Assembly: GCA_027451985.1 (NCBI GenBank)
Contig: DAIDHS010000001.1
Location: forward strand, 97,932 to 161,931
Source of the DNA: Elusimicrobiota bacterium
GTDB taxonomy: Bacteria > Elusimicrobiota > Elusimicrobia > UBA1565 > UBA9628
Direction: 5' to 3'
Length of the DNA: 64,000 nt
Shown here: in pieces, positions 1-64,000 of the stretch
Layout of the letters: each line of letters opens with the position of its first letter
How positions within the stretch are numbered: position 1 is the first letter of the stretch
The notes under the pieces: model-generated
What the model was told of the DNA's origin: nothing
Seen by the model: only the letters and a program-made list of their open reading frames with translations
Databases searched by the model: none
Translations under genes and position numbers: made by a program

Positions 1-748
1 CGGTCGAGATGCCCAAGCCGCGCCTTTGGCCGCGCGTGTAGGATGCCAGCCCGCGGTGCCGGCCAAGGGTCCGTCCTTGCATGTTTTTGATGGGACCCGG
101 CGCCAAGGCCGCGGCCGACTCGCCGACTCGGCCGGCGATGAATTTTCGGTAATCGCGGCCTGGGACGAAGCAGATTTCCTGGCTTTCCGGCTTGTCTGCG
201 GTTTTAAGCTTAAGCTTGCGGGCCTTCGCGCGCACGGCGCTTTTGCTCATGTCCCCCAGCGGGAATCTGGTCTTGGCAAGGTCGTCTCCCTCCAAAGCGT
301 AGAGGAAGTAGCTCTGATCTTTCTCTCGGTCCTCCGCCATGAAAAGCCGTCCGCCTGATGTTTTGGCGTAGTGGCCGGTGGCCAGGCAATCGGCGCCCCA
401 GGCGCGAGCTAGGGCCATGAGATGCCCGAATTTGACGCTCTTGTTGCATTCGACGCAGGGGTTGGGCGTCCGCTGATTCAAGTATGCCTCGATGAACGGC
501 TTGATGACCTTGTCCTCGAAGAGGTCCGCCATGTTGAGCGTGTAGTGAGCCAGGCCCAGCGATTCGCAGACCCGCTTGGCGTCGTCGATGTCGGCCGGCG
601 AGCCGCAGCATCCGAAGCCCGAGGGGCTGCCCGGCATGATTTTCAGCGTGACGCCGACGGTGCGCCAACCCTCCTCGGCCATGAGGGCGGCGGCGACGGA
701 ACTGTCGACCCCTCCGCTCATGGCGACGAGCGCCGTCTTGGCGCTCAT
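1..748 (-). CDS. mnmA: tRNA-specific 2-thiouridylase MnmA; N-terminal ~249 aa present, 3' end of gene outside window
   Basis: This frame runs off the window edge and so is not in the ORF track. Minus-strand translation from the ATG at 748 reads MSAKTALVAMSGGVDSSVAAALMAEEGWRTVGVTLKIMPG...CVECNKSVKFGHLMALARAWGADCLATGHYAK. That is the PP-loop SGGxDSS motif plus the MnmA/TrmU core. The ATG overlaps the iscS stop (ATGA), and iscS-mnmA adjacency is a conserved pairing. Confidence 0.85.
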   Translation of the reverse strand, partial: MSAKTALVAMSGGVDSSVAAALMAEEGWRTVGVTLKIMPGSPSGFGCCGSPADIDDAKRVCESLGLAHYTLNMADLFEDKVIKPFIEAYLNQRTPNPCVECNKSVKFGHLMALARAWGADCLATGHYAKTSGGRLFMAEDREKDQSYFLYALEGDDLAKTRFPLGDMSKSAVRAKARKLKLKTADKPESQEICFVPGRDYRKFIAGRVGESAAALAPGPIKNMQGRTLGRHRGLASYTRGQRRGLGIST

Positions 749-1923
749 CGGGCAGCGGGAACTTGCCGAAGTTTTTCCACGGCGCCGGGCAGGGCCTCCG
801 CCAGCCGTCGGACATCTTCGTCGTTCGTGGCGTAACCGAAGGATATCCGCAAAGAGCCTTGCGCCAACTCCGGCTCCATTCCCATCGCGATGAGCACGTG
901 GGAGGGCTGCGGAGAGCCCGTGGAGCAGGCGGGTCCGCTTGAGACGCAAATGCCGGCCAAGTCAAGCGCGATGACCAGTGCGTGGCCGTCGACGCCAGGA
1001 AAACTCAGATGGAGGCAGGTCGAAAGCCTGTTGGCGGGGTGCCCGTTAAGGCGGCAGTCCGGTATTCGGGCGGCGGTTTCCGCGAGCAGCCTGCGAAAAG
1101 ACTCGTAGCGCTGCTGTTTTTTTGCGTCCCCTAAGTCTTTGAGCGCGAGTTCGCACGCGGCGCCCAGTCCAACGATGAAGGGCACGTTTTCGGTTCCGCC
1201 GCGGCGATTTTTTTCCTGGTGGCCCGCGATCAAGGGCGAAAGCCGGACACCTCGCTTTACATAGAGTGCTCCGATTCCCTTGGGCGCTCCGATTTTGTGT
1301 CCGGAAATGGACAGCAGATCGGCCCCCATTTTCTGCACGTCCAGGGGGATTTTCCCGGCGGATTGGACCGCATCGGTATGAAAAAGAATTTCCTTTTCGC
1401 GGCAGAGCGCGGCGATGCCCTCCACGGGCTCGATGGTTCCGACTTCATTGTTGGCATGCATGACGGAAACGACGGCGGTCTCCGGGGTGAGGAGGCCTTC
1501 AAACTGTTCGGGGGCCACATAACCGTATTCATCGGCTTTGGCGAGCGCGCGGTCAAAGCCGCGCATTTTGAGCTGGACCAAAGTCATGCGCACCGCGTCG
1601 TGCTCTATGGGCGTGGATACAACGCGCGGCTTGGTGCGTCCGTAACTCTCCTCCCATTTGGACCAGGCGGCTCCAGAAATGGCCAGGGTGTCCGATTCGG
1701 ACCCCGAGGAAGTGAAGACGATTTCCTGCGGGTCCTTCGCGTTTACAAGCGCCGCGACCTGCTCACGCGCCCGTTCCACGGCCTTGCGCGCCCGCTGGCC
1801 AAGGAAGTATGGGCTACCGGGATTGCCGTAGTGCTCGCGGAAATACGGAAGCATGGCGTCCAGAACTTCCGGACGAATCGGAGTCGTGGCGTTGTAATCG
1901 AGGTAGGTAGCGTCGCGCGTCAT
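745..1923 (-). CDS. iscS: cysteine desulfurase, class V aminotransferase (IscS/NifS type)
   Basis: 392 aa. Contains the PLP-lysine motif SGHKIGAPKGIGALYVKRG and the active-site Cys loop SSGPACSTGSPQPSHVLIAMG. N-terminus MTRDATYLDYNATTPIRPEVLDAM is typical of IscS. Confidence 0.9.
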   Translation of the reverse strand: MTRDATYLDYNATTPIRPEVLDAMLPYFREHYGNPGSPYFLGQRARKAVERAREQVAALVNAKDPQEIVFTSSGSESDTLAISGAAWSKWEESYGRTKPRVVSTPIEHDAVRMTLVQLKMRGFDRALAKADEYGYVAPEQFEGLLTPETAVVSVMHANNEVGTIEPVEGIAALCREKEILFHTDAVQSAGKIPLDVQKMGADLLSISGHKIGAPKGIGALYVKRGVRLSPLIAGHQEKNRRGGTENVPFIVGLGAACELALKDLGDAKKQQRYESFRRLLAETAARIPDCRLNGHPANRLSTCLHLSFPGVDGHALVIALDLAGICVSSGPACSTGSPQPSHVLIAMGMEPELAQGSLRISFGYATNDEDVRRLAEALPGAVEKLRQVPAAR

Positions 1924-2669
1924 GGACCGAAACCGAACCCTTTGAATAGATCCTGATCCCCGCTGTTGCTTTGGTTCTGCGTTGAAGCGGCGGGTTTCGC
2001 GGGCAGCGGGGGGGCGGAGCCGGGCAGTCCGCCCATTTTTGGAGGCAGGCCGCTTAAGGCCGGAGCCACGATGGTTTTTTGGATTCCCTGGACGTAGATG
2101 AGCTGCCCTTTCTTGTAGTCATAGTAGAGGTGGAACTGGGATTCCTTGACCTGCGGCTCATAGGCCTTCCCCAGATTCGTTTTTTCCTGCTGCCAACCGG
2201 GATTGAAGATCAAGCGCCCGCGCACATCCACGATGTCGTTAATGATAGGGAGCACGAAGCGGATGCGGTAGAAGCCGTTGGTGTCGCTGACGCCCGGATC
2301 GAAGGACGTGGTGGCGTTGTTTCCGCTGCCGCCGCCGATGGATTCCCCGAAAAGCTCGTCCTCCGGATTGGTAGTTTCACCGGAGGAGGCGACCGCGCGC
2401 ACGATGACTCCCTGGATGGGACTGCCGGAATAGTCGGTAATCTGTCCTTTAATGTAGCCGTCTAAAAACCTGGTTTTTTGGGGGATGGAGAAAAATAGGA
2501 AGTCGTTTTCGCCGGTGATTTGCTCGGTGATGGACAGGTCGGTGACGCTGCCGTCCGCGAAGTCCTGCACGACGATTTTCTGGTTGGCGGCTCCGCAGGC
2601 GGCCAGCGCGGACAGGCAGGCCAGCGCCGCCCAGAGGCGGACCGTTTTTCGCATGGGATATTTTACCAT
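1920..2669 (-). CDS. hypothetical lipoprotein; signal peptide with LAAC lipobox, possible true start at M6
   Basis: 249 aa. N-terminus MRKTVRLWAALACLSALAACGA has an n-h-c signal with lipobox. No recognisable catalytic motif. 4-nt overlap with iscS and 4-nt gap to motB imply co-transcription with the motor genes. Confidence 0.5.
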   Translation of the reverse strand: MVKYPMRKTVRLWAALACLSALAACGAANQKIVVQDFADGSVTDLSITEQITGENDFLFFSIPQKTRFLDGYIKGQITDYSGSPIQGVIVRAVASSGETTNPEDELFGESIGGGSGNNATTSFDPGVSDTNGFYRIRFVLPIINDIVDVRGRLIFNPGWQQEKTNLGKAYEPQVKESQFHLYYDYKKGQLIYVQGIQKTIVAPALSGLPPKMGGLPGSAPPLPAKPAASTQNQSNSGDQDLFKGFGFGP

Positions 2670-2672
2670 GGG

Positions 2673-3428
2673 CTAGGGGGAGGCCGCCTGGGGAAGTTGA
2701 GCTCCCGCAGGGGTTGCCGCCGGCGCGCCGGACTGGGCGGCGGGAGCCGAAGCTGGGGTCGCGGCCGTATTGGCCGCTTGCGGCGGAACGGGAGGAGGCA
2801 GCGGCGCCGCCTCTCCGCTCTTGACTAGAAAAACGACCCGCCGGTTCATGGCTTTGTGCGCGGGCGTGTCGTTGGGTACGACGGGGCGGTACTGGCCGTA
2901 TCCAATGGCGCCCATGTGCTGGGGAGGAAATCCATATTGGTCGACGAGCAGCCGCAGCACGCTGGTGGCGCGGGAAGTGGAGAGTTCCCAGTTGGAATCG
3001 TAATACTCGTTATGGATGGGCTGGTTGTCCGTATAGCCTTCTACGAGGATGTCGTGGTGGGCGGCCAAGCCCTTAAGCGTTGGGGCGATCTTGGCGAGCA
3101 GGGCCTGCATCTGGGCGGTTGTGTCCGCGGAGCCGCTCTTGAAGAACGCGACTTGGCCCTGCTCGTCCAGAGTGATTTTGAGGCCGTCCTTGTCAATGGA
3201 GACCGAGCCGTGCATCTTGTCCTGCTGCATCATCTTCTTAAGCTTTTGCGCCGCGCCGACGATGTTCTTGTTGAGGGCCGCCGACAGGGCGTAGAGAATG
3301 ATGAAGAAGCACACCAGCTCGGTCATGAGATCGGCGTAGTTGACGAGCCAAGGAGGCGCCGCGTGGCCGATCTGCGAGACGCGCGGGTCGGTCTCCTCGA
3401 TGAATCCGCGGGGGGCCTTGAGCGGCAT
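2673..3428 (-). CDS. motB: MotB-type stator protein with OmpA-like peptidoglycan-binding domain
   Basis: 251 aa. The N-terminal TM carries the conserved channel Asp (WLVNYADLMTELVCFFIILYAL). C-terminal OmpA-like region EGYTDNQPIHNEYYDSNWELSTSRATSVLRLL...NRRVVFLV, followed by a Pro/Ala-rich tail. Confidence 0.8.
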   Translation of the reverse strand: MPLKAPRGFIEETDPRVSQIGHAAPPWLVNYADLMTELVCFFIILYALSAALNKNIVGAAQKLKKMMQQDKMHGSVSIDKDGLKITLDEQGQVAFFKSGSADTTAQMQALLAKIAPTLKGLAAHHDILVEGYTDNQPIHNEYYDSNWELSTSRATSVLRLLVDQYGFPPQHMGAIGYGQYRPVVPNDTPAHKAMNRRVVFLVKSGEAAPLPPPVPPQAANTAATPASAPAAQSGAPAATPAGAQLPQAASP

Positions 3429-3441
3429 AGCGGAGCTCGCC

Positions 3442-4242
3442 TCAGGTCCCCGGAGCCGCCGGAGTCGTCGGGTTCTTGACCATTATTCTCTTCGAAGGCT
3501 CGAGGTAGGCCTTGAGGTTGGTTTCCACGACGGAGGGCGTCGCGCCGCTCTGCAGCAGAAGGACGCCGCGGATGATGATTTCCTTAATAAGCAGCTCTTC
3601 CTCCGAGCGCCGGCGCAGCTTGCCGCCCATGGGCAAGAAAATGAGGTAGCCCGCGCCCAAGCCGAAGAAGGCCGAGGCCAGGGCCAGGGCCATGCGCCGC
3701 GGCACAGCGGTGACGTCCGAGATGGTCGAGAGCATCATGATCATGCCGAGAACCGTGCCGATGATGCCGAAGGCCGGGGCGTAGATGCCCATGGCGTTGA
3801 AGATTTCCTGTCCGACTTTGTGGCGTTCGCGGATGAACCCCAGTTCGGTTTCCAGCATGTTGCTGATGAACTCCTGGTCCGCGCCGTCGACGACGAGTTG
3901 GATGCCGCGGCGCATGAAGTCGTTCGGAATGTTTTTAATGTCGGCCTGCAGGGACAAAAAGCCCTCTTTCTTGGCTTTTTGGGACAAGGTGACGAAGATG
4001 GTCACGATGTTGGAGGTGTCTTCGCCACTGGAGAAAAGAACCTTGCGCAGGATTTTCCCTAGCCCGACGACTTGTCCCAACGGATAGTTGACCAAGGTGG
4101 CGCAGAAAGTGCCGCCCATGACGACCAGAAGCGCCTCCATGTTGGCGAAGGGCCGAAATCCCGCCATGCCTTCGCTGTGATAGATTGTCGCGACGGCCAT
4201 CGCGAAGAACGCTAGAATTCCCATGATTGTGGCTATGTCCAT
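3442..4242 (-). CDS. motA: MotA-type stator/ion-channel protein (MotA/TolQ/ExbB family)
   Basis: 266 aa with two hydrophobic helices at the N-terminus and two near the C-terminus (GIIGTVLGMIMMLSTI ... ALASAFFGLGAGYLIFLP). Cytoplasmic loop between them. MotA topology and length. Confidence 0.8.
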   Translation of the reverse strand: MDIATIMGILAFFAMAVATIYHSEGMAGFRPFANMEALLVVMGGTFCATLVNYPLGQVVGLGKILRKVLFSSGEDTSNIVTIFVTLSQKAKKEGFLSLQADIKNIPNDFMRRGIQLVVDGADQEFISNMLETELGFIRERHKVGQEIFNAMGIYAPAFGIIGTVLGMIMMLSTISDVTAVPRRMALALASAFFGLGAGYLIFLPMGGKLRRRSEEELLIKEIIIRGVLLLQSGATPSVVETNLKAYLEPSKRIMVKNPTTPAAPGT

Positions 4243-4290
4243 AAGCGCGCTCTGCGGCCTCCTATTGGATTAAACTGGAATTTCGGGGAC

Positions 4291-4521
4291 TCACGGCGAT
4301 TTCCGCTCGAAGCCCTGAATGGGATTGACGACCTTGCCTTGCGCGTTGACCGCTTGCCTATATTCAAGCACTTTTTTCGTGATCTCCTCCGCGCTTTCGC
4401 GCACGAGGTAGCGGTTGCCGGTGGCCAGGCACACGACGGTTTCCTGGCCTATTTCCAGCGCCTCGATGATTTCCGCGTTGATGACCACGGCGGTCCCGTT
4501 GAGCTTGTGCAGCGTGATCAT
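4291..4521 (-). CDS. flbD: flagellar FlbD-like protein; likely true start is M11 of the track ORF
   Basis: The track ORF is 4291..4551. The internal start MITLHKLNGTAVVINAEIIEALEIGQETVVCLATGNRYLVRESAEEITKKV matches the FlbD consensus MIxLTxLNG...FxLNAELIE. Its ATG (4521..4519) overlaps the TGA of the upstream coiled-coil gene. Confidence 0.65.
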   Translation of the reverse strand: MITLHKLNGTAVVINAEIIEALEIGQETVVCLATGNRYLVRESAEEITKKVLEYRQAVNAQGKVVNPIQGFERKSP

Positions 4522-5948
4522 GAAGCGGGGGGATCGGAGGATTGGCGGCATTCCTCAAGTTTGCGGGCCAAGTCCTGGTTTTCCTTGAGCCGGAAAGCGG
4601 CGACATGGCTTTCCTTCGCGAGCTCGCCCCGGAGGGTCTCCAGGGTGATTTCGAGGTTCTTGATTTGGGCCGCTTGAGCGGAGCAGACGCGCTCAAGGCT
4701 CTCTGTTTTTACAGCGAGCTCGTCTTTTTCTCTTTCTGCGCCCGCCAGTCGGCGCTCGAAATCCCTGGCCAGGACCTGTGCAGCATCCAGGGATTCCTGG
4801 CGGGACTTAAGGGCTTTTTGCAGGGTCATTCTTTGCTGTCCAAGCCCGCGCAATGCTTCACGTTCGTGTTCGGCGAGGCGGGAGACATTCTCCAATTTTG
4901 TCTTCAGCGATTGCAACTCCGCCGTTTTCTTGGCCAGATGGGACTTGAGCATCGCCGTCTGGCGCTCCAGAGCCGCGCACACGCCTTTGAATTTCTGCAC
5001 CGCAGCGTAATACTGCTCGGCCGTTTCCCGATATTTGGACACTTCGGCGAGAGCCTCGGCTTTGACGCGCCGGTTCTCGTTCTCGTACTCTTGGCGCGCC
5101 CGGGAGAACTCGCGCTCTAGGCGCTGCTTCAAATCATCCACTTGTGCTTTGGCGGCGGCAAGCTCGAAGCGCATGACCGCCGCTTCCTTATCCTTTTCGG
5201 CCAGGGCCTGCGCTGTCCCTTGCGACTTGGACTGCTCTTCGCGCATGTCCGATAGCCGGCTTTCCAGCCATTTTTTCTCCGCTAGGGCCCGGGAAAGCTC
5301 GGCATCGGCGCCCTTGAGCTTCTCACACAGGGAGCGCAGATTCCTGTTTTCCTCATCTTTGGCCAGCACGACTTTCTGCCACTGGGCCTTTTCCTCCAGG
5401 TTGCGGCGCTCCATTTCCTGAAGACGGGACGCGAAATGGGCTTCGAATTCCTTTTCCTGGAATTCCTTGGACTGCATCTGGTTCTTAAGCGTGGCGACCC
5501 AGGTCTCCCGCTCCTGAGCCATCCTTTTTTCCATTTCCTGAATTTTCGCCTCGAGCTTCAACCGGACTTCCTCTTGCTCCTGGGTCCGGCGCTCCCGGCG
5601 CATGCGCTCCTGCAGATCCTGAAGCGAGGCTTCGACCTTGGCCGCGGTCGCGGATTCCTGCTCGTTTTTTAGGCTGGCGCGGAGAACCTTTTCGCGCTCC
5701 TCCTGGAGGCGCTTCTCGAGTTCGGCGACTTTCTTCTCGTAGTCGTCGCCGTCGCTTCTCGGGGATTGGAGGGCGGCTCCGGCGGGCGCGAAAGTCGCGG
5801 GCGCGGGAGGAGCCCCGAACGAGGGCAGGGGCGGCGGTCCGGAGCGACCCGGATTGGGCGGGAACCCTCCGGGCAGGGGCGGCGCCTGGCGGCCTCCCGG
5901 CAAGGGGGGGGGAATCGGCGGCTTCTTGGAAAACAAATCGTCGGCCAT
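4518..5948 (-). CDS. hypothetical coiled-coil protein with N-terminal polyproline (PPLPGG) repeats
   Basis: 476 aa. N-terminus MADDLFSKKPPIPPPLPGGRQAPPLPGGFPPNPGRSGPPPLPSFGAPPAPA. The remaining ~400 aa are charged heptad-rich sequence (E/K/R/Q/L). AGGAG RBS 8 nt upstream of the ATG. Confidence 0.6.
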   Translation of the reverse strand: MADDLFSKKPPIPPPLPGGRQAPPLPGGFPPNPGRSGPPPLPSFGAPPAPATFAPAGAALQSPRSDGDDYEKKVAELEKRLQEEREKVLRASLKNEQESATAAKVEASLQDLQERMRRERRTQEQEEVRLKLEAKIQEMEKRMAQERETWVATLKNQMQSKEFQEKEFEAHFASRLQEMERRNLEEKAQWQKVVLAKDEENRNLRSLCEKLKGADAELSRALAEKKWLESRLSDMREEQSKSQGTAQALAEKDKEAAVMRFELAAAKAQVDDLKQRLEREFSRARQEYENENRRVKAEALAEVSKYRETAEQYYAAVQKFKGVCAALERQTAMLKSHLAKKTAELQSLKTKLENVSRLAEHEREALRGLGQQRMTLQKALKSRQESLDAAQVLARDFERRLAGAEREKDELAVKTESLERVCSAQAAQIKNLEITLETLRGELAKESHVAAFRLKENQDLARKLEECRQSSDPPAS

Positions 5949-5959
5949 GGAACTTTCTC

Positions 5960-7957
5960 CTATCCTTTAATTTGCGCCTTGAAGCTTTCCACCCACTGCT
6001 GGATTTGCGGATCGGGGTGGGCTTCCAGCATTTTTTCATACTGGGCCAAGGCTTCGGGCGTGCGGCCCAACTGGTATAAAGCTGAGCCGAGGTATTGGCG
6101 GGCTTGCCATAGGTTTGGATCCAGACTTATGGCGTACTCCAAGTAAGGGATGCTTTGGTCGAATTGACCGGCATCATGAAAGGAGACGCCGGCGCTCAGG
6201 TAGTTTTGCGCCTGCGCCGGATCGGCGGGAGGCTGCGCCTCGCTTCCACCCGGCAAAGCTGCGGGCTCGTTTTTGTGCTTGGCGGCGGCAAAGCGCTGTT
6301 GGCGCTTGTTCTGGGCCGAGAGCTCCTCCTGCATGCCTTCGACGAGGTCGTAGCCGCCTGCCTCCTTGTTTCGAACGGCGATTTTGCCCTCTTTTTCAAG
6401 AACCTTGACCGTGTCGATGATTTTCGCCCGCTCTTCCTCGATTTGCGCGGGGGTGATGTTCTGCGAGTACTCCATCGATTCCTTGAGCAGCGCTGCAGCG
6501 CCCGCCGACATGTTGTTAAAGAACTTGTTGAGGACTTCGGGCGGGGCGTTTTGCAAGGCCTTGGCCATGCCCTCGGGCTTGAGCTCGCGGATGATGAGCT
6601 GCATCTCCCGATCGGGGAAATTGGCGGTGTCCTCGAAGACCAGGAGGTGCTTGCGGACATGCTCGTAGACCATGGGTTTTTCATTCTTGAGGTAGTTGAG
6701 AATGTTGTTGCGGGTCGCGGTGTCCGCCTCATCGATCATGGTGATGAGGCGCTCCAAACCGCCCACGACGAAGTCCACGTTCTCCTTCACGTCCGCGTCG
6801 ATGGCGACCACCTGCTCGCGGGTGACTTGGCGGACCGTCAGGGCCTCCATGGCGACGCGGGCCTGGAATTCGACGGGCAAGGACGTCAAAAGCTGGCGCG
6901 CGTAGTCCGGGCGCAGATAGCTGGCCACGACCGCCACTACCCAGGGCTCCTCTTTGCGCAGGAGGAACATGTAGGCCAGGCGCTTGATGTTCTCCTCATT
7001 GATATAAGCGAAAGGCTCGAATTTTTTCATGGACTCATCCTCCTCGGGCGGCGGGGGCGGGGGCTCCGGCGGCTTTCTTTGGAGGGTGATGTCCAGCTTG
7101 CCCTCCTCGGTCAGTTCGTCGTCGCCTTCGCCTTCGTCTTCGTCCGGCTGCTCGATCTTCGATTCGACGTTCACCTCGGCGGCCGGGCGCTCGCGCATCG
7201 CGCGGATGTACTGGCTCATGAAGCGCCAGAGCGGGCCGAAGAGGAACATCAGGAAAAGCAGAATGAGAATGGCGTAGAGAAGCGGCAGGTAAACCCACGG
7301 GTGCTTCAAGTCTTCGCGCCAATCCGTTTTGGCGTGATTGAAAGGCGTGGGCTGGAAAAAAACCTGATTGGGGGCAAGGTTGTACTGGGACATGGCGTCG
7401 ACGATGCGGCTGCGCACCAAATCCTGCTGGGCTTTGTCCTTGAGCACGCTCTGATCGTGGATGACCGTCACGGACATGCGTTTGAAGACCAGGTTCTCGG
7501 AGAAGTCTTCCTGTTGCATCCCTTTTTGCTCCTGGGCCTGCTGGGCGCTGGCTGCCGAAGGAGCCTGCGGAATTTGGGAAATGGTCTCGGGCTGGGGGAT
7601 GCCGGGGAGGACGAACTGGGTCTTGGTCTGCCCGGTTTTTTGCCCGCTGTTTTTTTCCTTGTATTTCTCGGCCAAGCCCATGCCTTTGCGGTTGGTTTCC
7701 TCGTTTTGGACTTTCAGCTGCATGCCCACGTCCACGAAGGCCATGGCCTCGCCCTTGCCGAGAATGGGGTCGAGAATTTCCTGATCGATTTTCTTTTCCG
7801 AGTCCTGTTTGATTCGATTTTGCTCCATCAGAAGGCCCAAATCGGGCGCTTGAATGACTGCGCCAGCGCGCGAAATGGCGGCGAGGACGGCCGCGCAAAG
7901 TAAAAACGCGGCGGCCCAGGCGCGTTGTCGTGGCTTCTGATGCGATTTTGGTGTCAT
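5960..7957 (-). CDS. chimeric membrane protein: FliF/SctJ-type ring-building motif + TM + FliG-like rotor domain + C-terminal TPR
   Basis: 665 aa. Residues ~150-235, KRMSVTVIHDQSVLKDKAQQDLVRSRIVDAMSQYNLAPNQVFFQ, resemble the FliF RBM (xSVTVxL...QxxAVxxLVxxAVxGL...V). A TM segment follows (PLLYAILILLFLMFLFGPLW), then an acidic/Pro-rich linker (PPEPPPPPPEEDE). Residues ~320-530, EENIKRLAYMFLLRKEEPWVVAVVASYLRPDYARQLLTSLPVEFQARV...GGLERLITMIDEADTATRNNILNYL...FNNMSAGAAALLKESMEYSQNITPAQIEEERAKIIDTVKVLEKEGKI, match FliG middle and C-terminal (ARM) domains. Residues 545-665 are TPR-like. Confidence 0.6.
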   Translation of the reverse strand: MTPKSHQKPRQRAWAAAFLLCAAVLAAISRAGAVIQAPDLGLLMEQNRIKQDSEKKIDQEILDPILGKGEAMAFVDVGMQLKVQNEETNRKGMGLAEKYKEKNSGQKTGQTKTQFVLPGIPQPETISQIPQAPSAASAQQAQEQKGMQQEDFSENLVFKRMSVTVIHDQSVLKDKAQQDLVRSRIVDAMSQYNLAPNQVFFQPTPFNHAKTDWREDLKHPWVYLPLLYAILILLFLMFLFGPLWRFMSQYIRAMRERPAAEVNVESKIEQPDEDEGEGDDELTEEGKLDITLQRKPPEPPPPPPEEDESMKKFEPFAYINEENIKRLAYMFLLRKEEPWVVAVVASYLRPDYARQLLTSLPVEFQARVAMEALTVRQVTREQVVAIDADVKENVDFVVGGLERLITMIDEADTATRNNILNYLKNEKPMVYEHVRKHLLVFEDTANFPDREMQLIIRELKPEGMAKALQNAPPEVLNKFFNNMSAGAAALLKESMEYSQNITPAQIEEERAKIIDTVKVLEKEGKIAVRNKEAGGYDLVEGMQEELSAQNKRQQRFAAAKHKNEPAALPGGSEAQPPADPAQAQNYLSAGVSFHDAGQFDQSIPYLEYAISLDPNLWQARQYLGSALYQLGRTPEALAQYEKMLEAHPDPQIQQWVESFKAQIKG

Positions 7958-8004
7958 GAACGTTTCGTGGGAATGTTAAAGGGAATTCATTACATTTTCA
8001 AGTC

Positions 8005-9627
8005 TCAAGGGCCCTGATTGGAGCCCTGGTTTACGCTGCCCAGGAAATTCTTGATCGTTTCGTTGGTTGGATCGATGGCCAGGGCTTTCTGCCACACGGC
8101 CGTGGCCTTGTCCTTTTGGTCCATCATGTAGAAGGCGCTGCCCATGATCTCGAGCGCCGTCACGTTGTTGGGCTCGATGTCCAGAATGTCCTGCGTTCGG
8201 CGCAGAGCCTGATCGTATTTTCCGTTGTACATGGACTGCCGCGCGTCATAAATCTTCTCCTCGACCCAGGTGAGTTGTTCGGGGCCGATGGGCTTGCGGG
8301 TGATGTCCTTGACGCCCGCCTCCTTCTCGACCATGTTGAGAAGGGCCAGGAGCCGATCATCCTTGGAATTCTTGTTGTAAGCGTAGCGCAGATCGTTGAC
8401 CGATTCTTGGAGATCCCGCCCGTCGACATAAGCGGCCACGCCCTTGCGAATGAAGGTCTGGTAGTCCTGTCCGCCCTCGGCCGAAGGGATGTAGGTCGTC
8501 ACGGCCATCAGGCGCGAGAGCATGGCCTCGACCTGCCTATTGCCCGGCTGAACGTCTAGGGCCTGGTTGAAGCGCTGCGAAGCGAGGGTAAAATCTCCTT
8601 CCTGGAAAGCTTGGAAGCCTGCTTTAAGCAAGGCTTGAACTTGTTCGTTGGATTTCTCGCCGCGGGCTTGGCCGAAGCGGAACGTCGCCGAAATGCGGGT
8701 CGTGGTGCCCAGATCGGACGAGAGGCCTTCGCCGAGATCGAGGCCGATGGAGTGAAAATCCAGGCCGAAGCCGAAGTCTGTCTCTTGGAGGCTGGGCAGG
8801 CCGCGCAGTCCGAAACGCGCCGCGAACCAGCGCGTCACCCAGAACTCGCCGCCGAAGCGGGCGTCGAATGCTCCGACGATGGGGCGGTAGACGTCAAAGT
8901 CCATCACCAGTCTGTCGCGAAAGAGGTAGAGGGAATTCCCCAGAATGACGGTGACGGGCAGATGGTCTTGGGTGTCTCCGCTGGTCCTTGAGAACGCGTT
9001 CTGTAGTCCCAGAGCCAAGTGATAGGGCCCCATCAGCTTCAAGGCTCCCAGATTGATGGTCTCGGAGGTGTCGGAGGAGCCGTCCAAGGCGCGAGTGATC
9101 TGCTGGACCGTCGCGCCGAAGGCCATTGACTTGGTGATGTATTTGCCCCAGCCGATGGAGATGGCCCGATCTTGTTCGCTGAAGCTTCCTCCGGTTGTGA
9201 TTTGGGTAGGCTCGCCCGTCGTGGGATCGAAGACGGCGCTGACTTGCTGGAAATTGCTGGAGGTTAATTGCGTGAGGCTCAGATCCAGGGTGCTGCTGCC
9301 CTTGAGCGGCTGCGCGTAGCTCAAGAAATCGAGGTTGGTCTGGTAGAAAAGGGTCGATTCCATGGCGGTGAATTCCTTGCGCTGGATTTGGGCTAGTCCG
9401 GCGGGATTCCAGTTAACCGCTGAGGCGTCGTCCGAGATGCCGTAGTACGCGCCGCCCATGGCTAGGGCGCGCGCGCCGACGCCGTAAGTGAGAAATTCCC
9501 CGGGCTGTCCTCCGGATTGGGCACGTGCGCGCAAGGGAGCGAAGATAAAAAAAACTGCTGCGGGCAAGCCCGCTGCCGCGAAGCGCCGCCGTCTTGGGGG
9601 CATGCCCCAAGGTCTCGTTTTGGCCAT
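8005..9627 (-). CDS. outer-membrane beta-barrel protein (FadL/PorV-like N-terminus) with C-terminal TPR repeats
   Basis: 540 aa. Signal peptide AAGLPAAVFFIFAPLRARAQ, possibly starting at internal M9. The motif YGVGARALAMGGAYYGISDDASAVNWNPAGL is typical of FadL/OMPP1/PorV-type barrels. Alternating beta-strand-like sequence runs to ~aa 330. The C-terminal 200 aa are TPR-like (ALLKAGFQAFQEGDFTLASQRFNQALDVQPGN...). Confidence 0.55.
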   Translation of the reverse strand: MAKTRPWGMPPRRRRFAAAGLPAAVFFIFAPLRARAQSGGQPGEFLTYGVGARALAMGGAYYGISDDASAVNWNPAGLAQIQRKEFTAMESTLFYQTNLDFLSYAQPLKGSSTLDLSLTQLTSSNFQQVSAVFDPTTGEPTQITTGGSFSEQDRAISIGWGKYITKSMAFGATVQQITRALDGSSDTSETINLGALKLMGPYHLALGLQNAFSRTSGDTQDHLPVTVILGNSLYLFRDRLVMDFDVYRPIVGAFDARFGGEFWVTRWFAARFGLRGLPSLQETDFGFGLDFHSIGLDLGEGLSSDLGTTTRISATFRFGQARGEKSNEQVQALLKAGFQAFQEGDFTLASQRFNQALDVQPGNRQVEAMLSRLMAVTTYIPSAEGGQDYQTFIRKGVAAYVDGRDLQESVNDLRYAYNKNSKDDRLLALLNMVEKEAGVKDITRKPIGPEQLTWVEEKIYDARQSMYNGKYDQALRRTQDILDIEPNNVTALEIMGSAFYMMDQKDKATAVWQKALAIDPTNETIKNFLGSVNQGSNQGP

Positions 9628-9795
9628 TATATCTTCGGCAACCAGACGCTCCCCCAGGGAGTCGTGGCTTTGCGCCCCTGCCTTGCGGCAGGTTTGCCTT
9701 TATCGCCTAACCCGCCCTGAACGTCCGCCGCGGCCTTGATCGCAACCCCTCGATCGTAACGGCGGAAACTGGCCGGATTAGGATGCAACATGGCA

Positions 9796-9823
9796 AGTAT
9801 AACAGAAAGACTTGACTTGTCAA
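9796..9823 (-). promoter_or_regulatory. sigma70-like promoter TTGACA-N16-TATACT reading toward the OM-barrel/motor gene string
   Basis: Minus-strand reading ttgacaagtcaagtctttctgttatact. It lies inside a near-palindrome cttgacttgtcaag, ~160 nt upstream of the 9627 start codon. Confidence 0.5.
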
Positions 9824-9896
9824 GGGGGTTGGGCGTTTTTCTTCTATGGTTCATGCGGGTCCGAGTTAAAATAAAGTTAAAAGTAGCTTTTGGATA

Positions 9897-9925
9897 TTGA
9901 CAAAAGATTAAGCGGGGGCTAAACT
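9897..9925 (+). promoter_or_regulatory. sigma70-like promoter TTGACA-N17-TAAACT
   Basis: ttgacaaaagattaagcgggggctaaact, 30 nt upstream of the ATG at 9955. Confidence 0.5.
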
Positions 9926-9954
9926 GCCGGTGTAAGCCGATTGAGGCTCATGAC

Positions 9955-11583
9955 ATGAAAAAACGCCTTTGGAAGCCGCCCCAGCCGTCGGATACTTCCG
10001 CGGCCGTCGATATCCCTGAGCTTAAGGAAAAGGAAAAAAAGAAGAAAGGGGCGCCCTTTTGGATGGGCGCCGGGCAGTCCACCGAGGCCATCTACGGCTC
10101 TCTGGAGAGCATTCCCGGCGTGGAGGCCTCGCAGGCGGCGGCCAGTGCCGCTGTTCGCGCGGCGGCTTCGGCGCTTGAGGCTGACACAATGGGGGAGGCC
10201 GTTTCAGCCGTCGCCGGGGCCTCCTCGGACGCGGCTGGCGGATTTCTTGCCCGATTCGCAGATTCCTTGGTTTCTTACTGGCCTGAAAGTTTAATCGGCA
10301 AGGTGGCTGCCGCAGGAATGCTGCTTATTACGGCGGGGGCGCTGACCAGCGGCGCCGCCTTGTTCGCAAAAGCCGCCGCCACTGGTGTCCCTATGGCGGG
10401 GTTGGGTGGCATCGTCAGCTCCCTTCATTATATGAAGCCGCCGTCCAAGAGTCTCCTGTACGCGGCGGCAGCGGCTCGGAATATGCCATCGGCGGCCCAG
10501 AGCGGCGTTGCGAAGGCGGAAGATGCCATCGCGGCCGGAGGATTTACCGGGCAGGTTGCGCCGGGAGCGCCCGTGGGACAAAAAGGCAATCTTCAGGGCC
10601 CGCCGACGCTTGGCGGATCCCCTTGGGGCAGGCAGAATTCTTTCGACGGTTCAGCGGCCGGAGAAGGCTCTCTCTCAGGTGCTGCGCCTCCAAGCGCAGG
10701 CGGAAAAAATGGAAAACTGAGCGGCGCTTTTCAGCAGAGCGTCGATGGCAAGGGCGTCGGCGGCGCTCTCAAGGTCGCGGCCAACACGGGGAGCCCATTT
10801 GCGAGGCTAGGCCGCTTCGGCAGTGGATCGAGCCAATCCCTGGGGCTTTTACGCAGCATGAAAACCTATATCCCGGGCATGACCAGCGGCAACTCGAACC
10901 CCGGCGAAATTCCCGCCCAGTTGGCTGCGGAGCAGTTCGATCATTCGAATTTGATCGGGGCGAGCGCTCCATCCGCTCCTTCCATCGGCAACGGCACGCC
11001 GGACCTGCTGACTTCGCCCAACGCAGGAGGCGGCAGCGGCGGCGGTTCGGGTGGGAGCAATAACTCCTGCGCACAGGACGGCATGGTCTGGAACGGCAGC
11101 GGCTGCACGGCTCCGAGCGCGCCGCCGGGGCAGAACTCATCGCCATGGCAGTCGGCGATGAGTTCTGCGAACATGCTTCTGCCTATTGCGGCCGGACTGA
11201 TGATTATGGCGGCGATTTTGACTAATATCCCGTTTGGATGGGGGAAGCCTGCCGCGTACGTGCTTGCCATCTTGGCCGCCGTGCTGGGAGGCGTCGTTCT
11301 TCTGCAGGGAACAGGCATGATTGGGGGCGGCCAGAAAACCGGCGGTGGGACGCTGGTGACCGCTGGCATACTGACCGTGGCCGGTGCCTGGGCCGCCTTC
11401 GGCGGCAGCTTTAGCGCCGGGCCGGAACTCTTACCCACCGTTATCGGTGCGATCGCCGGGGTCATGTCCTCGATGATGCAATCCTTTACCCCGCCACCAC
11501 CACCGCAGACACCGCCCACGAACGGATCCGGATCGTCGGGGAGCGGCTCCTCCTCCGGAACCTCGAACGGAACCGGCGGCTAA
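9955..11583 (+). CDS. hypothetical Gly/Ala/Ser-rich membrane protein; C-terminal TM helices
   Basis: 542 aa. Low-complexity G/A/S-rich body. C-terminal hydrophobic helices (MLLPIAAGLMIMAAILTNIPFGWGKPAAYVLAILAAVLGGVVLL; LVTAGILTVAGAWAAF), followed by a PPPPQTPP tail. A TTGACA-N17-TAAACT promoter lies 30 nt upstream. Confidence 0.5.
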   Translation: MKKRLWKPPQPSDTSAAVDIPELKEKEKKKKGAPFWMGAGQSTEAIYGSLESIPGVEASQAAASAAVRAAASALEADTMGEAVSAVAGASSDAAGGFLARFADSLVSYWPESLIGKVAAAGMLLITAGALTSGAALFAKAAATGVPMAGLGGIVSSLHYMKPPSKSLLYAAAAARNMPSAAQSGVAKAEDAIAAGGFTGQVAPGAPVGQKGNLQGPPTLGGSPWGRQNSFDGSAAGEGSLSGAAPPSAGGKNGKLSGAFQQSVDGKGVGGALKVAANTGSPFARLGRFGSGSSQSLGLLRSMKTYIPGMTSGNSNPGEIPAQLAAEQFDHSNLIGASAPSAPSIGNGTPDLLTSPNAGGGSGGGSGGSNNSCAQDGMVWNGSGCTAPSAPPGQNSSPWQSAMSSANMLLPIAAGLMIMAAILTNIPFGWGKPAAYVLAILAAVLGGVVLLQGTGMIGGGQKTGGGTLVTAGILTVAGAWAAFGGSFSAGPELLPTVIGAIAGVMSSMMQSFTPPPPPQTPPTNGSGSSGSGSSSGTSNGTGG

Positions 11584-11667
11584 AATTCCCGCGACGATCA
11601 ATCTTGCGAGAGCATTTCCGGTGTCCACCCCCCAAAATTGAAATTTGGTAAAAAAAGACGGTTTCTC

Positions 11668-11696
11668 TTGACAATGCCTCGGGGCCGCATTAAACT
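11668..11696 (+). promoter_or_regulatory. sigma70-like promoter TTGACA-N17-TAAACT (same hexamers as the promoter at 9897)
   Basis: ttgacaatgcctcggggccgcattaaact, 16 nt upstream of the ATG at 11712. Confidence 0.5.
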
Positions 11697-11711
11697 ACTA
11701 CCAGCATTGAT

Positions 11712-12803
11712 ATGAACTCCAAAACGCCGTTCTTCAAAGGCCGGAGTTCCGGCGGCATTTCCTCCGCTTTTCGCAAGAAAGAGACGATTGCGGCCGCGGG
11801 TATTTTTGCGGCGGCGGCCCTGGTTGCGGCTTTCCTTTTAAGCGGAAAGGAATTTTCGGTTCCCCGGATTTTTTCCGGTTCCGTCGCGGCCGCTCCGAAC
11901 GCGAATCTTCCAGTAAGCGCCCAGGCGCGCGGCGTTCCGCAGTTGCCGCAGGCTGCGTCGCCGGCCAATCCAGAGTCCCTGGCCTTGGGCGGTTATTACC
12001 CGGGAGACGCGGTCGTGCGCCGTTGGCGCGGCGATTTGGGGGGCGAAACGGTGACGGGCTTTATCGATCCCAAGCAGGCTGGCCGGCGGCGGCCATTGGT
12101 TCCTTTACCTCTTCCGGCCGCGTCGGGCCCTTCGGCCGTGGCGCCGGACTCGGTGGCCGAGGCAGTGAGCGGAACCAGCGTCCCACGTGCGTCGCGGGCT
12201 GCCGTTAAAAGGAGGCTTCGTGGCCAGGGATTCCGCCGCTACAGGATGCATCATATCGCGCTCTGCAGCGGCGCCGAGTGCGCTCTCCGAAGATTATCCG
12301 ACATCCGGATTTTGACCGCCGATCACTCTCCGTGTCTCGCGGTAAAGGGCTGCGTCGCTGAAAACGCGGTCGCCGATGAGAATGCGGTGTATGACGGTTC
12401 ATCCGCCGCGCCGAGCGCCGGGCCTTCCGCCTTGAATCAGTCGGCGCCCAAAATCAGTCCGGCCGCGCAGGCCGGCTTGGGCGGGCAAAGCGACGCGGCC
12501 GCCGCGGCGCAGGCGCAGCGCCTTTCGGAGGACGCCAAGCGTTGCGCCGCCGCAAATACGCTGTACTTCGGGACGCCGGAAAAGCCGGGCCCGCAGGTTC
12601 TAGCGCGGCAGGATTTATCCTTGGCATATAAAAACCTGGAGAGTTCCGGATGCCTTTCCGCGAACGGCGCTCTTTGCGCCGCGTCGCGCGAGAAAGCGGG
12701 CGAACTTTGCCGGCAATTCGACGCGGTGCGGCTGGCCCATTACGAGGCGTGCCCCATCGATCAGCGGCTGGGGCCCTACGAACCCGCGCAGTGCGTGCTT
12801 TAG
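11712..12803 (+). CDS. hypothetical membrane-anchored Cys-rich protein
   Basis: 363 aa. N-terminal TM (IAAAGIFAAAALVAAFLL). C-terminal half holds multiple Cys (ALCSGAECALRRL...HSPCLAVKGCVAEN...CAAANTLYF...SSGCLSANGALCAAS...CRQFD...YEACPIDQ...AQCVL), consistent with an extracytoplasmic disulfide-rich domain. An identical TTGACA-N17-TAAACT promoter lies upstream. Confidence 0.5.
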   Translation: MNSKTPFFKGRSSGGISSAFRKKETIAAAGIFAAAALVAAFLLSGKEFSVPRIFSGSVAAAPNANLPVSAQARGVPQLPQAASPANPESLALGGYYPGDAVVRRWRGDLGGETVTGFIDPKQAGRRRPLVPLPLPAASGPSAVAPDSVAEAVSGTSVPRASRAAVKRRLRGQGFRRYRMHHIALCSGAECALRRLSDIRILTADHSPCLAVKGCVAENAVADENAVYDGSSAAPSAGPSALNQSAPKISPAAQAGLGGQSDAAAAAQAQRLSEDAKRCAAANTLYFGTPEKPGPQVLARQDLSLAYKNLESSGCLSANGALCAASREKAGELCRQFDAVRLAHYEACPIDQRLGPYEPAQCVL

Positions 12804-12812
12804 GAGAATATT

Positions 12813-15398
12813 ATGGCCGATGAAAATTCGAATTTGAACAAGAACGGGGACAAGAAGGACGACAAGAAAGACGCCCTTCCTCCCACGCTCAAGGACTTCC
12901 AGAAAACCCGCATCAAATTGCAGGGCTCGGGTCCGCGCACGCTTCTAGAACGCATGAAGTCGTTCCGCAAAAAAGATTTGATGTTCATCCTTTCGGGTTT
13001 GGGGGTCCTGGTGGCGGCGCCTTTGGCCGAGCATTTGATGATGGGCTCGCAGCCCAACAGCGGCTTTCATCAGGGTTGGGATTTTAAGAACGGTTTGGGC
13101 GGCTTTGGCGGCGGCGGTTCGCCCTACGAGCCCGGCATCAACGGCTTGGCTCCGGGCCAGGCCGCCGGCGGCAACGGCGACATCATCACGCCCTTCAACG
13201 CCCGCGATCCCGCATCGCTCATTTTGAGCCCAGACGCTTCGGCCCAGCCGCCCGTGGGCTCCTCGAACGCGCCTTCATCCGACAGTGGCGGCCAGGACAA
13301 CGGCCAAGCGCCGTGGAAGAACGTGCTGGCCCAGGCCGGCGGCAACGCCGCGAACGCGGCGAGCCAAAGCGCCGGCCTGCCCACCGCGCCTCCCGCCTTG
13401 GGCGACGGCATTTTCAGCGCGCACGGTCCCGCGAACAGCACTTCGGCCTCTTACACGCCGCCCCCGATTTCGGCGGCCAACGTTCCCAATAGGGCGGCGG
13501 GCAACGACTCTTTGTCGCAGGTGCACGGCAACGGCGTCAGCGGCGCCTCGCCTTACGGCTTGACCAACGGCGGTTCCGCGGAGGGCTTGAAGAGCGCGGC
13601 CAACCAAGCCGGCGCTTATTTCAACCGGCCGACCTCGGCCGCGGGAAATTTGGAGAAGGCCGCCGCCGTCAACACGCCGACCGGCGGTTCGGGCAGCGCG
13701 GGCTCCGGCATGGGCGGGTCCCAGCAAGATAAGAATTCCGGCCAGGACTCGAACAAGAACAGCAAGTCCGCCGGAGAATCGCTGGCGGAGAAAGCCGCCG
13801 AGCAGAACCAGCAGCACGCCATCGATTTGTATTGGAAGAAGCTTGAAGAGCAGCAGATGGCGCCCATTAAGCTGCAGGAAGATATTCAGAAGACCATCGT
13901 CGAGACTCCGATTAAGGCCATCATGGATGAGGTCGGCAAGCAAATGGCTGCTGAGGTTAAGAAACAGTTTGCGGGCGCAGATACCGAATATACATGTACC
14001 AACGTCCCGGCTGAAATCGCAAAACAGATTCCGAACGGAATCTTCTATAACTGTGGTACTTCTGAAGCGAATAGTTTTTATTGCGTAAGCACTGATGACA
14101 ATTCGACGCTTATTGAACAAGATCCTACAGGTGCTGAAAAAGGTGGACCAAGCAGTAAGCCTACAGGCGCTACTTGCTCTGCATTGCCTTCTAAGGCTCC
14201 GCCTGATGGTGGTGGCGGACCTAACGGCGCTGGCAGCGGCCAGGCGGTCAACTTGATTGGAAACAAGAGCGCGGAAGCTGTCGATGCGGGCGCCTCGGCC
14301 ATCCTGGTTAATTTGGACAAGCTTTGCAACGCGGCTTCGGCTAATGAACAGGCGGTTCATCATATGTTTTCCGGCAACACAAGCATGCCGTTCGCTCATG
14401 ACGCAGGGAAAATCTATAATTCTACTTCAAAGACCGGTCCTGCGCATGATGTCGCCAAGGCTGTATATGAGCTGAGCGGAGACGCCTCCGAGGCCTGCGG
14501 TGTCAGTGGCGATGGTCATGACACGGCCATGGGACAAATTGGCGCTGCCAATACGAGCCTGAAGGCGGCTCGGTTTGACTTCCAGAGGGTTGCGGATAAT
14601 GATGGCGCAGCTTCGGATATCGCCGTCAAAATATTGTGTGGAGATTCCCAATCCTGCCAGCTTTCTCAAGTGGCAAAAGATGCCGCAGCCGGGAATGCCC
14701 AGGCAGTTCAGAATTATTGGAAGCCTATCCCGCAGCAGCTTCAACAAAACACTAAAAATGTGGATGGCAGCCTGACACAGGCCCAGGCTGCTCTGAAAAA
14801 AGGAGAGAAGGATATGGAAGCCGCAAACGCGGCCTTATCTAAAGCCGATAAAAAGATTGCGGACAATACAAACAATGGACCAGCTGCCGCTGAACAGATA
14901 AGCACCCTTATTAATGGAGATGGGGCCGGTTCCCCGTTTGCCAATTTTAAAGGAACGGTAGATAAGATTCAATCCAGTTACCCGCAATTGGTCGCGGCAG
15001 CTCAGAATCAGTCGGCCTCCTATCATGCTTTTGCCCAAACATACGCCCAACTACAGCCACCAGCACAAGCGGTTGTGAACGAAACTCAGCAGTCGTTGAC
15101 TCAACCGGCGCCTAATCCGCCGGCAGATCTTTCGTTAATAATGAAAAATCAATATTCTTTTGTTACACTCATGAATACAGATACTGCAACAAACGTGATA
15201 TCTAAGACGTTGAAATCTATAAGTAATTTTTGTCAAGAAGAATGGAACACCCAGGAAACTGTTGCTAAGGCGGAGTCGAATTTTGCGACTCAAGTGGCTA
15301 AGGCTCCTTTGGCGCCTGCACAAGGCGGCCAGAACGCGACTCCTAGCGCGAGCGATGCCCTGACTCGTCTTGGTGGGGCGTCCGCGTCAGCGCAATAA
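12813..15398 (+). CDS. hypothetical large membrane-anchored low-complexity surface protein
   Basis: 861 aa. AGGAG RBS. Single TM near the N-terminus (LMFILSGLGVLVAAPLA). Long G/A/S/N/Q-rich extracytoplasmic region with scattered Cys. The 3' ~1.5 kb of the gene has clearly lower GC than the rest of the window. Confidence 0.55.
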   Translation: MADENSNLNKNGDKKDDKKDALPPTLKDFQKTRIKLQGSGPRTLLERMKSFRKKDLMFILSGLGVLVAAPLAEHLMMGSQPNSGFHQGWDFKNGLGGFGGGGSPYEPGINGLAPGQAAGGNGDIITPFNARDPASLILSPDASAQPPVGSSNAPSSDSGGQDNGQAPWKNVLAQAGGNAANAASQSAGLPTAPPALGDGIFSAHGPANSTSASYTPPPISAANVPNRAAGNDSLSQVHGNGVSGASPYGLTNGGSAEGLKSAANQAGAYFNRPTSAAGNLEKAAAVNTPTGGSGSAGSGMGGSQQDKNSGQDSNKNSKSAGESLAEKAAEQNQQHAIDLYWKKLEEQQMAPIKLQEDIQKTIVETPIKAIMDEVGKQMAAEVKKQFAGADTEYTCTNVPAEIAKQIPNGIFYNCGTSEANSFYCVSTDDNSTLIEQDPTGAEKGGPSSKPTGATCSALPSKAPPDGGGGPNGAGSGQAVNLIGNKSAEAVDAGASAILVNLDKLCNAASANEQAVHHMFSGNTSMPFAHDAGKIYNSTSKTGPAHDVAKAVYELSGDASEACGVSGDGHDTAMGQIGAANTSLKAARFDFQRVADNDGAASDIAVKILCGDSQSCQLSQVAKDAAAGNAQAVQNYWKPIPQQLQQNTKNVDGSLTQAQAALKKGEKDMEAANAALSKADKKIADNTNNGPAAAEQISTLINGDGAGSPFANFKGTVDKIQSSYPQLVAAAQNQSASYHAFAQTYAQLQPPAQAVVNETQQSLTQPAPNPPADLSLIMKNQYSFVTLMNTDTATNVISKTLKSISNFCQEEWNTQETVAKAESNFATQVAKAPLAPAQGGQNATPSASDALTRLGGASASAQ

Positions 15399-15481
15399 TG
15401 TTTTTATTTCCAGGTTGCCGCCTTTTGCGCGGAGAGTCTCTTGGTGTGTGGACAAAAAACGGAACTCCTGCTATTCTTTTT

Positions 15482-15533
15482 GGGCCTAAAGTCCTATTGA
15501 CAGCTAGGCCCTTTGGGTCTGGCGAAATAGGAC
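15482..15533 (+). promoter_or_regulatory. nested inverted repeats (GGGCCTA/TAGGCCC and GTCCTATT/AATAGGAC) enclosing a TTGACA hexamer, upstream of the secreted-protein gene
   Basis: gggcctaaagtcctattgacagctaggccctttgggtctggcgaaataggac. The 8-mer arm is shared with the hairpin at 18278. Confidence 0.4.
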
Positions 15534-15554
15534 CGATGGGTTTACAACAGTAAT

Positions 15555-18173
15555 ATGAAGCGAACAGCGACGGCGGCCCTGGCGGCGGCGATTTTTGCTG
15601 GCCTTTCCGGCGTGGCGCTCGCGCATGAAGACGCGCCCAAAAATCCTGAAAGTTCCCAAGGGACGCTGGAGACCGTGGTCGTCTCCGCTCCGTCCTATTG
15701 CGAGGAGGAAGGCGACGCGGCGGCCGCTAAAATGGCCGCTGGGAATATTTTCCTCAGGGACGTGCTCAAGCAGGGCATGCCTACCCAGTTCCCTCCCGGG
15801 GTGTCCGATTGTCTGGACCAATGGTTCGACGTTTCGTCCCGTTCGGCCGCGGATTTGAAGGTGGAGTGCGAGATGCTCTATTCGCCCAGGGGATCGATGC
15901 AGATGAGATCCGAAGCGGTGCGCTATGGGAAGGCGCATCATCTTACCGCAAAGACGCCTTTGGGTGCGCCGACACCGCAGGACTCCACGGCGCCGCTCCC
16001 GACCTTGGGTTGCGGTAAGATTGACGGGTTTTTGTCGGATTTGGAAAGCGAAGCGAAGAGGTTGGCGCCGAAGATTCTCGCGCAGCAGGCTGCGGAGGCC
16101 AGAAAGCAGGAAAAAGCGGAAGAGCAAATTCCAAACGCATTCTCTATCAAGAAATCTCCCGGCAGTGTGAACGCGGCTGGCGCGGACTCTGTCACACCAA
16201 TTAAGGCCTCAATGTCCTCTTTGGCCGATACCACATCCTATGTGATGGTTCCTGAACAAGACGCCGGCGACATGTATCTCGCCGGCGCGGAAAAAGAGAC
16301 GGTCTGCCTTCCGCCCGCTCAAGGCGGCAAATGCTGGAAGCTGGCTCTAAAGGTTGTCTCCAGCGTCGGAGCCGCGGACCAGGCCGGCGTCGGCAAGGTG
16401 GGAGATAATTACATCGCCGTGGTGGACTACACCAACCCGGAGCATATCACTCAGGTGACTTTCCCCGATGTAGTTTGCAATCCCGCGGGTTCTTCGCCGT
16501 GCAATAGTTTTGATTTATCGGGCGAAGGGAAAAAATACAAATTCAGCCTGGGCCGCGACGACGACGGAGGCCTCACGATTTTCCGCGCCGATTCAGGGCC
16601 GGCGACCAGACCGCCCAAGAAGAAAGGGTTCTGGGGCGGTATTGAGAACTTGTTCAATGACGTCAAGTACGATGTCGCCAGCATGCTCCATGGCACCACG
16701 CTGACGCCGGTGGCCTACACCTCAACAGCGCAGCTCTACATGGATCGCAACGACGAGATTCAAAACCGCCCCACCGCCCAAGTGACGCTTGGCGGGCAGA
16801 AATTCAACATCATCAGCCAGGGCGGACCGCGCGGATGCCTGCTCTTTTTTGCCGTGGGCGCCGACGGCGGCCCCATGACGACCAACGACGGAGAGTATCC
16901 GGGATACAAGCCGAACATGATGGCGTGCGTCAATCAGGCCGAACCCGATGGCGTGCCCCAGATGATTTCCGGTCCGCAGTGCCTGGGCAGCTTTCCGCAC
17001 GGCGACCAAAGGGATACATATTCCATTCAGTGGCTGCCGCATTCTGCGGGAGGGATAGGGAGCGATTATAAGATCAACAAGATCCCGGAAGGCACCGGCG
17101 CATGCGCGCCGCCGGATCCCGCAGGATCCAAGCCTGACAAGCCGTCGGGTCCCGCGAGCAATCCCGGAACCAATCCGACGCCGGCTTCGAACAACCAATG
17201 CCAGTCCGGAGAGGTGCTTCAGGGCAAGACCGGCAAATGCTGCCCTTCCGGCGAGCAGCTGAGCGCGGATGAAAAACAATGCGTTACGCCGGATTCCGGA
17301 CAAAACCAGTGCGAATATAATTTGAACGGCGAAAACGCCTCTGGCAACGCAAAAATGAAGGTTCGGGATTTGGGCGATGGCTATGCTCTTTATCTTGGAA
17401 CCTATGATGCGGGGCAAGGCACAAAACTGTATCAATCGTATGTTTGCGATGAGAGCCGTATGATACAAGTCCCGGGAGTGGTTTCCGGGAATGTTCAATC
17501 CAAGAACGGCGAGATCAGCATTACGGCGTACAATCTCGGATATGACGGCAGTGTTTCACCCAAAGATTTTGCGGACATGACCCCTTTCCCAGCCGCTAGT
17601 GACGTGGCCAAGAAAGGCTTTCCTGAGGATTTTGTGAAACTCAAGGATGGTCACGACTTGGAGTTCTCGAAGTATAATCAAGGGTCAAATGCACAGATGT
17701 CAAAAGCACAGATTTACAATCTCCCCGAGGACGACTTCGGAACTTCGGCGCCTAAAAAAGCGCTGCTGTCGCAAAATGTAGCGAGTTCGATCGTAGCCAT
17801 CGATCCGCTCAGGAACGAAGTTTCCGAGATCGATGTTTATCCGCGCGGGGGCAGCGTTACGGCGGCGGTCCGAAACGCCATCAATAATCAGCTTCAAAAT
17901 ATGGATAAAGATCAGGCAGCCGCCCTTCAAAACGATAAAAATGGAGTTTTGAAGGATAGTTTGGGATTGCTTCCCTCGGATGCGTCCGTGGAGATTCATT
18001 TCGTATCGGGGCAGAACGCGTCCCAGGCGACTGGTTGCAGCCCGGCCGTAACCGCTTCCTATAGTGCCAAGGGCAAGACTGTGAGCAAGACCCTTGTGGA
18101 TTACCAGTTCGGCAAGCCTGCCGTGACGCTGTCTCCGTTTATGGCGCGTTGCGAGCCGAAATCGAAGCCGTAG
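15555..18173 (+). CDS. hypothetical secreted Cys-rich protein
   Basis: 872 aa. Cleavable signal peptide MKRTATAALAAAIFAGLSGVALA. Many Cys pairs (CCPSGEQLSADEKQCVTPDSGQNQCEYNL; GKCWKLALKV; VVCNPAGSSPCNSF). No enzymatic motif recognised. Confidence 0.55.
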   Translation: MKRTATAALAAAIFAGLSGVALAHEDAPKNPESSQGTLETVVVSAPSYCEEEGDAAAAKMAAGNIFLRDVLKQGMPTQFPPGVSDCLDQWFDVSSRSAADLKVECEMLYSPRGSMQMRSEAVRYGKAHHLTAKTPLGAPTPQDSTAPLPTLGCGKIDGFLSDLESEAKRLAPKILAQQAAEARKQEKAEEQIPNAFSIKKSPGSVNAAGADSVTPIKASMSSLADTTSYVMVPEQDAGDMYLAGAEKETVCLPPAQGGKCWKLALKVVSSVGAADQAGVGKVGDNYIAVVDYTNPEHITQVTFPDVVCNPAGSSPCNSFDLSGEGKKYKFSLGRDDDGGLTIFRADSGPATRPPKKKGFWGGIENLFNDVKYDVASMLHGTTLTPVAYTSTAQLYMDRNDEIQNRPTAQVTLGGQKFNIISQGGPRGCLLFFAVGADGGPMTTNDGEYPGYKPNMMACVNQAEPDGVPQMISGPQCLGSFPHGDQRDTYSIQWLPHSAGGIGSDYKINKIPEGTGACAPPDPAGSKPDKPSGPASNPGTNPTPASNNQCQSGEVLQGKTGKCCPSGEQLSADEKQCVTPDSGQNQCEYNLNGENASGNAKMKVRDLGDGYALYLGTYDAGQGTKLYQSYVCDESRMIQVPGVVSGNVQSKNGEISITAYNLGYDGSVSPKDFADMTPFPAASDVAKKGFPEDFVKLKDGHDLEFSKYNQGSNAQMSKAQIYNLPEDDFGTSAPKKALLSQNVASSIVAIDPLRNEVSEIDVYPRGGSVTAAVRNAINNQLQNMDKDQAAALQNDKNGVLKDSLGLLPSDASVEIHFVSGQNASQATGCSPAVTASYSAKGKTVSKTLVDYQFGKPAVTLSPFMARCEPKSKP

Positions 18174-18277
18174 GCGCGGATACAAAACTTCCGGCTTTCC
18201 GCTAAATACTCCATAATTTCCCTTGAAATTTGTTCTTTTAGGGGTTATATACGAAACGTGATTTTGCAAGCAGGAGA

Positions 18278-18305
18278 AATAGGACTAAGGTCCTATTTTT
18301 TATTT
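18278..18305 (+). terminator. hairpin AATAGGAC-taag-GTCCTATT followed by TTTTATTT: intrinsic-terminator-like, or operator, between the 872-aa gene and the giant gene
   Basis: 8-bp perfect stem, 4-nt loop, U-tract, plus strand. Sits 105 nt after the upstream stop and 49 nt before the giant-gene ATG. Confidence 0.45.
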
Positions 18306-18353
18306 AGGCCCTTAGGCACTGGCTCGTCGGGTTCTTAGAGATACACTGATACT

Positions 18354-21300
18354 ATGGCGTCAAAATTCTTGGCGGCAGCGCTGGCCTTTTTGACCGCGCT
18401 TTTCCCCGGCCTCCAGGTCGTCTGCGCGCAGGCGATGAGCGCGGTCGAAATTCCCGCCCAAGGGAATATCAACCCGCAGAACATCTCCAGCCTGAATCTC
18501 TCGCTGAATCAAATCAACGACTTGATTCATTTGATCCAGTCGAACGAAGCGCAGAGCGCGGGTTCTCCGTTCGGTGCGAACCTGTCCCAAGAAGATTTCA
18601 ACCAGATGCTCCAGTACCTGGAGCAGCTTAAAGCATACTATGGCCACTCCGGACGGACGATGCCTCGGGCCGTGGCGCAACGGGTCCAGACGCTGATGCA
18701 GGATATCAAGAGCGGCAAGGTGGATCCGGGCATCGCGTTCGCCAATTTCTACGCGGGCACCGCGCCGGCGGTGGAAGCCGTCCAGACCGGGGACATCACC
18801 GAGAAGCCAAGTTATCCCAATGCCCGTGAAACCGACATCGTGCGCAAGGATTCCGTCACCGGGAAGGTGGTCTCTTATTTACGGAGCATCCAGGAAGACG
18901 CCGTGGTCCGTCTGGTCATCAGCAGCTTGCCCGATGCCTCAGCGCCTGGAGGCAAGGCGGTTGACATCATCGCGTTCGTGGGGCAGGAAGGCGCGGCCCA
19001 GGTCCAGCACCCGCTTTATAGCCGGGGCATGGAGATTTTGCTTAAGGCCCTGGTTAAGCTGTATTACCAGCAGCCCGATTTGCAGGCAAAAATTGACAAG
19101 GCCTCCGGCGCGGCCAAGGCCAAGCTCCAGGCCTTGTTGGCGGCGAACCGAAAAACCTTCCCTCCGGAAATTAATTCCTACCTTCATCATCTGGGGCAAA
19201 TCGAGAGCGAGAGCGGCGGATTGGCCGGCCACGACTGGACCGACGCGGACTATCAGGAATATGAGAAGGTCGCCCAGATCGCCCAGGACTTTTACGCCAA
19301 AAAAGAAGGAACCGGCCTGGAAAAGCGGGCGCTGGCCATCTTCACCAGCTACATCGCCATGGCGACGAACAGCAACCCCGTGCAGGAGAAAGACGGGCTG
19401 CAGGAAGGAGGGCTTGATGCCGAGCCCATGGCCCAACTGCAGAAGGCGCTGACCAGCTTTGAAAAGGGCCAACTATCCGGCTATAAAACCATCTTGTCCT
19501 GGCTCCACGACACGCGCATCAATTATGCGGATTGGCCGGCTCAGATCAGCCAGCAGGCCGCTGAAATCGTGGCCGACTTGGGATACGCTTCCTCCGACGC
19601 TGGCCAGGCCTTCGCGCACACGACAGGCTCCATGCAGAAAGGGAAAGCCGCGCAATTGGACCGGCAGGAGCACGAAGCCGCGTTGGCGGCCCGCAACGGC
19701 TGGCTGAACCTGTCCAACCTCCAAATCCTGTCGTTCCAGATGAAGATGTTGGCGATTGCCGTTGCCAAGCTCAAGTACGGTGACATGCGCGGGCACGTGG
19801 GGATTCAGGGCGATAAGAAAATGCAGGATGAGGCCGATCGCCTGATAAAGACGCTCGAGCAATACCTGATGCAAATCGAGGAATGCGTCAAGCAGTCGCG
19901 GGATAATTTAATGAGGCAGGCTATTGCCGGTTTTTACCTCGATTTGCAGAATGCGCAGATGAGCTATCTCTATGGCGGCGCCCTGCGCAATCAGGTTTTG
20001 GACATGGCGGCCAAGCTCGAGGAGATGGAGAGCCTCTATCTGTCCCAGCAGTTTGACAAGAAAATGACCGGCCTGCGCTCCGCTGATGAAAGTTCCGCCA
20101 TGGCCGGCAACGCTTACAAAGAATTCCTGGCGCATCTTCCCCCGGATGTCGTTCCGTTGGTCAAGTCCATGGATGCCTTGCAGGCCGAGCTGAAATCCAT
20201 CGCGGGCCTCAATGATTCAAAAGCGATCCGCCAAGCTCTCTGGCCTGTGTGGAAGCAATTCGCCGCCATTGCGGAAAAGCTGGGCTATCGGGGAATCCCG
20301 GATGAAGACACGGTGGACAAGGACTCCAAGGCTTTGTCGCTCAAACAGGCTAAGCTCATGCAGGCGGCGCAGCAATTCGCCATCCACTTGAACATGTTCG
20401 ATACGGCCAACCAGTACAACTTGATTCTTCTGCAAAACGCCAGTTCCCAGCGGCTGCCGGGCGTCAGCGATCATTGGTACAGCAAGTTGCCGCAGCGGGC
20501 GGAGGGAGCGGTGATTTCCGGCGGCGCCAAAGCCATCAACGGGGTGACCAACGCCGGCATTTGGCTCCTGAACAGGCTTCCCGGGGTTAATATCTCCTAC
20601 AAGCACATCCATGCCAGCTATGATTCATTGACGGACGCGGGCGTTGAGCACGATGGAACGCTGGTGACCGGTATGCTGCGCGGGGTGGGCGACAGTGTTT
20701 CCTGGAATTCCACGCTTTTCCACAACTTCATGATCCGCAAAGACTTGCGCGCCAAGATGCTTGATCAGCTTCGCGCGGGCGATTTCACTGGCGCGGAGCA
20801 GACTTGGGTCGACATAGACCCAAGCGGCGCGGCGCAAGCGTGGGACATGCACATCCGCGAGAAGGCTCCGGACGACAATCTTTACAATCTGGATATTGGA
20901 AAATTCGTGGCTCACGCTCCGGACGACAGGTTGATGGTGGAATCGGGGGGCGCCATGCAGGATTTGGGCATGATGCTCAAGCCCATCATCATGGCCTACC
21001 AGCTGACTTCGGCGGCCATTGATACGGTCGTCATGACGGTCGTCACGCTCGGTTTCGGCGCCGCAGTCGGCACGACATTGCGCGCCGTGGGCGGCGCGGG
21101 GGTGGCAATCGCCCGGGGGCTGGGCATGACCGCGGACGCGGCGGACGTGGCCGAAGGTCTTGGGGATGCCGCCAGAGCCGGGGAATTGGCCTCGGATGCC
21201 GCCGACGCGGCTGATGTCGGTGCTAACCTTGGGCAAGATGCTAAAGATATCGGAACGATCCGCCGGATTGCGTCTTCGACCATCGGATTTATAGGCAAGC

Positions 21301-24300
21301 ACTTGGAATCTTGGGGAACGGGCATGCGCAACGTGGTCGGATTGTCCGACGTTTCCCAAGGCGCGTCCAAGGCCGTCGTGCTGCGGCAGATGATCCAGTC
21401 GTCCGCGAAATTTACCGTGGGCAACGCGGTCATGATGTCCGGCGTTTCCGCGGGCATTTCAGGCGTTGACTATCTGCGCCATCCGGAGACGTCGAACGCT
21501 CAAAACTTCTGGGACGCGTCGCTTGAAGGCGCTATCGGAGGACTGTCCTTCGGCGCGCGCTCCGGCCCTCTGTTCTTGCTCATGCCGCAGGCTTCGGCAT
21601 TCGGCGCCGGGACCATGGGCAAGGCCGTTCGCGGCTTGGCTGATTCTCCCGGGCCTCTCAATGGATTGGTCCGCCTTGGGGCGAAGCTAATTCCTGGAGC
21701 CGCCGACACGGAGATTGGGGGCGCTTTGATAGATAAAGGCTTGTGGGGGTCCATCGGGACTTTGGGCGATTCTCCGCTTTTAGAGCAACTCGCGCGGACC
21801 TCGGCGCACTTCGGAGCGATGGTCGACGGCGCCTTGAAATACATGACCGCCAATTCGATTGCGGAGAATGCCGCGCAATTCGCGGCTTACGAGCGAGATG
21901 CCCACAAGACGCTTGGCGCGGCGGAGAAAAAACAGTTGGCGGACGAGGGATCGAGCCAACGCACTTACGCTTTACGGTCGGCTTTATCTGCGGGAGACGC
22001 TGCGGGACAAGCCAGTTGGTTCCTGATTCCCCAGAATCAAATGGGCAGCGCGAAGGATCGGGAACAAGGGATTACGCATGCCGGGGCGCTCAGCGAGATG
22101 CTTCATCAGGATCGCGGCCTTGATATCGAGATGGCGACCAAAGACCAAACGCTCTATGTTGATAAGCCGTGGCTCCAGCAATCCTGGAGAGAGCGGGCTC
22201 GCGGCCTGGGGAATTTTCTTTTCTCAAGCGAGCATAAGGCGACCGCGCCGCGCATGGAGCTAAAAGTAAGCGAGGCGGATCGGGAAGCGGCCGCTGTTGA
22301 GAGGATGAAGGATTTCAGCGGCGCGGATCTTTTGGCGGTCACGGAGGCGCCCAGGGATGAGGTGCGCGGGAAAGTCCTCGGGCTTTCCGATCTGAAAGGA
22401 ATGCTGGGCGGGGAATACGACGGTGCGCCCGAGGCGCCGCAGCCGGCAGGGAATGTCGTGGATATCTCCCAGGAACGCACTAGGCGCGGCACGAAGCAGA
22501 AAGCCAAAAAAATCGAAGCTGAGAGCGCGAGGACTTACGAAAATCTGCCTCAGCGGGATAAATTGGACGCTCAGAGCGTGCGCATGAGCGATGAAATTCA
22601 GGAGGCGGCTCGTTCCCAGCTCAAGAAGTGGCTTAAGAATAACCCGGATGAAATTGCGAAGATTCGGACGGCTGTGGAAGCGGAGAAAAACGGGAAATCC
22701 GGGAAATACATGATGCCTGATGGCAAAGGAGGAGAAATCGCCGTGCGCGGCGAGCCTTTGAAGAAGCTCGCGAATTTGGCGGCGCTGCAGGAAATTGCCT
22801 CCGGAGCCCAGCCCCGCACGGCGGCGGAAAAAACGAAGGCTTACTGGGAGCGCGTCAAGGATTCTTTAAGCGGCAAACCTATTAAGGACGGTTATCAAGT
22901 CCTGGTTTCCGATCTGCGCGGGGAGATCCACGGCGATACGGCGAAGGAAATCATCGATTCGACCCAGCAGGCGCTTCAGAACAGAATTGATTTAAGAAAG
23001 TCGCAAGGCAAGGAGAATAAGACGTGGGCGCTGGAGCAGGTCCGCTCGACCATAGAGTCGGATGCCTACATAGATTACGTCAACCGCAAGATGGCCGAGG
23101 ACATATCCGCTTACCGGAAAGGGAATCTTTCCGATGCGCAGCTCGACGCGGACGTTAAGCTATTCCGGGACGTTTGGGAGGAAGGCGTCTTCGGCAAGCG
23201 GTTTAAGAAGAGCGCGGACCAGAAAGGTAACGCGGTGTGGGATATCCCACCCGAATACCAATTCAAAGACGCTCACGGTCATCTCGTGACCAGTTTCAGG
23301 GATTTCCAAGCCGCCTCCATCGAATCGGTTATCAAGGATTTAGCGGCGGGACGCAATAAAATTTTCCGCCTTCTGGAAACGGGCGGCGGAAAGACTCTTT
23401 TAAGCTTCACCCTGCTAAGCCTTTTTAACACCATGGCGCAAATGAAGGGCCGCGAGGGCGCCATTTACGCGACGTCCAACGCGAACTTGGTCGCGCAGGC
23501 CAATGAGGCCTACCGGGCGTTTTTTAAGGGCCGCGAGGCGCCGTTCAAGATCGAAACCTATGAGCAGGTCATGCTGGATCAGGCGCTGGCCCAAGCCCAT
23601 GGGCGGCTGAGCCCTTACCAGACGCATTATGTCATCAACGACGAGTACGATCAATTGGGCACGCAGACGGCTCTGTCATTGGGTAGTCCCAACGGTCGAT
23701 TGAGCTTCCCATCCATCGATCCAATTCAGGCGGCCATGCGGGAAGGAGCCTTGGAGGCGCGCGGCACACTGCACGACGAGTTCGGCGGAAAGGATTTGGA
23801 TGAAAAATCCATTGCTGAGCTGCAAAGGGAAAATCCAGCTTTTGCGGCGAAGATGGACGCGTTGAGCGCGCACACGGCCAGCAATATTCAGGAAGCCATC
23901 CGCCGAGTGAACTCGAAGGCGTTTAAAGCGCAGGTGCTGGATATCCACTCTGAGCTTTACCGAAAAGCGCAGGCGAAAGGGCAGATTCCAGAGTTTTCGT
24001 CCGTCGCAGAGTATGAGGCATATTTCCATATGACGCCGGAGCAGGTTTACGGCACGATGCAGAGGGAAGTTAAGCACGCTTTCGGCGAATACGCGTTGCC
24101 CGGCTGGGTGCAGACCGCTTTCCATTGGGCGCACCTTGATCTTCCCATGCCTGAAGCTCTGCAGAAGGCGACAAAGAGCCGGACTTTTATGGCCGGGTTG
24201 CCGCTTGACGCGTTCGTTAAGGTCGGGGTGATTGAGCGGCAATTCGGCAGTCTGCAAGATTGGATCAAGGATAACCTTGAGGGCGCCTATATCGTGGGTT

Positions 24301-25736
24301 CTTTCAGCCCGGAGAAACTCTCTGCGATCTATGCCCGCGGCGAAGAGGTCGACCCGAGCCATCCGGAAGAATTGCACCAGTACCACGCGGACGTGCCCAT
24401 GGCGAACTTGGACACCAAATACCGCGGCGCGCTCCAGCTGATTGAGAACAAACCCCTGGAACTCAAGTACGACAATATGGCTGTCGTTGACTTCGCGGCG
24501 TTGAATGCGGCTGCGCGCGAAGGCGGCGGCGTGGTGGTGGCTTTGTCGGGAACTCTCCCTGGGCCGGAAAGACGCTTTTTGAGCAAGCAGGGTTGGAAGG
24601 TCTCGGGAGAGGGCAGCGCCCCGGCGCAGGTTGAATACAAAGCCGTCGAGCCCGGCATGGCTGACAGTGTACTGGCGAAAGACGTTGCTCAGGACGCCAA
24701 GATTAACGGCGCCGGGAAAGAGAAGGTTCTGCATATCGTTTTCCTGCCCAACAAGGCTCAGCAAAGAGCCTTTGAAGCGAAGCTTGAGCAGGCCGGCGTT
24801 CCCGCCTCCCGGCGTTCCGTGGTGGTAACGCCCGACTCCAATTTGCAGGAAAATGAAAGACTGATGTATCAGGTGCGGGACGCTAAGAACTTGAAGGCTT
24901 TGAGCAAGGGCGACGTTGACGTGGCCATGATCGTTGGACGATCGGGCATTCGCGGGCTGGACATCGATTTCGGGGCCTACGCTGGCGGGCGCATTGAGTT
25001 CGACATCATCGATCCTCAGGATTTGTCCATGACCGATCTTATTCAGCTCGTCGGACGAGCGGCCGAGGGACGCCTGCCTAAGAATACCAGCGGCAAGCCC
25101 TCCATCTCGGTTAGCTTCCACGGGATCGTGGACAGCAAGGATTTGCCGGAGTCGCTGAGGAAAATTGAGGGTACGCCGGAATTCAAGGCCGAGTTTGAAA
25201 AATATGTTCAGCAGGCGCAGAAAAACGCGGAAGAGGCGGCTCTGAAATCCTCCGGAATTTATGATTACAAAGCGCCGCAACTTCCCAAGTTTTTACGGTT
25301 CATGCAGAAAAAAGCGCCGAAGCCTTCAATTCGCGTGCCGAGCGGAACGGGTGTGGGTGGAGGTCAAACACAGGTAGTCGTGCCGCAAGGCAGCTCTGTT
25401 GAACCGATGGCAAAGCGAGTCAAGGACGAGGAAGAACGACCGCTGTGGTCTTCCTCTCCAAACGTGACGTGGCAGGAGAATGCCCGGCGATATTGGAATA
25501 GCCACCGCAGCAAGTTCCCGGAATATAAGAATTGGCGCGAGTACGTCAAGGGAGCGAACGAGTTCGTCAATCGGCCGCCACTGGGTACCCTGGCTAAAAC
25601 CCAGCCTAACGGCGATGTCGTTCTTTATAACCCTCAGACCAACACCTTCGTCATTCGCACCGCCGATGGGGTTCCGCGAGCGATGTTCAAACCTAAGGCT
25701 GGTATGAAATACGCGGCTAAGTACCTCGGCCAATAG
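18354..25736 (+). CDS. giant 2460-aa protein with signal peptide, central hydrophobic segment, embedded SecA-like DEAD-motor ATPase and a distinct ~110-aa C-terminal module
   Basis: Signal peptide MASKFLAAALAFLTALFPGLQVVCAQA. Hydrophobic segment AIDTVVMTVVTLGFGAAVGTTL at ~aa 880. The motor region (nt ~23260-25090) has Walker A FRLLETGGGKTLLSFTLLSLFN...ATSNANLVAQANEAY (SecA: [22 protein letters not shown]...TVNDYLAQRDAE), the DEAD-equivalent HYVINDEYDQLGTQTALSLGSPNG (SecA: [22 protein letters not shown]), motif III VVALSGTL, motif V MIVGRSGIRGLDI (SecA: ATNMAGRGTDI) and motif VI LIQLVGRAAEGRLP (SecA: NQLRGRSGRQGD). C-terminal module ...WNSHRSKFPEYKNWREYVKGANEFVNRPPLGTLAKTQPNGDVVLYNPQTNTFVIRTADGVPRAMFKPKAGMKYAAKYLGQ. 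Confidence 0.7.
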   Translation: MASKFLAAALAFLTALFPGLQVVCAQAMSAVEIPAQGNINPQNISSLNLSLNQINDLIHLIQSNEAQSAGSPFGANLSQEDFNQMLQYLEQLKAYYGHSGRTMPRAVAQRVQTLMQDIKSGKVDPGIAFANFYAGTAPAVEAVQTGDITEKPSYPNARETDIVRKDSVTGKVVSYLRSIQEDAVVRLVISSLPDASAPGGKAVDIIAFVGQEGAAQVQHPLYSRGMEILLKALVKLYYQQPDLQAKIDKASGAAKAKLQALLAANRKTFPPEINSYLHHLGQIESESGGLAGHDWTDADYQEYEKVAQIAQDFYAKKEGTGLEKRALAIFTSYIAMATNSNPVQEKDGLQEGGLDAEPMAQLQKALTSFEKGQLSGYKTILSWLHDTRINYADWPAQISQQAAEIVADLGYASSDAGQAFAHTTGSMQKGKAAQLDRQEHEAALAARNGWLNLSNLQILSFQMKMLAIAVAKLKYGDMRGHVGIQGDKKMQDEADRLIKTLEQYLMQIEECVKQSRDNLMRQAIAGFYLDLQNAQMSYLYGGALRNQVLDMAAKLEEMESLYLSQQFDKKMTGLRSADESSAMAGNAYKEFLAHLPPDVVPLVKSMDALQAELKSIAGLNDSKAIRQALWPVWKQFAAIAEKLGYRGIPDEDTVDKDSKALSLKQAKLMQAAQQFAIHLNMFDTANQYNLILLQNASSQRLPGVSDHWYSKLPQRAEGAVISGGAKAINGVTNAGIWLLNRLPGVNISYKHIHASYDSLTDAGVEHDGTLVTGMLRGVGDSVSWNSTLFHNFMIRKDLRAKMLDQLRAGDFTGAEQTWVDIDPSGAAQAWDMHIREKAPDDNLYNLDIGKFVAHAPDDRLMVESGGAMQDLGMMLKPIIMAYQLTSAAIDTVVMTVVTLGFGAAVGTTLRAVGGAGVAIARGLGMTADAADVAEGLGDAARAGELASDAADAADVGANLGQDAKDIGTIRRIASSTIGFIGKHLESWGTGMRNVVGLSDVSQGASKAVVLRQMIQSSAKFTVGNAVMMSGVSAGISGVDYLRHPETSNAQNFWDASLEGAIGGLSFGARSGPLFLLMPQASAFGAGTMGKAVRGLADSPGPLNGLVRLGAKLIPGAADTEIGGALIDKGLWGSIGTLGDSPLLEQLARTSAHFGAMVDGALKYMTANSIAENAAQFAAYERDAHKTLGAAEKKQLADEGSSQRTYALRSALSAGDAAGQASWFLIPQNQMGSAKDREQGITHAGALSEMLHQDRGLDIEMATKDQTLYVDKPWLQQSWRERARGLGNFLFSSEHKATAPRMELKVSEADREAAAVERMKDFSGADLLAVTEAPRDEVRGKVLGLSDLKGMLGGEYDGAPEAPQPAGNVVDISQERTRRGTKQKAKKIEAESARTYENLPQRDKLDAQSVRMSDEIQEAARSQLKKWLKNNPDEIAKIRTAVEAEKNGKSGKYMMPDGKGGEIAVRGEPLKKLANLAALQEIASGAQPRTAAEKTKAYWERVKDSLSGKPIKDGYQVLVSDLRGEIHGDTAKEIIDSTQQALQNRIDLRKSQGKENKTWALEQVRSTIESDAYIDYVNRKMAEDISAYRKGNLSDAQLDADVKLFRDVWEEGVFGKRFKKSADQKGNAVWDIPPEYQFKDAHGHLVTSFRDFQAASIESVIKDLAAGRNKIFRLLETGGGKTLLSFTLLSLFNTMAQMKGREGAIYATSNANLVAQANEAYRAFFKGREAPFKIETYEQVMLDQALAQAHGRLSPYQTHYVINDEYDQLGTQTALSLGSPNGRLSFPSIDPIQAAMREGALEARGTLHDEFGGKDLDEKSIAELQRENPAFAAKMDALSAHTASNIQEAIRRVNSKAFKAQVLDIHSELYRKAQAKGQIPEFSSVAEYEAYFHMTPEQVYGTMQREVKHAFGEYALPGWVQTAFHWAHLDLPMPEALQKATKSRTFMAGLPLDAFVKVGVIERQFGSLQDWIKDNLEGAYIVGSFSPEKLSAIYARGEEVDPSHPEELHQYHADVPMANLDTKYRGALQLIENKPLELKYDNMAVVDFAALNAAAREGGGVVVALSGTLPGPERRFLSKQGWKVSGEGSAPAQVEYKAVEPGMADSVLAKDVAQDAKINGAGKEKVLHIVFLPNKAQQRAFEAKLEQAGVPASRRSVVVTPDSNLQENERLMYQVRDAKNLKALSKGDVDVAMIVGRSGIRGLDIDFGAYAGGRIEFDIIDPQDLSMTDLIQLVGRAAEGRLPKNTSGKPSISVSFHGIVDSKDLPESLRKIEGTPEFKAEFEKYVQQAQKNAEEAALKSSGIYDYKAPQLPKFLRFMQKKAPKPSIRVPSGTGVGGGQTQVVVPQGSSVEPMAKRVKDEEERPLWSSSPNVTWQENARRYWNSHRSKFPEYKNWREYVKGANEFVNRPPLGTLAKTQPNGDVVLYNPQTNTFVIRTADGVPRAMFKPKAGMKYAAKYLGQ

Positions 25737-25787
25737 AGAGGCAGAGTCGCTGCCCTGCCTCAACTGTCGAAAAATATTTGGGAAGCC

Positions 25788-25816
25788 TTGAAAATTCAGC
25801 AAACGCCCGCCATAAT
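25788..25816 (+). promoter_or_regulatory. sigma70-like promoter TTGAAA-N17-CATAAT upstream of the 5277-aa gene
   Basis: ttgaaaattcagcaaacgcccgccataat. The -10 ends 8 nt before the ATG at 25825, which would make that start leaderless. Preceded by a weak hairpin ggcagagtcgctgcc after the upstream stop. Confidence 0.45.
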
Positions 25817-25824
25817 ATCCCGTC

Positions 25825-28800
25825 ATGCGAGGGGAATTCCGTATGGGACTAAAGGCCTGGGGAACCCTGGGCCTTTTTAATCCACCTCGGGGGGCCATTA
25901 GACTCTCTTCAGGGCAACCGCTGACCAGTATTCTATTCACATACGCGCGCATGAAAAAGGTTCTTTATAAGCTGACGGCCGTCGTGGTGACGGGAGCGCT
26001 GTTGCTCCTGACTCCGGGCATTTCCTGCTATCAAGTTCTCGCGCAGGATGTCAGCGCCGAGAGCGAGCAGAGCCAGACTCCGGTCAACATGAACTTGGGC
26101 GGGCAACTGGAAACTGTCCCGCTTGAGCAGATGGCGGTTAATCCCGCCGCAGGCGGCCTTTACCAGCTTCCCGACATTCACGTCCCGCCGTCCGAAACCC
26201 TTCCGGTTGGCGCTTCAGCAGTAAAATCCGCGGCTCAATCCGTTTCCGCGTCGGCACAGGCCGCTTCCATTCGGGCGCAATCGGTGCCCGCTGTGGAGGG
26301 TGCGCAAACCGCCGCGGCGGCTCTGCCTGAGACGCCCGCTGCCGCGGCCCTCTCTAATGGCGCCGCGTCCGTTACTCAAGGGCGCGTCGGGACCAGACAG
26401 AGATATTCCCGCGCCGCGGCTTTGTCCGCCGCTCAGGATGGGAGGCAGGCAGTTCGCCTCGGGTCTTTGGGCTGGCTTCGGAGCACCGCCGGCAAGGTGC
26501 GTAGCTGGATTAAACCCGGCGCTTCGGCCGCGAACCTCAAATTTGAGTCCAACAAGTCTTTCGACGCGGCCTACGGGAAATCGGCGGCCGTTCCGTCTGC
26601 AGGAAAATCGGAATCTTTGAGACCCGGCCGCAAGGGGCGAATCGCAAGAACCCTGGGACTTGCCGGGGCCATCGCCGTGCCCGCTGCCGCGGCCGCCATT
26701 CCGCTGCCGGCGAAGGCTGCAGCCGTCGTACACGCCGCGGCCCATTCCGGCCTCATTCATAGCGTCGGGCTGACGTTCCACGCGATTTTGACGGCCATTG
26801 GCCCCGCCGGCATCCATGCCATTTACCTCAGTATGAATGTCTTGGCCGCCGGGTTGGCCTTGCCCGAAGTCCTGCGGACGTTCCGACGCGGCAGCGCGCA
26901 TCAGGTTCCCATGGGCGAGTTGACCATGGCCGTGGTCGGCTCCGCCATCTTCGGACTCATCATCGGCCCGATGAAAGGCTATTGGGGCTGGGCCGCGCAG
27001 AATAACTATGGCGGCTTGTCCATGCTGGCCGTTCTTCCCATCGGCTGGATTTTAGGCCGCGGGGGCGTCAAAATTTTCGGCAAGCGCTTCTGGGGTCCCA
27101 TCCCGGAGCCGCAAAAAACGGAGAATCCCTCCGCGGAAAAACCGGGGCTGCTCAGGCGCATATGGAACGGCTTCAAAGATCCCGCGGTTTTGAGAACCAT
27201 CGCGGCGGCGGCGCTCATCGGAGTTGCGGCCGTTGGGTTCACCCAATTGGCCGCCGCCGTTGGCCCGGCAATTTTCCCGCCGCTCTTGAATTTCGTCGCT
27301 TCCTTGTTCCCGACTACGGCTTCGGGCATGGGTCTTTTGACGGCAGCGGTGCTTTCGGTCCCCGGCTACATCGCGCTCAAGTGGCTGCGCGGGCTTTTGA
27401 AGAGCCCGGTGTCATGGAAAAAGAAGGCGCTGCTGGGACTGCCGCTTCTGGCCGCTTTCCCGGCGATGGCCTTCTGGCTTTGGCCGATGGCCAGCGCCGG
27501 GGCCTTGCCCATGACGGCGGACAAGCTCGTTTCACTCCTGAGCGGCTTGGGCGGGGGGCTCTTCGTCTTCTTGTTCGCTCCCGAGGTCATCCGGGCGTTG
27601 ATTGTGGGTGAGGATTCCTCCAAGCACTTCAACTGGCGAACGTCGCTTATTTTCTCGGTGGCAAGCTTGGGATTCCTGATTTATTGGGGCAACCAGTATT
27701 TCGTCAACCCCGCGTCGATGGGCGTGGCCATGTCCAACATGATCCAAAACGCCATCGGGGGGCTCTTCTCGACCATCAGCTTCTTGCTGGCTTGGAAGCA
27801 CAGAAACCATAAGGTGGCGTCGGCTGCGGAGGAGAACGGTAATGCCGCCCGCGTCGCTGCGGCCGGGGAGGCCGAAAAAATCTCAAATCCCGGACAGGCG
27901 CCTCCGGATCGCTCGCCGCCCGGAGAAAGTCCGGGCGCGCCTAAAACCGAGGGCGAAAACCTCTCGCCCCACGTTTACGAAAACATCTTCGGTTTTAGAG
28001 GAATCAAGGGCCGTTCCTACGCATCCGCCGACAGCAAACTCCAGCCTCTCACCTCTCGCTCCACATCATCCCAGATCGTCGATCGAATTTCCTTTCAATT
28101 TAATATCTCTCGTGACAAAGTATTACTTATAGCATCTCGGCAAGGGATTTCGGAGGCGGCTCCGGCTGCCAGGTGGTTGGCGGTCTACGAGCGGCTCCAG
28201 AAGTCCAACTACGAGCGGTTCAAGGAGTTGGATCACGCCAAGAACGCCGGCCATGGTCTTTTTGGCGAGGCGATCCGGAAAGCCTGGGCTCGGCTGCGGG
28301 GCAAGGCGGCGCCGGACACGGCAGGGTTCCGCAGACTCGCCAACAAGACCTATGCGCCCGGCGCCAAGGGAGTGCTCCAGCGCGCGGCCGGAGTCCATCG
28401 CCTCGTAATCGGCTTCTGGATCGGCTTTGTCTACGAGTGTTTCGACTCCTTCATCCTGGGCTACTTCCGGCAGGCGATAAGCTTCCATTTCCGCCACCGG
28501 AACGAGGACTTCCTAGGCATCGCCGCTGGGCGACAAGACGAACAGGCTGGCGCCTTGTCCGAAAACGCCCTGGCCGCCGCCATCGCCGGCGTCCAGGGCC
28601 GGGGCTTGACCGCGATGGAGCGTTTCAACGCGACGGCCGTGGGGCACGCCGTGTCCGGGGCGGTCATCCGGCCGTTCGTCCACCCCCTGCTGACGTTCCT
28701 GCGCCGCCGTTTAGTCATGGCTCTCCTAAGCGCCGTCGCCATGGGGTTTTTGGGCGCCGCCGCGCCAGCCATGCCGTTTCTGTCCATTTCAGTTTTGACC

Positions 28801-31800
28801 GTTCCGTTTTTAGGGCCGCTCATTTTGCACGCGTCGCATTTCTTCTTGTTCTCGGTTGCCTCGATTCCTGGGGTAGGCCATTTCTTGCTTCCCGTCGTGA
28901 CCAAGGCGGTCAACGCCTTACTCAAGGACTTGGTGCTGGGCCCCATGCTCAACACCTACGTGCTCTCGTTCCTGATGGCGCTCACGCGGCGCCCCGTTCG
29001 GCAGTGGTTGCCCGCGCTTAAGAGCGGTTCGTTCTGGTGGGAGAGTCTAAAGACGTACTTTGGCATGATGACCATCGGCGCCGAAATCGCCGGATGCTTG
29101 AGCTATTTCGCCGGCATCGACAGCGCCATTGACTCCCACGGCTTTTATCAGCTCATCGGCAAGCACATCCATAGCCATTTCCACCTATTCCACGCGCTGG
29201 GCTCGGCGGTGGAAAGCCCCAAGGGCCAAAGCCTCATTCCCTTCGGAGGCGCCATCACCTGGGGCAACGCCCTGCTCTACCACTTCCAAAACGCCATTCA
29301 CTTCAACATTTCCAACTGGATCGCGGTCCACCTTAATCCCGCGGCGCTGGCTCAGGGGGGAGCCCACCGCGCTTTCGAGATGGGGATTTCCAATCCCCTC
29401 CAGAGGGACTTCCAGTTCAATGCCAAGGACTACTTGGCTTCACCGAAGCAGGCTAAGGCGCGCCTCAAGCAGATGGACTCCAACGCGAGCTTCTCCGAAC
29501 TGAGAAAGGAACTGGCCGCTGCCAAAGCCCGGGAACAGGCGCTAAGCTCCGCGGAGGGCCAAGCACAGGACCAGATTCTAAAACTCAAAAAACAACGCCG
29601 GCCGATTACGCCTCAGGAAAAGGCAGAGTACCAGGCGCTATTGAAACAGCTTCAACGTCAGCGGGAAAACGTCTACGCCCAGAATAAGCTCGCGGAAATG
29701 CGCGACTTGAAGGGGCGCAACCCGAAGAGCGACCTTCTCCTGAAATTAACGGCGCTGAAAAAGCAATACGCCGGCCGGCTCAACCCCAAGCCGACGGACA
29801 AGACGGACTACTGGCACGATCTTGGAGTCAAGGAGTCGCAATACGCATCGATGGCCGCCCGGCTCTCGCAGATTGTCCAACCGGCCGGTGGGAATCCGCC
29901 GGACCCAAATGGCGCGGCGCGTTCTTCGGCAGCCAGCGGGGCCGCGTTGGCGGCTGTCAGTGCCGATGCCAGCAAAGACCTTGACGCCATTAAAAGTTCG
30001 ATTCAAAAAATAAACACCAAGCGGGAGGCTTTAAAGGGCGAACTTCTGCGCAAACAGGCCCTTGAGAAGCTCATGGACGCGGAAGCCCGCCTGCGCCAAA
30101 TCGCGCTGGACCAGCGCCGGGACGGCAAGGCGATGCAGGGTTTTCATCAGAGCCTCTCGCAGTTGGACTCGGTCATGGGACTGGCGCTGTCCCAGAACGA
30201 GCTCAACGCCGCCTTGAAGGCCATCAACCAGATGCAGACGCTCATCGGCAACAAGGACGCGACCATCAACCAATCCATCAGCCAAGATCAGGCCAACCTC
30301 CAACAGATTCAAAATCTGCTTAATCAGGAGCAGCAACAGTGGCAGCAGCAGGTCACCCAGCAGGTCAATTCGGACAACCAGGCGCAGAGTGACATGAAGT
30401 CGACCCAGGGAGAAGTCGTCAGCGTCATCTCGTCAGTCCAGACGTTCAGCCAGAGCGAGAAGAACCTCATCGCGAACATCAACACTACGGACGGTGGCGC
30501 CAGCGGCAACGCGCTGACTGAGTACGCCCGCCGCCTTGCGCTCATCCAAAACGGAACCATCGCGCAGTGGGAAAATTCGGGCGGCAATCCCAACGTGACC
30601 TTCACGATGAGCCAGCTAAACGGCTACCTCCAGCAGATTTCCGCGGGCATTCAAGAGGCCCAGAACGGCCTGCAGACGCTTGAGAAGGCTCCGCAAAATT
30701 TCGCGGAAACGGCCATTCTGGAGGTACCAGGGCCGGCGGTCAATGTGCCGCCTAATCCAAGTAAGGCGGATATTCTAAACATCTTGTCCCAGCGCCAAAC
30801 GTATTGGCAGAACGAGCTCAATAGCTACGAGAGCCTGCAGACCACCATCCGGGAAATGGGCGATCCGAACAACCACGCCATGACGCAGAACGTGTTCGGC
30901 GATTCGGAGCCGCAGTCCCTGCCGGTTTGGAAGAGCCAGGAGCAGGGTGTCCTGACCCAGGATCAGACCCAGATCGGCAAGGATACCCAGCAGATGGATC
31001 AAATGGCCGCCGCCGTCAACGCGGCGTTCGGATCCCATCTTCCCATGCTTTCCGGCCAGTCGCTGACCCAACTGCAGAGCGAGGTGCAGAACTACGCGAA
31101 CGATTTGACCGCCCTCAAGATGCCCTCCGGGACGGATCCCAAAACCGTGGAAGCCAAGATGAACTTGATCAACTTGGCATATCTGGTTTCGGACTTGGGC
31201 AACCAGGTCATCAACGCGAGCGTCGCTCAGCAGACGATCACCACCATCGACGGCGCCATGTCCACGACGCTGCCCCAGGCGGCGCAGGGCATCGATGCCA
31301 TCGTGCAGATGGTCAAGAACATCCTGGCGGACGAGCAGATGGACGTGGCCTACGTCAACGGCGACCAGGAGACGCAGCAGCAGGTTTTTACCCGGAAGGA
31401 AAACCTGCTGCAGAACGAGATTCTGCCGTCCCTGCAGCAAGCGCAGAGCATGCTGCAAAATGATCTAATTCCCTTCCAGCAGCAGACGATCGCGTCCTAT
31501 CAGCAAAGCAACTCCACCACGGGCTATTACTACCTATACACGACCAAGCAGTCGTTCCTGACGCAAATCGAGAGCCTCTATAACACCACCATGCCGTGGT
31601 CCATCGAGACGTTCGGGGGGGTGTCGGGAGACAAGGCGGGTTCCCTGCAGGACGTCGCCGCGTGGAAGACCCAGCTGCAGGGCTATTTGACGGGCTACAA
31701 GGACAGCAGCGGCGTCGAGCAGCAGGGCCTTGAGCAGGCTCTACAGGAAGCCAACGACCGCATGACCACGAACTTCAAGGGCAATTCCCAGGACCCTGCG

Positions 31801-34800
31801 ACGGAAACGGTCTACGGCGAGGTGCAGCCCTACAGTCTGCCTGACAAAATCACAAAGTATACGGCGGAAATGCAGACCCGCGTTAGTCAGCTCAATCAGA
31901 ACGACGTGAAGATCAATCAGATGCTGGAGGAGATTAAGACCCTTTCCAACGGACAATACGACTTGACGCAGTATCTGTTGCCGACCGGAGTGGGGACAGA
32001 TGCCGCGAGCGTCGCCAAGATTCAGGCCCTGATCAACGCGAACACCCTGCCTAGCCTGGGATCGGCCCTGCAGCAGGTCGCCAACGAAGCGCTGGCGGCT
32101 TCCGGGAGCACCAACATCAACATCGGCGGCGGCAACGGCAGCGTGCTCTCCGGCACCCAGCCGTCTCCCACCATTTCGAACGACCAGAAAATCGCCCTTT
32201 TGGCATCGCAAATCGGCCCCTTGCTGGCGCCGGCGAGTCAGAGCGTCACCAACCCGTCGGCGGGGGACACCACGGACGCGGTCGCGCGCTACATGTACTC
32301 GAACAGCGTCATCCAGGCCGCCCAGAACGGCGAGCAGTTCATCAATTCCACCGTCTATCCCTTCGTCCACCAGGGCATCCAGACCATCAACGACGCCGTC
32401 AACGACGCGAACAACCGCATCGCCTACATCAACTCGGGCGGAACGAGCATGACTCCGCAGCAGATCTACGATCAGGAGCTGAAGATTTTCAACGAACTCG
32501 GAGGCTTCCTGGATCAGGCGCAGAATTTCTTCGGGCAAAAGAGTAGCTTTGATTCGCAGTCCTTCAGCACGATTTCGAGCATCCTCAACTACTACCAGTC
32601 CTTGGAGACCATCGACCAGTCCGGCATCACCGCGGCCCAAGGCCAGTTGCAGGCGGACCAGACCATTTCCCAGGCGCTGCAGGCGGAGCAGACCAAGCTC
32701 CAGGGCCAGCTGAGTGAAATAAACGGCTGGCTGTCTCAGCTTAACGATCCGCACGACAGCGCCCTGCGGCGCACCAGCGACGCGATTTCCGCGATCATGG
32801 ACCAGACCCGGCAGGTTTTGGAGCAGAACATCAAATTCAAGGACCTGCAGAGCCAGCTGCGCGATTCCGATCAAATCATCCAATCCCAAACGCGCGAGCT
32901 TGAGGTTAAGCAGAAGAATCTGCAGTCTCTGATCGACGATTATGAAAAGAAGGCCGAGGGTCAGCCCTTGCCGCCGGCCGTTGCCCAGCAGGTGAAGGAC
33001 CTTAAGTTCGGGCAGGGTATGTGGGAGCAGGGCGGCCCCGACGGCAGCTATGTGGTCGTTCCTAAGTCCAAGTACCCTTCCTTCGTGCGGGCTCTCCTTA
33101 AAACTATCGCGCCGCAGGATTCCAACGACGCCATCGAGCAGATCGCCCAAAACCTCATCAGCAACCCCCAGAGCCTGATGAGTCTCATCCCAGGATCCCA
33201 AGTCATGAACTTCGGGAACTCCGCTGACGGCTTTTATATGGTCTACCAGACCAACTTGTCCATTCCAAACGGCGTTTCCACGGGCAATTCGGTCACTCTG
33301 GGCAACGTCGCCAGGATTTTCGGCAATAACATAAGCGTCGAGGGTTACCAGTTCGAAAGTCCGCCGGAAAGCCCATCGGGCGGCGCCAGCAACGCGCCGT
33401 GGGGGGACAAGGGCGTGGGCGTGCAGGTCGAGTCTCTGCAGGGCAAGAATTGGGTCAACTACCTGAACATCGACCTGCACCGCTTTGGCTTGAGCGTCCC
33501 GAACAACGACACCATGGCCGCGCAGGTCCAGCAGGACCGCATTCTTGTTTTCGACGACTATGCCATGATGGCCCTCAACGGCAAGCTCTACATCGGCTTG
33601 GCAGGTTTCGGAGACGGAGCGATTCATGACCCCAGCGGCAATCCCTACTACTATGGCGGCAATTTCAAGACCGCGATTCAAATGACTCCCGTCATTAGCT
33701 TGACGGCCCAGCAACAGGAGCTCTTTGCCAACGATCCGAGAAGCTTTCTTGAGAACGTGAACCTTGATTTTACGGGCAACGACCCCAGCTTGAATCAGAA
33801 CTTCGCCATCGCCGCGCAGGGAGACAGTAAGTCCTTTTCGCGCACCAAGCTGGGCACCAGCATAGACGTGGCCCAATGGCTCGCAGGCAATAAACAGAAG
33901 AGTTCGGACGCCTTTACGCTTGACCTGTATTATGACCGAATCCATGGGACGGACGACATCTCTCAGAATGCTTTGGGGGCCTCCGTCATAAAAGGATTTA
34001 CTCTCTACCGCGATAACGGCAAACCCTGGCTCAACATCACCAACAACGCTAGCGGCGAAGCCGGGCAGAAATACGACATGGCCTCGGATGACCTGACCAT
34101 CAACCTGCCCAACGGAATCGTCTTGAGCGGCAACGGACAGATTATGGGTTCCGAACGCGCCTACTACGGGCAGATTGCGAAAAAAATGACCGATACCAGC
34201 CAAATTCAGCTGGGCTACGGTTCGCCGGTCATTGGGATGAACAACCGGCTCAATCTGACGTTCGACTCGTCCTTCAGCCTGCGGCAGATTTGGGAAACGG
34301 TCAGCCGGCAGGCGGCCGATGATCTTCAGGGCGGGCAGGCTCTTAAGCCTTTCAAGAGATCCCTGGCGGATTTCCTCTCGGCCAACTCGGGCGACACGGC
34401 CGCCGCCGAACTTAAAAAAGTCTTCGATCATTACGCGGCCCAGGAACTCGTCGATTCGGACGCCATCGGAGATTTGTCCAAGCAAATCGGGGATTTGCAG
34501 AAAGCCGGTGCTTTCATGGATAACACGAAGGTGCAGTCCGTGTTGGGATTTACCAGCGGCGCCGTGTCCAATGACCCGACGGAGTTGGCCGTCGGCGGCG
34601 GGCCTGTGGTCGGCACGGAAACGACGATGACCATCTCCCGGACGCAAAAGGCGCTCATCGCGGACAAGACGGCGACCTTAATCCGGGACGGTCTGCAGCT
34701 TCAAGACACCATGGTGGGCGCCGCGCAGAAGTTTCAGGGCGCGGTCAAAGACGTGATTGAGGCTGAGGGCTCGCTGCGCATCGCGCAGGCCGCCGAGGCC

Positions 34801-37800
34801 CGCCTGCCCGCCGGCCCGCAGCGCGACGAGGCCCTGGTTCAAGCCGATCGGGCCCAGGCGCGACTCAATGAGGCGATCATCCGCTTCAACGTCATGACCG
34901 GCCGGCCTCCTGGCGCCCAATTTCCCTTGCAGGACCTCAGCGGCGCGACGCTTGAGGACTTGATGGCGCAACTAAAGCAGACCATCACCATGCCGGCTGG
35001 GCTGGCCAGGGTCCTGCACCAGGTCGATCCGCAGAAACTGCAGGCTCGCGTGGGCTCCAATCCCTTCAACATCCTGGATAAAATTCCGTGGGTCGAACGG
35101 ATGACTTTGGGTGTCGGCACCCAGCTTCAAGACAGCATGTCGAGCCAGCTTTTGGGCGCCGGCGGATCGGTCACGCTTCCCATCTACGACCCGACCTCTA
35201 AGGCGAAGAACCATGCCTATCGGCTTGAGAACAAGGCGGCCTTGGCGGAAATTTCCCAGGTCTATGAGGATCACGCGCGAGCTGTGGAAAAGGAGCTTTT
35301 TGAAAGCGGCTTGGCTGGCGACCAAAGCAAAACTCTGGGACCGGAACTGACGCAGGCTTCCAATAATTTAAATGAAGTGTCTGCGGCGTACCGCAACGGG
35401 CTGGCCGGGCCGGCGGAGCTTCAAAAGGCGTACCAGACCTGGATGTGGTATTACGACGCCTACAACGAAGCTCTGGCGACGAAGACTTTGGCCGACGCCT
35501 CCGCGTCTTTAGCGGGGAATTTCTTGTCGCCCGGCCAAGGCTGGAAGGGCGCGGCGGGTCTCATGGGGCCGGATTCTCCGCCGCTGGATTTGACCTCCCT
35601 GCCCCAGGCCGCGTCTTTGGCGGCCGCCCATTCCGGGTCTCTGGAGGAAATGGCGGCACGGGAGCAGGCGGCCCAGGCCATGACTCAGGCTGCAAGCCAC
35701 CGGATTCAGAAGGCCTCGCTCGACTTGTCTGTGGGAGGCAATCTCGTGGCCAGCGGAACGGGGTGGATCCCCAGCATCGGCATGACGGGTTTCCCGGTCA
35801 TGCCGATTTTCAACTTCAAGTTCGAACCTTCGGACTTGCGGGACTTGGACCAAGCCCAACACAAGGCCGAATCCAAATATTATGCCGCGATCAAGGGCAA
35901 GTTGCAGGCGGACTTGGCCTTTGAAATTTATCAAAACGTTCTTACTTACGAGACGTCGATTTCGGAATTGACGCAGTTAAACGACGTCGTCATCCCTCAG
36001 TTCGCAAAGGAGGCGCAGACCGCTTCCGCCGGTCCTGCCGAGGCCGCGGCCCGGCATCGGCTGGACCAAGCGAAGCTTGAGCGCGACGGCGTTTTGTACG
36101 CCGGAGCCCAGGCGCTGGCTTCGGTTAACATGCTTTTGGGTCGGAGCCCTTCCTCCCCTCTGCGTATCGACATTTCCCCGAAGACGGCGACCTTCGATCT
36201 CCAGAAACAATATAAAGCAGAGTCACCCGCGCAGATTCAAGATAAGGTCCTCGGGGCTCAGGTTCGGATCGCACGGACGGCCGAGACCATCACGGACCGG
36301 GGAGAGAAAATCCAGGAGTTGAGCACCGAGCCTGTGTCTCTCGTTGTGCGAGCCGCCGGGCGCTTGCTCCGGACGCTTAGCGGCAACGGCTTGGGTGACC
36401 CCGATTTAAAGCAACAGGCGTTGCTCGAAGACCTCAAAGCCCAGCGGGCGCTGGAGTCTTTCCGGAAAAACGTGCCGGTTGAGCGGGCTCAATTGGAGCA
36501 GCGGCTCGCGGTCGTGACAGACGCCATCTCGAGAACTTCTCCAGAAGGCTCATCCGCCGTCCAATTTATCGATCTCCAGTCTCAAAAAATGCTTCTGCAG
36601 GCCCAGTTGGCGAGTTTGCAAGGCATCGGCACGGAGGCTCCGATAGGCCAAGCCGCTCCTGGATCCGGCGCGCCGTCCGCGATGCCCGATAATTTCGCGG
36701 ACTTGCGCAACCGCCTCGAAACGGCGGAGCAGGGCGTGACGGCGCCGCCAGACGTTCAAGGTGCCGGCTTGGCCAATCCTCAAGTATCCAAGGCGCAACC
36801 CGAGTCCTTTACCCGCTTTTACTATTTGCGCCAGACTTTAGGCAAAACCCAGGTCCACCAGGGCTACTTGGAAAGCTGGCTCGAGGCCAGGCTGCGTTTC
36901 AGCGGCACGTCGCCCAGAGAGCTTCTCCGCCTTGAAAAGCTCCGGGAAGACGAGGAGGATCAGGACTATATGGCCGCGCAGTCCGCGGCCGCAGCCAAAG
37001 GCGACATCCTGGCGGCCGACTTCGCGGCCAAAGTGCAGACTTTCCGCTACATGAAAAAACACATCGGCGCCAAAGACCAGCGCCAAACGGACGAGGCGCT
37101 CACAAGCATACGCCACGCGCTCAAATCCGACGCGGTGCAGATCGCCGCGCTTCTGGGCCTGCCATTGGATGCGGCGGGTAAAGCGGGCGCGACGGACGAA
37201 ACGATGAAGGCATTGATGGCGCTGGTGCCCGAACAAACGGAAAATGCCCAGGCTGTCGGCCAAGATCTTATCAATCGATTGAACGATCAGAGCTTTGCGC
37301 ACATCGAGCAGATGCTGTTCAACGGCCAGGCCCCGATTCCCGGGACTAATTCCGCCGCGGCTTTGAGCGACATACGGACCGACATTCTGCTTAAGCACAT
37401 GGCCTCCTCAAACATCACTCCGGTCGCGGCTTTCGGCGTCTTTCGCGGCCAGCCGGTTGAGGGACTTTTCCTCAAGACCCCTGATCCGACGACCATCGAG
37501 GCGGGGCTTGAGAGCGTGCTTTCCAAGGACATGCTGGCCAAACTCAAGGCTAGCGGAGAACTGCAGGACCTCACCCTCCATTTGAGCCAGCTCATGCAGG
37601 CCGTGCATGACGACGCGCAGACGTTGGAGAGCCAGCGGCGGCTCATTCAGTCCGCCCAGGCGCAGTACGAGAATCTGCTCGCCCTGGGAACCCCGCAGGC
37701 CTCCGCGGAACTGCAGGCCGCCCAGCACGAACTTATCCAGGCTTGGCTCGACTTCAACAACCAGGCGGCGAAATCTAAGTCCGATGTCGTCGAGCTCTCC

Positions 37801-40800
37801 GGTGAAATCCAAGCGTTGGGTTATTCTCCAAGCCAAGAGGGGACTCTCCCTTCCTCCGACATAAGTCTCGAAGCGCAGCCCGCGCGCGAACTTTCTCGGG
37901 GCATGATGGCGTACTGGGCCGAGCGAACGGCGGCTTCAGATTTCGCGGCTCAAGAGCAGAATATCTTGGACGGATTTGGCCCATTGCTTTCTCAGGATTT
38001 CAAGGAGCGATTGGCCTCGGACATTCAATCTTGGAGCCAAGCCCGCGCCGAGGCTCGGCGTCTGCGCGCGGGCGATCTCCCAGCCGTTAAGAAAGACGCG
38101 CTTTTGGTTCAAAACGATGCGACGGGCAAGCAGGAGGCCGTGGAACAGGACTTGGCCGCCTTGGTCGACGCTTTGTCCTCGGCCGGGAACTCTTCCGCGG
38201 CGGCGTCCGGCGACCTGAAGCAGTTGCTGGTCTTCTTGCAGAATGATATGGATGTCCAAGCCAACGCCACGAAGGATCAGCGCCTAAAATACAACAAGAG
38301 CGTCGAGGAACTGCGCAAGACGTATTGGGACTCGCTGCGCCCCGGCTTGCCGCCCAAGGTCGCCGGAGCGTTCACGCGGCTCGAAGACCTGCAGCATAGT
38401 CTGCGCGGAGATTGGCAGAGCCTGCTCGATAGCTATATGGAGAACGGCTCCGGCACGGAGCCGTTCATCATGAAGGACGTTCAGCTGGATGCCTATCTTA
38501 AGGACCAGCACGCCTTCAACCAGGAGATCGTGGCTCTGCTGAAGTCCGACGAAGTGCGGAAGGATCCGGCCGCTCTGGAAGGCCTTGAGTCGCTCTACGA
38601 CGTGCGCACGGCCCTGGACCAGGAGATTGCGGTCGCCCGCTACGGCCGCGGCATGGCGGCCTTGGACGCGCTCATTGAGCTCGATCAGGTGCGTCTTGAC
38701 GCGGCGCGCGGGGAGAACAAGGGGCCGGATGCGATTGCGGCGGCGGTTCAAAGCCTGCAAACCCTCGAAGACATGAAGCAACGCTGGCTCAAAGGGCAGG
38801 ACTCGCTCCAGCCCGTCTACGCCGTGGTCCCCATTCAGAGCGACGGCCAGGACATGAACGTGGTGACGGAATGGCTGACCCAGAAGGAGATCGACGCCCG
38901 CCAAGCGGACGGGCAAGATGAGCCGCTTAAGCATGGCGGGACCATCACCGAGGAGGGCGGCAAGTACTATCTTAACTCCGCGGGGGGAGGGCGATTCCTT
39001 ATTCGCTCAGGAGTGGACCAACTCCAGAGTGGCGTGGACGCCGCGCAAGCAGCGCTGGATCAGAACCAGAGCGTCATCGATTTGGGCTTTAAAGCCGATT
39101 TCGTGTCCGATAAGTTTATCGATGGCAGGCCTGTGAGCCAGTACTCGGTGCAACAAGTCTTCGGCTTGGTGCCGCCTCCCAAGGCTGACGTCGGGTCCCC
39201 GCCGCCTGAACAGCCCCTGTTCCTGTTCTATCAAGTTTCTGGCGCGCCGAGCCTGGGAACGGGGGAAAACGCCGACGCCTTCAGTCGCCTCTTGCCCGAG
39301 GCCATCGCTTTGACGGAAAGCCCGAAGGATTACGCGGTTTACGTCTACACTGGGCCGGAGAAGCTTTCTTATGACAATTTCCCGACGCTCCAGAGCCTTA
39401 AGGATTCCCCGGAATACAAGGACGTGCAGAAGCTGACCCTGACGCCGACGGGTGCCTCCGACGCCTCGATGCTGGCCCGCGGCAGGGGCCTGATCTCGCT
39501 GCGCAAAGGGTGGATCGCGCTCAAGCTCAATAGCTATGGCTTTGCGCTGGACGGCCAGAATCTCGTGAAGGTGTACCAGAGCCGCGATGAGTTCGACGCC
39601 TCGCAAGAGCGGCTGGAGAACGCCAAAGACAATCTTGCCGAGGCCCAGGCGGCTCTTAAACGAGACAGGGCGATCAAAGATGCGGAAAAAAATAAATTCG
39701 ATTCCATTGAGGCCGAGTACAATACTCAACTCGCGAAGTATCAAAAGGCGCTGAACTCCCGGAAACAGCAGTTGGAGAAAATGGCCTTAGGCGATTTGTC
39801 CCAAAAGCCCGGCGAACCCGACGCTTTTTATAAAGTCCGCGTGGAAAGCAAGGTTGACTTCCTCATCAAGGGCGACGCGAAATACCGGGCCATCATGAAA
39901 AATCTTGCTCCCTACGCAAAGAAATTCGATGCTGAGAAGCTCAAGAACGACGCGGCCCAGGCCCAGGCTGATGACGACCAGAAAGCCGTGGACAAGGCCA
40001 GTGCTGTTTTGGCCGACGCGCAGAAATGGAGCTTATACAGGACGGACAATCTCTCGCTGGAATTGGCCGGAGATGGGACGCTCGTGGCCGTCAAGGCGTC
40101 CCCGGCTTACGGTGGAAATTTGCTGAATGAAACTTTGGCCGACGAAGGTCAGAGCGTCCCCGCGAACCCCGTTCTTGTTAATGGGGCCCTTTACGCCGTC
40201 GTTCTAGATGGCGCAGGCCGCGTGGTCAAGACATTCCAAACTTCGGATGCGGTGGAGAAGGCGGCCAAGACTTGGACGATGGAAAGCGTGAGTATGAACC
40301 CGAATGGCGCCGCAGTGGAAAGCGGCGGACGAATCATGACTAACTATCGTCTGGATTATTATGAGGACCCAGCCACCAAGCTGCCAGTTGAGCTCAGCGA
40401 GCGCTACGTGCGCGATCGGGTCGAGCACGACAAACGCAGCCTCTTCTACCGCGAACATTGGGGCTTGATGCCGCAGAATTGGTTCAGCTTGGTCATGAAC
40501 GTGCCGGATCAGATCGTCGGGACTCCCATCGAACTAGCCGGACGGGATCCGAACCAGCAGCATTATCTGGGGCGCGTCAATATGAACCACAGCGAGGGCG
40601 GGGAGACGCAGCATCACGGATTTTTCCGCAACGCCCTGGGTTTCGTGGACGTGCTCGACCTGTTGCCGGACCCGGTGAAGATTTACAACGACCCCAGCCA
40701 GTTCCCCGCGCAATCCCGAATTAGTTCCCCAGTCATGCCGGGCCAGGACATCTACTCGAAGTCCCTGCGCAATCCTAAAGACGGAGAGAACGTCCATTTC

Positions 40801-41658
40801 GGCGCCAAGGCCGTGGCCCAGGGCTTGCAGTACTCTCTTGAGGATTTAACCGACGCCCAGCAACAGACGCTGAGCTATTTCCGGGGCGGCTACGAAGATT
40901 TGATCATCAGCCGCATGCGAGGGCGTGATGGGACGTATGAGGAATCCCAAAGGACGGCCCGCAGCGGCGGCGGTGCCATTGCGAGCAAGCTCGAGGATCA
41001 GGGCACCCGAGACGAGGCTTACGATCCGCTTGCGGCGGCGGACGCCCGTTCTGCCATGCATGGAGTTACGGAGACGGCCAGCCCTGATAATGTCTTGACC
41101 GAACGAGTGGAACGGCGCGTGAAAATTCAGCTTGGGGCCAAGCAGTATAATCAGGCGGCTGATGGGTTTAAGGCCTATTCCAAGGATATAAATGGTGCGA
41201 TTAGCAAAGAGAAAAAAGAGCGAGAGGGGCTTGCAGGATCTTTAAGCGCTGAGCAGGCGGCTTTAGAAAATGCTTTAGCCGCCAGGAATGACGCGCAATC
41301 GAGCCTGGATAAGACATGGTCCAAGTACCACGCGCTGGAATTGCGCATGGGGGCGGAAAAAGCTTTGGAGCAGGGAATTGTCTTGTGGCAGAAGCGCGCT
41401 AATGATTTGGCGGCGCAGTTCAAGACGGCGCAGGCTCAAGCCGACACCATGAGGAACCAGCTTCAGCAAGCCGCTGGCCTCGCCGCCGCGAGCCGCACCT
41501 CGTCCCGGCAGGCCGCCGCGACTTCGTTCCCGTCTCCGGCGCAGCCAAAGACGCCGATTTGGCCGTGGATCTTTTTCTTGGGCGGACTCGTCAGCCTTTT
41601 GGCGGCGGCGTGGGAAGCACTGCGCCATAGAATATTACGCGCCAAGCGTATTGACTAA
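25825..41658 (+). CDS. giant 5277-aa protein: N-terminal polytopic membrane domain, ~4000-aa Gln-rich helical region with a central beta-rich island, and a C-terminal TM anchor; alternative start at 25951 places the signal peptide at the N-terminus
   Basis: One uninterrupted frame of 15.8 kb. From M43 (nt 25951) the sequence is MKKVLYKLTAVVVTGALLLLTPGISCYQVLAQD. More than 15 hydrophobic helices lie in aa ~270-1150. The following ~4 kb of protein is Q/A/L/N-rich helical low complexity (QEQQQWQQQVTQQVNSDNQAQ ...). A beta-strand-like block sits at nt ~33200-34300 (GNSVTLGNVARIFGNNISVEGYQFE...TLDLYYDRIHG...TFDSSFSLRQIW). The C-terminus PIWPWIFFLGGLVSLLAAAWEALRHRILRAKRID is a tail anchor. Confidence 0.7.
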   Translation: MRGEFRMGLKAWGTLGLFNPPRGAIRLSSGQPLTSILFTYARMKKVLYKLTAVVVTGALLLLTPGISCYQVLAQDVSAESEQSQTPVNMNLGGQLETVPLEQMAVNPAAGGLYQLPDIHVPPSETLPVGASAVKSAAQSVSASAQAASIRAQSVPAVEGAQTAAAALPETPAAAALSNGAASVTQGRVGTRQRYSRAAALSAAQDGRQAVRLGSLGWLRSTAGKVRSWIKPGASAANLKFESNKSFDAAYGKSAAVPSAGKSESLRPGRKGRIARTLGLAGAIAVPAAAAAIPLPAKAAAVVHAAAHSGLIHSVGLTFHAILTAIGPAGIHAIYLSMNVLAAGLALPEVLRTFRRGSAHQVPMGELTMAVVGSAIFGLIIGPMKGYWGWAAQNNYGGLSMLAVLPIGWILGRGGVKIFGKRFWGPIPEPQKTENPSAEKPGLLRRIWNGFKDPAVLRTIAAAALIGVAAVGFTQLAAAVGPAIFPPLLNFVASLFPTTASGMGLLTAAVLSVPGYIALKWLRGLLKSPVSWKKKALLGLPLLAAFPAMAFWLWPMASAGALPMTADKLVSLLSGLGGGLFVFLFAPEVIRALIVGEDSSKHFNWRTSLIFSVASLGFLIYWGNQYFVNPASMGVAMSNMIQNAIGGLFSTISFLLAWKHRNHKVASAAEENGNAARVAAAGEAEKISNPGQAPPDRSPPGESPGAPKTEGENLSPHVYENIFGFRGIKGRSYASADSKLQPLTSRSTSSQIVDRISFQFNISRDKVLLIASRQGISEAAPAARWLAVYERLQKSNYERFKELDHAKNAGHGLFGEAIRKAWARLRGKAAPDTAGFRRLANKTYAPGAKGVLQRAAGVHRLVIGFWIGFVYECFDSFILGYFRQAISFHFRHRNEDFLGIAAGRQDEQAGALSENALAAAIAGVQGRGLTAMERFNATAVGHAVSGAVIRPFVHPLLTFLRRRLVMALLSAVAMGFLGAAAPAMPFLSISVLTVPFLGPLILHASHFFLFSVASIPGVGHFLLPVVTKAVNALLKDLVLGPMLNTYVLSFLMALTRRPVRQWLPALKSGSFWWESLKTYFGMMTIGAEIAGCLSYFAGIDSAIDSHGFYQLIGKHIHSHFHLFHALGSAVESPKGQSLIPFGGAITWGNALLYHFQNAIHFNISNWIAVHLNPAALAQGGAHRAFEMGISNPLQRDFQFNAKDYLASPKQAKARLKQMDSNASFSELRKELAAAKAREQALSSAEGQAQDQILKLKKQRRPITPQEKAEYQALLKQLQRQRENVYAQNKLAEMRDLKGRNPKSDLLLKLTALKKQYAGRLNPKPTDKTDYWHDLGVKESQYASMAARLSQIVQPAGGNPPDPNGAARSSAASGAALAAVSADASKDLDAIKSSIQKINTKREALKGELLRKQALEKLMDAEARLRQIALDQRRDGKAMQGFHQSLSQLDSVMGLALSQNELNAALKAINQMQTLIGNKDATINQSISQDQANLQQIQNLLNQEQQQWQQQVTQQVNSDNQAQSDMKSTQGEVVSVISSVQTFSQSEKNLIANINTTDGGASGNALTEYARRLALIQNGTIAQWENSGGNPNVTFTMSQLNGYLQQISAGIQEAQNGLQTLEKAPQNFAETAILEVPGPAVNVPPNPSKADILNILSQRQTYWQNELNSYESLQTTIREMGDPNNHAMTQNVFGDSEPQSLPVWKSQEQGVLTQDQTQIGKDTQQMDQMAAAVNAAFGSHLPMLSGQSLTQLQSEVQNYANDLTALKMPSGTDPKTVEAKMNLINLAYLVSDLGNQVINASVAQQTITTIDGAMSTTLPQAAQGIDAIVQMVKNILADEQMDVAYVNGDQETQQQVFTRKENLLQNEILPSLQQAQSMLQNDLIPFQQQTIASYQQSNSTTGYYYLYTTKQSFLTQIESLYNTTMPWSIETFGGVSGDKAGSLQDVAAWKTQLQGYLTGYKDSSGVEQQGLEQALQEANDRMTTNFKGNSQDPATETVYGEVQPYSLPDKITKYTAEMQTRVSQLNQNDVKINQMLEEIKTLSNGQYDLTQYLLPTGVGTDAASVAKIQALINANTLPSLGSALQQVANEALAASGSTNINIGGGNGSVLSGTQPSPTISNDQKIALLASQIGPLLAPASQSVTNPSAGDTTDAVARYMYSNSVIQAAQNGEQFINSTVYPFVHQGIQTINDAVNDANNRIAYINSGGTSMTPQQIYDQELKIFNELGGFLDQAQNFFGQKSSFDSQSFSTISSILNYYQSLETIDQSGITAAQGQLQADQTISQALQAEQTKLQGQLSEINGWLSQLNDPHDSALRRTSDAISAIMDQTRQVLEQNIKFKDLQSQLRDSDQIIQSQTRELEVKQKNLQSLIDDYEKKAEGQPLPPAVAQQVKDLKFGQGMWEQGGPDGSYVVVPKSKYPSFVRALLKTIAPQDSNDAIEQIAQNLISNPQSLMSLIPGSQVMNFGNSADGFYMVYQTNLSIPNGVSTGNSVTLGNVARIFGNNISVEGYQFESPPESPSGGASNAPWGDKGVGVQVESLQGKNWVNYLNIDLHRFGLSVPNNDTMAAQVQQDRILVFDDYAMMALNGKLYIGLAGFGDGAIHDPSGNPYYYGGNFKTAIQMTPVISLTAQQQELFANDPRSFLENVNLDFTGNDPSLNQNFAIAAQGDSKSFSRTKLGTSIDVAQWLAGNKQKSSDAFTLDLYYDRIHGTDDISQNALGASVIKGFTLYRDNGKPWLNITNNASGEAGQKYDMASDDLTINLPNGIVLSGNGQIMGSERAYYGQIAKKMTDTSQIQLGYGSPVIGMNNRLNLTFDSSFSLRQIWETVSRQAADDLQGGQALKPFKRSLADFLSANSGDTAAAELKKVFDHYAAQELVDSDAIGDLSKQIGDLQKAGAFMDNTKVQSVLGFTSGAVSNDPTELAVGGGPVVGTETTMTISRTQKALIADKTATLIRDGLQLQDTMVGAAQKFQGAVKDVIEAEGSLRIAQAAEARLPAGPQRDEALVQADRAQARLNEAIIRFNVMTGRPPGAQFPLQDLSGATLEDLMAQLKQTITMPAGLARVLHQVDPQKLQARVGSNPFNILDKIPWVERMTLGVGTQLQDSMSSQLLGAGGSVTLPIYDPTSKAKNHAYRLENKAALAEISQVYEDHARAVEKELFESGLAGDQSKTLGPELTQASNNLNEVSAAYRNGLAGPAELQKAYQTWMWYYDAYNEALATKTLADASASLAGNFLSPGQGWKGAAGLMGPDSPPLDLTSLPQAASLAAAHSGSLEEMAAREQAAQAMTQAASHRIQKASLDLSVGGNLVASGTGWIPSIGMTGFPVMPIFNFKFEPSDLRDLDQAQHKAESKYYAAIKGKLQADLAFEIYQNVLTYETSISELTQLNDVVIPQFAKEAQTASAGPAEAAARHRLDQAKLERDGVLYAGAQALASVNMLLGRSPSSPLRIDISPKTATFDLQKQYKAESPAQIQDKVLGAQVRIARTAETITDRGEKIQELSTEPVSLVVRAAGRLLRTLSGNGLGDPDLKQQALLEDLKAQRALESFRKNVPVERAQLEQRLAVVTDAISRTSPEGSSAVQFIDLQSQKMLLQAQLASLQGIGTEAPIGQAAPGSGAPSAMPDNFADLRNRLETAEQGVTAPPDVQGAGLANPQVSKAQPESFTRFYYLRQTLGKTQVHQGYLESWLEARLRFSGTSPRELLRLEKLREDEEDQDYMAAQSAAAAKGDILAADFAAKVQTFRYMKKHIGAKDQRQTDEALTSIRHALKSDAVQIAALLGLPLDAAGKAGATDETMKALMALVPEQTENAQAVGQDLINRLNDQSFAHIEQMLFNGQAPIPGTNSAAALSDIRTDILLKHMASSNITPVAAFGVFRGQPVEGLFLKTPDPTTIEAGLESVLSKDMLAKLKASGELQDLTLHLSQLMQAVHDDAQTLESQRRLIQSAQAQYENLLALGTPQASAELQAAQHELIQAWLDFNNQAAKSKSDVVELSGEIQALGYSPSQEGTLPSSDISLEAQPARELSRGMMAYWAERTAASDFAAQEQNILDGFGPLLSQDFKERLASDIQSWSQARAEARRLRAGDLPAVKKDALLVQNDATGKQEAVEQDLAALVDALSSAGNSSAAASGDLKQLLVFLQNDMDVQANATKDQRLKYNKSVEELRKTYWDSLRPGLPPKVAGAFTRLEDLQHSLRGDWQSLLDSYMENGSGTEPFIMKDVQLDAYLKDQHAFNQEIVALLKSDEVRKDPAALEGLESLYDVRTALDQEIAVARYGRGMAALDALIELDQVRLDAARGENKGPDAIAAAVQSLQTLEDMKQRWLKGQDSLQPVYAVVPIQSDGQDMNVVTEWLTQKEIDARQADGQDEPLKHGGTITEEGGKYYLNSAGGGRFLIRSGVDQLQSGVDAAQAALDQNQSVIDLGFKADFVSDKFIDGRPVSQYSVQQVFGLVPPPKADVGSPPPEQPLFLFYQVSGAPSLGTGENADAFSRLLPEAIALTESPKDYAVYVYTGPEKLSYDNFPTLQSLKDSPEYKDVQKLTLTPTGASDASMLARGRGLISLRKGWIALKLNSYGFALDGQNLVKVYQSRDEFDASQERLENAKDNLAEAQAALKRDRAIKDAEKNKFDSIEAEYNTQLAKYQKALNSRKQQLEKMALGDLSQKPGEPDAFYKVRVESKVDFLIKGDAKYRAIMKNLAPYAKKFDAEKLKNDAAQAQADDDQKAVDKASAVLADAQKWSLYRTDNLSLELAGDGTLVAVKASPAYGGNLLNETLADEGQSVPANPVLVNGALYAVVLDGAGRVVKTFQTSDAVEKAAKTWTMESVSMNPNGAAVESGGRIMTNYRLDYYEDPATKLPVELSERYVRDRVEHDKRSLFYREHWGLMPQNWFSLVMNVPDQIVGTPIELAGRDPNQQHYLGRVNMNHSEGGETQHHGFFRNALGFVDVLDLLPDPVKIYNDPSQFPAQSRISSPVMPGQDIYSKSLRNPKDGENVHFGAKAVAQGLQYSLEDLTDAQQQTLSYFRGGYEDLIISRMRGRDGTYEESQRTARSGGGAIASKLEDQGTRDEAYDPLAAADARSAMHGVTETASPDNVLTERVERRVKIQLGAKQYNQAADGFKAYSKDINGAISKEKKEREGLAGSLSAEQAALENALAARNDAQSSLDKTWSKYHALELRMGAEKALEQGIVLWQKRANDLAAQFKTAQAQADTMRNQLQQAAGLAAASRTSSRQAAATSFPSPAQPKTPIWPWIFFLGGLVSLLAAAWEALRHRILRAKRID

Positions 41659-41694
41659 AGCCGCAACTTCCACTATCCTTAAGTGGATTAAGCC

Positions 41695-43866
41695 ATGTCA
41701 TGGCTTCGTTCGGGCATTTTCCGCCGTTTCCTGCTGGTCATGGGAGCTTTGTCCCTGCTTCCCGTGGCCTTGCTTGGCTATCACCTTGTTAATTTGAGCC
41801 GCGTCGGCATCCAGAATTCCGTCCTGGAACTGCAGACCAAGCTCGCCGAAAAACTGTCCCAGCAGGTGGACGATTACTTCAACGCCGCCAATTCCAACAT
41901 CTCATTCGCCTTATCGGCCTTGAACGGCAGCATGCCCTGGAGCGACAAGCAGACTCTTCTGGAAAACCTGGTCGAAACCAACGCCGGAATCCAGAAGATC
42001 TCGATGCTTAATCCGCAGGGCCGGGAAATCGTCAAGATCTGCGGGCCGTCACTGCCCTGCGGCAAGAATCTCGCGTCTTATGCCGACGATAAAGGCTTCG
42101 TGAAGTTCCGTAAGAGGGGTTTGAGGACCGTCTCGTTGCTTGCGGACAAGGGCATGCCCGCCTTGTGCTTCTATATTCCTTTGAACAAAAGCATCGTCGC
42201 GCGGATTCTCATGTCCCTGGAGGTTCTCGCCACGCGCATTACCTCGGAAACCGTCAACGGTACGGGTTTCGCGGTGATGGTCGACTCCAAGGGCAATCCG
42301 CTTTTCTACCCTGCCGGCCGACTCTCCAAGTCGGACGTGGAGTCCTTCCATGCCTGGCCCATTGTGATCGACGCCCTTCAGGCGACCAGCGTCGGCTCCA
42401 GCGAGTTCAGCGACGCCGCCGGAGTTAAATATGTCGGCGCCTACGCCCCGGTGGCTTCCATCGGTGGGGCCGTCATCATTCTCCAGCCCTGGCGCGACGC
42501 CTACGCCTCCGCCATCCGCATGAAGCAGGACGCCATGAGCGCAGTGGCGCTGGTCCTCGTCTTCTGTCTCATAGCGGCCTTTTTCCTCGCGCGGCGGCTA
42601 ACCCAGCCGCTTTTGACGCTGACCCGGGCCGCTGAAGCTGTTTCATCGGGGGATTTCCAGACCAAGGTCACGGTCGGCACCAAGGACGAATTGCAGGAAC
42701 TGGCCGAGACCTTCAACACGATGATCGAAAAGCTCAGGCACTACTCCGATCTGCAGGTCGACCGGCTCATCGCCGAGGAAGGCAAGAGAAACGCCCTGCT
42801 CTTCTCTATTGACGAGGCAATTTTGATGCTGGATCAAGACGGGCGCGTTCTGCTGGCCAACCGCCGCGTCTTCGAGCTTTTCGGACTCGCTCAAGACGCC
42901 CCGATCGAAGGGAAGACCCTGACGGAGGCGTTTCCGGAGTCTCCCCTGCGCGACGCGGTCGTCGCGGCGGCTCAGAAGCCTCGCGCTGATTTCTTCAAGG
43001 ACTTGAACCTGTCCACAAAAAACAAGCACAGCTCTTTGCGCGTGGGGGCCCAGCCGGTGGTGAGCCCTCAAGGGCAGTCCCATCTGGGCGTCATCGTGGC
43101 CATCCGCGACATCACGCTGGAAAAAGAGCTTGACAAGATGAAGGAGGAATTCCTCCACAGCATCACGCACGATCTGCGCAACCCCCTGGGCTCGGCAATT
43201 GGCTTCCTGGATCTTTTGCTTAAGGGGACTGCGGGCGTTTTGACCCCGCCGCAGGCCAATATGGTATCGTCGGTGAAGCGCTCCTCAAGCCGCCTGATGG
43301 GCATGGTCAACAACATTCTGGATATCGCCAAGATGGAAGCGGGCAAGATCCGGCTCCAGTTGAAGCCGATTTCGCTCGCGGGCATCGCGAGCCGCTCCAT
43401 CGCGACGTTGGAGTCATTGGCCCTCAATAAGCGCATCCGCGTTGAATTGGCGGCGGCCGAAGAATACACTGCAGATGTCGATGGAGATCTGCTGGAGCGG
43501 GTCTTTACCAATCTTCTCGGAAACGCGATTAAATATACCCCGGAGGGGGGGAATATCGTCATCTCCATCAAGGATGACGGCGCTTCCTTCACCTGCTGCG
43601 TCGCGGACAGCGGCGAGGGAATTCCATCCGAGTATCTGGGGCGCATTTTCACCAAATTCGAGCAGGTGACTGGGCAGAGAAAGGGCGGCACCGGGCTTGG
43701 TTTGACTATCTCCAAGTTTTTCGTCGAAGCCCATCGCGGAAAAATCTGGGTCGAATCGGAGGTGGGCAAAGGCGCGCGCTTTTACTTCACGATTCCCAAA
43801 GGCTTGGCCCTGGATGCGGAGGGAAACGTCATCGCCGAGGCGTCCCGGACGGAGAGCGTCTCATGA
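41695..43866 (+). CDS. sensor histidine kinase (TM - periplasmic sensor - HAMP - PAS - HisKA - HATPase_c)
   Basis: 723 aa. N-terminal TM and ~250-aa extracytoplasmic domain, then a second TM. HAMP LTQPLLTLTRAAEAVSSGDFQTKVTVGTKDELQELAETFNTMIEKLR. H-box EEFLHSITHDLRNPLGS. G-boxes NLLGNAIKYTPEGG and GTGLGLTISKFFVEAHRGKIWVESEVGKGARFYFTIP. Confidence 0.9.
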   Translation: MSWLRSGIFRRFLLVMGALSLLPVALLGYHLVNLSRVGIQNSVLELQTKLAEKLSQQVDDYFNAANSNISFALSALNGSMPWSDKQTLLENLVETNAGIQKISMLNPQGREIVKICGPSLPCGKNLASYADDKGFVKFRKRGLRTVSLLADKGMPALCFYIPLNKSIVARILMSLEVLATRITSETVNGTGFAVMVDSKGNPLFYPAGRLSKSDVESFHAWPIVIDALQATSVGSSEFSDAAGVKYVGAYAPVASIGGAVIILQPWRDAYASAIRMKQDAMSAVALVLVFCLIAAFFLARRLTQPLLTLTRAAEAVSSGDFQTKVTVGTKDELQELAETFNTMIEKLRHYSDLQVDRLIAEEGKRNALLFSIDEAILMLDQDGRVLLANRRVFELFGLAQDAPIEGKTLTEAFPESPLRDAVVAAAQKPRADFFKDLNLSTKNKHSSLRVGAQPVVSPQGQSHLGVIVAIRDITLEKELDKMKEEFLHSITHDLRNPLGSAIGFLDLLLKGTAGVLTPPQANMVSSVKRSSSRLMGMVNNILDIAKMEAGKIRLQLKPISLAGIASRSIATLESLALNKRIRVELAAAEEYTADVDGDLLERVFTNLLGNAIKYTPEGGNIVISIKDDGASFTCCVADSGEGIPSEYLGRIFTKFEQVTGQRKGGTGLGLTISKFFVEAHRGKIWVESEVGKGARFYFTIPKGLALDAEGNVIAEASRTESVS

Positions 43867-45272
43867 CGGCCCTGCGGCGCGGCGCAGGGCGTACGGCGCA
43901 GGGCGCACTTGTCTGCTGTTTGCTATTGTGGCTGGGCGTCGCGGCATCCGGCAGGGAAATCTTTCAGAAAGTCGTCGTGCGCCCGGGAGACACACTGTGG
44001 GGCATCGCGCAGACGTATCTCAAGAATCCCCAAAAATGGAATGAGATCCTTAAATATAACACGCTGCCTTCCCAAGATCCCACGGCGGCTCTTCCTGGAA
44101 TGGTTCTGCGCGTGCCGGTCAATCTGATCAAAGAGAGCCTGCAGGCAGCCTACCTCGTGCAGAAGGAGAACACCGTTTATTTTAGGCGCCGCGACACTGC
44201 CGGCTGGAAATCGGCGTCGCTTCATCTGAACTTGTATCAAGGAGATTCCCTGCGCACGCTGGATAACGCGAGCGCGCGCGTGAAGTTCCTGAGCGGAGGG
44301 AACTTGGCCATGAACGCCAATTCAATGGCGATCATCCAACCGCCCAAAGCCGGCTACGACGTCAACCTAGAGCGGGGCAGCGTTTTCGTTGGGCACGCCA
44401 CGGTGGTCACAGCTTCGGCGCGCATCGAGCCAAAGACCAAGGATACGCAGTACATGGCCAAGGTCGGCGAGGACTTGAGCACCATCGTCGAGGTTTATCG
44501 CGGCCGCGCCGCGGTTTCGGCCCAAGGCCAGACCGTGGACGTCAACGCCGGCATGGCCAGCGTGGTTCCCAAGGGTTTGGCGCCCAATCTGCCTCAAAAA
44601 ATAGCCGATTTTTCCGCTCTTCAGGACCAAGCCGCGGCGTTGAACGGGATTTCCAGATCCGTCAAAGTCGCGGGGGCGTTCCCGTCGTCTCTGGGCGAAG
44701 GCGCCCTGCCGGGAAAAGCGGCGCTCCGGGACGCGTCTTCCGGCATTGCGCGGGAAGTGTCGTCACTGGAAATCGGCGTGCCCGTTTCCGGTTATCGCGT
44801 CCAAGCCTCGCGTTCGCCCGCTTTCGATAGGCTGGTGTTCAATAGGGTTTTTAACTCAGATGAGAAATTCGATCCGTCTTCGGCGAACTTGCCTCCGGGT
44901 ATTTATTGGTGGCGCATCGCCCTCATCGACTTGCTCGGCACGCAGGAAGATTTTTCATCGCCAAAGCGCTACGTCATCGGCGGGGGAGAGTCGTCCCAGC
45001 AGATCGATCCGTCCGCTCTGATGCTTTTGATCCATCCGCAAGACGGCGAAAATGTTTTTTCACCGGAATACCGCGTTTCCGGACGCCTCAAATCGTCTCA
45101 GGCGTCCGTTTCGGTGAACGGCCGCCCGGCGCGCCAGGATGAGGAAGGCAATTTTTTCGCCGATATCCGCCTGAAGGCAGGCGACAACAAGGTAGCCGTG
45201 ACGGTCCAGGATGCTTCCGGGCAGAGCGCTACGGTCGTTAGAACCGTGCGCTACTCGCCGGGCGGCGAGTAA
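43863..45272 (+). CDS. LysM-domain protein with FecR-like domain
   Basis: 469 aa. Signal/TM ALVCCLLLWLGVAASG. LysM KVVVRPGDTLWGIAQTYLKNPQKWNEILKYN. The following region (SARVKFLSGGNLAMNANSMAIIQPP...ERGSVFVGHAT) resembles a FecR sensor domain. ATGA overlap with the kinase gene stop. Confidence 0.65.
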   Translation: MTALRRGAGRTAQGALVCCLLLWLGVAASGREIFQKVVVRPGDTLWGIAQTYLKNPQKWNEILKYNTLPSQDPTAALPGMVLRVPVNLIKESLQAAYLVQKENTVYFRRRDTAGWKSASLHLNLYQGDSLRTLDNASARVKFLSGGNLAMNANSMAIIQPPKAGYDVNLERGSVFVGHATVVTASARIEPKTKDTQYMAKVGEDLSTIVEVYRGRAAVSAQGQTVDVNAGMASVVPKGLAPNLPQKIADFSALQDQAAALNGISRSVKVAGAFPSSLGEGALPGKAALRDASSGIAREVSSLEIGVPVSGYRVQASRSPAFDRLVFNRVFNSDEKFDPSSANLPPGIYWWRIALIDLLGTQEDFSSPKRYVIGGGESSQQIDPSALMLLIHPQDGENVFSPEYRVSGRLKSSQASVSVNGRPARQDEEGNFFADIRLKAGDNKVAVTVQDASGQSATVVRTVRYSPGGE

Positions 45273-45273
45273 A

Positions 45274-47082
45274 TCAGTTTCCGGCGCCCAACGATCTTTG
45301 ACCGGAGGGCGCCCGCAACGCTCCCAGGCGCTGCAGAAGGGGGCTGGCGAAAAAGGCCTGCTGATCGTCCACGGGGGCCAGAATCGAAAGAATGGCGCTG
45401 GAATCGGGATTCGACCACAACGGCGGCGGCTCCTGATCGGACTGCGCCTGGGAAGCCATTGCGGCCGCGATATAACCCCACCGTCGCGGATCCCCCGGCA
45501 TGAGGTACTGCGGCACGGACACCGTGAGGGTGGACGTTGCCGAGTCGGCTTCGACCTCCATTTGGGTGAGCAATTGGGGCGGACCGTCGATGGAAGAGCG
45601 GTAAAGGAAGGCCTCTTTCGAGTCGAGGCTGAGGGCATATTCCCACGCGTCGGCCACTTTCGTGTAGGCGTTGCGGCCCGGCAAAAGCTTGGTGGCGCCC
45701 GCGCCAGCGATGTGGTTGATGTCGATGTAGGTGTCGAGTACCAAACGTGAGAAGGGCTGGTCGGCCGCCGCCGCCGAATCGACGTCGGTTTCCATCGTGT
45801 ACGCGAAATCAACGGAAGCGGTGCTCCAGGACACTTTCAAGTTGGAAATCCCCCAGGGAGACGGAGCGGCGGCGGCAACGGCGGGGCCTGTGCTGACGGG
45901 GGCGTAGCTGATGGATTGCGGGGGATTCTCAAACTCAATGGAGGAGGGGCCTTGAACGGCGGTCACGTCCGCGGACAGCCCCTGGGGCAGCCCCCCCGCG
46001 GTCAGCGCGTCGGTGCTCGATATTTGGACCAAGGGATAGTACAAATCGCTCGGGCTCGGCTCGTCGATCTCCCGGTAGAGGGTCCTAAGGCTGGCGCGGA
46101 ACTCCGCGTCCGCCTTCAACGCCTCTGCTGGCCGGGTCGAGCCGATAAGCCGGAAAAAGCGGCTTGCTTGGCTCTTGTGGAGTTGCCCGGTCGCTTCCTC
46201 AAGCGATCTTAAATCGGCGGATCCGGAGTTTTGGTACTGCTCAAGATCAAGGGCCGCCTTGGCGTAGAGGGCCCAGGCGGCCTGGCTAGGGCCGGAGGAG
46301 TCCCACAAGCTGTAGTCTCCGGCCCACGTCGGCCACTGGGAGATCGCGGATGAGGAGATGAGCGAAATTTGATGCCGGGCGACTGCCTCGGCGACGGTGG
46401 ACCAGGATTCCCGGAAACCTGAGGCCGCCGCCTGACGCAGGATGTCCAGCATGCTTCCCGGGGGAACCAGGCCGTCCCCTTCATCAACGACTACGGGACC
46501 TCGTTCGGAAAAAGCGAACGGCAAATTGAATTGCGAGAGATCGTTGGGGGAGAGAGGGTAGAAGGGCACGAGGACCACGCCGGAATATTGGGCCCACGTT
46601 CCGGTCGGGGGAAGATACGCTCCGGTCGCGACCCAGCCTAAGGACATGGACTTGAACGCGGGAAAGAGGTCGGGAGAGACGGCTCCGCCTCCCGGGACGT
46701 AGCCCGCCGGGATGGCGCCCAAGGCGCTCTGGAGCTTTTCGTGCGTTAAAGACAGGAGATCCAAGGGATCTTGGGGGCGGGGCGCCTGCGCGTTATCCGC
46801 GATGAGGGGCAGGATGGGATCTCCATCTATCCTGGCCGCGATTTCGACTTCTCCGCTTTGAATGAGAGGCTGCAGGACGGCGAGCGCCGCAGGCGTGAGC
46901 TGGTCGGGGGAAACGGCTACGGTCAGGCTCGGAGACCCGGTCGCCGCGAGGTCCGTGGAAAGCTCGCTCCAGTTTGCAAAATCAGCCGCAGGAATCCACA
47001 AAACGGGAGTATGGGCGTTCGCCGCGCGGCAAGGCGTGGCGGAGGCGAGAAAAAGAGCGAACACCGCGGCGAGGGAGTTCAT
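45274..47082 (-). CDS. hypothetical secreted protein, possibly glycan-active; family not recognised
   Basis: 602 aa. Signal peptide MNSLAAVFALFLASATPCRAANA. 4-nt overlap with the upstream CBM48 gene suggests a two-gene operon linked to alpha-glucan binding. No catalytic motif could be assigned by eye. Confidence 0.45.
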   Translation of the reverse strand: MNSLAAVFALFLASATPCRAANAHTPVLWIPAADFANWSELSTDLAATGSPSLTVAVSPDQLTPAALAVLQPLIQSGEVEIAARIDGDPILPLIADNAQAPRPQDPLDLLSLTHEKLQSALGAIPAGYVPGGGAVSPDLFPAFKSMSLGWVATGAYLPPTGTWAQYSGVVLVPFYPLSPNDLSQFNLPFAFSERGPVVVDEGDGLVPPGSMLDILRQAAASGFRESWSTVAEAVARHQISLISSSAISQWPTWAGDYSLWDSSGPSQAAWALYAKAALDLEQYQNSGSADLRSLEEATGQLHKSQASRFFRLIGSTRPAEALKADAEFRASLRTLYREIDEPSPSDLYYPLVQISSTDALTAGGLPQGLSADVTAVQGPSSIEFENPPQSISYAPVSTGPAVAAAAPSPWGISNLKVSWSTASVDFAYTMETDVDSAAAADQPFSRLVLDTYIDINHIAGAGATKLLPGRNAYTKVADAWEYALSLDSKEAFLYRSSIDGPPQLLTQMEVEADSATSTLTVSVPQYLMPGDPRRWGYIAAAMASQAQSDQEPPPLWSNPDSSAILSILAPVDDQQAFFASPLLQRLGALRAPSGQRSLGAGN

Positions 47083-47543
47083 TTGACGATTTTGAGCGAG
47101 GTCCGGCGTCCGTCGGTTTCCTCACTCCTGACGTTGTTGGGATCCATCATGGGCTTCCCATCGACCAGAAAGAGATAGTGATACCGGCCGGCAGGAAGTG
47201 CCAAGCTAGCCTCCCACCAGCCGTGGGCTTTGAGATTCAAGATGAAGGTCCCGCCTTTCCAAGCATTGAACTCTCCAATGACCGCCACGGATTTGGCCTT
47301 GGGCGCGTGCAACCGGAAGGTTACGAACTTGATTTTTGGCAGTCGCCGCCCCCCCTTGGAGCGGCGGGTCTCATCGTGGCGGAAGGTGGAGGGGGCTGTC
47401 TGGTGCAATGTCGCCGGTTCGAGACCGCTTAAGAACTTTCTGTAGCCAAGGACGGATTTGAGAAGGAAGGTGGAGGGCACCACGAGGAGAGCAAAGCCCA
47501 AAATGAGGCTCCCCCAAAAAAACCATTTGCCCCGGTCCGTCAT
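47079..47543 (-). CDS. membrane-anchored CBM48 (glycogen-binding, AMPK-beta/isoamylase-N-like) domain protein
   Basis: 154 aa. N-terminal TM WFFWGSLILGFALLVVP. Domain VTFRLHAPKAKSVAVIGEFNAWKGGTFILNLKAHGWWEASLALPAGRYHYLFLVDGKPMMDPNN matches the CBM48/E-set glycogen-binding fold signature (VxFxx..A..V.V.G.FN.W......M.....G.W...L.L..G.Y.YKF.VDG.W..DP.N). Confidence 0.6.
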   Translation of the reverse strand: MTDRGKWFFWGSLILGFALLVVPSTFLLKSVLGYRKFLSGLEPATLHQTAPSTFRHDETRRSKGGRRLPKIKFVTFRLHAPKAKSVAVIGEFNAWKGGTFILNLKAHGWWEASLALPAGRYHYLFLVDGKPMMDPNNVRSEETDGRRTSLKIVK

Positions 47544-47547
47544 TGTA

Positions 47548-47576
47548 TTGAGGATATCATTTTTTAATTATAGAAT
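47548..47576 (+). promoter_or_regulatory. sigma70-like promoter TTGAGG-N17-TAGAAT for gdhA (predicts leaderless or near-leaderless mRNA)
   Basis: ttgaggatatcattttttaattatagaat. The -10 ends 6 nt before the gdhA ATG at 47583. No SD is present. Confidence 0.45.
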
Positions 47577-47582
47577 CGGCTT

Positions 47583-48911
47583 ATGGAAACCAAAACGTCG
47601 GCCAAGTCTGCGCAACGATCTTCCCAAGTCCGGATTTCAAGGTCCCCAGCGGCGGCTTTGGAGTCTTCAGAGTCCAACCCCTGGCTGCAAGCCATGGAGC
47701 AGTTGAACCGTGCCGGAGCCAAGATGAAGATGGAGGAGAACATCTTGGAACGCCTCCGCCACTGCAAGCGGATCCTGACCGTTTCCGTGCCCGTCACCAT
47801 GGACGACGGCACGCTCAAGGTTTTTGAAGGCTACCGCATTCAGCACAACCTCGATCGCGGACCGGCCAAGGGCGGCATCCGCTACCATCCCCAGGTTTCT
47901 TTGGACGAGGTTAAAGCCTTGTCGTTTTGGATGACCATGAAATGCGCCGTGGTGAACCTGCCCTACGGTGGCGCCAAAGGCGGCGTCATCTGCGATCCGA
48001 GCAAGATGAGCATCGGGGAAATCGAGCGGCTGACGCGCCGCTATACCTCGGAGATTTCCATCATTATCGGTCCCGACAAGGACATCCCGGCGCCGGACGT
48101 CAACACTAACGAGCAGATTATGAGCTGGGTCATGGACACTTACTCCATGACCATCGGCTACTCCTGCCCCGGCGTCGTGACCGGCAAGCCCATTGACGTC
48201 GGCGGTTCCTTGGGCCGGCGTGAGGCCACCGGCCGCGGCGTTTTCTACGTCACTCGCGAGCTGGCCGACGTCAAGGGTTTCGACTTGACGAAATCCACGG
48301 TCGCCATCCAGGGCTTCGGCAACGTCGGCTCCAACGCCGCCAAGGTGTTCTACGAGCACGGAAGCAAGGTGGTCGGCGTTTCTGATGTGACCGGGGGCGT
48401 CTGGGATCCCAAAGGCCTGCCCATTCCGGAAATCATCGACTACGTCGCGCGGCAAGGTTCTTTGGCGGGGTATCCCGGAGGAAAGCGCATTCCCGGAAAC
48501 GAGTTCGTGGAAGTGCCTTGCGACATCCTTGTTCCCGCGGCCATGGAGAACCAGATTACTCACGAGAACGCCGGGCGCGTCAAGGCCAAATATATCGTCG
48601 AGGGCGCCAACGGCCCTACGACGAACGCCGCGGATCGCATCTTGAACGAGCGGGGCGTTGTGGTCGTTCCGGACATTCTGGCTAACGCTGGCGGCGTGAC
48701 CGTAAGCTACTTCGAGTGGGTCCAGGATATTCAGGCCTACTTCTGGAGCGAGAAGGACATCAACGCGCGGCTTCAGGAGATCATGGTGAGGGCCTTTCGT
48801 GATGTGTGGGACATGGCCCAAAAGGAGAAGGTGGACCTGCGCTTGGCGGCCTTTATGGTCGGCTTAAACCGCCTGGCCAAGGCCGTGCGCTTGCGCGGAC
48901 GGTTCCCCTGA
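47583..48911 (+). CDS. gdhA: glutamate dehydrogenase (Glu/Leu/Phe/Val dehydrogenase family)
   Basis: 442 aa. KGGIRYHPQVSLDEVKALSFWMTMKCAVVNLPYGGAKGGV is the catalytic Lys-containing GDH signature. C-terminal Rossmann fold GFGNVGSNAAKVFYEHGSKVVGVSD. Confidence 0.9.
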   Translation: METKTSAKSAQRSSQVRISRSPAAALESSESNPWLQAMEQLNRAGAKMKMEENILERLRHCKRILTVSVPVTMDDGTLKVFEGYRIQHNLDRGPAKGGIRYHPQVSLDEVKALSFWMTMKCAVVNLPYGGAKGGVICDPSKMSIGEIERLTRRYTSEISIIIGPDKDIPAPDVNTNEQIMSWVMDTYSMTIGYSCPGVVTGKPIDVGGSLGRREATGRGVFYVTRELADVKGFDLTKSTVAIQGFGNVGSNAAKVFYEHGSKVVGVSDVTGGVWDPKGLPIPEIIDYVARQGSLAGYPGGKRIPGNEFVEVPCDILVPAAMENQITHENAGRVKAKYIVEGANGPTTNAADRILNERGVVVVPDILANAGGVTVSYFEWVQDIQAYFWSEKDINARLQEIMVRAFRDVWDMAQKEKVDLRLAAFMVGLNRLAKAVRLRGRFP

Positions 48912-48933
48912 TCTTTTCCGGGCTTCGGTCCGG

Positions 48934-50774
48934 TTGTCCGTGAGGATTCTCGCCGCGCCCAATGCCTTCAAGGGCAGTTTGTCCGCTTTGGAGGCTGCGC
49001 GTGCCTTCAAGGTCGGCATTTTAAGCGCGTTGCCCGGATCGAAGGTGGAATTCCTTCCCATTTCTGACGGCGGCGACGGTTTGATGGAGTCACTGCTTTG
49101 GTCCGAAGGCGGCCGGAGAGTCCGAGTTGAGGTCAGCGGCCCGATGGGCGAGAGGCGGCAGGCCGCTTTCGGGGTGCTTCCCGGCGGCGCCGCCGTCGTG
49201 GAGATGGCCAAAGCCTCCGGGTTGGCCCTGGTGCCGCCGCGGCGCCGCAACCCTCTTTTGGCGACCTCCAGGGGCACGGGGGATCTGATCGCGGCGGTCC
49301 TGCGCCGCGGCTCACGGACCGTCATTCTCGGCATGGGCGGCAGCGCCAGTTCCGATGGGGGCGCGGGCATGGCGCAGGCCTTGGGCGCGCGGCTTCTGGA
49401 CGCGAGAGGCCGGGAACTTGGTTCGGGCGCGAAGCATCTGAGAAGCCTAGCCGCCATAGACATGGGCGGTTTTTTGAAGGCTGCTGGGGCGGCCAAAGTC
49501 ATCGCCGTCTCCGACGTTGAAAATCCTCTGCTCGGCGTCCGCGGATCGGCCCGGGTGTTCGGGCCGCAAAAAGGGGCGACGCCGGAAATGGTGAAAATTT
49601 TGGAGGAGGCGCTGGGCCGCTACGCGGAGGTCGTTAAGAAAGACTTGGGCGTCAACGTGGCGAAGATACCCGGCAGCGGCGCGGCCGGCGGCTTGGGGGC
49701 GGGGCTTATCGCTTTTCTGGGGGCTGAGATTGTGCCCGGCGCGAGGTGGGTCCTGGCGCGCTGCGGGGCGGATAAAGCCCTGGGGCGCGCCGACGCCCTG
49801 ATGACCGGAGAGGGACGGCTGGACGAGACCAGCTTCTACGGAAAAGCTCCCGTCGAGATTGCGCGCATGGCCGCGGCGCGGGGAATCCCCAGCGTCTTTG
49901 TTTGCGGGCAAGTCGCGGAGGGAGCGCGCCGCCGCTTGCGTCCGCTGGGCGTTCGGGCCGCCGTCGGGTTTTCCGACGCGGGCGCGTCCGCGTCGAACTC
50001 CCTGTCCCGTGCGAAGTCGTGGGCGGCCAAGGCCGCCGCGATGGCCGCGCGCGGCCTGGCTCCGGTCTTCGCCCTGTGTTTTTTGGCGGCCGCGGCGCGG
50101 GCGTCCCAGCCGCCGTCTCTGTCTCGCGCCGACTGGCTTTATTTCCACAGGAACAAGAAGGGCAACCTGGACGAATGCTTATCTGATTTGAACGCCCTTT
50201 TGAAGGCCAACCCCAAGGACGCCGGTGCCCTGTGGCGCGAAGGACGCGCCATGGTTCGCACGGGAGAATCCTTGGAGGTTCGGAAAGATAAAATCGCGGA
50301 GTTTCGCGCTGCTGTCGGAGCGATTAAAGAGTCCGTGGCGTTGGACTCAGCCGACGCCGACGCGCATTTTTGGCTGGGTGTCGCGATGGGCCGCTTGGGG
50401 CAGTCCCAGGGTATTCTTCACTCCCTATTTCTCATTAAGCCTTTGCGCCGGGAAATGCGGACGGTACTTGCCATCGATCCTAGCTACAGCGGAGCTTACC
50501 GGGTTTTGGGGGAAATGTATCTTCAGATTCCGGGTTTCGCGGGCGGAAGCGTCTCCAAAGGGATAGCGGATCTCAAAAAGTCCGTGCGGCTTGCTCCCGA
50601 TGCGACGAGCAATTACGTGGCGCTGGCTCAGGCGTACGAATCCGACGGCCAAAAGGCTAAAGCCGTGGACGTGCTTCAACAAGTACTCAAGGTCTCGAAT
50701 CCCGCCGATCCGGCCGAAGCTCTGGACGACATGAAGCAGGCTCGGGGCATGCTGGGAAAGCTGGGCGCCGCGCC

Positions 50775-50778
<4 letters not shown>
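48934..50778 (+). CDS. glxK: glycerate kinase domain (aa 1-~375) fused in frame to a signal-peptide-like segment and a ~220-aa TPR-like domain
   Basis: N-terminus MSVRILAAPNAFKGSLSALEAARAF...ISDGGDGL is the classical glycerate-kinase-family start. After ...AKSWAAKAAAMAARGLAPVFALCFLAAAARASQPP the frame continues into TPR-like helices (DAHFWLGVAMGRLGQ...YVALAQAYESDGQKAKAVDVLQQVLKV). Confidence 0.7.
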
Positions 50779-55184
<4,406 letters not shown>

Positions 55185-55188
<4 letters not shown>

Positions 55189-56414
55189 GGCAGCGCCTCC
55201 TCCGTCAGCCAGTGGCCGAGCTTGTTCTTTTTCGTCTTGAGGTAGGCGGCGTTGTGCTTATTTGCGGGCATCTCGATGGGAACGCGTCCGGCCACTTTGA
55301 GCCCGTAGCCCTCGATACCCACGATCTTGCGCGGGTTGTTGGTCATGATTTTGATGGAGCTCAGGCCCAGGTCCGCGAGAATCTGAGCGCCGATGCCGTA
55401 CTCGCGCAGGTCGGGCTTGAAGCCCAGCGCCAAGTTGGCCTCGACGGTGTCCAGGCCCTTGTCCTGGAGGCCGTAGGCCTTGAGCTTGTTCAGGAGCCCG
55501 ATGCCGCGGCCCTCCTGGTGAAGGTAGAGCAAAACGCCTCGACCGGCCTTGGCGATCTGCCGCATGGCCGCGGCGAGCTGCTCTCCGCAGTCGCAGCGCA
55601 TGGAGAACAGCGTGTCTCCGGTCAGGCAGGAACTGTGCACGCGCACCAGAACGTTGCGGGCTTCGGCGACAAAGCCTTTGACCAGGACAAGATGCTGCTT
55701 TTGCGTAAGGGTCTCCTCATAAAGATGCACGATGAATTCACCGAAGCGCGTGGGCAGCTTTGCGGTGGCCATGCGCCGGATGAGGCGGTCCTTGGCGCGG
55801 CGGTACTCGATGAGATCCTTGATGGTGACGAGCTTGAGTTTGTGCTTTCTTGCAAAGCGCGAGAGGTGCGTCAGGCGCGCCATGCTGCCGTCGGCGTTAA
55901 GAATTTCGCAAATGACGCCGGCGGGATAGAGTCCGGCCAGCCGCGCCAGGTCCATGGCCGCCTCCGTGTGCCCCGCGCGCACGAGCACTCCGCCGTTTTT
56001 CCCGCGCAGGGGGAAAATGTGGCCGGGACGGATGAGATCCTCGGGCTTGGTGCGAGGATTAAGCAGGGCCTCGATGGTGCGCGCGCGGTCCTTGGCAGAG
56101 ATGCCGGTGGTCGTGCCCCTCTTGGCGTCCACGGAGACGGAAAACGCGGTGTCGCGGCCGGGGCTGGGAAGCGTGCTGCGCCCGGGCTCGACCATGGGGC
56201 GGATATCCAGGGCGTCCAGGCGCTCGCCCGTCATGGGCACGCAGATGAGGCCGCGCCCGTGCTGGGCCATGAAATTGACGGCCTGCTCGGTGCATTTCTC
56301 GGCCGCGATGACGAGATCTCCCTCGTTCTCCCTTTCAGGATCATCGATGACCACGATCATGCGGCCCCGGCGGATGTCCTTGATGGCGTCTTCGATGCGG
56401 TCGAACCGTGTCAT
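55185..56414 (-). CDS. ribBA: bifunctional 3,4-dihydroxy-2-butanone-4-phosphate synthase / GTP cyclohydrolase II
   Basis: 409 aa. DHBP synthase signature MIVVIDDPERENEGDLVIAAEK in the N-terminal half. GTP cyclohydrolase II zinc-site cysteines (VRVHSSCLTGDTLFSMRCDCG) in the C-terminal half. Confidence 0.9.
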
Positions 56415-56488
56415 GTCAGTGAACGATTTTTAGCCAGATGATTCTATCACATTCATTCCCGTAATGGCCGCCAGACCGGCCTTTTAGG

Positions 56489-56536
56489 TAGAATCCCTCC
56501 GCGCCGTCCGATAAGGGCGGGACAGGAGGGATTCTA
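56489..56536 (+). promoter_or_regulatory. 12-bp perfect inverted repeat TAGAATCCCTCC-N24-GGAGGGATTCTA overlapping the RBS and start codon of the small ORF; upstream GC hairpin plus T-tract at 56466-56488
   Basis: tagaatccctccgcgccgtccgataagggcgggacaggagggattctATG. The spacer has partial internal complementarity. ggccgccagaccggcc followed by ttttagg sits just upstream. Confidence 0.45.
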
Positions 56537-56832
56537 TGGCCGCCAATTCGCCGTGGTCGTGTTCGTTTTGCCAATCCGCCATCAGTTGGGATCAGCTCTT
56601 CACCTTCACCAAGGCGGGGGCGGCCCACATGGAGTGCTTCCGCAAGGACGCCCTGGGGCGCGGCAAAAGCCGGGAGGTCCTGGATATTCTTGAGTCCGAA
56701 CTCAAGATTCTGGTAGCCTACAAGAACGCGGCTAAAGCCGCGCCGGAAGGGGAACTTAAAACCCTCCTGGAGGCCAACGGCAAAGACGCCGAAAAGCACG
56801 CGGCCGTGCTGACCAAACATCTGGCCGCCTAA
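56536..56832 (+). CDS. hypothetical small protein with putative CxxC...HxxC zinc ribbon
   Basis: 98 aa. SCSFCQSAISWDQLF...AAHMECF. The C-terminal 50 aa are helical, K/A/E-rich. Preceded by a structured leader with a 12-bp perfect inverted repeat that covers the AGGAGG RBS and start codon. Confidence 0.4.
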   Translation: MAANSPWSCSFCQSAISWDQLFTFTKAGAAHMECFRKDALGRGKSREVLDILESELKILVAYKNAAKAAPEGELKTLLEANGKDAEKHAAVLTKHLAA

Positions 56833-56856
56833 GGCTTTCCGGAACGTCAGTCCGCA

Positions 56857-56885
56857 TGGAAAGCTCCAAGCGATCATGGTAGAAT
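56857..56885 (+). promoter_or_regulatory. sigma70-like promoter TGGAAA-N17-TAGAAT for tatA
   Basis: tggaaagctccaagcgatcatggtagaat, with a GAGGT RBS 36 nt downstream. Confidence 0.4.
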
Positions 56886-56921
56886 AATAAAGAGCCTCAA
56901 GGCTCAGGACGAGGTAAATAT

Positions 56922-57167
56922 ATGGGCGATATCAGCTTCGGCGAAATCATAGTTATTTTGGTGGTGGGCTTAATCCTTTTCGGCCCCAATAAAATCCCCG
57001 AGTTCGCGCGCCAGTGCGGACGGGCCGTCAATATGTTCAAGAAGGGGCTTAAAGAAGGCTTCGACGATGAGAGCAAGTCCGTTTCTCAGTCCGAGAAGAC
57101 CGATAAGGCTGAAAAGGCCGAAGGGAAGGAACAGGCCCCCGACACGAAAAGCCTGCCGCACCAGTAA
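56922..57167 (+). CDS. tatA: twin-arginine translocase TatA/E-type subunit
   Basis: 81 aa. MGDISFGEIIVILVVGLILFGPNKIPEFARQCGRAVNMFKKG gives the TatA TM, hinge FGP and amphipathic helix. GAGGT RBS. TGGAAA-N17-TAGAAT promoter upstream. Confidence 0.8.
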   Translation: MGDISFGEIIVILVVGLILFGPNKIPEFARQCGRAVNMFKKGLKEGFDDESKSVSQSEKTDKAEKAEGKEQAPDTKSLPHQ

Positions 57168-57182
57168 CGTCGGCTTTCCTGC

Positions 57183-57578
57183 ATGAGATCCGGCGCGGCG
57201 GTTGTTTTTACCGCCGGTTGCTTCAACCGCCTCCACCCGGCTCATGTGCTCATGCTTGAAGCCGCCAGATCTTACGGCAAGCGCCTGGTGGTCGTCCTGG
57301 CCCACGACAGCCATAACTGCAAACCCAACGCCGTACCCGCCAAGACGCGTTTGACGCGGCTTAAAAGTTTGGGCGTGGCCGACGCCGTCCTCGTGGGCCG
57401 GCCGGACAGCTTCGTGCGTTCGCTACGGCGGGTGAAGCCGGACGTCTTGGCCTTGGGCCACGATCAACGCCTGCCCGACCAGGACACGGCTCGGGAAATC
57501 CGCAAAATGAAAATCAGGGTGGTGGTCCTGCCGTGGTTCCCGGGTAAGGAGAAGACTCTTGAGTTTGCTGGTCGATAA
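57183..57578 (+). CDS. cytidylyltransferase-superfamily nucleotidyltransferase, RibL-like putative FMN adenylyltransferase
   Basis: 131 aa. VVFTAGCFNRLHPAHVLMLEAARSYGKRLVVVLAHDS ... KPDVLALGHDQ parallels the archaeal RibL pattern VVTAGTFDILHPGHYEIL...ELIVIVARDE ... KPDIIVLGPDQ. Lies between tatA and tatC and next to the rib genes. Confidence 0.45.
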   Translation: MRSGAAVVFTAGCFNRLHPAHVLMLEAARSYGKRLVVVLAHDSHNCKPNAVPAKTRLTRLKSLGVADAVLVGRPDSFVRSLRRVKPDVLALGHDQRLPDQDTAREIRKMKIRVVVLPWFPGKEKTLEFAGR

Positions 57579-58278
57579 AATCGCGCAGTCCGAATCGGTG
57601 TCGGATCTGCCCATGCCCTTCTCCGAGCACTTGAACGAACTGCGCCACCGCCTCATCAATATCGTCCTCATCCTCGCGACAGGCGCCGTGCTGGTGTTTT
57701 ATTTCTCCAACCGCATCCTCGACTACTTGGCCCGTCCAGTCGGAACGCTGGTGTTTATTTCCCCGCTGGAGGCCTTCCATTCCCGCATCGAGGTCGCCTT
57801 GGCGGGTGGGCTTGTACTCACCATGCCGCTCCTGCTCCGACAGATCTGGCTTTTTTTAGCGCCGGCCTTGAGCGTCGAGTGGCGCAAAACGGTGCTGCGC
57901 ATGCTTCCGCTGTCCTATTTCTTGTTCGCCGCAGGCGCGTCGCTCGGTTTTTTCGTGGTCATCCCCGCGACCTTGAAGTTCCTGCTCGCCTTTGGTACCC
58001 AAAGCGTCAAGCCCATGATGGCGCTGGGCGCCTATCTGGGCTTCGTGGTCAAGATGACCCTGGTCTTCGGCGCGGTGTTCCAGATGCCGCTTGTTTTTTA
58101 CGCGCTCAATCGGGCGGGCATTGTCGAGCGGGAGTCATTTGCGGGCTATCGCAAGGGCGTCTATTTCCTGTGTTTCGTGGCTGGAGCGTTCCTGAGCCCC
58201 GATGTATTCGCCCAATTCTGCATCGCGATTCCCTCCATCCTGCTCTTCGAGATTACGCTCCTGGCGATGCGGCGCTAG
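57559..58278 (+). CDS. tatC: twin-arginine translocase TatC subunit
   Basis: 239 aa. N-terminal FSEHLNELRHRLINIVLILATGAVLVFYF (the TatC HLxELRxRL motif). Six predicted TM helices. Confidence 0.85.
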   Translation: MSLLVDKIAQSESVSDLPMPFSEHLNELRHRLINIVLILATGAVLVFYFSNRILDYLARPVGTLVFISPLEAFHSRIEVALAGGLVLTMPLLLRQIWLFLAPALSVEWRKTVLRMLPLSYFLFAAGASLGFFVVIPATLKFLLAFGTQSVKPMMALGAYLGFVVKMTLVFGAVFQMPLVFYALNRAGIVERESFAGYRKGVYFLCFVAGAFLSPDVFAQFCIAIPSILLFEITLLAMRR

Positions 58279-58294
58279 GCTGCCCGCGCGACTC

Positions 58295-59533
58295 ATGCCA
58301 GAGACGGCTTCCGGCTTAAGGCGCTGGGATCGTCTCTACATTTTTCTGGCCGCGACCTATCTGGCGGAGGGCTTCTCCGGTGTGGCCTACGAACCGATTT
58401 CCTACCTGCTCAAGAACGATCTCCACCTCTCGGCCGGCCAGAGCGCGACGTTCGTGTGGTGGATGACCTTCCCGTTTCTGATCAAGCCGCTCTTCGGTTT
58501 TTTGAGCGACTTGATTCCAGTTGGACGCCTTCGCCGCAAGCCGCAGATTATGATCGCTGCGGGCGCGGCCGCGGCAGCGTGGGTGGCGCTTGCCCGCATG
58601 AGGCATTACGACTACGGCCTCGTCCTGTCGCTTCTCATTCTCGTTAATGTCGGCATGTGCTCGTCGGATGTGGTCTGCGAGGCGGTGATGGTGGAGCAGG
58701 GACAGAAGGATAAGGCGACGGGCGCCTATCAGGCCGTCAAAGTGGGGGCGCTCTACGCGGCCTTGGTCGCGACCGGAATCGGAGGAGGCTGGCTCTACGT
58801 CCACGTTCCTTTGCGCTTCATCTTCGGGCTGACCGCGCTTTTCCCGCTGATGATTTTCACCTCAGCAGCTTTTTCACGCGAGCGGGATTTCCGCGCCAGA
58901 GGAGCCGCGCGTCTCGCCATCCTAAAGCCCTTCTTCAAAGACCGCCGGTTCTGGGTCCTCGGCGTGGTCCTTTTTCTCTGGAGCTTCTACCCGTTTTTGG
59001 GCACGGCCCAGTTCTACTATCAAAACGACGTCCTGAAGTTCGGACCGGTGTTCATCGGATTTCTGACCACGCTCTCCGGCGTTTTGGGGGTCGCCGCGGC
59101 GGCTTTTTACGCGCGCGTCGCGGGCCGGGTGTGGAGCACGCGGTCCTTGGTCAAGGGCGCCGTCTTGTTCGGGTGTCCATTGAGCCTTTTGTTCGCTTTC
59201 TACGTGGGGCCGGCTTCGGCCATAGCCGTGACCGTGATCTGGGGTCTGGCCGGGGTTTTTTTCCGTCTCTCGCTGATGGACCTAGCTGCCCAGGTCTGCC
59301 CGCCTTACGCGGAGGCGACGGCCTTCGCGATCTTCATGGCCGCGTTCGATTTGGCCGAAGCCGGCTCGAACGCGGTCGGAGGCAAGCTCTACGATTGGCT
59401 GCGCGTTGAGTTCGCGTGGTCTTCGCACCCGGCCTACGCGGCGGTTCTGGGGCTGTGCGCCATCGGGGCGTGCTGCACGCTGTCGTGCTGGTGGCTCCTG
59501 CCGTATTTGGATTCCGACGCCGCGGCGGCGTAA
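58295..59533 (+). CDS. MFS-type transporter (track ORF start 58202 is likely an artefact; ATG at 58295 follows the tatC stop)
   Basis: ~412 aa from MPETASGLRRWDRLYIFLAATYLAEGFSGV. Twelve predicted hydrophobic helices. Early-loop motif GFLSDLIPVGRLRRKP is a D-R/K-x-G-R-R/K-like MFS signature. Confidence 0.65.
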   Translation: MPETASGLRRWDRLYIFLAATYLAEGFSGVAYEPISYLLKNDLHLSAGQSATFVWWMTFPFLIKPLFGFLSDLIPVGRLRRKPQIMIAAGAAAAAWVALARMRHYDYGLVLSLLILVNVGMCSSDVVCEAVMVEQGQKDKATGAYQAVKVGALYAALVATGIGGGWLYVHVPLRFIFGLTALFPLMIFTSAAFSRERDFRARGAARLAILKPFFKDRRFWVLGVVLFLWSFYPFLGTAQFYYQNDVLKFGPVFIGFLTTLSGVLGVAAAAFYARVAGRVWSTRSLVKGAVLFGCPLSLLFAFYVGPASAIAVTVIWGLAGVFFRLSLMDLAAQVCPPYAEATAFAIFMAAFDLAEAGSNAVGGKLYDWLRVEFAWSSHPAYAAVLGLCAIGACCTLSCWWLLPYLDSDAAAA

Positions 59534-59543
59534 AAGAAGCGCC

Positions 59544-61028
59544 CTAGCGGGCGAGCATCTTTTTGTAGGCGTTGAGGAGGATGCCCGTGGCGGAAGGCCC
59601 GATGGAATTGGTCTCCTCATAGTGATCTCCGGGCAGGCGCGGCAGCATCAGCCGCGTATTGGAAATCTTAAAGTCGTAGTTGGGCACGATGTAGCCGATT
59701 TCGTCGTTGGCCAAGCCCACGATGAGGCCGACCCGCGCGTGAAGTTCCTGGCGCAGATAGGGTCCCTTGGGCGCCTCGGCCAGATCGGGCGGGTTGGGGT
59801 TGTTGGGCTTGATCAGTGGGTGGCCGAAGCGGTAGCGGCCATGGTAGCCGCCGATGGCCAGTTCAGGGAAGAGTTCACCCGGCACACCCAGGATTTTAAC
59901 GGGCCCAAGCTTCACGAGGGCGATTTCCGTCTTGACGCGCGGCTCTTTGGCCTTGGGGAGCGGGAAAAACAGCAGTTGCTTGATGGGAATCCAATATTTC
60001 ATCCACCAAGGAAGCGGCTGGCCGTCCCTGCCGAAAATGCGGTGCCCGTAGGTGAGATGAGGGAGAAGAAGAAGGTAGCGCGAGTTCTCCACGGGAATCA
60101 TCAAAGTGCGGCTGGAGAAGGAAACGGACGCGGGCGTGATGGGCTTGGCCTTGTCGATGATGCGCAGGGCGTCGTCGGCGACCGTGGTCCCCACGCGGTT
60201 CATCTCCTTGATTTCCTGCGTCGGGCCGCCTTTGCGATCGACGTCCGGGGTTAAAAGTCCGCCGATGACGCCGCTTTGAAACACGCAGGCGCCGCCGGTC
60301 TTGCTCTCAACGGTGCGGCATAGGACGCCCGGGTAGTCGGCCGAAACTTCGTAGTTATCGTCCCACATGACCTCGGGATGGCAGGACCAGCGCACCAGGG
60401 TTCCGATGATCTTGGACGGCTGGGCCAAACTGCGGAACTGCAGGACATCCAATTCCGGATCGATGACGACGGGATCTCGGCTGTCGCGGCAAAGCCCCCG
60501 TGGGTTGACGTCGGTCTCGGCGGCGTAGAAGCGCGCGGGCTTGAGCTGCGTGTCCAGTGTTTTGACCAAATCCGCCACCGCGGCGATGACGCGGTGCATG
60601 TAGGGCTGGTTGACACCGGAGACGCCTGGGAAGCGCCCCCAGAGTCCCAAGGAGTCCGGAGTCGAATGGGAATGGGTGGCGGAGACGAACATATAACGGT
60701 CGGGTCCGGTCCAGCCGGCGTCGTGGCGCATGTCCAGGATGTCGCGACGGTAGAGGCCGATGGTATCGACGGCCACCAGCGCCACGGTCTTGTGGCCGTC
60801 CGAAACCAGCAGGGCGCGCGCGTAAAGATGACTTTGGATTCCTGTCGGCTTGCGGCCCGTGGCGCCAAAGCCGGCGAGCCAGACCGTTTCTTGGGCTAAG
60901 TTAGGCGTGATGTCCGTTTTGCCTGCGGCGACGAGCCAAACCGGGCGGGAAGCCGCCGCGGCGCCTGAAGCCAGCAGAAAGAAAGAAATGACGGACAATG
61001 GCAACGCAGCGTTAAATCGGTTTTTCAT
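59544..61028 (-). CDS. secreted neutral/alkaline ceramidase-family hydrolase (N-terminal domain)
   Basis: 494 aa. Signal peptide MKNRFNAALPLSVISFFLLASGAAAA. GKTDITPNLAQETVWLAGFG...HLYARALLVSDGHKTVALVAVDTIGLY resembles the neutral ceramidase GKADITG...MGY...RAFV core. HSHSTPD is metal-site-like. Confidence 0.5.
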   Translation of the reverse strand: MKNRFNAALPLSVISFFLLASGAAAASRPVWLVAAGKTDITPNLAQETVWLAGFGATGRKPTGIQSHLYARALLVSDGHKTVALVAVDTIGLYRRDILDMRHDAGWTGPDRYMFVSATHSHSTPDSLGLWGRFPGVSGVNQPYMHRVIAAVADLVKTLDTQLKPARFYAAETDVNPRGLCRDSRDPVVIDPELDVLQFRSLAQPSKIIGTLVRWSCHPEVMWDDNYEVSADYPGVLCRTVESKTGGACVFQSGVIGGLLTPDVDRKGGPTQEIKEMNRVGTTVADDALRIIDKAKPITPASVSFSSRTLMIPVENSRYLLLLPHLTYGHRIFGRDGQPLPWWMKYWIPIKQLLFFPLPKAKEPRVKTEIALVKLGPVKILGVPGELFPELAIGGYHGRYRFGHPLIKPNNPNPPDLAEAPKGPYLRQELHARVGLIVGLANDEIGYIVPNYDFKISNTRLMLPRLPGDHYEETNSIGPSATGILLNAYKKMLAR

Positions 61029-62638
61029 GAGGCTTGTCCCGTTGCCGCCGGCGCGGCCTCCAAAGCTTTGAGCGCGTCTTCGCGCATAAGTACGGTGTCG
61101 CGGGCGACGGCGGAGGTATTCGGATAGTCCAGAGTGCAGTGCAGCCCGCGGCTTTCCTTGCGCCGCATGGCGGAAACGACGACCGCGGCCGCGATTTCGG
61201 CCAAGTTGCGCAACTCGATGAGATCGGGCGTCAAGATGAAATCCCAGTAGTAGCGGTCGATTTCCTGCTTCAAGAGCCGCAATCGTCCCAAGGCGCGCTC
61301 AAGGCGCTTGTCCGTGCGCACGATGCCGACGTAGTTCCACATAAGCCGGCGGATCTCATCCCAGTTGTGGCTGATCATCACGGCCTCGTCCATGGGCTCG
61401 GCCCGGCCGGGGTTCCAGGCTGGCGGCTCGTAGGCTGAAAGCTCGGGTTTGCGGCCGCGCTCCTTGAGTTTGAGGAACACCCGATGGGCGAAGACGCAGC
61501 CTTCGAGCAAAGAGTTGGAGGCGAGACGATTGGCGCCGTGAAGCCCGGTGCAGGACGTCTCGCCCAAAGCGAAAAGACCGGGAATGCCCGTCTGCGCCCA
61601 CTCATCCACGCGCACGCCGCCGCAGAAGTAGTGCGCCGCGGGGACCACGGGGATGGGCTCCTTGGCCATGTCGATGCCAAGGGAGGAAAGCCGCTCGTAG
61701 ATGTGGGGAAAGCGCGAGGACAGGTACTCCCGGGGCTTGTGGGTCATGTCCAAATAGACGCAGTCGTCTCCCGTGCGCTTCATCTCGGCGTCGATGGCGC
61801 GGGCCACGATGTCCCGCGGGGCGAGTTCGCCTTGGGCGGAGTATTTCTTCATGAAGGCCGTGCCGTCCGAAAGTATGAGGCGCCCGCCCTCGCCGCGCAG
61901 CGCTTCGGAGAGCAGAAACGAGCGCGCCTTGGGGTGGTGGAGGCAGGTGGGGTGGAACTGCACGAACTCCATGTTGGAAAGCGCGGCGCCGGCCCTAAAA
62001 GCCATGGCCATGCCGTCGCCGGTGGCGATGTCGGGGTTGGTGGTGTAGAGGTAGACCTTGCCCGCTCCGCCCGAGGCCAGGACCACGGCCGAGGCCGTGA
62101 AGGCCTGGATGCGCGAGGTCTTGCGGTCCATGACGTAGGCGCCGCGGCAGCGGCCCTGCCCGTCTTGGATGAGATTGACCGCGATGTGGTTCTCGAAGAA
62201 TCGGATGTTTTTGTGCCCTCGACAGCTGGCCAGCACGGCGCGCTCGATCTCCCGGCCGGTCAGGTCGCCGCAATGCAGAATGCGGCGGTGCGAATGCCCG
62301 CCCTCGAGGCCCAAGTCGATGGCGGCGCCCTTTTTGGAGAAGCTTACGCCGATGTCCTGAAGCTCTCGGATGCGCTCCGGCGCTTCGGAGACGGTCAGCC
62401 GCACGATTTTTTCGTCGCAAAGGCCCGCGCCCGAGACGAGCGTGTCGCGCACGTGGCTCTCGAAGCTGTCCGTGGCCGCGGTCACCGCGGCGATGCCGCC
62501 CTGGGCGTAGTTGGTGTTGGACTCCGCGGCTTCCTTTTTGGTGACGATGGTGACGCTTCCAAGTTCGGCGAGCTTGAGCGCGCTTAAGAGCCCCGCGATG
62601 CCGCTGCCGACTACGAGGTAATCGGATTGTTGGCTCAT
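61025..62638 (-). CDS. nadB: L-aspartate oxidase (FAD-dependent; succinate dehydrogenase/fumarate reductase flavoprotein superfamily)
   Basis: 537 aa. DYLVVGSGIAGLLSALKLAELGSVTIVTKKEAAESNTNYAQGGIAAV is the FAD dinucleotide-binding fold. Length and RHSLMG-type active-site regions fit NadB better than SdhA. Confidence 0.75.
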   Translation of the reverse strand: MSQQSDYLVVGSGIAGLLSALKLAELGSVTIVTKKEAAESNTNYAQGGIAAVTAATDSFESHVRDTLVSGAGLCDEKIVRLTVSEAPERIRELQDIGVSFSKKGAAIDLGLEGGHSHRRILHCGDLTGREIERAVLASCRGHKNIRFFENHIAVNLIQDGQGRCRGAYVMDRKTSRIQAFTASAVVLASGGAGKVYLYTTNPDIATGDGMAMAFRAGAALSNMEFVQFHPTCLHHPKARSFLLSEALRGEGGRLILSDGTAFMKKYSAQGELAPRDIVARAIDAEMKRTGDDCVYLDMTHKPREYLSSRFPHIYERLSSLGIDMAKEPIPVVPAAHYFCGGVRVDEWAQTGIPGLFALGETSCTGLHGANRLASNSLLEGCVFAHRVFLKLKERGRKPELSAYEPPAWNPGRAEPMDEAVMISHNWDEIRRLMWNYVGIVRTDKRLERALGRLRLLKQEIDRYYWDFILTPDLIELRNLAEIAAAVVVSAMRRKESRGLHCTLDYPNTSAVARDTVLMREDALKALEAAPAATGQAS

Positions 62639-62682
62639 TTCCTTGCCTTCCCAAGGCGGGAATGATAAATTTTAACATATTT

Positions 62683-63201
62683 ATGATCCGCAGCTTTGAA
62701 AACCGCGCCCCTCGCGTCCATAAGAGCGCCTTTGTCCACGACGCCGCCGAGATCATCGGCGACGTGGTCGTGAGCGAAAAGGCGTCGGTTTGGCCGATGG
62801 CCGTCTTGCGCGGCGACGTGGGCAGCGTCCGCATTGGAGCGGAGAGCAACATTCAGGATGGCGCGGTCGTGCACTGCCGCAAGGAGCATCCGACCCGGCT
62901 GGGGCGCGGGGTGACGGTCGGCCACGGCGCCGTGGTTCACGGCGCGCGCGTGGGGGATTTTTGCCTCATCGGCATGGGCGCGGTCGTCATGGAGGCCGAA
63001 ATCGGGCGCGAATGCCTCGTCGCCGCGGGCGCGGTGGTCACGCCGGGGACTAAAATTCCGCCGCGCAGCCTGGTCCTGGGCTTGCCCGCCAAGGTGGCGC
63101 GCCGCCTCTCACCGGCGGAGCTTAAATCCCTGCGCCAAAGCGCCACGACCTACGTGGCCCTGGCGCGCCGGCACCGCGACACTTCGCATGTCCAGTTTTG
63201 A
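62683..63201 (+). CDS. gamma-carbonic-anhydrase-family left-handed beta-helix protein (YrdA/PaaY-like)
   Basis: Start MIRSFENRAPRVHKSAFVHDAAEIIGDVVV. Hexapeptide repeats VGHGAVVHGARVGDFCLIGMGAVVMEAEIGRECLVAAGAVV, with His residues positioned as in gamma-CA zinc ligands. Confidence 0.7.
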   Translation: MIRSFENRAPRVHKSAFVHDAAEIIGDVVVSEKASVWPMAVLRGDVGSVRIGAESNIQDGAVVHCRKEHPTRLGRGVTVGHGAVVHGARVGDFCLIGMGAVVMEAEIGRECLVAAGAVVTPGTKIPPRSLVLGLPAKVARRLSPAELKSLRQSATTYVALARRHRDTSHVQF

Positions 63202-63976
63202 GGCGGGGGCGGCCGGATTCGTCCTGGGCGCCGCCTGCGGAGCGGCCGGGGCCGCCGCCCTGGCGCTGGCCAACCGCCGCCGGCTGGGGCGCTTCCTGTC
63301 CTTCGCCGCGCACGAAATCAACACGCCATTGACCGCGGTCAACATGACCATCCTCAATTTCATCTCCGGCGCCTTGGGCCCCGTGGAGAAAACGCAGGAA
63401 CCGTGGCTCAAGATGCTGCGCGAGCAGGCCGAGCGTCTGGCCCTCATCGTGGGCGATTTGCGCGACTTCATCCACCTGCGGCTGCGCGACGGCCTCTCCA
63501 TGCATTCCGAAAGCGTCGATTTGACGCCGGTTCTGGAGGCCGCCGTTGAATCGGTGTCCTGGGGCTTCTCCCAGGCCGGGGTCGCCGTCCGCACCCGGGT
63601 GGATGCGGGGCTTCCCAAGGTCCTGGCCGACGCGGACAGGCTCCAGCGCGTCTTTGTGGATATTCTCTATCACTGCCGGAAGTTCCGTGATTCGGGGGGC
63701 ATCGATGTGGCCGCCGAGGCCGGGCTGGACGGGCGCATCCGCGTCGCCTTCGCATATGCGGGCGTGAAGTCCTCGGCGCGGGAGAGCGCCCTCGCGCTTG
63801 ATCTCTACTATCCGGCGCGCGTGCGCAAGGATCAGCTTTTAACTGCGACGGGCTTGGGACTGGGCGTTTTGAGGCTTTTCCTGCGCGAGCAGGGCGGGGA
63901 TTTGTCGGTGTCGAATCAGCCTGACGGCCGCTCCGTTATTACGGCGGACCTGTCGGCGGCAGGCGGGGGGAGATAA
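63188..63976 (+). CDS. compact sensor histidine kinase (TM + HisKA + HATPase_c)
   Basis: 262 aa. TM GFVLGAACGAAGAAALALA. H-box FAAHEINTPLTAVNM. G2 box TGLGLGVLRLFLREQGGDLSV. Confidence 0.75.
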   Translation: MSSFEAGAAGFVLGAACGAAGAAALALANRRRLGRFLSFAAHEINTPLTAVNMTILNFISGALGPVEKTQEPWLKMLREQAERLALIVGDLRDFIHLRLRDGLSMHSESVDLTPVLEAAVESVSWGFSQAGVAVRTRVDAGLPKVLADADRLQRVFVDILYHCRKFRDSGGIDVAAEAGLDGRIRVAFAYAGVKSSARESALALDLYYPARVRKDQLLTATGLGLGVLRLFLREQGGDLSVSNQPDGRSVITADLSAAGGGR

Positions 63977-64000
63977 ATGGCGGCGAAAATACTGATCGTG
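63977..64000 (+). CDS. start of a probable response-regulator gene (only 8 codons in window)
   Basis: The ATG follows the kinase stop directly. MAAKILIV is a typical receiver-domain N-terminus. Too short to confirm. Confidence 0.25.

Follow-up and report, generated by a model that had tools for sequence, protein, structure and literature searches.

The lambda O_R region (O_R1-O_R2-O_R3) is a tripartite phage operator that is bound cooperatively by CI and Cro dimers. The ARG boxes of ArgR, the NrdR boxes and the paired LexA boxes of colicin promoters are imperfect palindromes of 14-18 bp at fixed spacing that overlap the core promoter, and such sites are common to several operons of one regulon. 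In the CIRCE/HrcA system, a single 9-N9-9 inverted repeat is reused at two or more operons, at or downstream of the transcription start, and a dual role in DNA and RNA is conceivable. Promoters of leaderless mRNAs, in which a -10 box is followed after 6 nt by a start codon with no SD sequence, are common in Actinobacteria, Deinococcus-Thermus and archaea. To our knowledge, transcription control is almost unexplored in Elusimicrobiota, a phylum known chiefly through metagenomes, and literature searches yielded no account of Elusimicrobia promoters or of the motif reported here.

The locus studied here lies in a 64,000-nucleotide stretch of an Elusimicrobiota genome (the window), in which a gene for an 872-aa secreted protein and the first giant gene (2460 aa, 7.4 kb) are each preceded by an array of palindromes. 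By textbook comparison the array resembles lambda O_R: short spacers put the centres of three imperfect 16-17-bp palindromes ~24 and 23 bp apart, the two promoter-proximal ones overlap one promoter at its -10 and -35, and the distal site abuts a second promoter, which lies upstream at the 872-aa gene and is divergent at three other loci (L026, L030 and L032). Only the geometry is similar. Unlike O_R, the array has neither an adjacent repressor gene nor a phage context, and two scans of viral contigs found no match; its half-site sequence is unrelated, it stands before several chromosomal genes in many taxa, and its cooperativity is purely inferred.

With the ArgR, NrdR and LexA operators the array shares its fixed-spacing imperfect palindromes, their overlap with the core promoter and their occurrence at several genes, and its cargo (a toxin-bearing giant protein and secreted nucleases) recalls the SOS-controlled bacteriocins. 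It is not known to match any of those consensuses, however, and it has three units rather than two, with a period of 23-25 bp as against 21 bp for ARG boxes and 31-32 bp for NrdR boxes. Like CIRCE it is one inverted-repeat element used more than once, but it consists of three 6-N4-6 units of other sequence and, outside the window locus, lies upstream of the start. The start regions resemble leaderless promoters, which are frequent in these genomes, except that the repeat array stands in for the -35 and that a leaderless start is predicted here for a giant gene. The array is a new motif, though its kind is familiar, and it brings no new regulatory principle.

The repeated 8-mer is a fragment of a conserved array

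The word AATAGGAC/GTCCTATT occurs six times in the window, counting both strands, where 0.49 copies would be expected, and none of 100 shuffles reached six. Four copies fall in the upstream regions of the 872-aa gene and the first giant gene; the other two are in coding sequence, at 15692 (within the 872-aa gene) and 57912 (tatC), and look like chance occurrences. The letters on which the original prediction was built are correct: GTCCTATT (15491-15498) and AATAGGAC (15526-15533) are separated by 27 nt upstream of the gene at 15555, and AATAGGAC-taag-GTCCTATT (18278-18297), followed by TTTTATTT (18298-18305), precedes the giant gene. The first pair of arms is not nested inside GGGCCTA...TAGGCCC as proposed: GGGCCTA is at 15482, but TAGGCCC (15505) falls within the 27-nt spacer between the arms, and the two pairs of repeats are interleaved. 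The TTGACA in that spacer (15497) was considered as a -35 box and rejected, since no -10 hexamer follows it at a distance of 16-18 nt and orthologs have ATGACA, TTTATT or TTGATA instead.

The resemblance between the two upstream regions is genuine, but it is not that of a mere 8-mer in opposite order: they share a collinear 77-nt block that ends at each ATG (Table 1). The repeated 8-mer is real, yet it is only part of a larger conserved unit, a ~65-bp array made up of three imperfect palindromes.

Table 1. Features of arrays A and B and of the degenerate copy C, in window coordinates
Feature	Position	Strand	Remarks
Promoter upstream of A, sigma-70-like, TGGACA-N17-(TG)cTATTCT	15449..15477	+	Called by promoter scan
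Element A, 77-nt conserved block	15481..15557	+	Runs to the G of the ATG (15555-15557) of the 872-aa secreted-protein gene
A unit 1, TGGGCC-TAAA-GTCCTA	15481..15496	+	Alignment positions 1-16; holds arm GTCCTATT
A unit 2, TAGGCCC-TTT-GGGTCTG	15505..15521	+	Positions 25-41; 3' end overlaps -35 position (CTGGCG, 15519-15524)
A unit 3, TAGGAC-CGAT-GGGTTT	15528..15543	+	Positions 48-63; left half is the second arm, AATAGGAC
-10 slot of A, TACAAC	15543..15548	+	6 nt before ATG; invariant in 5/5 class-A copies
Promoter-like element upstream of B, TTGAAA-N17-TATATA	18223..18251	+	28 nt before element B; kept in 4/4 orthologs
12-bp hairpin (18274-18301) and U-rich tract	18274..18305	+	From folding; window-specific
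Element B, 77-nt conserved block	18280..18356	+	Runs to the G of the ATG (18354-18356) of the 2460-aa giant gene
B unit 1, TAGGAC-TAAG-GTCCTA	18280..18295	+	Core of the tight palindrome originally noted
B unit 2, TAGGCC-CTTA-GGCACT	18305..18320	+	Overlaps -35 position (CTGGCT, 18319-18324)
B unit 3, TCGGGT-TCTT-AGAGAT	18327..18342	+	Degenerate; weaker than unit 3 of classes A, X and R
-10-like hexamer of B, TACACT	18342..18347	+	6 nt before ATG; predicts leaderless giant-gene mRNA
Degenerate third copy C	25844..25878	+	Precedes giant gene 2; a unit-1-like TGGGACTAAAGGCCTG merges into a GC hairpin with U5

The block was named the Elusimicrobiota three-unit T[AG]GGNC promoter array, a family defined within this analysis, and its instances were sorted into classes A (872-aa gene), B (giant gene), X (peptidase gene, locus L007) and R (riboswitch-linked nuclease genes). 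Matches in coding sequence (L009, L010, L012, L017 and L021) were set aside as chance pattern matches, and partial matches that lack the left half of unit 1 (L015, L018, L020 and L022) were left out of the evidence. All sequences come from metagenome-assembled genomes (MAGs) and represent few independent lineages.

Element A aligns without gaps with its four orthologous copies and with element B, and the block remains ungapped across nine A and B copies from five genomes, whose flanking proteins are merely 46-53% identical. It holds three T[AG]GGNC-N4-G.NCCT units, 23-25 nt apart, which start at positions 1, 25/26 and 48 and have their centres ~24.5 and 23 bp apart; each is an imperfect 16-17-bp palindrome with the half-site T[AG]GGNC. 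All three units are present in element A, while in B the first two are present and the third is degenerate. In unit 1, T1, G3, C6, G11, C14 and A16 are invariant over 17 instances, and the position pairs 1/16, 3/14 and 6/11 are invariant and complementary, in keeping with dyad symmetry. Unit 2 is invariant at T25, G27, G28, C30, G35, C39 and T40 in 13 aligned instances, and T48, G50, G51 and C53 of unit 3 are invariant or nearly so.

The element is kept at every orthologous locus, which was the test that the original prediction had set for itself. What is kept is not the identical 8-mer, whose reuse is peculiar to the window genome: B unit 1 is a perfect palindrome there only, and 14 of the 17 instances have a mismatch at positions 5/12. 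Given these mismatches and the lack of covariation in the within-unit helices, where every covariation measure was at or below the shuffled mean, the conservation is one of sequence and not of pairing.

A chance repeat, or a dispersed palindrome of the REP or MITE type devoid of regulatory meaning, could be suspected from the reuse of short palindromic words and from the two additional 8-mer copies in coding sequence. REP, BIME and MITE repeats occur in many copies, in either orientation, typically at 3' ends or between convergent genes, whereas the array is found in few copies and every instance is 5' of a gene, co-oriented with it and at a fixed distance. The related MAG DATLUA01 has two strict copies, both at this locus, and the window has no copies besides A, B and the degenerate C. 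As the array is moreover conserved between genomes with ~50% protein identity, this explanation is already effectively refuted.

The array recurs upstream of unrelated genes

Class R comprises arrays upstream of the 2'-dG-II riboswitches of HNH-nuclease genes, at seven distinct loci in seven taxa, and in class X the array precedes a Peptidase_M74-like gene whose GTG falls exactly at position 75. A hidden Markov model (HMM) built from classes R and X, with no window-related sequences, recovered A with E=3.9e-10 and B with E=2.8e-6; a second HMM, from five nuclease loci fetched by protein homology alone, gave E=5.3e-8 and E=2.7e-4, respectively. With both models A and B were the sole significant matches in the 64 kb. 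Copy C matched weakly (E=0.6 in the window and E=0.048 in L004) and is kept in L001 and L004.

The common operator that had been proposed for the two window genes is hence borne out as a shared, conserved cis-element, but it is not locus-specific, since the array is also present at the nuclease and peptidase genes. The gene upstream of the array is divergent in L026, L030 and L032, and L011 and L016 have unrelated genes upstream of the array but share 66% identity in the gene downstream of it. The array is therefore part of the downstream promoter and not a product of read-through.

The array keeps a fixed register to a predicted promoter with no canonical -35 box

All four gene contexts carry the array in one and the same register to the core promoter. 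In the R, B and X instances a TAnnnT hexamer is always found at positions 62-67 or 63-68 (TAAACT, TATCCT, TATACT, TATAAT, TATTCT, TACACT or TACCAT), and the riboswitch P1 or the start codon follows 6-7 nt later, at position 74-75; this holds for B (TACACT, ATG at 75), for X and for 7/7 class-R loci. In the orthologs of element B the hexamer is TACACT in three cases and TATACT in L005. The ATG of element A is likewise at position 75, but its TACAAC lacks the key final T and is a poor -10, where the same slot is TAnnnT in the other classes; this counts against reading the array as a DNA operator. The -35 slot (CTGGCG, CTGGCT, CCCTGG, CTCTTT and others) is never TTGACA-like, whereas ordinary promoters of the window have TTGACA-like -35 boxes. 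The consensus promoter scan does not call the array-linked promoters.

No SD sequence precedes the ATG of the 872-aa gene or that of the giant gene. In the window, leaderless-type starts (TAnnnT-N5-8-start) are found at 17 of 79 gene starts (22%), compared with 1.2% of random positions. It is probable from this arrangement that the giant gene is also transcribed as a leaderless mRNA, which the array-linked promoter CTGGCT-N17-TACACT-N6-ATG would yield.

It could be that RNA polymerase reads the promoter directly, through an alternative sigma or a polymerase-associated factor and with no separate regulator, the T[AG]GGNC repeats being extended upstream promoter elements. The rigid register to -10 and start across four gene contexts and the missing canonical -35 would both fit. 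The -10 is, however, of the ordinary sigma-70 type (TAnnnT), and the repeats are palindromic and reach to -74, past normal sigma contacts. On inspection of the alignment, sigma-54 was rejected because the GG of unit 3 stands at -25/-24 but -12 is occupied by the TA of the -10 box, with no GC at that position and no TTGC; sigma-28 was rejected on its spacing and -10 elements. Direct reading by polymerase is accordingly judged improbable.

A second promoter-like element lies upstream of each array in the window. That of A is kept in L001, L005 and L013, with a variant form in L004, and its predicted start falls within A unit 1. That of B reads TATATT in L001, its distance to the array varies (19, 19, 28 and 38 nt), and it is not called by the promoter scan because its last base is A. 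These conserved elements suggest that the array is probably transcribed here too, in which case an added role at the RNA level is possible.

RNA structure and termination

An RNA-level account would have a structured 5'-UTR, made from the upstream promoters, control how stable both mRNAs are or how they are translated independently of an SD, perhaps with the help of an RNA-binding protein, with nested helices in A and a hairpin between units 1 and 2 in B. With the upstream elements as promoters, the array would belong to the leaders of A, B and C, both ATGs lack an SD, and the A leader folds with -33 kcal/mol (z -4.1). Palindrome mismatches are more often of the G·T than of the A·C type (26 vs 3 in unit 2), as top-strand RNA pairing (G·U) would also give. 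The covariation of the nested fold with the arms is marginal: 11-29 of 500 shuffles reached the observed values, which is within the tool's stated false-positive range, and none of the proposed helices covaries significantly.

Pair counting gave one compensatory pair in class B, but none in class A, where several pairs are broken. The consensus folds of the two classes (RNAalifold) differ from one another, and the class-B ortholog folds are no better than shuffles (z -0.6 to -1.85). A scan of 15200-18600 against Rfam 15 (E≤10) returned nothing relevant, the best match being DUF2693-FD (17.6 bits against a gathering threshold of 44.5; E=2.8). At the nuclease loci both the -10 and the riboswitch come after the array, and the genes before it are divergent or unrelated, so that its transcription there is not expected. 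The small repeated RNA structure put forward in the original prediction is not upheld by these data, and RNA control of the two mRNAs appears rather unlikely.

The hairpin before the giant gene had also been proposed as a terminator or attenuator, in which AATAGGAC-taag-GTCCTATT and the following U-tract would end transcription of the 872-aa gene or gate read-through into the giant gene. In the window genome the 12-bp stem with its U-tract recalls a Rho-independent terminator or leader attenuator: at -14.4 kcal/mol (z -4.3 to -5.5) the fold is stable for so small a hairpin, TTTTTTATTT (U6AU3) comes after it, and a T-rich spacer follows unit 1 in all class-B copies. The stem has only three G-C pairs, however, and the terminator scan does not call it. 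Its stability is lost in L001 (-3.8 kcal/mol, z +0.43) and L005 (-6.5 kcal/mol, z +0.09), and L004 pairs differently, so that the hairpin is not conserved. Moreover, its place is after a conserved promoter-like element and not where the upstream gene ends, and the same block occurs in other contexts with no U-tract. Termination was therefore rejected and is given very little probability. What looks like an RNA hairpin or terminator can arise as a side effect of palindromic DNA sites in tandem.

A putative DNA-binding regulator

The interpretation that we favour, as the more probable on the sequence comparisons, is that the array is a DNA-level operator or promoter module for a putative DNA-binding regulator, rather than an RNA hairpin or terminator. 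Dimers of one such regulator would occupy roughly -74 to -12, covering the -35 position and the upstream edge of the -10, and through the shared array the 872-aa gene and the first giant gene would be switched together. Since the window arrays lie at or just downstream of the predicted start of the second conserved promoter, the bound protein would block that promoter too. Because unit 3 overlaps the -10, and because the second promoter lies upstream of the array, we lean towards repression as the inferred direction of control; activation at a promoter that has no -35 would be the less likely alternative.

The transcription factor expected nearby, with a matching half-site, did not materialize: by Pfam, no DNA-binding gene was found among the 28 ORFs of the window or the 14 ORFs around the other instances, none adjoins any array, and the window has no HTH or repressor gene. 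The searches returned sensor kinases only, in the window (41695) and in L032, with no response regulator. The 65-bp array offers a testable bait for finding the putative regulator.

Where the array is transcribed from the upstream promoters, at the giant-gene locus, the DNA operator might have a second, RNA-level action by analogy with CIRCE. More tentatively, the array may be a lineage-wide operator, bound cooperatively in the manner of lambda O_R at promoters that lack a -35, which couples leaderless giant polymorphic-toxin genes, riboswitch-gated secreted nucleases and a murein peptidase in an 'attack/scavenging' regulon; this wider reading is possible but doubtful. The array does link a cluster of Pfam-less giant secreted proteins, one of which has swappable CdiA-type toxin tips in relatives, with secreted nucleases under 2'-dG-II riboswitches, and it hints that a leaderless mRNA may serve even a gene of 7.4 kb.

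A conserved 77-nt block precedes two neighbouring genes

The original prediction had drawn attention to 8-mer arms shared by the upstream regions of the 872-aa secreted-protein gene and giant gene 1, and both their sequences and their coordinates were right. The 64-kb window holds six copies of the 8-mer AATAGGAC or its complement where 0.49 would be expected, a count reached in none of 100 dinucleotide-preserving shuffles, and four of the six lie within the two upstream regions. The remaining two are coding, lack neighbouring units of the kind described below, and look like chance.

Repeat finding (families D10 and D19) revealed two collinear blocks, A and B, in the same order and at equal distance to each ATG, each measuring exactly 77 nt from its first T (position 1) to the G of the ATG. 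A search of 5.8 billion proteins yielded just four relatives of the 872-aa protein, each from an Elusimicrobiota MAG, and their syntenic loci all carry the same block in both intergenic regions. Eight copies, joined by a ninth (L013) from a metagenome scan, gave a gap-free alignment despite flanking proteins that are merely 46-53% identical. A degenerate copy, C, 5' of giant gene 2 is conserved too. The block was kept in all of the relatives' loci, leaving the original prediction unrefuted on this point; the finding is real and conserved, as seen in data drawn entirely from MAGs and from few independent lineages. In one orthologous locus, L004, the start of the 913-aa ortholog was reassigned because the conserved element and a signal-peptide-like N terminus point there.

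Coordinates of the features (window positions unless a locus is named; L001 and L004 are orthologous loci, the other loci carry riboswitch and nuclease)
Feature	Position	Remark
Block A	15481-15557	5' of 872-aa gene
Block B	18280-18356	5' of giant gene 1
Copy C	from 25844	5' of giant gene 2
Promoter-like element 5' of A		TGGACA-N17-TGcTATTCT; called by promoter scan; conserved, predicted start inside unit 1
Promoter-like element 5' of B		TTGAAA-N17-TATATA; conserved; 19-38 nt from array, variable
Other 8-mer copies	15692-15699; 57912-57919	872-aa gene; tatC
GGGCCTA / TAGGCCC	15482 / 15505	
TTGACA	15497	
2'-dG-II riboswitches	L011 2309-2379(-); L016 4310-4380(+); L023, L025, L026, L030, L032 about 2350-2440	
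Start of 913-aa ortholog	L004 9779 (ATG)	called start 10001 is 222 nt too far downstream
Leaderless-type starts	47583; 47079; 56416	47583, glutamate dehydrogenase (GDH)
Sensor histidine kinase genes	41695-43866; L032 1-1203, 3971-5035	no adjacent response regulator
Giant gene 2 leader	25788-25953; L001 20780-20951; L004 20815-20986	
Hairpin in giant gene 2 leader	25851-25878	11 bp
Conserved start of giant gene 2	25951 (ATG)	ORF-finder: 25825
Giant protein 1	18354-25736; L001 12994-20764	
Gene cluster	2673-45272	six large proteins: 542, 363, 861, 872, 2460, about 5235 aa

The block contains three units, starting at positions 1, 25/26 and 48 with centres ~24.5 and 23 bp apart, all of them imperfect palindromes of the form 6-N4-6 or 7-N3-7 built on the half-site T[AG]GGNC. 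In A, the arms first seen correspond to GTCCTA, the right half of unit 1, and TAGGAC, the left half of unit 3; in B, unit 1 supplies both arms. The GGGCCTA/TAGGCCC pair, thought to enclose the arms in A, instead interleaves with them and consists of one left half each from units 1 and 2; the TTGACA lying in between is not conserved and lacks a -10 partner. All of these apparent stems are unavoidable where one quasi-palindrome is repeated in tandem, and within the larger three-unit array the 8-mer, hairpin and terminator count as secondary features or as specific to the strain.

The array recurs in unrelated gene contexts

A degenerate pattern scanned over 185,579 species genomes and JGI metagenomes returned the orthologous loci, a few chance matches in coding sequence, and two unrelated gene contexts. 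The array was present 5' of a Peptidase_M74-like gene (L007) and, in L011 and L016, directly 5' of 2'-dG-II purine-clan riboswitches (Rfam RF03165, 64.5 and 81.5 bits) preceding an HNH-type nuclease gene. To remove ascertainment bias, further nuclease loci were fetched by protein homology alone, and the array preceded the riboswitch in five of five additional distinct loci. An HMM built from these five instances only recovered A (E=5.3e-8) and B (E=2.7e-4), with no other significant match in the window; addition of L007, L011 and L016 gave E=3.9e-10 and E=2.8e-6. Across four gene contexts, 17 non-identical instances are ungapped over ~68 nt, the class B spacer being 1 nt longer; T1, G3, C6, G11, C14 and A16 of unit 1 are invariant in all 17, and 14 carry a mismatch at positions 5 and 12. 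The proposal of a common operator was broadly right in that both genes share the element, but the element is not locus-specific.

2'-dG-II riboswitches have been described from environmental sequences. Here they sit in Elusimicrobiota 5' of genes for secreted HNH-type nucleases, frequently with a divergent S1-P1 nuclease gene alongside, and expression of the HNH-type nucleases would be gated twice, by array and riboswitch.

Register with a predicted promoter and transcription start

A TAnnnT hexamer occupies positions 62-67 in all seven riboswitch loci (63-68 in L030), with varying inner bases (TAAACT, TATCCT, TATACT, TATAAT, TATTCT), and the effective aptamer P1 helix starts 6-7 nt later, at position 74-75. 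Judged by sequence, this spacing behaves like that of a putative -10 box and transcription start, which would place the array 5' of the transcribed region in these loci. L026, L030 and L032 have a divergent upstream gene, and L011 and L016 have unrelated upstream genes whereas their downstream nucleases are 66% identical, indicating that the array is linked to the downstream promoter. The same arrangement excludes the array being a read-through product or the terminator of the previous gene.

Giant gene 1 has CTGGCT in the -35 slot, 17 nt, TACACT (TATACT in L005), 6 nt and ATG, and L007 has TACCAT, 6 nt and GTG; both starts would be leaderless. Of 79 gene starts in the Elusimicrobiota sequence examined, 17 have TAnnnT 5-8 nt (mostly 6) ahead of the start codon, compared with 1.2% of random positions, and many genes there lack an SD. 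Such predicted leaderless-type starts are normal for these genomes. Examples without an SD are present in the window and at several genes in L025, L026, L030 and L032; the glutamate dehydrogenase start reads TTGAGG-N17-TAGAAT-N6-ATG, and the S1-P1 nuclease genes are also of this type. The -35 slot of the array promoters is never TTGACA-like, whereas ordinary window promoters have good -35 boxes. It is quite unlikely, in our estimation, that the array is an unusual promoter working independently of any factor.

RNA-level and repeat-based readings

Conserved promoter-like elements 5' of A, B and also C leave room for the window copies to act at the RNA level, as does an excess of G·T-type over A·C-type palindrome mismatches on the coding strand: 26 versus 3 in unit 2 (positions 25-41) and 6 versus 1 in unit 1 (positions 1-16) over the 17 instances. 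This asymmetry could reflect asymmetric half-site preferences or a single-strand or RNA-level constraint. A structured leader RNA is nevertheless unlikely. RNAalifold folds of classes A and B differ, and in the class A fold several pairs are broken and none is compensatory. Pair counting over 13 instances found no covariation in the three within-unit helices, with all measures at or below the shuffled mean. The nested fold with the arms of A was matched by 11-29 of 500 shuffles, a marginal signal within the tool's stated false-positive range and one also expected from half-sites co-varying with one protein's specificity within a genome. Rfam gave nothing for the window upstream regions.

The hairpin in B had been read as a possible terminator or attenuator. 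With its U-tract it is stable in the window genome (-14.4 kcal/mol, z -4.3), but its equivalents in L001 (-3.8 kcal/mol, z +0.4) and L005 (-6.5, z +0.1) are not conserved as a fold, L004 pairs differently, and the terminator scan did not call it; such a strain-specific primary function is very unlikely. Chance or a REP-like repeat is barely credible, since only two strict copies exist in a related MAG and the element is always 5' of a gene and co-oriented with it. The array also failed the test for a sigma-54 promoter.

A probable operator module

We consider the array probably to be a DNA-level operator/promoter module. One putative regulator, probably dimeric, would bind cooperatively to three sites from about -74 to -12 and co-regulate the 872-aa secreted-protein gene and giant gene 1; in other members of the phylum, secreted nucleases and a murein peptidase would be under its control. 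Repression is favoured by the array's overlap with the -35 slot and the -10 edge and by its position at or downstream of second promoters, although activation is possible given the missing -35. Sensor histidine kinase genes neighbour array loci in two gene contexts that are unrelated, which hints weakly at a two-component regulator.

Lambda O_R consists of three 17-bp imperfect palindromes, centred 24 and 23 bp apart, that overlap one promoter and abut another. The array geometry is closest to tripartite phage operators of this kind. Unlike O_R, however, the array has no phage context and no repressor gene adjacent to its instances; viral contigs scanned gave no array match. The tandem boxes of ArgR, NrdR and LexA are alike in logic but differ in sequence and period. 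A literature search found no description of Elusimicrobia promoters or of the three-unit motif. The motif is new but belongs to a familiar type of element, and it can serve as an entry point to the study of regulation in an uncultured phylum.

Giant genes and surrounding cluster

The giant gene 2 leader carries a conserved promoter-like TTGAAA-N17-CATAAT, the unit-1-like TGGGACTAAAGGCCTG and a terminator-like GC hairpin with U5, in which L004 has U-A for U·G; closer to the ATG there is another -10-like hexamer, TATTCT/TATCCT. Giant protein 1 and its L001 counterpart share 83% identity until ~137 aa from the end, after which the two are unrelated. The orthologous proteins terminate in a CdiA_C toxin domain (E=2e-20), and a SitI3-like immunity gene comes next; in the window the tip is unrecognised and there is no immunity ORF. 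The predicted architecture is polymorphic-toxin-like, without a detectable TPS domain. In the surrounding cluster, MotA/ExbB-like, MotB/OmpA-like, FliG-like+TPR and TPR genes are divergent from those for six large signal-peptide or Pfam-less proteins and a Cache/HAMP/PAS histidine kinase. Three other MAGs share this cluster in synteny, and it may encode an envelope or secretion machine not yet described.

Follow-up and report, generated by a model that had tools for sequence, protein, structure and literature searches.

A giant Elusimicrobiota protein with a predicted membrane anchor, a partly SecA-like motor ATPase and a toxin-type tail

A giant protein encoded in an operon of giants

The stretch of DNA that was analysed (64,000 nt, referred to here as the window) contains a single ATG-to-stop open reading frame at 18354..25736 that encodes a motor-bearing giant protein of 2460 aa; this and all other features given with coordinates below lie on the forward strand. 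Full-length orthologues were recovered at 76% identity (P0002) and 59% identity (P0003), and an exhaustive phmmer search yielded a family of 50 cluster representatives, mostly 2,000-3,400 aa in length. The full-length orthologues, the family, and the catalytic residues that are invariant within it establish that this is not a chance open reading frame, and on these sequence comparisons the 2,460-residue protein is a real gene product of an Elusimicrobiota bacterium and, by its predicted topology, an envelope protein. All family members with a named source come from Elusimicrobia/Elusimicrobiota MAGs, as do both loci of the family detected in a scan of genome contigs, and the family appears to be restricted to this phylum.

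The protein begins with a signal-peptide-like sequence (aa 1-27; 18354..18434) containing K4, a hydrophobic core and an A-Q-A/M site, with the Kyte-Doolittle scan placing the boundary of this N-terminal segment at ...VCAQA/MS, and nearly all full-length family members show such a start with an AxA-type site. The N-domain that follows (aa 28-880; 18435..20993), probably extracytoplasmic, is helical, conserved in orthologues and without enzymatic signature, and it has no match in Pfam, NCBIfam or PHROG. The same scan finds one strong hydrophobic segment in the giant (aa 883-914), whose core is a single conserved transmembrane segment, TVVMTVVTLGFGAAVGTTL (aa 891-909; 21024..21080), with a Kyte-Doolittle value of 1.83 in the window protein and a mean of 1.54 across 40 members, among which no other segment reaches a family mean of 0.9. 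A signal-peptide-like start and exactly one conserved transmembrane segment throughout the family, both called from hydropathy and family conservation, would place the N-domain outside and the motor inside. This agrees with the arrangement of signal peptide, periplasmic N-domain, membrane segment and cytoplasmic ATPase put forward in the original prediction, which had noted the hydrophobic segment near aa 880. On the predicted cytoplasmic side, a Gly/Ala-rich juxtamembrane region (A 17%, G 14%; aa 910-1240; 21081..22073; containing GGLSFGARSGPLFLLMPQASAFGAG and SPGP) is strongly conserved in orthologues and alignable in 40 members, and a linker from there to the motor (aa 1241-1629; 22074..23240) is charged in composition and variable, with indels between orthologues.

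The giant is flanked by genes for other large proteins. Two upstream genes (12813..18173) encode proteins of 861 aa (12813-15398) and 872 aa with a signal peptide (15555-18173); neither has a family match, and their homologues lie 5' of motor giants at loci L001, L002, L004, L006, L008 and L009. Downstream, at 25951..41658, a partner giant of ~5,235 aa from its likely start MKKVLYK (the mechanical open reading frame starts at 25825 and gives 5,277 aa) comprises a signal peptide, a polytopic transmembrane region, long Q/N-rich coiled coils and a C-terminal transmembrane segment, with no Pfam match. In each of the six contexts that were examined, a homologue of this partner (32-74% identity) is found 3' of the motor giant; co-occurrence with polytopic giant neighbours had been proposed as a check on the locus. 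The order of 861-aa gene, 872-aa gene, motor giant and ~5,200-aa polytopic giant is, by comparison of these loci, conserved. Repeats resembling those of TolC, suspected by eye in the neighbour of 5,277 aa, had no Pfam support and were dropped, and no paralogy was found among the operon proteins. A phage or plasmid polyvalent-protein origin was also rejected, as there were no PHROG matches and the synteny is chromosomal and conserved. Neither the operon nor the toxin-type tail described below had been part of the original prediction.

Architecture of the motor and its relation to SecA

Every motif string on which the original prediction of a motor was built is present in the translation, in the order given there. 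The first part of RecA-like lobe 1 (aa 1630-1781; 23241..23696) contains FRDFQ (aa 1648-1652), the Walker A motif ETGGGKT (aa 1675-1681; nt 23376-23396), motif Ia in ATSNANLVAQA (aa 1706-1716), the Walker B motif NDEYD (aa 1762-1766) and an exit strand, ALSLGSPNG (aa 1773-1781). An inserted all-helical domain (aa ~1782-1977; 23697..24284; AF2 helices H161-H353 of the model) separates this part from the second part of lobe 1 (aa 1978-2068; 24285..24557), a SecA-type return segment in which the AF2 model shows a beta-hairpin, a helix, a strand and a helix before the motif III strand ALSGT of ALSGTL (aa 2063-2068), about 300 aa beyond Walker B. Lobe 2 (aa 2069-2283; 24558..25202) carries motif V in VGRSGIRGLDI (aa 2194-2204) and motif VI, QLVGRAAEGR, in QLVGRAAEGRLP (aa 2231-2242; nt 25044-25079). 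The conserved body then ends in a long helix (residues 646-669 of the AF2 model) and a family-wide ..L(K/R)SSG(I/V).. motif (aa 2284-2305; 25203..25268), with SSG(I/V) close to the C-terminus in most family members. In a 17-member alignment spanning 23-84% identity, G1679/K1680, D1763/E1764, R2200/G2201, Q2231, R2235 and R2240 are invariant, and S-G-T 2065-2067 is nearly so. The alignment and the AF2 model together show two RecA-like lobes with Walker A and B and motifs III, V and VI (arginine finger), a set of motifs that is general to SF2 and not exclusive to SecA.

The modelling of the motor region with AlphaFold that had been suggested gave a confident AF2 model from the 17-sequence alignment (mean pLDDT 85.9, pTM 0.80), with local pLDDT of about 80-94 in the first part of lobe 1 and about 85-95 in lobe 2. 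A Foldseek search of the PDB with this model returned SecA or SecA2 at all of ranks 1-14, the best being 6itc_A (E 1.5e-10, TMq 0.47, ~700 aligned columns), and the first non-SecA match was UvrB at E 1.3e-7; against viral models, DUF3638 proteins were matched at an E-value equal to that of SecA. HHalign of the family against the SecA profile produced one colinear alignment of query 6-678 with SecA 48-650 (518 columns, Prob 93%, P 2.6e-7). Walker A, motif Ia (of the T-x-N..L type found in SecA) and Walker B with the stem strand were aligned at high posterior confidence, as was the segment beyond the insertion, GALQLIENKPLELKYDNMAVVDF...ALSGT, which is paired with the SecA stretch that ends in GMTGT. 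The first part of lobe 1 is aligned in this way with SecA 100-228, HYVINDEYDQLG..TALSLGSP and aa 2025-2068 (the latter with SecA 350-395) have posterior confidence values of 6-9, and the value for the second part of lobe 1 over SecA 350-395 is 9. Both the AF2 model and HHalign place in the giant the feature by which SecA NBD1 is organised: an insert breaks the lobe just past the Walker B strand, and a hairpin, helix, strand and helix lead back to motif III. With the DEAD-box profile only 347 columns were aligned and Walker B was mis-registered. Lobe 2 can be aligned with SecA NBD2 as well as with DEAD-box lobe 2. The HH scores were 70.8 for the family against SecA, 62.1 for the family against DEAD-box, and 60.0 for SecA against DEAD-box; hhalign against single E. 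coli sequences (DeaD P 6.5e-6, SecA 5e-4) was uninformative.

Searches with Pfam models and of PDB sequences gave a different result. None of the 17 members matched SecA_DEAD (PF07517) at E<=10, and there was no Pfam match to SecA_PP_bind (PF01043), SecA_SW (PF07516) or Helicase_C in any of them. ResIII was matched in 13 of the 17 and DEAD in four, an outcome of generic SF2 families as best profile matches that the original prediction had itself counted against a SecA-like motor. The ResIII match (E 6e-6 in the window protein) reaches 24-27 bits, where the cut-off is 22.5, and covers aa 1648-1740 only. A family-profile search of PDB sequences returned DEAD-box proteins, RadD, Brr2, RecQ1, HsdR and UvrB, with no SecA chain at E<=10. 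The original prediction of a ~330-aa insertion where SecA carries its preprotein cross-linking domain (PPXD) held as to position; as to identity, the insert aligns with PPXD at zero confidence and is all-helical in the AF2 model whereas PPXD is alpha/beta, and its length varies across the family from ~65 aa (P0004) to >1,300 aa (P0043, P0051). Scaffold, wing and two-helix finger were not found: one 24-residue helix follows lobe 2, recalling the long helix after motif VI in SecA but aligned to the start of the SecA scaffold helix at low confidence, and the body ends ~30 aa later. The two-helix finger is the part that SecA uses to push its substrate.

The motor is therefore partly SecA-like, with SecA architecture in lobe 1 and a sequence far from SecA. 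As PPXD, wing and finger are absent and the sequence distance to SecA is about that between SecA and DEAD-box proteins, it is best regarded as a lineage of its own that resembles SecA without belonging to it. It shares with SecA and SecA2 the two-lobe SF2 'DEAD motor' and, by prediction, a place on the cytoplasmic side of the inner membrane, and differs from them in lacking the C-terminal Zn/SecB-binding tail and in forming the covalently membrane-tethered C-terminal third of a 2,460-aa protein. At the level of Pfam, an annotation such as "DEAD/DEAH box helicase" can mask a lobe topology of SecA type, which comes to light only through structure prediction and the alignment of profiles with profiles.

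A toxin-type tail at the C-terminus

Beyond the conserved body, the window protein ends in a CdiA-CT-type polymorphic-toxin-like tail (aa 2364-2460; 25443..25733), which phmmer matches to PDB 8ey4_A, a 'PT-VENN domain-containing protein' (E 4e-23). Its C-terminal domain of ~90 aa is 50-57% identical to 8ey4 and to the extreme C-termini of filamentous-haemagglutinin/CdiA proteins from Rhizobium and Burkholderia plasmids. Among the orthologues, P0002 has a CdiA_C tail instead and P0003 has none. The tails of P0010 and P0002 are 81% identical on bodies that are 32% identical, and those of P0001 and P0002 are unrelated on motors that are 85% identical. These identities indicate that, as in CdiA, the tails are exchangeable cassettes, carried here on conserved bodies, and the presence of such cassettes at the C-terminus suggests that the C-terminal tip can leave the cell. 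In most of the ~50 representatives the chain runs on for only 10-40 aa past the SSGI motif and has no toxin tail, so toxin delivery is not the ancestral role.

In P0002 and at locus L009, a 138-aa SitI3-like immunity gene lies 3' of the toxin-tailed giant, an arrangement also known from CdiA toxins. For the tail in the window, the 214-nt gap at 25737-25950 holds no open reading frame of plausible size for an immunity gene, and no homologue of the CPCC family, the cognate immunity, was found anywhere in the 64,000 nt. The window tail also has substitutions at polar residues that are invariant in bona fide CdiA tails. The giant as a whole is unlike CdiA in other respects: it has no TPS domain, FHA repeats, VENN motif or CdiB partner, and its toxin would lie behind a cytoplasmic ATPase and a stop-transfer transmembrane segment. 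Searches of Pfam, NCBIfam and PHROG found no match in the giant to trafficking modules (TPS/FHA, Rhs, LXG, PAAR, MuF). Recent horizontal acquisition of the tail was considered on composition and rejected, as its GC and GC3 are not distinctive. With the C-terminal toxin on the predicted cytoplasmic side, its exit route is not obvious.

Possible roles of the giant and its operon

The explanation that we tentatively favour, while holding it at somewhat less than even odds, is that this bitopic giant is the membrane-tethered, SecA-like energising subunit of a multi-giant envelope apparatus and acts on polypeptide. A cleavable signal peptide would take the helical N-domain of ~850 aa through the inner membrane, the single transmembrane segment at aa 891-909 would serve as the anchor, and the C-terminal ~1,500 aa would remain in the cytoplasm. 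The cytoplasmic end would be a functional SF2 ATPase, with a first RecA lobe that follows the plan of SecA NBD1, running from Walker B through the exit strand, the inserted domain and the return hairpin-helix-strand-helix to motif III. Such a motor may move or remodel polypeptide, either its own chain or that of its partners, rather than nucleic acid, and may be coupled to the neighbouring giant within the conserved apparatus. In the lineage of the window protein, the C-terminus would have gained exchangeable CdiA-CT-type toxin cassettes. A bolder version, in which the operon is an Elusimicrobiota-specific envelope-spanning secretion or attack machine and the tethered ATPase feeds its own toxin tip or partner proteins through a conduit formed by the neighbouring giant, would amount to a new type of secretion system and is considered improbable.

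The same ATPase could instead be a tethered helicase or translocase of ResIII/DEAD type that tracks along DNA or RNA on the inside of the membrane, in DNA uptake, DNA export or phage defence, with its likeness to SecA being convergent. This is the less likely reading of the motor, at perhaps one chance in a handful or slightly better, and it draws on the complete set of SF2 motifs, the ResIII matches above the gathering threshold in 13/17 members and DEAD matches in 4/17, a weak NCBIfam match to EcoAI HsdR, the DEAD-box, RadD, RecQ1, HsdR and UvrB entries returned by the PDB profile search, and the NCBI name 'DEAD/DEAH box helicase family protein' given to P0003 and P0015. The FRxxQ start motif, which is typical of ResIII-like helicases, points the same way. 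However, full-length Foldseek comparison places SecA ahead of UvrB, MDA5 and XPD by about three orders of magnitude, and lobe 1, split by a large insert and with a Walker B that cannot be registered on the DEAD-box profile, aligns confidently to the split NBD1 of SecA but not to its DEAD-box counterpart. Searches of this membrane-anchored protein found neither Helicase_C nor a nuclease, a methylase or an accessory domain that binds nucleic acid, and the genes around it encode giant secreted or membrane proteins instead of functions in restriction, CRISPR or competence.

The tail raises the question of whether the whole giant is a polymorphic-toxin effector that is exported to present or inject its C-terminal toxin, with the ATPase as cargo or as a helper in the target, as in phage and conjugative polyvalent proteins. 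Homology of the tail to CdiA-CT, its exchange between divergent bodies, the CdiA_C tails with SitI3-like immunity genes in P0002 and at L009, and the predicted signal peptide would all fit. This is nevertheless a poor bet, as most representatives (P0003 among them) have no toxin, a conserved stop-transfer segment separates signal peptide from toxin, no known trafficking domain was found, the operon is chromosomal, conserved across the phylum and without mobile-element genes, and the window tail lacks an immunity gene and has altered conserved residues. Least probable of those weighed is a mechanical or structural role, in which the giant is, for example, an adhesin or the anchor of a surface filament and its ATPase remodels, or powers the movement of, a surface assembly formed with the neighbouring giant, with no translocation of polypeptide through a channel. 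The long coiled coils of the partner and the helical N-domain without enzymatic signature are compatible with such a role, and a FliG_M/FliG_C-TPR protein and a PorV/PorQ-like outer-membrane protein are encoded next to the cluster; yet these two genes are divergently oriented and were confirmed beside only one orthologous locus, the operon showed no genes for motility or pili, and the toxin tails would be left unexplained.

The layout of the tethered motor that we favour has a precedent, and the earlier statement that no SecA-type motor had been described within a giant membrane protein was mistaken. Omnitrophota giants, which exceed 30,000 aa and have many transmembrane segments and many enzymatic domains, carry SecA-like modules that are Pfam-detectable as SecA_DEAD + SecA_PP_bind, and divergent SecA-like modules also occur in some giant proteins of Actinobacteria (West-Roberts et al. 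2023, bioRxiv 10.1101/2023.11.21.568195). The role suggested for the Omnitrophota module, to export either the protein that carries it or accessory proteins (bioRxiv 10.1101/2023.11.21.568195), resembles the one considered here. By description, the two kinds of protein also share a signal peptide, an extracytoplasmic part, a transmembrane anchor and a C-terminal SecA-related module without scaffold or wing, and both belong to uncultivated phyla rich in huge proteins. In contrast, the Elusimicrobiota module is not recognised by those Pfam families, and its 2,460-aa protein has one transmembrane segment and no other known domain, ends in a polymorphic-toxin tail and shares a fixed operon with a second giant of 5,200 aa; no Omnitrophota giant was among the 50 phmmer matches of the family search. 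The Elusimicrobiota case is an interesting new version of a known combination and not a first.

If the motor does handle polypeptide, the fusion of a SecA-like engine with a giant secreted protein would be no peculiarity of Omnitrophota but a design found again in another deep phylum. The conserved operon, made up of giants without annotation, is a candidate new envelope machine, and the toxin-type tails hint at interbacterial antagonism in a phylum with almost no experimental biology. The exchangeable CdiA-CT-type tails provide a natural reporter for export of the C-terminus, and the compact 2.5-kaa form is far easier to express and study than giants of 30-80 kaa.

Family distribution and predicted membrane topology of the motor giant

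The 2,460-aa motor giant is encoded by a single open reading frame running from ATG to stop (18354-25736, +). It aligns end to end with its orthologues P0002 (76% identity) and P0003 (59% identity), and the gene is no artefact. When 1.84 billion representatives were searched exhaustively by phmmer with the motor region (aa 1630-2330) as query, 50 proteins matched; none of them is a SecA, and nearly all measure 2,000-3,400 aa and carry the motor in their C-terminal part. All source-named members, as well as both loci found in GTDB genomes, come from Elusimicrobia/Elusimicrobiota MAGs. Database names for the members are "hypothetical" or "DEAD/DEAH box helicase family protein", and no paper describing the family was found. 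One match, P0032 (1023 aa), is built of ~11 tandem copies of a unit similar to motor residues 587-647, which correspond to motif VI and the strand after it; it is an unusual repeat protein that derives from a portion of the ATPase lobe.

A Kyte-Doolittle scan places a signal-peptide-like start at aa 1-27 (...VCAQA followed by MS) and the only strong hydrophobic segment at aa 883-914, separated by an N-domain of ~850 aa. These are followed by a conserved Gly/Ala-rich region (aa 910-1240), a charged and variable linker to aa ~1629, the motor (aa 1630-2283), and a terminal long helix (aa 2284-2305) ending in a family-wide L(K/R)SSG(I/V) motif, 10-40 aa past which most members end. The basic, hydrophobic, AxA-type start is present in nearly all full-length members, and hydropathy averaged over 40 aligned members yields exactly one conserved transmembrane (TM) segment (mean Kyte-Doolittle value 1.54 at aa 891-909), with no other 19-residue window reaching 0.9. 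With a cleaved signal peptide and one TM segment, the N-domain would lie outside and everything past aa ~910 in the cytoplasm, an assignment made from hydropathy rather than dedicated predictors; a cytoplasmic placement is required by an ATPase. The topology of the original prediction, in which a signal peptide, an outside N-domain and a TM segment precede a cytoplasmic motor, is thus matched by hydropathy across the family. In one sub-branch (P0018, P0020, P0030 and P0040), a ~340-aa C-terminal extension stands in place of a toxin and ends in an extra hydrophobic TM-like segment, which would anchor the motor region in the membrane at either end.

Relationship of the motor to SecA

The motif strings on which the SecA-like assignment was originally based are all present in the translation, in the order claimed. 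The motor carries Walker A ETGGGKT (aa 1675-1681), ATSNANLVAQA (aa 1706-1716), Walker B NDEYD (aa 1762-1766), ALSLGSPNG (aa 1773-1781), motif III ALSGTL (aa 2063-2068), VGRSGIRGLDI (aa 2194-2204) and QLVGRAAEGRLP (aa 2231-2242). Across 17 aligned members that share 23-84% identity, the catalytic residues do not vary in Walker A, Walker B, motif V or motif VI, and motif III is nearly invariant, so the ATPase is under purifying selection. The Pfam models SecA_DEAD, SecA_PP_bind, SecA_SW and Helicase_C matched none of these 17 members; ResIII matched 13 (best E 9.6e-11) and DEAD matched four. The sole NCBIfam match was a faint one to EcoAI HsdR, and a search of all PDB sequences with the family profile returned DEAD-box, RadD, Brr2, RecQ1, HsdR and UvrB chains (E 0.005-2), with SecA chains absent at E<=10. 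Sequence libraries therefore point to a "generic SF2" ATPase.

The structural comparison speaks more for a likeness to SecA than the sequence libraries do. An AF2 model of the motor built from 17 diverse sequences reached a mean pLDDT of 85.9 and a pTM of 0.80 (a four-sequence input gave a pLDDT of only 45), and the best Foldseek matches in the PDB were to SecA: ranks 1-14 were all SecA or SecA2 entries, led by 6itc_A (E 1.5e-10, TMq 0.47, ~700 aligned columns) and followed by UvrB (1.3e-7), MDA5 and XPD. Against viral models, DUF3638 proteins equalled SecA in E-value at a lower TM-score.

For profile comparison with hhalign, SecA/SecA2 and DEAD-box genes were collected from viral-contig loci by degenerate motif patterns, giving two profiles of 31 sequences each, E. 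coli included. The family aligned to SecA in one colinear alignment of 518 columns (query 6-678 to SecA 48-650; score 70.8, P 2.6e-7, Prob 93%) and to the DEAD-box profile over 347 columns (score 62.1, P 1.1e-6, Prob 91%), while SecA aligned to the DEAD-box profile over 524 columns (score 60.0, P 2.9e-6, Prob 88%). By these scores, the distance between the family and SecA is roughly that between SecA and DEAD-box helicases. High posterior confidence in the SecA alignment falls on Walker A, motif Ia (IYATSNANL against HVVTVNDYL), Walker B with its exit strand (HYVINDEYDQLG..TALSLGSP), and the post-insertion piece of lobe 1 (GALQLIENKPLELKYDNMAVVDFAALN...VVALSGT against ...LAGMTGT); against the DEAD-box profile the N-terminal lobe aligned with low confidence, and the true Walker B of the family did not align to DEAD. 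We read lobe 1 as wired in the SecA manner, which supports a motor acting like SecA or distantly related to it. The insert differs, with zero alignment confidence to the preprotein cross-linking domain of SecA; unlike that domain, the insert is modelled as all-helical, and its length varies from ~65 aa (P0004) to >1,300 aa (P0043, P0051). After lobe 2, the family has just one 24-residue helix, in contrast to SecA, with neither a wing domain nor a two-helix finger. As it lacks several defining features of the SecA family, the protein should not be filed as a SecA.

Toxin-type tails

The last ~100 aa, missed by the original prediction, match PDB 8ey4_A ("PT-VENN domain-containing protein", E 4e-23). 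This tail shares 50-57% identity with the very C-terminal ends of filamentous-haemagglutinin/CdiA proteins from Burkholderia and Rhizobium plasmids and with related ORFs carried by plasmids of E. coli and Salmonella. On the Rhizobium, E. coli and Burkholderia plasmids, the tail is followed by a small "CPCC family cysteine-rich protein" gene, from which we infer an immunity protein. Over the motor, P0002 and the L009 protein share 85% identity with the window protein, yet their CdiA_C (PF18451) tail is unrelated to its own, and a 138-aa SitI3-like gene comes next (L002 11732-12148; L009 12606-13022); P0003 has no tail. The bodies of P0010 and P0002 are 32% identical and their CdiA_C tails 81% identical, a clear exchange of a toxin cassette; the tail is polymorphic in the classical sense.

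No immunity ORF fits the 214-nt gap between the window gene and the next gene, and no CPCC homologue occurs anywhere in the 64-kb window. Compared with loci L011, L191 and L193, the NAYxHWTKHxxEF motif, invariant in bona fide tails, reads NARRYWNSHRSKF in the window tail (25443-25733, +), with changes of H to Y, K to S and E to K. Given the missing immunity gene and these substitutions, the window tail may represent a toxin that has decayed or been repurposed. In base composition it does not stand out.

The operon and its possible function

The motor giant is preceded by genes of 542, 363, 861 and 872 aa without a family match and directly followed by a second giant of 5,235-5,277 aa (25825/25951-41658, +). 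In the latter, a polytopic TM region spans roughly aa 270-1000; it also has a signal peptide, Q/N-rich coiled coils of great length, a middle part rich in beta structure and a TM segment at the C-terminus, with no Pfam match as a whole or as 600-aa pieces. Homologues of the 861-aa, 872-aa and second giant genes flank motor giants in 6/6 contexts examined, including members at just 32-44% identity; at each related locus the second giant comes after the motor giant. The locus is an operon conserved on the chromosome rather than a mobile element, and it gave no PHROG matches.

A similar layout has been reported in the Omnitrophota giant proteins of West-Roberts et al. (bioRxiv 10.1101/2023.11.21.568195), with signal peptides near the N-terminus and TM anchors before C-terminal SecA-related domains, and self-export was proposed for those SecA-related giants; the claim that the arrangement had no known precedent therefore fails. 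The Elusimicrobiota family shares the order of signal peptide, TM anchor and C-terminal SecA-related domain, but it belongs to a different phylum, is 10-30 times smaller with one TM segment, has a motor undetectable with SecA Pfam models and a variable, predicted helical insert, and adds polymorphic-toxin-type tails and a fixed two-giant operon.

The analysis shows an export signal for the N-domain, one TM segment, an ATPase whose catalytic residues are conserved, a lobe 1 with the topology of SecA, toxin tails that are exchangeable and an operon that is conserved together with a second giant. We tentatively favour, at somewhat under even odds, a protein inserted N-out/C-in whose cytoplasmic motor would power the movement or remodelling of polypeptide, either the giant itself or its partners, for an envelope assembly of the operon. 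Given the tail cassettes, the C-terminal tip could reach other cells in some lineages. Those cassettes would also suit a dedicated toxin-delivery vehicle, a reading we consider improbable because most members are without toxins; a new secretion machine, with a SecA-like motor fused to its cargo, seems equally improbable, and a mechanical or structural surface component a little more so.

In three other Elusimicrobiota genomes, a Y1_Tnp-like (Y1-transposase-like, REP-associated-type) gene lies between both giants (L004 18053-20971; L006 17540-18457; L008 18715-20666), joined in two of them by a TrkA-type K+ channel gene; this gap is a recurrent insertion spot. The two genes directly after the giants (41695-45272, +) encode a 723-aa dCache-HAMP-PAS histidine kinase and a 469-aa LysM/FecR-like/glucodextranase-B-like protein, which could be regulatory or cell-wall-binding partners. 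Upstream of the operon, in divergent orientation, are genes for a 665-aa protein (5960-7957, -), which combines FliG_M/FliG_C domains with TPR repeats and has a hydrophobic segment at its N-terminus, and for a 540-aa protein (8005-9627, -), in which TPR repeats are fused to a PorV/PorQ-like outer-membrane beta-barrel; the latter gene is 80% conserved at the same position beside P0003.

Follow-up and report, generated by a model that had tools for sequence, protein, structure and literature searches.

A giant Elusimicrobiota envelope protein with a predicted TolC-like module in mid-chain and an SF2 ATPase partner

What might a bacterium do with a single polypeptide of more than five thousand residues that seems to begin and end in a membrane? 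This question is raised by a locus of an Elusimicrobiota bacterium (GCA_027451985.1, contig DAIDHS010000001.1, positions 97,932 to 161,931), a stretch of 64,000 nucleotides hereafter called the window (Table 1). Elusimicrobia are listed in a survey among the phyla rich in proteins of >5,000 aa (PMC11573180). A characterised example of a huge Elusimicrobiota protein was not found in the literature, and publications on Elusimicrobia giants and TolC, or on TolC-like domains in giant proteins, held no description of the protein considered here.

Table 1. Positions of the giant gene, its parts and its neighbours within the window (aa, residues of the respective protein)
Feature	Position (nt)	Strand	Basis
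Upstream partner, 2,460 aa	18354..25736	+	Synteny; Pfam; motifs read in the sequence
Partner, SF2 ATPase (aa ~1640-2250)	23271-25103	+	Pfam ResIII/DEAD
Partner, variable C-terminal module (aa 2323-2460)	25320..25733	+	Identity breaks past the shared junction
Giant gene (5,277 aa if read from the first ATG)	25825..41658	+	ORF list and translation
Sec-type signal peptide (aa 43-73)	25951..26043	+	Hydropathy; family motif; cleavage inferred
Lineage-specific N-terminal extension (aa 74-689)	26044..27891	+	Low alignment occupancy/identity; BLAST, tblastn; hydropathy
Conserved helical membrane domain (aa 690-1250)	27892..29574	+	Alignment; AlphaFold
N-arm (aa 1251-2450), helical bundles rich in Gln/Asn, inferred periplasmic	29575..33174	+	Composition; periodicity; AlphaFold
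Beta island (aa 2471-2818), ~21 long strands	33235..34278	+	AlphaFold DSSP; conservation
TolC-like module (aa 2901-3600)	34525..36624	+	Foldseek; VIA; hhalign; internal repeat
C-arm (aa 3601-5240), conserved, mostly helix-prone	36625..41544	+	
Highly conserved block (aa ~4880-5010), ~51% identity	40462..40854	+	Alignment
Tail anchor (aa 5243-5277)	41551..41655	+	Hydropathy; kept in all complete orthologues
Sensor histidine kinase, dCache-HAMP-PAS-HisKA-HATPase	41695..43866	+	Pfam; follows the giant in 17 loci
LysM + Glucodextran_B-like protein	43863..45272	+	Pfam; conserved downstream neighbour, 12 loci

The 15.8-kb gene for a 5,277-aa protein announced in a preliminary description of this DNA is found in the open reading frame list and its translation as one frame without interruption (25825-41658, forward strand), of which the true start is probably the ATG at 25951, giving 5,235 aa. 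On the sequence evidence, this frame is a real gene under constraint with collinear orthologues, which measure 4.6-5.8 kaa, have 32-37% identity over the whole sequence beyond aa ~690 and occur in the majority of the genomes of one Elusimicrobiota order, a complete genome among them. A frame of this length might be several genes fused by an artefact of assembly or gene calling, as the source assembly is a MAG of low coverage (~6x) and public runs give no single contig across the whole gene, but the same end-to-end architecture, with no internal stops, recurs in >40 assemblies of independent origin, one of them a complete chromosome, and contigs of four independent runs, of low depth and none of them spanning the gene, display zero indels and zero joints within it. 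As stop-free collinear orthologues occur in dozens of independent MAGs and one complete genome, an assembly error in the gene is very unlikely, and fusion by artefact altogether is extremely improbable. The sequencing runs listed for the gene comprise DNA runs, present as low-depth contigs, and no RNA runs.

Membrane segments at both ends of the protein, also part of the preliminary description, are conserved in the family as a signal peptide, a domain of ~6 TM helices and a tail anchor. The signal-like opening segment that begins at nt 25951 has a similar counterpart in all family members and ends in the family motif (S/T)-P-G-x3-Y-x-(A/L)-A, which is likewise N-terminal in orthologues and in forms without the tail anchor. 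The subsequent extension (aa 74-689), with ~6 hydrophobic helices according to hydropathy, is common to the same genus, weakly shared with one other genus and traceable no further; an origin of aa 1-690 as the fused copy of a separate gene was not reproduced by tblastn, and weak HMMER matches of this region are to ORFs of ~520 aa. Across the order, the membrane domain (aa 690-1250) has an identity of 31-37%; ~6 TM helices are located between aa 860 and 1100, and the AlphaFold model of the domain is all-helical with pLDDT 60-88. Stand-alone relatives of this N-terminal domain were not found, the matches being family fragments annotated as 'hypothetical protein'. A Kyte-Doolittle scan gives ~12-13 hydrophobic helices before aa 1100 and not the >15 that had been counted over the first ~1150 aa.

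At the C-terminus, the hydrophobic segment with basic tail that had been read as a tail anchor is indeed present and conserved in every complete orthologue. It has the layout W-x-W, ~20 hydrophobic residues and a basic (poly-Arg) tail, and its orientation would be N-out, C-in. A C-terminal sorting signal of the sortase or exosortase type is not indicated, the combination of W-x-W, TM segment and basic tail being found in three of 5,776 frames of at least 150 aa, the giant included. Anchor-less forms of the protein do exist as paralogues and, in one genome (G009), apparently as the sole copy with the partner gene still present, which suggests that inner-membrane anchoring is dispensable in some lineages.

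Of the ~4000 aa between these ends that had been reported as Gln-rich helix, only aa 1251-2450 are Gln-rich (13% Gln), while the rest of the giant contains 7-8%. The N-arm displays a period-3.6 hydrophobicity signal, and AlphaFold predicts for aa 1251-1889 helices of up to 102 aa, with pLDDT 80-93 from aa ~1500. The modelled arm in its entirety (aa 690-1889) is a series of broken helical bundles in which no helix exceeds 102 aa, and conserved Pro and Gly leave no uninterrupted stretch of >123 aa anywhere in the giant; a coiled coil spanning hundreds of nm, as envisaged before, is not what these models predict. Matches of the aa 690-1889 model to ClyA-family toxins, the PS2 S-layer protein, HlyD and designed bundles (Foldseek, VIA, Atlas; Z <=10.7) are generic, below the level that is meaningful for helical proteins, and yielded no structural counterpart of the membrane domain; in a feature search of the ESM Atlas, aa 1260-2420 and aa 4300-5277 had no usable counterpart either. 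In the C-arm, aa ~4350-4500 and aa 4760-5060 are likely globular parts, and a coiled-coil-like stretch directly precedes the tail anchor. Weak coiled-coil matches were all that phmmer and profile searches of PDB sequences returned for aa 3600-5277, and Pfam matched none of the C-terminal orthologue pieces, the C-arm likewise being without a Pfam or Atlas match.

The centre of the protein is of a different kind. The block of ~370 aa at nt ~33200-34300 that had been described as beta-rich was located at aa ~2471-2818; this island is the most conserved part of the giant (50-58% identity), gives a period-2 hydrophobicity signal and contains 21 strands as assigned by DSSP to this part of the AlphaFold model, where pLDDT is only 40-74. 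A barrel associated with the outer membrane had already been considered, and the island is predicted as an outer-membrane beta-barrel segment from a low-confidence model and weak matches (Z about 10-11), which in VIA comprise PelB, BcsC, BamA, FhaC and Occ porins (Z 9-11). That the best barrels other than TolC are PelB (Z 11.1), BcsC (Z 10) and AlgE (Z 9.8), and that a glucan-synthase/GT2 domain occurs together with a beta-island-like stretch in a 6,932-aa protein elsewhere, would fit an exopolysaccharide export porin with periplasmic scaffold of the PelB, BcsC or AlgE type. However, BamA, FhaC and porins score equally well where the model is of low confidence, and the conserved cluster around the gene contains neither a glycosyltransferase nor a TPR scaffold; we regard an exopolysaccharide porin as quite improbable.

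Following the island, aa 2901-3600, which the preliminary description had counted as helix, are predicted to form a TolC-type duct module with profile-level homology to the outer membrane efflux proteins (OEP) instead. In the model, which is of a monomer, the module consists of four units of a beta-hairpin plus a long helical hairpin, equivalent to two tandem TolC protomers. Foldseek relates it to this fold with probability 1.0, E 2e-5 and TM 0.5-0.61, depending on the target, and VIA aligns it to TolC, OprM and CusC with Z 17-18 and an rmsd of 3.6-3.8 A over ~330 residues, with the next fold class following at Z 11. The VIA alignment takes in the whole OMF chain (residues 58-449) on aa ~2945-3441 of the giant, and a second register of the fold covers aa 3255-3600; the protomer fold of two repeats, each a beta-hairpin with long antiparallel helices, is present in the model at pLDDT 80-95. 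Shape and feature matches in the ESM Atlas are likewise TolC/OEP, with TM 0.62 to an OEP cluster.

Profile comparison points in the same direction. Alignment with hhalign to the OEP proteins of this same genome gives 73-84.5% probability (E 7e-6 to 3e-5) for aa 2990-3525 only, beyond which a sliding hhalign scan of the giant detected no OEP-like repeats, and an HMM of the region retrieves genuine Pfam OEP proteins with library-wide E values between 4e-6 and 7e-4. Within the module, an internal repeat relates units u1 and u3, and a distant family member (P0060) passes Pfam OEP with 28.7 bits at a threshold of 22. The giant itself has no match to Pfam OEP (PF02321) at E up to 0.1 and stays below the gathering score; of the 29 matches of a six-frame OEP search of the genome, none falls within the giant gene, the giant searched against Pfam in four overlapping pieces gave sub-threshold noise only, and phmmer and profile searches of PDB sequences with the central region gave no match.

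The module thereby shares with TolC/OMF proteins (PF02321; TolC, OprM, CusC, CmeC) the hairpin plus helical-hairpin repeat and profile homology, while those are stand-alone proteins of ~450 aa (range 400-500 aa), linked to MFP and ABC/RND/MFS genes, and the module of the giant is embedded in a chain of 5,277 aa, as two tandem protomer equivalents preceded by ~21 extra strands, with no lipobox form, no adjacent MFP, ABC or RND genes and a score below the Pfam OEP threshold. The canonical TolC/OMF duct is a homotrimer of six repeats with a 12-strand barrel and a 12-helix tunnel. As the giant has four repeats per chain, the canonical six-repeat trimer (3 x 2) cannot form.

In 12 of 16 loci, a partner gene encoded in the same direction precedes the giant. 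The encoded protein possesses a signal peptide and, at aa ~887-1130 (nt 21012-21743), a hydrophobic region rich in Gly and Ala; it also has a domain that by its sequence belongs to the SF2 ATPases of ResIII/DEAD type: the ResIII match (E 7e-6) is above the Pfam cut-off, Walker A (ETGGGKT) and Walker B (DEYD) motifs can be read in the sequence, and in close orthologues ResIII was matched in four of five and DEAD in two of five, with ResIII found in more distant orthologues as well. The preliminary description had called this neighbour SecA-like, a resemblance which neither Pfam nor hhalign detects at the sequence level. SecA_DEAD does not match the partner, a six-frame search of the genome with PF07517 found the canonical SecA (C4) only and nothing within the window, and alignment of the ATPase with SecA, or with the SecA part of a distant relative of the giant (P0092), gave 1.2-1.6% probability in hhalign. 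This distant relative combines SecA_DEAD, PP_bind and P-loop_SecA domains in one chain, which also carries an M23 peptidase. The analogy to a translocation channel drawn earlier hence loses its SecA-like neighbour and is supported indirectly, by the SecA-fused distant relative and by an exchangeable toxin module on the neighbour.

Within the genus, the identity of the partner stops at aa ~2323, past which the C-terminus of the window protein is unrelated to those of G001 and P0128. CdiA_C is found at the C-terminus of the partner in same-genus P0128 (E 2e-18), G001 and G003, and in same-genus relatives CdiA_C is followed, after a gap of 5 bp, by a SitI3-like 138-aa gene and then the giant. The exchangeable toxin module is restricted to the genus of the window, with a conserved non-toxin C-terminus in other genera. 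In the window itself, aa 2262-2460 of the partner have no Pfam match, homologues of the C-terminal module were not found and no immunity gene is present at the expected place, 88-214 nt separating the stop at 25736 from the possible starts of the giant. Partners of this genus share with polymorphic toxins of the CdiA-CT type a conserved body that passes at a sharp junction into an exchangeable C-terminal toxin domain, while they lack FHA, Rhs, LXG and PAAR and carry an SF2 ATPase, together with a signal peptide and a hydrophobic region, instead. The exchangeable module suggests that the partner, or its C-terminus, is cargo.

An SF2 ATPase with a variable nuclease-type C-terminal effector and a small immunity-like gene can also be read as an envelope-associated anti-phage or conflict system, in which the partner would sense invasion and fire its effector while the giant acts as envelope sensor. 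Weak matches to the conflict-system domains VMAP-M1 (E 0.004) and EAD11 (E 5e-4) would agree with this, but they are under the Pfam thresholds, and the effector is restricted to one genus. We know of no defence system with an envelope component of this kind and consider such a role very improbable.

With respect to topology, the giant would be exported by Sec and span the whole envelope in one chain, with the N-terminal domain and the tail anchor placed in the inner membrane, the centre inserted into the outer membrane by BAM and both arms periplasmic. The periplasmic location of the arms follows from the termini of TolC-family proteins and barrels, which face the periplasm, and from the basic tail, which marks the cytoplasmic side; the host, the genome of which encodes BamA and 14 ordinary OEP proteins, is a diderm by this token. 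With anchored ends and a predicted outer-membrane centre, a path from the inner to the outer membrane and back is topologically coherent, so that of the tether or conduit initially suggested the arrangement is retained and the coiled coil hundreds of nm long is not. To our knowledge, a protein with both ends integrated in the inner membrane and its middle in the outer membrane has not been described.

Together with the partner, which would be a membrane protein with a cytoplasmic SF2 ATPase, the giant may build a self-contained, ATPase-assisted trans-envelope export duct, a function we predict from models and gene context and favour tentatively. The duct would be comparable to a TolC-dependent tripartite system whose adaptor and outer-membrane duct have merged into a single chain, and its cargo in the genus of the window would be the ATPase protein or its C-terminus. 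The shared logic with tripartite TolC export (type I secretion; RND, ABC and MFS efflux) is an inner-membrane energiser, a periplasmic helical part and a TolC-type duct, while here a single chain with inner-membrane anchors at both ends contains both the periplasmic part and the duct, and the ATPase is SF2 (ResIII/DEAD-like) and not ABC. The HlyD-like matches of the giant are a generic coiled-coil resemblance (Z ~8), and no HlyD, ABC or RND Pfam matches occur among its neighbours. Against a duct speak the four repeats per chain, which do not suit the canonical trimer, the low confidence of the barrel part of the model, the confinement of the toxin module to one genus, the lack of an immunity gene at its expected place in the window, the position of the window protein below Pfam OEP, the existence of anchor-less forms and the failure to find the family in a few fairly complete genomes of the order. 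That it constitutes a new kind of secretion system, in which one polypeptide provides the entire passage across the periplasm, with its base in the inner membrane and a hybrid TolC-type/beta-barrel pore in the outer membrane, and the partner or its exchangeable toxin is driven out for interbacterial competition, is a further step that we hold to be unlikely.

The main competitor of the export duct is an inner-to-outer-membrane tether or spacer that sets the distance between the membranes, with the TolC and barrel parts serving as anchor without transport. Membrane segments at both ends with an outer-membrane module in mid-chain and long conserved helical arms are equally expected of a tether, and the conserved neighbours, the LysM/Glucodextran_B protein and an SLH-like Glucodextran_C protein, are related to the cell wall. 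However, a tether does not need the ATPase partner, which is conserved, and leaves the toxin module unexplained; six OmpA-family peptidoglycan-binding proteins are already encoded in the genome, the family was detected in nine of the 151 genomes of a phylum sample and was not found in some near-complete genomes of the order, and the anchor-less forms argue against a tether as well. It is a possible function, on the unlikely side. Outer-membrane barrels with periplasmic helices are known from OmpM/SlpA of Negativicutes and Deinococcus and Omp-alpha of Thermotoga, proteins of 400-1,200 aa that are bound to peptidoglycan by SLH. The giant resembles these in its predicted barrel and long periplasmic helices but ends in membrane anchors. 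A coiled-coil tether of the SLH type is not supported, as Pfam detects no SLH, OmpA, LysM or peptidoglycan-binding domain in the giant and its helices are limited to the lengths given above for the modelled arm and for the conserved Pro/Gly spacing.

A surface-exposed giant adhesin or prey-attack protein, with the arms outside and the ATPase exporting the giant itself, would have its counterpart in the Omnitrophota giants, which contain numerous TM segments as well as divergent SecA_DEAD domains, for which a role in self-export was proposed (10.1101/2023.11.21.568195). The distant relative fused to SecA and the M23 peptidase, and the abundance of proteins of this size class in Elusimicrobia (PMC11573180), are in line with an adhesin. 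On the other hand, the termini of TolC-family proteins are periplasmic, the basic C-terminal tail fits an inner-membrane stop-transfer anchor, Pfam finds no adhesin, dockerin, glycosidase or peptidase domains in the window protein, and its size is far below that of the Omnitrophota giants; an adhesin of this kind is improbable. Both groups of proteins are very large and membrane-associated, come from uncultured small-celled bacteria and go with divergent SF2/SecA-type ATPases (10.1101/2023.11.21.568195), while the window protein is much shorter and without SecA, enzyme or adhesin domains. A TolC-like module is not part of the Omnitrophota description, in which the word 'TolC' has 0 occurrences (West-Roberts et al. 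2023; 10.1101/2023.11.21.568195).

If the predicted topology is true, TolC-type ducts can share one chain with a periplasmic spacer and a membrane base, and the giant would represent a new way of bridging the diderm envelope. About 85% of the giant is without a recognisable relative outside its family, so that solving its structure would add new folds or arrangements. The SF2 ATPase with its swappable toxin end and the SecA-fused relative tie the giant to the export or use of giant proteins in uncultured bacteria, and the family offers a testable handle on the role of the huge proteins of Elusimicrobiota.

The gene for the giant protein (numbered from its first ATG) is a single unbroken open reading frame; its source is a MAG of 2.4 Mb in 107 contigs from mine-drainage metagenomes. 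An assembly artefact, one of the lesser rival explanations, is very unlikely, because its relatives are collinear and stop-free and because contigs of four sequencing runs cover the gene with zero indels or joints, at ~6x depth and with no contig spanning it. In a survey of 40 related genomes (41 with the window's own), an N-terminal query found matches in 35/41 and a central query in 36/41, with orthologues in open frames of 4.6-5.8 kaa that align end to end by BLAST (32-37% identity between aa ~690 and ~5270). Residues 1-689 are genus-specific, with weak similarity in one further genus, while conservation peaks in a strand-rich block at aa 2471-2818, the beta island (50-58% identity), and at aa ~4880-5010. 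Both the gene and its conservation are established.

A one-genome-per-species scan confirmed 102 relatives, all of whose informative record names read Elusimicrobia or Elusimicrobiota, and the complete chromosome CP096137.1 carries two copies. Among 151 genomes sampled across the phylum, the family was found only in the window's order (6/6) and one other family (2/2), and in none of two large groups of small-genome lineages (0/45 and 0/44). When 1.84 billion representative proteins were searched exhaustively with an HMM, just 120 matched, nearly all giants or giant fragments. Antisense frames inside the gene reach 968 aa (e.g. window 31741-34647, reverse strand), as expected for coding DNA of 58-60% GC, and nothing suggests that they are genes.

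A Pfam search of the giant found no domain. The beta-rich block of the preliminary description was recovered: hydrophobicity alternates with period 2 over aa 2500-2800, and an AlphaFold2 model of aa 2420-3600 (66-sequence alignment, mean pLDDT 67, pTM 0.57) renders the beta island as ~21 long strands (pLDDT 40-74). Four units come next (pLDDT 80-95), each combining a beta-hairpin with a long helical hairpin. The top PDB matches of this model (Foldseek) are solely the TolC-family channels CusC, SilC, OprM, TolC and CmeC (probability 1.0, E from 2e-5, TM 0.5-0.61 by target). VIA-align superposes aa 2945-3441 on near-whole TolC-family protomers (Z 17-18, rmsd 3.6-3.8 A over ~330 residues) and also yields a second register, in which aa 3255-3600 match OprN (Z 17.5), so that the modelled chain would comprise two tandem protomer equivalents. 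Next after the TolC class in an exhaustive VIA search come outer-membrane barrels at Z 9-11 (PelB, BcsC, BamA, FhaC, CdiB, Occ porins); a polysaccharide porin is a lesser rival. Because the aligned ranges of these barrels take in the TolC-type hairpins as well as the island, the strands of both may be modelled in one sheet. By features and shape, the ESM Atlas counterparts of the centre are OEP clusters.

Sequence comparison agrees with this structural likeness. The window giant falls below the Pfam OEP threshold, its genome having about 14 ordinary OEP genes, and hhalign against OEP proteins of that genome reaches 84.5% probability (E 7e-6), confined to aa 2990-3525. The lowest-scoring matches of the giant-family HMM are genuine Pfam OEP proteins, and P0060, a distant family member, lies above the OEP threshold. 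Units 1 and 3 of the module align with each other (E 1.6e-5), consistent with tandem duplication. The analysis shows a predicted TolC-like fold together with profile-level homology. In P0095, a protein of 6,932 aa, an island-like stretch (E 3e-16) occupies aa 574-790, and a Glucan_synthase/GT2 domain lies around aa 5645-6130.

At the N-terminus, the signal-like start of the preliminary description corresponds to the ATG at 25951, and all family members begin with a signal peptide that bears the motif (S/T)-P-G-x3-Y-x-A; instead of the more than 15 hydrophobic helices claimed, Kyte-Doolittle analysis gives about 12-13 before aa 1100. The C-terminal hydrophobic segment was likewise found (aa 5245-5266, with a basic tail behind it), and in every complete orthologue the chain closes with W-x-W, ~20 hydrophobic residues and a tail rich in Arg, so that these end segments are established as conserved. 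Since only 3/5,776 frames of the window's genome end in W-x-W, TM and basic tail, an anchor is a likelier role for the segment than a sorting signal. A 366-aa frame at G000:C24:28682 (forward strand) in the same genome has a similar W-x-W + TM + RRRK end. Shorter family forms (3.85-4.2 kaa) have the signal peptide but neither the N-terminal membrane domain nor the tail anchor; in one genome (G009) such an anchor-less form retains the conserved neighbours.

Between these ends, Gln-rich helix holds for aa 1251-2450 (13% Q) and not elsewhere (7-8% Q). An AlphaFold2 model of aa 690-1889 (42-sequence alignment, pLDDT 69) is helical throughout, with a membrane domain at aa ~720-1250, then bundles, and is confident from aa ~1500. 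Its longest helix spans 102 aa (aa 1455-1556), and conserved Pro/Gly leave no uninterrupted stretch above 123 aa across the whole giant; these bundled helices and breaks leave a single coiled coil of hundreds of nm unsupported, and the modelled arms look like stacked bundles of 5-15 nm. Structural searches with this model returned just generic elongated helical bundles (Z <=10.7, uninformative for helical proteins), and profile searches with the C-terminal arm (aa 3601-5240) only coiled-coil noise.

The termini of TolC-family proteins and barrels face the periplasm, and a basic tail marks the cytoplasmic side. With two N-terminal hydrophobic clusters of ~6 TM helices each by hydropathy scan, an even total, a chain running from inner membrane through periplasm to outer membrane and back through periplasm to inner membrane would thus be self-consistent. 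The genome encodes BamA and proteins of the OmpA family, which is what a diderm should have. The best-supported reading, tentatively held, is a trans-envelope duct built from this single chain and working with the SF2-ATPase membrane protein encoded upstream, the partner. The main rival, a purely structural tether between inner and outer membrane, appears rather unlikely.

The partner combines a signal peptide and a hydrophobic region rich in Gly and Ala (aa ~887-1130) with an SF2 ATPase (Walker A ETGGGKT, Walker B DEYD; ResIII above the Pfam cut-off, DEAD in some orthologues), and its synteny with the giant is established. The SecA-like motor of the preliminary description was not borne out, no similarity to SecA being detected by Pfam or hhalign. 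A distant relative, P0092, joins SecA_DEAD, PP_bind, P-loop_SecA and Peptidase_M23 domains to a homologue of giant aa 2293-2727, recalling the divergent SecA domains of Omnitrophota giants (10.1101/2023.11.21.568195); a surface adhesin of Omnitrophota type is a lesser rival. Within the window's genus the C-terminal ~135 aa of the partner form an exchangeable module: in G001, G003 and P0128, a CdiA_C toxin domain follows a shared junction (E 2e-18), and the gene order is CdiA_C-bearing partner, 5 bp gap, 138-aa gene, giant. The window's own module is unrelated to this CdiA_C and of no known family, with no immunity gene, and no room for one, between partner and giant; in other genera the C-terminus is conserved, non-toxin sequence. 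The swappable toxin end suggests that the partner or its C-terminus would be the cargo of the duct, and together with the P0092 fusion it bears on the earlier translocation idea; a defence system formed by giant and partner is a lesser rival. Because related genera have CdiA_C at the ends of other large ORFs too (5,648, 1,426 and 1,634 aa; G004:C50:51411-51641, G008:C45:19798-20013, G006:C40:5650-5880, others), this Elusimicrobiota family seems to have polymorphic toxins commonly.

Two neighbours are conserved downstream, a histidine kinase (dCache-HAMP-PAS) and a protein with LysM and Glucodextran_B; the latter and a second glucodextranase-module protein, with Glucodextran_C, flank the histidine kinase region, and these two may bind the cell wall. 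In most other genera, and in 11/15 relatives' loci (L129-L140), the gene directly upstream of the giant encodes a Y1-transposase-like (RAYT-like) protein of ~300 aa whose C-terminal part is an HTH; in L130, for example, it lies on the reverse strand at 10933-11922 (oriented coordinates). It is missing from the window's genus. The four ORFs before the partner have no match in Pfam or NCBIfam; three have a single hydrophobic segment at the N-terminus, the 542-aa product is rich in Gly, Ser and Ala and carries a Gly-Ser tail, and for two or three of the four, other genera have homologues upstream of their giant. Divergent from this cluster, whose last gene is the giant, runs a set with stator and FliG-like proteins, odd for Elusimicrobiota, to our knowledge a phylum not known for flagella.

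Features of the giant's locus and of relatives' loci
Feature	Coordinates	Strand	Remark
Giant, 5,277 aa	window 25825-41658	+	
Partner, 2,460 aa	window 18354-25736	+	same strand, upstream of giant in 12/16 loci examined
Four ORFs, 542, 363, 861, 872 aa	window 9955-18173	+	ahead of partner
LysM + Glucodextran_B protein	window 43863-45272	+	beside histidine kinase region
Protein with SLH-like Glucodextran_C binding module	window 45274-47082	-	beside histidine kinase region
MotB/OmpA	window 2673-3428	-	
MotA/ExbB	window 3442-4242	-	
476-aa ORF, no assigned family	within window 2673-9627	-	
FliG_M/FliG_C + TPR protein	window 5960-7957	-	
PorV/PorQ-like + TPR protein	window 8005-9627	-	
138-aa ORF, weak SitI3 immunity match	L147 11732-12148; L128 11480-11896		between partner and giant
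P0092	L145 10001-17511 (GCA_022013205.1, JAKLQT010000110.1)		>2,503 aa; contig stops inside gene

With respect to novelty, no description of the family was found in the literature, where one general remark has it that huge proteins abound in Elusimicrobia (PMC11573180), and its members are named 'hypothetical protein' in the databases. The proposed duct would have its analogue in the tripartite exporters that depend on TolC, differing in that adaptor and outer-membrane channel are fused. The predicted TolC-like module is a variant of an already known fold family; the architecture as a whole, should the topology prove correct, would be without known counterpart.

Follow-up and report, generated by a model that had tools for sequence, protein, structure and literature searches.

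We have analysed a 64,000-nucleotide stretch of Elusimicrobiota DNA (the window), whose source MAG consists of 107 contigs and whose genome is 95%-complete. The window holds a conserved four-gene cluster, here called A to D, and the last gene, D, encodes the giant protein with which we are mainly concerned. The arrangement A-B-C-D, in which A encodes ~850 aa, B ~1,100 aa, and C 2,500–3,100 aa, recurs in the three families of the order. Of 12 related loci, 8 have a conserved counterpart of the first ~380 aa of gene A, located 17–20 kb upstream of the giant; positional homologues of gene B in related clusters measure ~1,050–1,200 aa, and gene C lies upstream of the giant on one contig in several genera. 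A neighbouring divergent operon under c-di-GMP control was left out of the system, since none of the 12 related loci examined shows it in synteny with the giant. The features are collected in Table 1.

Table 1. Genes of the cluster and segments of the giant protein, with positions in the window.
Feature	Residues	Position (nt)	Strand	Remarks
Gene A	861 aa	12813..15398	+	Bitopic: charged N-terminus, TM at aa 58, Gly/Ser/Asn-rich remainder
Gene B	872 aa	15555..18173	+	Cys-containing, signal peptide
Gene C	2,460 aa	18354..25736	+	Signal peptide, TM, SF2 ATPase, variable C-terminal module
Giant gene D, most likely start	~5,235 aa	25951..41658	+	Listed ORF begins 25825
Signal-like N-terminus	aa 43–74	25951..26046	+	Motif TPG-I-S-C-Y
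Variable N-terminal region	aa 75–690	26047..27894	+	Low-complexity Ala/Ser/Pro stretch, ~7 hydrophobic helices
Conserved all-helical membrane domain	aa 690–1250	27892..29574	+	AlphaFold model
Gln/Asn-rich region	aa 1251–2444	29575..33156	+	Helix-type periodicity
Beta island	aa 2471–2818	33235..34278	+	20 predicted amphipathic strands, modelled as outer-membrane barrel wall
Three TolC-like units	aa 2901–3437	34525..36135	+	Each a beta-hairpin, then two long antiparallel helices
Conserved C-terminal part	aa 3438–5244	36136..41556	+	1,800 aa
C-terminal TM helix	aa 5245–5266	41557..41655	+	W-x-W motif before, Arg/Lys-rich tail after

Gene D is a real gene—a single ORF of 5,277 codons (25825–41658, forward strand), much as an earlier note on this DNA had described it. 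More than 80 MAG assemblies of Elusimicrobiota, independent of one another, contain uninterrupted homologues of 4,300–5,900 aa; full-length homologues are carried by 35 of 41 related genomes, and the same unbroken frame at similar length is found in dozens of independent assemblies, including the closed chromosome CP096137.1. All of this supports an intact frame. One could still argue that the ORF is an artefact of assembly or annotation, or a decaying gene with no such protein behind it, given that the MAG is in 107 contigs and that the Logan contigs over gene D (four runs from one mine-drainage study) are short, none of them spanning the gene, with a summed depth of ~2–10x in the best run and less in the other three. 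However, these contigs contain no indels or joints over gene D, the gene is conserved over its whole length, and its frame recurs unbroken as described; we give this explanation almost no credence. Translation likely starts at the ATG at 25951: ORF codons 1–42 have aligned residues in only 20% of homologues, and in the closest relative the giant begins at the equivalent Met, the upstream piece being a separate short ORF in another frame, whose end runs over the ATG of the giant. Codons 1–42 of the listed ORF are thus probably untranslated.

Forty-nine full-length protein relatives of gene D were found at E <= 1e-53, and a search of 1.84 billion cluster representatives gave 108 matches, of which all but a few are giants or fragments thereof. 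The protein was found in 6 of 121 Elusimicrobiota genomes sampled, and thus not in most of the phylum. Homologues can be aligned from aa ~700 through to the end, with 30–68% identity in that part. Divided into overlapping pieces and compared over its full length with Pfam and NCBIfam, the giant gave chance-level matches only, with no Pfam match at E <= 0.1 on any part, and family profiles of aa 690–1250, 1251–2444, 2440–3640, and 4500–5277 retrieved nothing from the PDB save generic coiled-coil noise in two C-terminal segments.

The giant probably begins at the ATG at nt 25951, with the signal-like segment that the earlier note had recognised there, and the motif of this segment also occurs in other large proteins of the same genome. 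The region that follows (aa 75–690) is weakly conserved and differs greatly in length between homologues. A polytopic N-terminal membrane region had also been claimed, and this holds: the first 1,060 aa contain ~13 peaks of hydrophobicity, counted at a 19-residue Kyte-Doolittle mean of >= 1.6. The conserved membrane domain was modelled by AlphaFold with a pLDDT of 79.5 and a pTM of 0.75; its TM helices fall at ~aa 860–1097, and it contains the invariant motif GGAITWG. Searches of this model against solved folds gave nothing convincing, whether by Foldseek (best E 0.16) or by an exhaustive VIA-align search (best Z 6.6). Arg clusters beside the conserved TM helices follow the pattern expected if the chain exits to the periplasm after ~aa 1097.

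At the other end of the chain, the C-terminal TM helix and its basic tail are kept in nearly all full-length homologues. The earlier note had called this a classic tail anchor: the helix stands, the class does not. Tail-anchored proteins have one TM at the extreme C-terminus, without an N-terminal signal or other TM; the giant has a signal-like N-terminal segment and ~12 further hydrophobic helices, so its last TM is better described as a stop-transfer anchor than as an entrant on the tail-anchor route. A sorting signal of the exosortase/PEP-CTERM type was also considered. Such signals consist of a motif, a TM and a basic tail, recur in many proteins of a genome and have a cognate sortase. The genome, 95% complete, yielded no match to Exosortase_EpsH, no NCBIfam sorting domain matched the giant's C-terminal tail, and a genome-wide ORF scan returned 18 C-terminal TM-plus-basic-tail matches, with a loosely similar aromatic lead-in in 2 of the 18. 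We rejected this type of signal because no exosortase was found and because the tail is not common to many proteins; the giant may carry a cleaved C-terminal signal of some other kind. Complex prediction for aa 839–1189 together with the C-terminal 219 aa of the giant scored 0.00, a result that counts neither for nor against contact between the two ends.

Between its membrane parts, the giant had been described as ~4000 aa of Gln-rich helix, perhaps a coiled coil spanning hundreds of nm. The Gln-richness is there in part—Gln makes up 10–16% of aa 1250–2500 and 4–10% elsewhere, and aa 1500–2500 are rich in Gln, Asn, Ser, and Thr—while beyond the beta island the helices are separated by beta-hairpins. 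Fibrous coiled-coil tethers run for hundreds to thousands of residues in an uninterrupted helix or heptad register, and their length often varies between species. The longest stretch of the giant free of Pro and Gly is 78 aa, the two together number 5–19 per 100 aa all through aa 1200–5277, and the longest modelled helices have at most 68 residues (~10 nm). Segment lengths are fixed to ~3% across 49 homologues, and the identity of 30–68% over the alignable length is as expected for folded domains. These results do not support a fibrous coiled coil hundreds of nm long. Coiled-coil-like segments do occur at ~aa 4600–4726 and 5090–5217, to either side of a highly conserved block at aa 4900–4950.

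The Gln/Asn-rich region is of constant length (1,164–1,211 aa in 50 family members) and includes an internal tandem duplication (~aa 1660–1990 and 1990–2330). Across the giant, a search for internal repeats found this duplication and a faint likeness among the three TolC-like units, with no long repeat array. The ESM Atlas gave no usable match for aa 1251–2450, and no relatives could be detected for aa 1251–2444 and 3641–5244 (~3,000 aa together). In the model of the central part, helical hairpins go on to at least aa 3640. We rejected a TolC-like nature for the flanks: when aa 1200–2470 and 3600–5277 were compared by hhalign with the OEP profile and with the giant's own centre, no probability exceeded 1.1%, apart from self-overlap.

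The beta island is the best-conserved part of the giant. The earlier note had pointed to a beta-rich block at nt ~33200–34300 and had raised the possibility of a barrel or sandwich domain, perhaps at the outer membrane; the model places its 20 strands in almost exactly this interval, and beta-type hydrophobic periodicity is seen in 74–93% of windows over aa 2500–2800. The AlphaFold model of aa 2445–3640 consists of the 20 strands, then three units of a beta-hairpin and two long helices. Its pLDDT is 69 overall, mostly 70–94 in the barrel and the helices and below 50 in the third hairpin and several linkers. The top Foldseek matches to this model are TolC, OprM, and CmeC (E 2.9e-5, probability 1.0), with LptD and TonB-dependent barrels ranking after them. 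VIA-align superposes it on the Fiu barrel, of the 22-stranded outer-membrane barrel class, with Z 17.0 over 293 aligned residues, and on OprM with Z 15.3 and an rmsd of 3.5 A over 308 aligned residues (chain residues 59–449). Together, these comparisons predict that the giant's centre is a beta-barrel of the outer membrane to which helical hairpins like those of TolC are fused. Some of the VIA-align barrel matches reach over the first two TolC-like hairpins, which suggests, at the level of the model, that strands and hairpins form one common sheet; if all three hairpins join the 20 strands, the sheet would have 26, and from the alignment ranges we infer a single closed 26-strand barrel. The even strand count and the TolC-like helices would place both flanks of the barrel in the periplasm.

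The host is a diderm whose genome encodes BamA and has at least 14 genes for OEP proteins, and the likeness of the giant to these proteins is fainter in sequence than in the model. ESM Atlas features point to OEP/TolC clusters (0.95), and hhalign of aa 2880–3660 against six OEP paralogues of the genome gave weak matches in three registers (86.3, 78.7, and 72.2%; E 4.8e-6 to 3.3e-5). The OEP sequence model, searched against the genome in six frames at E <= 1, produced 30 matches, all of them outside the giant. No TolC chain came up when the PDB was searched with the family profile, and neither the OEP model nor that of another family was significant on the giant. The TolC-likeness thus rests on a medium-confidence model and a 72–86% profile match.

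Gene C was described in the earlier note as a SecA-like motor, a likeness that extends to the general motor fold and no further. SecA is a DEAD motor with preprotein cross-linking and wing/scaffold domains; Pfam matches gene C to ResIII (E 1.6e-6) and DEAD (E 1.7e-3), with no SecA family among the matches listed up to E 5, and NCBI labels a homologue as a DEAD/DEAH box helicase family protein. Gene C is therefore best classed as an SF2 (ResIII/DEAD-type) ATPase. It has a signal peptide and a presumed periplasmic part of ~850 aa, followed by a TM at aa 887 and the ATPase (Walker A GGGKT at 1677, DEYD at 1763), and from ~aa 2324 it ends in the variable module; no sequence relative was found in the PDB. 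Close relatives have swapped C-terminal modules. In one relative, 84% identical, the tail matches the toxin domain CdiA_C (E 2e-20), and between it and the giant lies a gene of 138 aa, small like the genes for immunity proteins. Such toxin-like tails were seen in one genus only, and in other genera gene C stops ~20 aa past a conserved LKSSGI motif; Pfam found no toxin domain on the C-termini of ten homologues from other genera, nor on the tail of the window's own gene C.

Membrane anchors at both ends give the giant the appearance of a one-chain bridge or channel, and the fold evidence favours the envelope-spanning conduit or tether that the earlier note had proposed. Our tentative reading, to which we would give somewhat less than an even chance, is that gene D encodes the conduit or scaffold of a new machine across the envelope, built as a single chain that runs from the inner membrane to the outer membrane and back. 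One chain of ~5,235 residues would cross the whole diderm envelope twice. From a polytopic inner-membrane domain at the N-terminus, ~1,200 aa of folded helical periplasmic domains would lead to the 20-strand outer-membrane barrel; the three TolC-like hairpins would follow, each adding a strand pair to the barrel and a ~10-nm helix pair hanging into the periplasm, and conserved domains in the periplasm, ~1,800 aa more, would return the chain to the stop-transfer TM helix in the inner membrane. The giant would then act as the channel or scaffold component of a lineage-specific machine encoded by A-B-C-D, with energy supplied by the membrane-anchored SF2 ATPase of gene C and cargo, possibly including gene C's own swappable C-terminal modules, passing through or along the TolC-like tunnel. 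Topology, oligomeric state, channel activity, partnership with gene C, and cargo are all things that we infer here.

A more specific version of this reading joins several claims: that A-B-C-D is a previously unrecognised secretion or delivery system across the envelope, confined to one order of free-living Elusimicrobiota; that the giant polypeptide unites an inner-membrane platform, a duct through the periplasm, and a monomeric outer-membrane pore of 26 strands, its TolC-like tunnel helices included; and that export is powered by a membrane-anchored SF2 ATPase able to carry exchangeable toxin modules. Taken jointly, these claims are doubtful. Two points count against the main reading itself: TolC works as a trimer, and we know of no outer-membrane barrel that is followed by 2,400 residues returning to the inner membrane.

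Comparison with known systems brings out what the giant would share with them and where it departs. Outer membrane factors are homotrimers with a 12-strand barrel and a 12-helix tunnel, free-standing proteins of ~420–500 aa, with OEP normally present in two copies per protein. The giant's modelled units have the same beta-hairpin and two long antiparallel helices as TolC, OprM, and CmeC (OEP, PF02321), its model superposes on OprM over almost the whole protomer, and TolC-like motifs, LPIYDP and N-x-LLGR among them, appear in its alignment with the OEP paralogues, where the profile similarity is weak but repeated. In contrast to these proteins, the giant is not detected by the OEP model, has three units per chain rather than two per protomer of a trimer, and carries its units behind 20 extra strands, in mid-chain, with inner-membrane anchors at both ends of 5,235 aa. 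Long antiparallel amphipathic strands are shared by its model with TonB-dependent (22 strands), LptD (26), and OprD/Occ barrels. TonB-dependent transporters have a plug domain with a TonB box, and LptD an N-terminal jellyroll; Pfam found no Plug, TonB_dep_Rec, or LptD match on the giant, and the barrel walls alone align. The giant thus differs in having no plug, TonB box, or jellyroll, and in a barrel that is internal to the chain rather than C-terminal. Like systems with a TolC-type exit duct, it would combine an inner-membrane part, periplasmic helical hairpins, and a duct, with an ATPase encoded alongside; unlike them, it puts all but the ATPase on one polypeptide, its membrane domain matches no RND, ABC, or MFS fold, and the ATPase is of SF2 helicase type rather than an ABC protein.

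The same architecture could instead serve as a structural staple that ties the outer to the inner membrane and sets the width of the periplasm, the TolC-like helices being rigid struts rather than a tunnel. Near-constant segment lengths are what one would expect of a spacer, both ends have membrane anchors, and the cluster holds no recognisable substrate, ABC transporter, or adaptor protein. A barrel with long periplasmic helices also recalls, from general knowledge, the barrel-plus-stalk tethers OmpM and SlpA, of which the giant would be a functional analogue; along with TamB/AsmA proteins, which are very large and anchored in the inner membrane, these join the outer membrane to an inner layer over the periplasm by means of one protein. 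The giant differs from all of them in its inner-membrane anchors at both ends and in having neither an SLH domain nor the AsmA/TamB beta-taco signature by Pfam, which likewise found no other peptidoglycan-binding domain (OmpA, LysM) in it. Furthermore, it is not obvious why a spacer should need a polytopic domain of 480 aa that is conserved and has invariant polar motifs, or a conserved 2,500-aa ATPase next door, and a protein not found in most of the phylum is not a general tether of Elusimicrobiota. We consider the staple rather unlikely.

Giant proteins of Elusimicrobia, Omnitrophota, and related bacteria have been read as surface or predatory weapons, according to a preprint (bioRxiv 10.1101/2023.11.21.568195) as cited in PMC12057145. 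Following that line, the gene D product could be a surface adhesin or fibre, anchored by its barrel and with its Gln/Asn/Thr-rich mass mostly outside the cell, as in other bacterial giants; the composition of aa 1500–2500 and an N-terminal signal common to other large proteins would agree with this. The family, however, does not vary in length as adhesins do, has a single internal duplication only, and yielded no Ig, cadherin, RHS, beta-helix, or carbohydrate-binding repeats in Pfam and NCBIfam. The conserved C-terminal TM with its basic tail and the predicted periplasmic position of both barrel flanks also speak against an extracellular mass, and we regard an adhesin as improbable.

If the conduit or scaffold reading is right, a chain running from the inner membrane to its own outer-membrane barrel and TolC-type helices and then back again would represent a novel design for such a bridge; to our knowledge, all known envelope-spanning machines of diderms—efflux pumps, type I–X secretion systems, Lpt, Tam—are multi-protein. 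It would pose the question of how BAM deals with a barrel that has thousands of residues on either side in a chain of 5,000, and would offer a natural "fused" model for the docking of TolC-like ducts onto inner-membrane partners. Relatives cannot be recognised for more than 80% of the giant, nor for the conserved cluster of ~30 kb as a whole, which makes the locus a compact entry to unexplored envelope biology in a poorly known phylum.

A last comparison concerns gene C. Like CdiA, it has a large conserved body with a swappable C-terminal module, and in the one relative with a CdiA_C tail and a small gene behind it, these adjoin the gene for a predicted outer-membrane barrel protein, as in CdiB/CdiA. 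The system differs from CdiB/CdiA in having no FhaB/haemagglutinin repeats, TPS domain, or Omp85/POTRA transporter, and the body of gene C differs from CdiA in holding an SF2 ATPase behind a TM helix, with the C-terminal module missing from most genera. Where they do occur, the toxin-like modules on the gene C ATPase hint that the system may serve bacteria in competing with one another.

Gene D, the final gene of the conserved cluster A-B-C-D, occupies one open frame of 5,277 codons, the numbering of which is used here for the giant protein. A single 15.8-kb frame had been claimed in an earlier note, and the claim is borne out both by this frame and by similar-sized ones in independent assemblies; related open frames of 4,500-5,800 aa occur in 35 of 41 related genomes, in three families of one order. 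Across the gene, Logan contigs (four runs, one study) likewise show no indels or joints; given how short and shallow these contigs are, integrity is better supported by the independent assemblies. Metagenome runs containing the sequence are from mine drainage, and the source genome comprises 2.4 Mb (107 contigs, 95% complete, the window lying on contig 1). Judged from these sequences the giant is a real gene, and an artefactual frame is hardly credible. Its likely start lies downstream of the first 42 codons, which are probably untranslated, because only one fifth of homologues have residues aligning to them and because the giant of the closest relative's locus (L030) starts at the equivalent Met (MKRLLHKL versus MKKVLYKL in the window); in L030 the upstream piece is a separate 45-codon ORF in another frame, overlapping the giant's ATG. 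The ~125 nt preceding the likely start are conserved between both loci (translated motif GLKAW..LGLF, out of frame with the giant in L030) and may be a leader or regulatory element.

Among 5.8 billion proteins searched, 49 matched as full-length homologues (3,200-5,734 aa); all of them lack a name or are called "hypothetical", none contains a Pfam domain, and those with a named source all come from uncultured Elusimicrobiota. The family profile, run against 1.84 billion cluster representatives, retrieved only 108 proteins, nearly all giants or giant fragments, and the central region is present in 80 loci of GTDB genomes, one a closed chromosome. Beyond the order, the sole relative seen (3,785 aa, 28% identical) belongs to one other family; of 121 genomes sampled throughout the phylum, 115 yielded no giant. 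The searchable literature held no description of the family—giant-gene papers mention Elusimicrobia in general terms only. Several MAGs carry two paralogues, at ~40-45% and ~35% identity to the query, and a shorter clade of 3,500-4,000 aa exists.

In the full-length alignment, aa 1-690 are variable and conservation is then unbroken up to the C-terminus, peaking at aa 2450-2950 (45-68% identity) and aa 4900-4950. Segment lengths are strikingly constant; aa 1250-2450 corresponds to 1,164-1,211 residues in 50 of 50 sequences. Such conservation of sequence and length is, as we read the alignment, a mark of folded domains rather than spacer coils. A fibrous, Gln-rich coiled coil of ~4000 aa, as first proposed, is not borne out: the longest stretch free of Pro and Gly is 78 residues, and the Gln-richness holds for aa 1250-2500 (10-16% Gln) and falls below that level elsewhere. 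We rejected the coiled-coil rope on its Pro/Gly breaks, its short modelled helices and this conservation; the longest helix in the central model has 68 residues (~10 nm), a length like that seen in TolC. Internal repetition is limited to one tandem duplication of ~340 aa in the Gln-rich region, which window profiles recovered in the majority of family members (best E 1.7e-10). Searches of the giant detected neither adhesin-type repeats nor any enzymatic or peptidoglycan-binding domain.

The central beta-rich island, in contrast to the rope, stands. Family-averaged hydrophobicity is mostly helical in periodicity over aa 1300-2500 and of beta type in 74-93% of windows over aa 2500-2800, and an AlphaFold model of aa 2445-3640 (48-sequence alignment; mean pLDDT 69, rising to 70-94 in most barrel strands and long helices) places 20 strands, each 7-15 residues long, at aa 2471-2818. 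Next come three units, each a beta-hairpin with two long helices (aa 2901-3024, 3092-3231 and 3294-3437), and more helical hairpins lie past the third. Foldseek ranks TolC-family outer-membrane factors first for this model (E 2.9e-5, probability 1.0, TM 0.5-0.6 on target), then LptD and TonB-dependent receptor barrels. VIA-align places model residues 17-487 on the Fiu barrel (Z 17.0, 293 residues) and 516-997 on OprM (Z 15.3, rmsd 3.5 A, 308 residues). Several barrel matches reach model residue ~670, spanning the first two TolC-like hairpins, which suggests that the strands of these hairpins belong to the barrel sheet; with all three joined, the strand count of the barrel would be 26.

Language-model features of the centre also point to OEP/TolC clusters (0.95), and a profile built from six true OEP paralogues of the same genome can be aligned with aa 2880-3660 in three registers (72-86% probability); the flanking regions gave no such similarity, and the OEP Pfam model did not match the giant. 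The central 550 aa would work like TolC-family ducts but fail that family's sequence test, and may be distantly related to them; the 350-aa barrel wall resembles generic large outer-membrane barrels but lacks their accessory domains. The organism is a diderm able to assemble such barrels, since its genome encodes BamA and at least 14 OEP genes. At least 80% of the giant, everything outside the barrel wall and TolC-like part, is without a detectable relative.

The claimed signal-like opening, multiple N-terminal hydrophobic helices and C-terminal transmembrane segment are all seen by hydropathy: a signal-like segment (aa 46-68), about six helices in the variable region, a conserved cluster (aa 860-1054) and a single C-terminal helix (aa 5245-5266). 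In nearly all full-length homologues a W-x-W or FWAW motif precedes the last helix and an Arg-rich tail follows. By our own reading of the sequence the charges obey the positive-inside rule, with RRR before the helix at aa 960, RRPVRQ behind that ending at aa 1054 and one further hydrophobic helix at aa 1073-1097; this fits an exit of the chain to the periplasm after ~aa 1097, and a cytoplasmic C-terminus fits the basic tail behind the last helix. AlphaFold confidently models the conserved membrane domain (aa 690-1250) as all-helical (pLDDT 79.5, pTM 0.75), and neither Foldseek (best E 0.16) nor an exhaustive VIA-align search (best Z 6.6) matched this model to anything in the PDB. The N-terminal signal ends in [ST]-P-G-[LIV]-x-[CA]-Y, common to at least six large proteins of the genome (778-5,280-codon ORFs), possibly a lipobox-like or sorting motif peculiar to the lineage.

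In several genera a gene C homologue (2,400-3,100 aa) is encoded on the giant's contig, upstream of it, gene B has positional homologues of ~1,100 aa, and in 8 of 12 related loci the first 380 aa of gene A recur at a distance of 17-20 kb on the giant's upstream side. The neighbouring motor had been called SecA-like; gene C does encode an ATPase, of the SF2 type (ResIII match, E 1.6e-6; GGGKT at 1677, DEYD at 1763), with a long presumed periplasmic part. This was the only recognisable family in genes A, B and C. Many relatives have, between genes C and D, a ~300-aa protein with an IS200-type Y1 transposase-like domain and a DnaA-type C-terminal HTH, probably a domesticated regulator; the window has no such gene.

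Features of the giant's locus and related loci (window positions unless a locus of a related genome, L, or a contig is named)
Feature	Position	Strand	Remarks
Gene A	12813-15398		bitopic protein
Gene B	15555-18173		signal peptide, Cys-containing
Gene C	18354-25736	+	2,460 aa; signal peptide, TM helix at aa 887, SF2 ATPase
Gene C tail module	25323-25733	+	aa 2324-2460
Giant, open frame	25825-41658	+	
Giant, likely gene	25951-41658	+	~5,235 aa
Conserved stretch before start	25825-25950; L030 12199-12336		
[ST]-P-G-[LIV]-x-[CA]-Y signal	25951-26046		others on genome contigs C3, C12
Tandem duplication	30802-32814		aa ~1660-2330
Genes downstream of giant	41695-47082		
c-di-GMP-I riboswitch (GGC type)	9633-9707	-	61.8 bits
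Riboswitch operon	8005-9627, 5960-7957, 4518-5948, 3442-4242	-	
Y1 + DnaA-HTH protein	L019 18376-19293; L020 18419-19324; L023 2580-3569; L025 17167-18060; L027 1269-2171		immediately upstream of giant
Closest relative's gene C region	L030 4375-12148		
TPR protein, other genus	L031 1630-3300		
Paralogues or shorter clade	L076, L082, L080, L093 and others; G026:C99, G025:C21, G132:C3		

In most genera gene C stops ~20 residues past a conserved LKSSGI motif; in the window's genus, extra modules of ~135 aa are appended. Identity between the window's gene C and an 84%-identical relative ends abruptly at aa ~2323, where the relative continues into a CdiA_C toxin domain (Pfam, E 2e-20). In L030 the CdiA_C-tailed gene C is followed by a 138-aa gene and then the giant; this small gene has a weak SitI3 immunity-family match on record, and our own Pfam scan of it gave none. 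The tail of the window's gene C matched no Pfam family, shares 33% identity with the end of an unrelated TPR protein in another genus, and is followed by no immunity-sized gene. Polymorphic toxins are recognised by just this combination, a conserved body and a C-terminal module that can be exchanged, and the resemblance suggests that the cluster's machine could deliver cargo.

We propose that the giant is a one-chain bridge running from the inner membrane to the outer membrane and back, an architecture that we consider probable. The N-terminal polytopic domain and C-terminal helix would anchor it to the inner membrane, and folded, mostly helical domains (~1,200 and ~1,800 residues) would form its periplasmic legs; the barrel and TolC-type helices would make an outer-membrane pore and tunnel. 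ATP-driven work would fall to gene C at the inner membrane, and an accessory role in the envelope to genes A and B. A conduit function is possible, and we hold it tentatively. The main rival, a purely structural staple holding two membranes at a set distance, would explain the invariant segment lengths equally well but leaves both the conserved polytopic domain and the ATPase partner unexplained; we consider it less likely than a conduit. That the giant is a surface adhesin is improbable. As a bridge, the giant would be an outer-membrane channel-tunnel with unprecedented architecture; the stronger reading, that giant and cluster form a new type of trans-envelope system, is possible but less likely than not.

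Directly downstream of the giant are a Cache-HAMP-PAS histidine kinase and a LysM plus glucodextranase-B-like protein, with, on the other strand, a protein with a glucodextranase SLH-like C-terminal module; the kinase and glucodextranase-like genes were not found beside the giant in related loci, examined on the upstream side. On the strand opposite to the giant, a c-di-GMP-I riboswitch precedes an operon that shows no synteny with the giant in relatives. We know of no flagella in this lineage; the operon's products (a TPR protein, a FliG_M/FliG_C-plus-TPR protein, an unknown protein and a MotA/ExbB-family channel) are a rotor/stator-like set.
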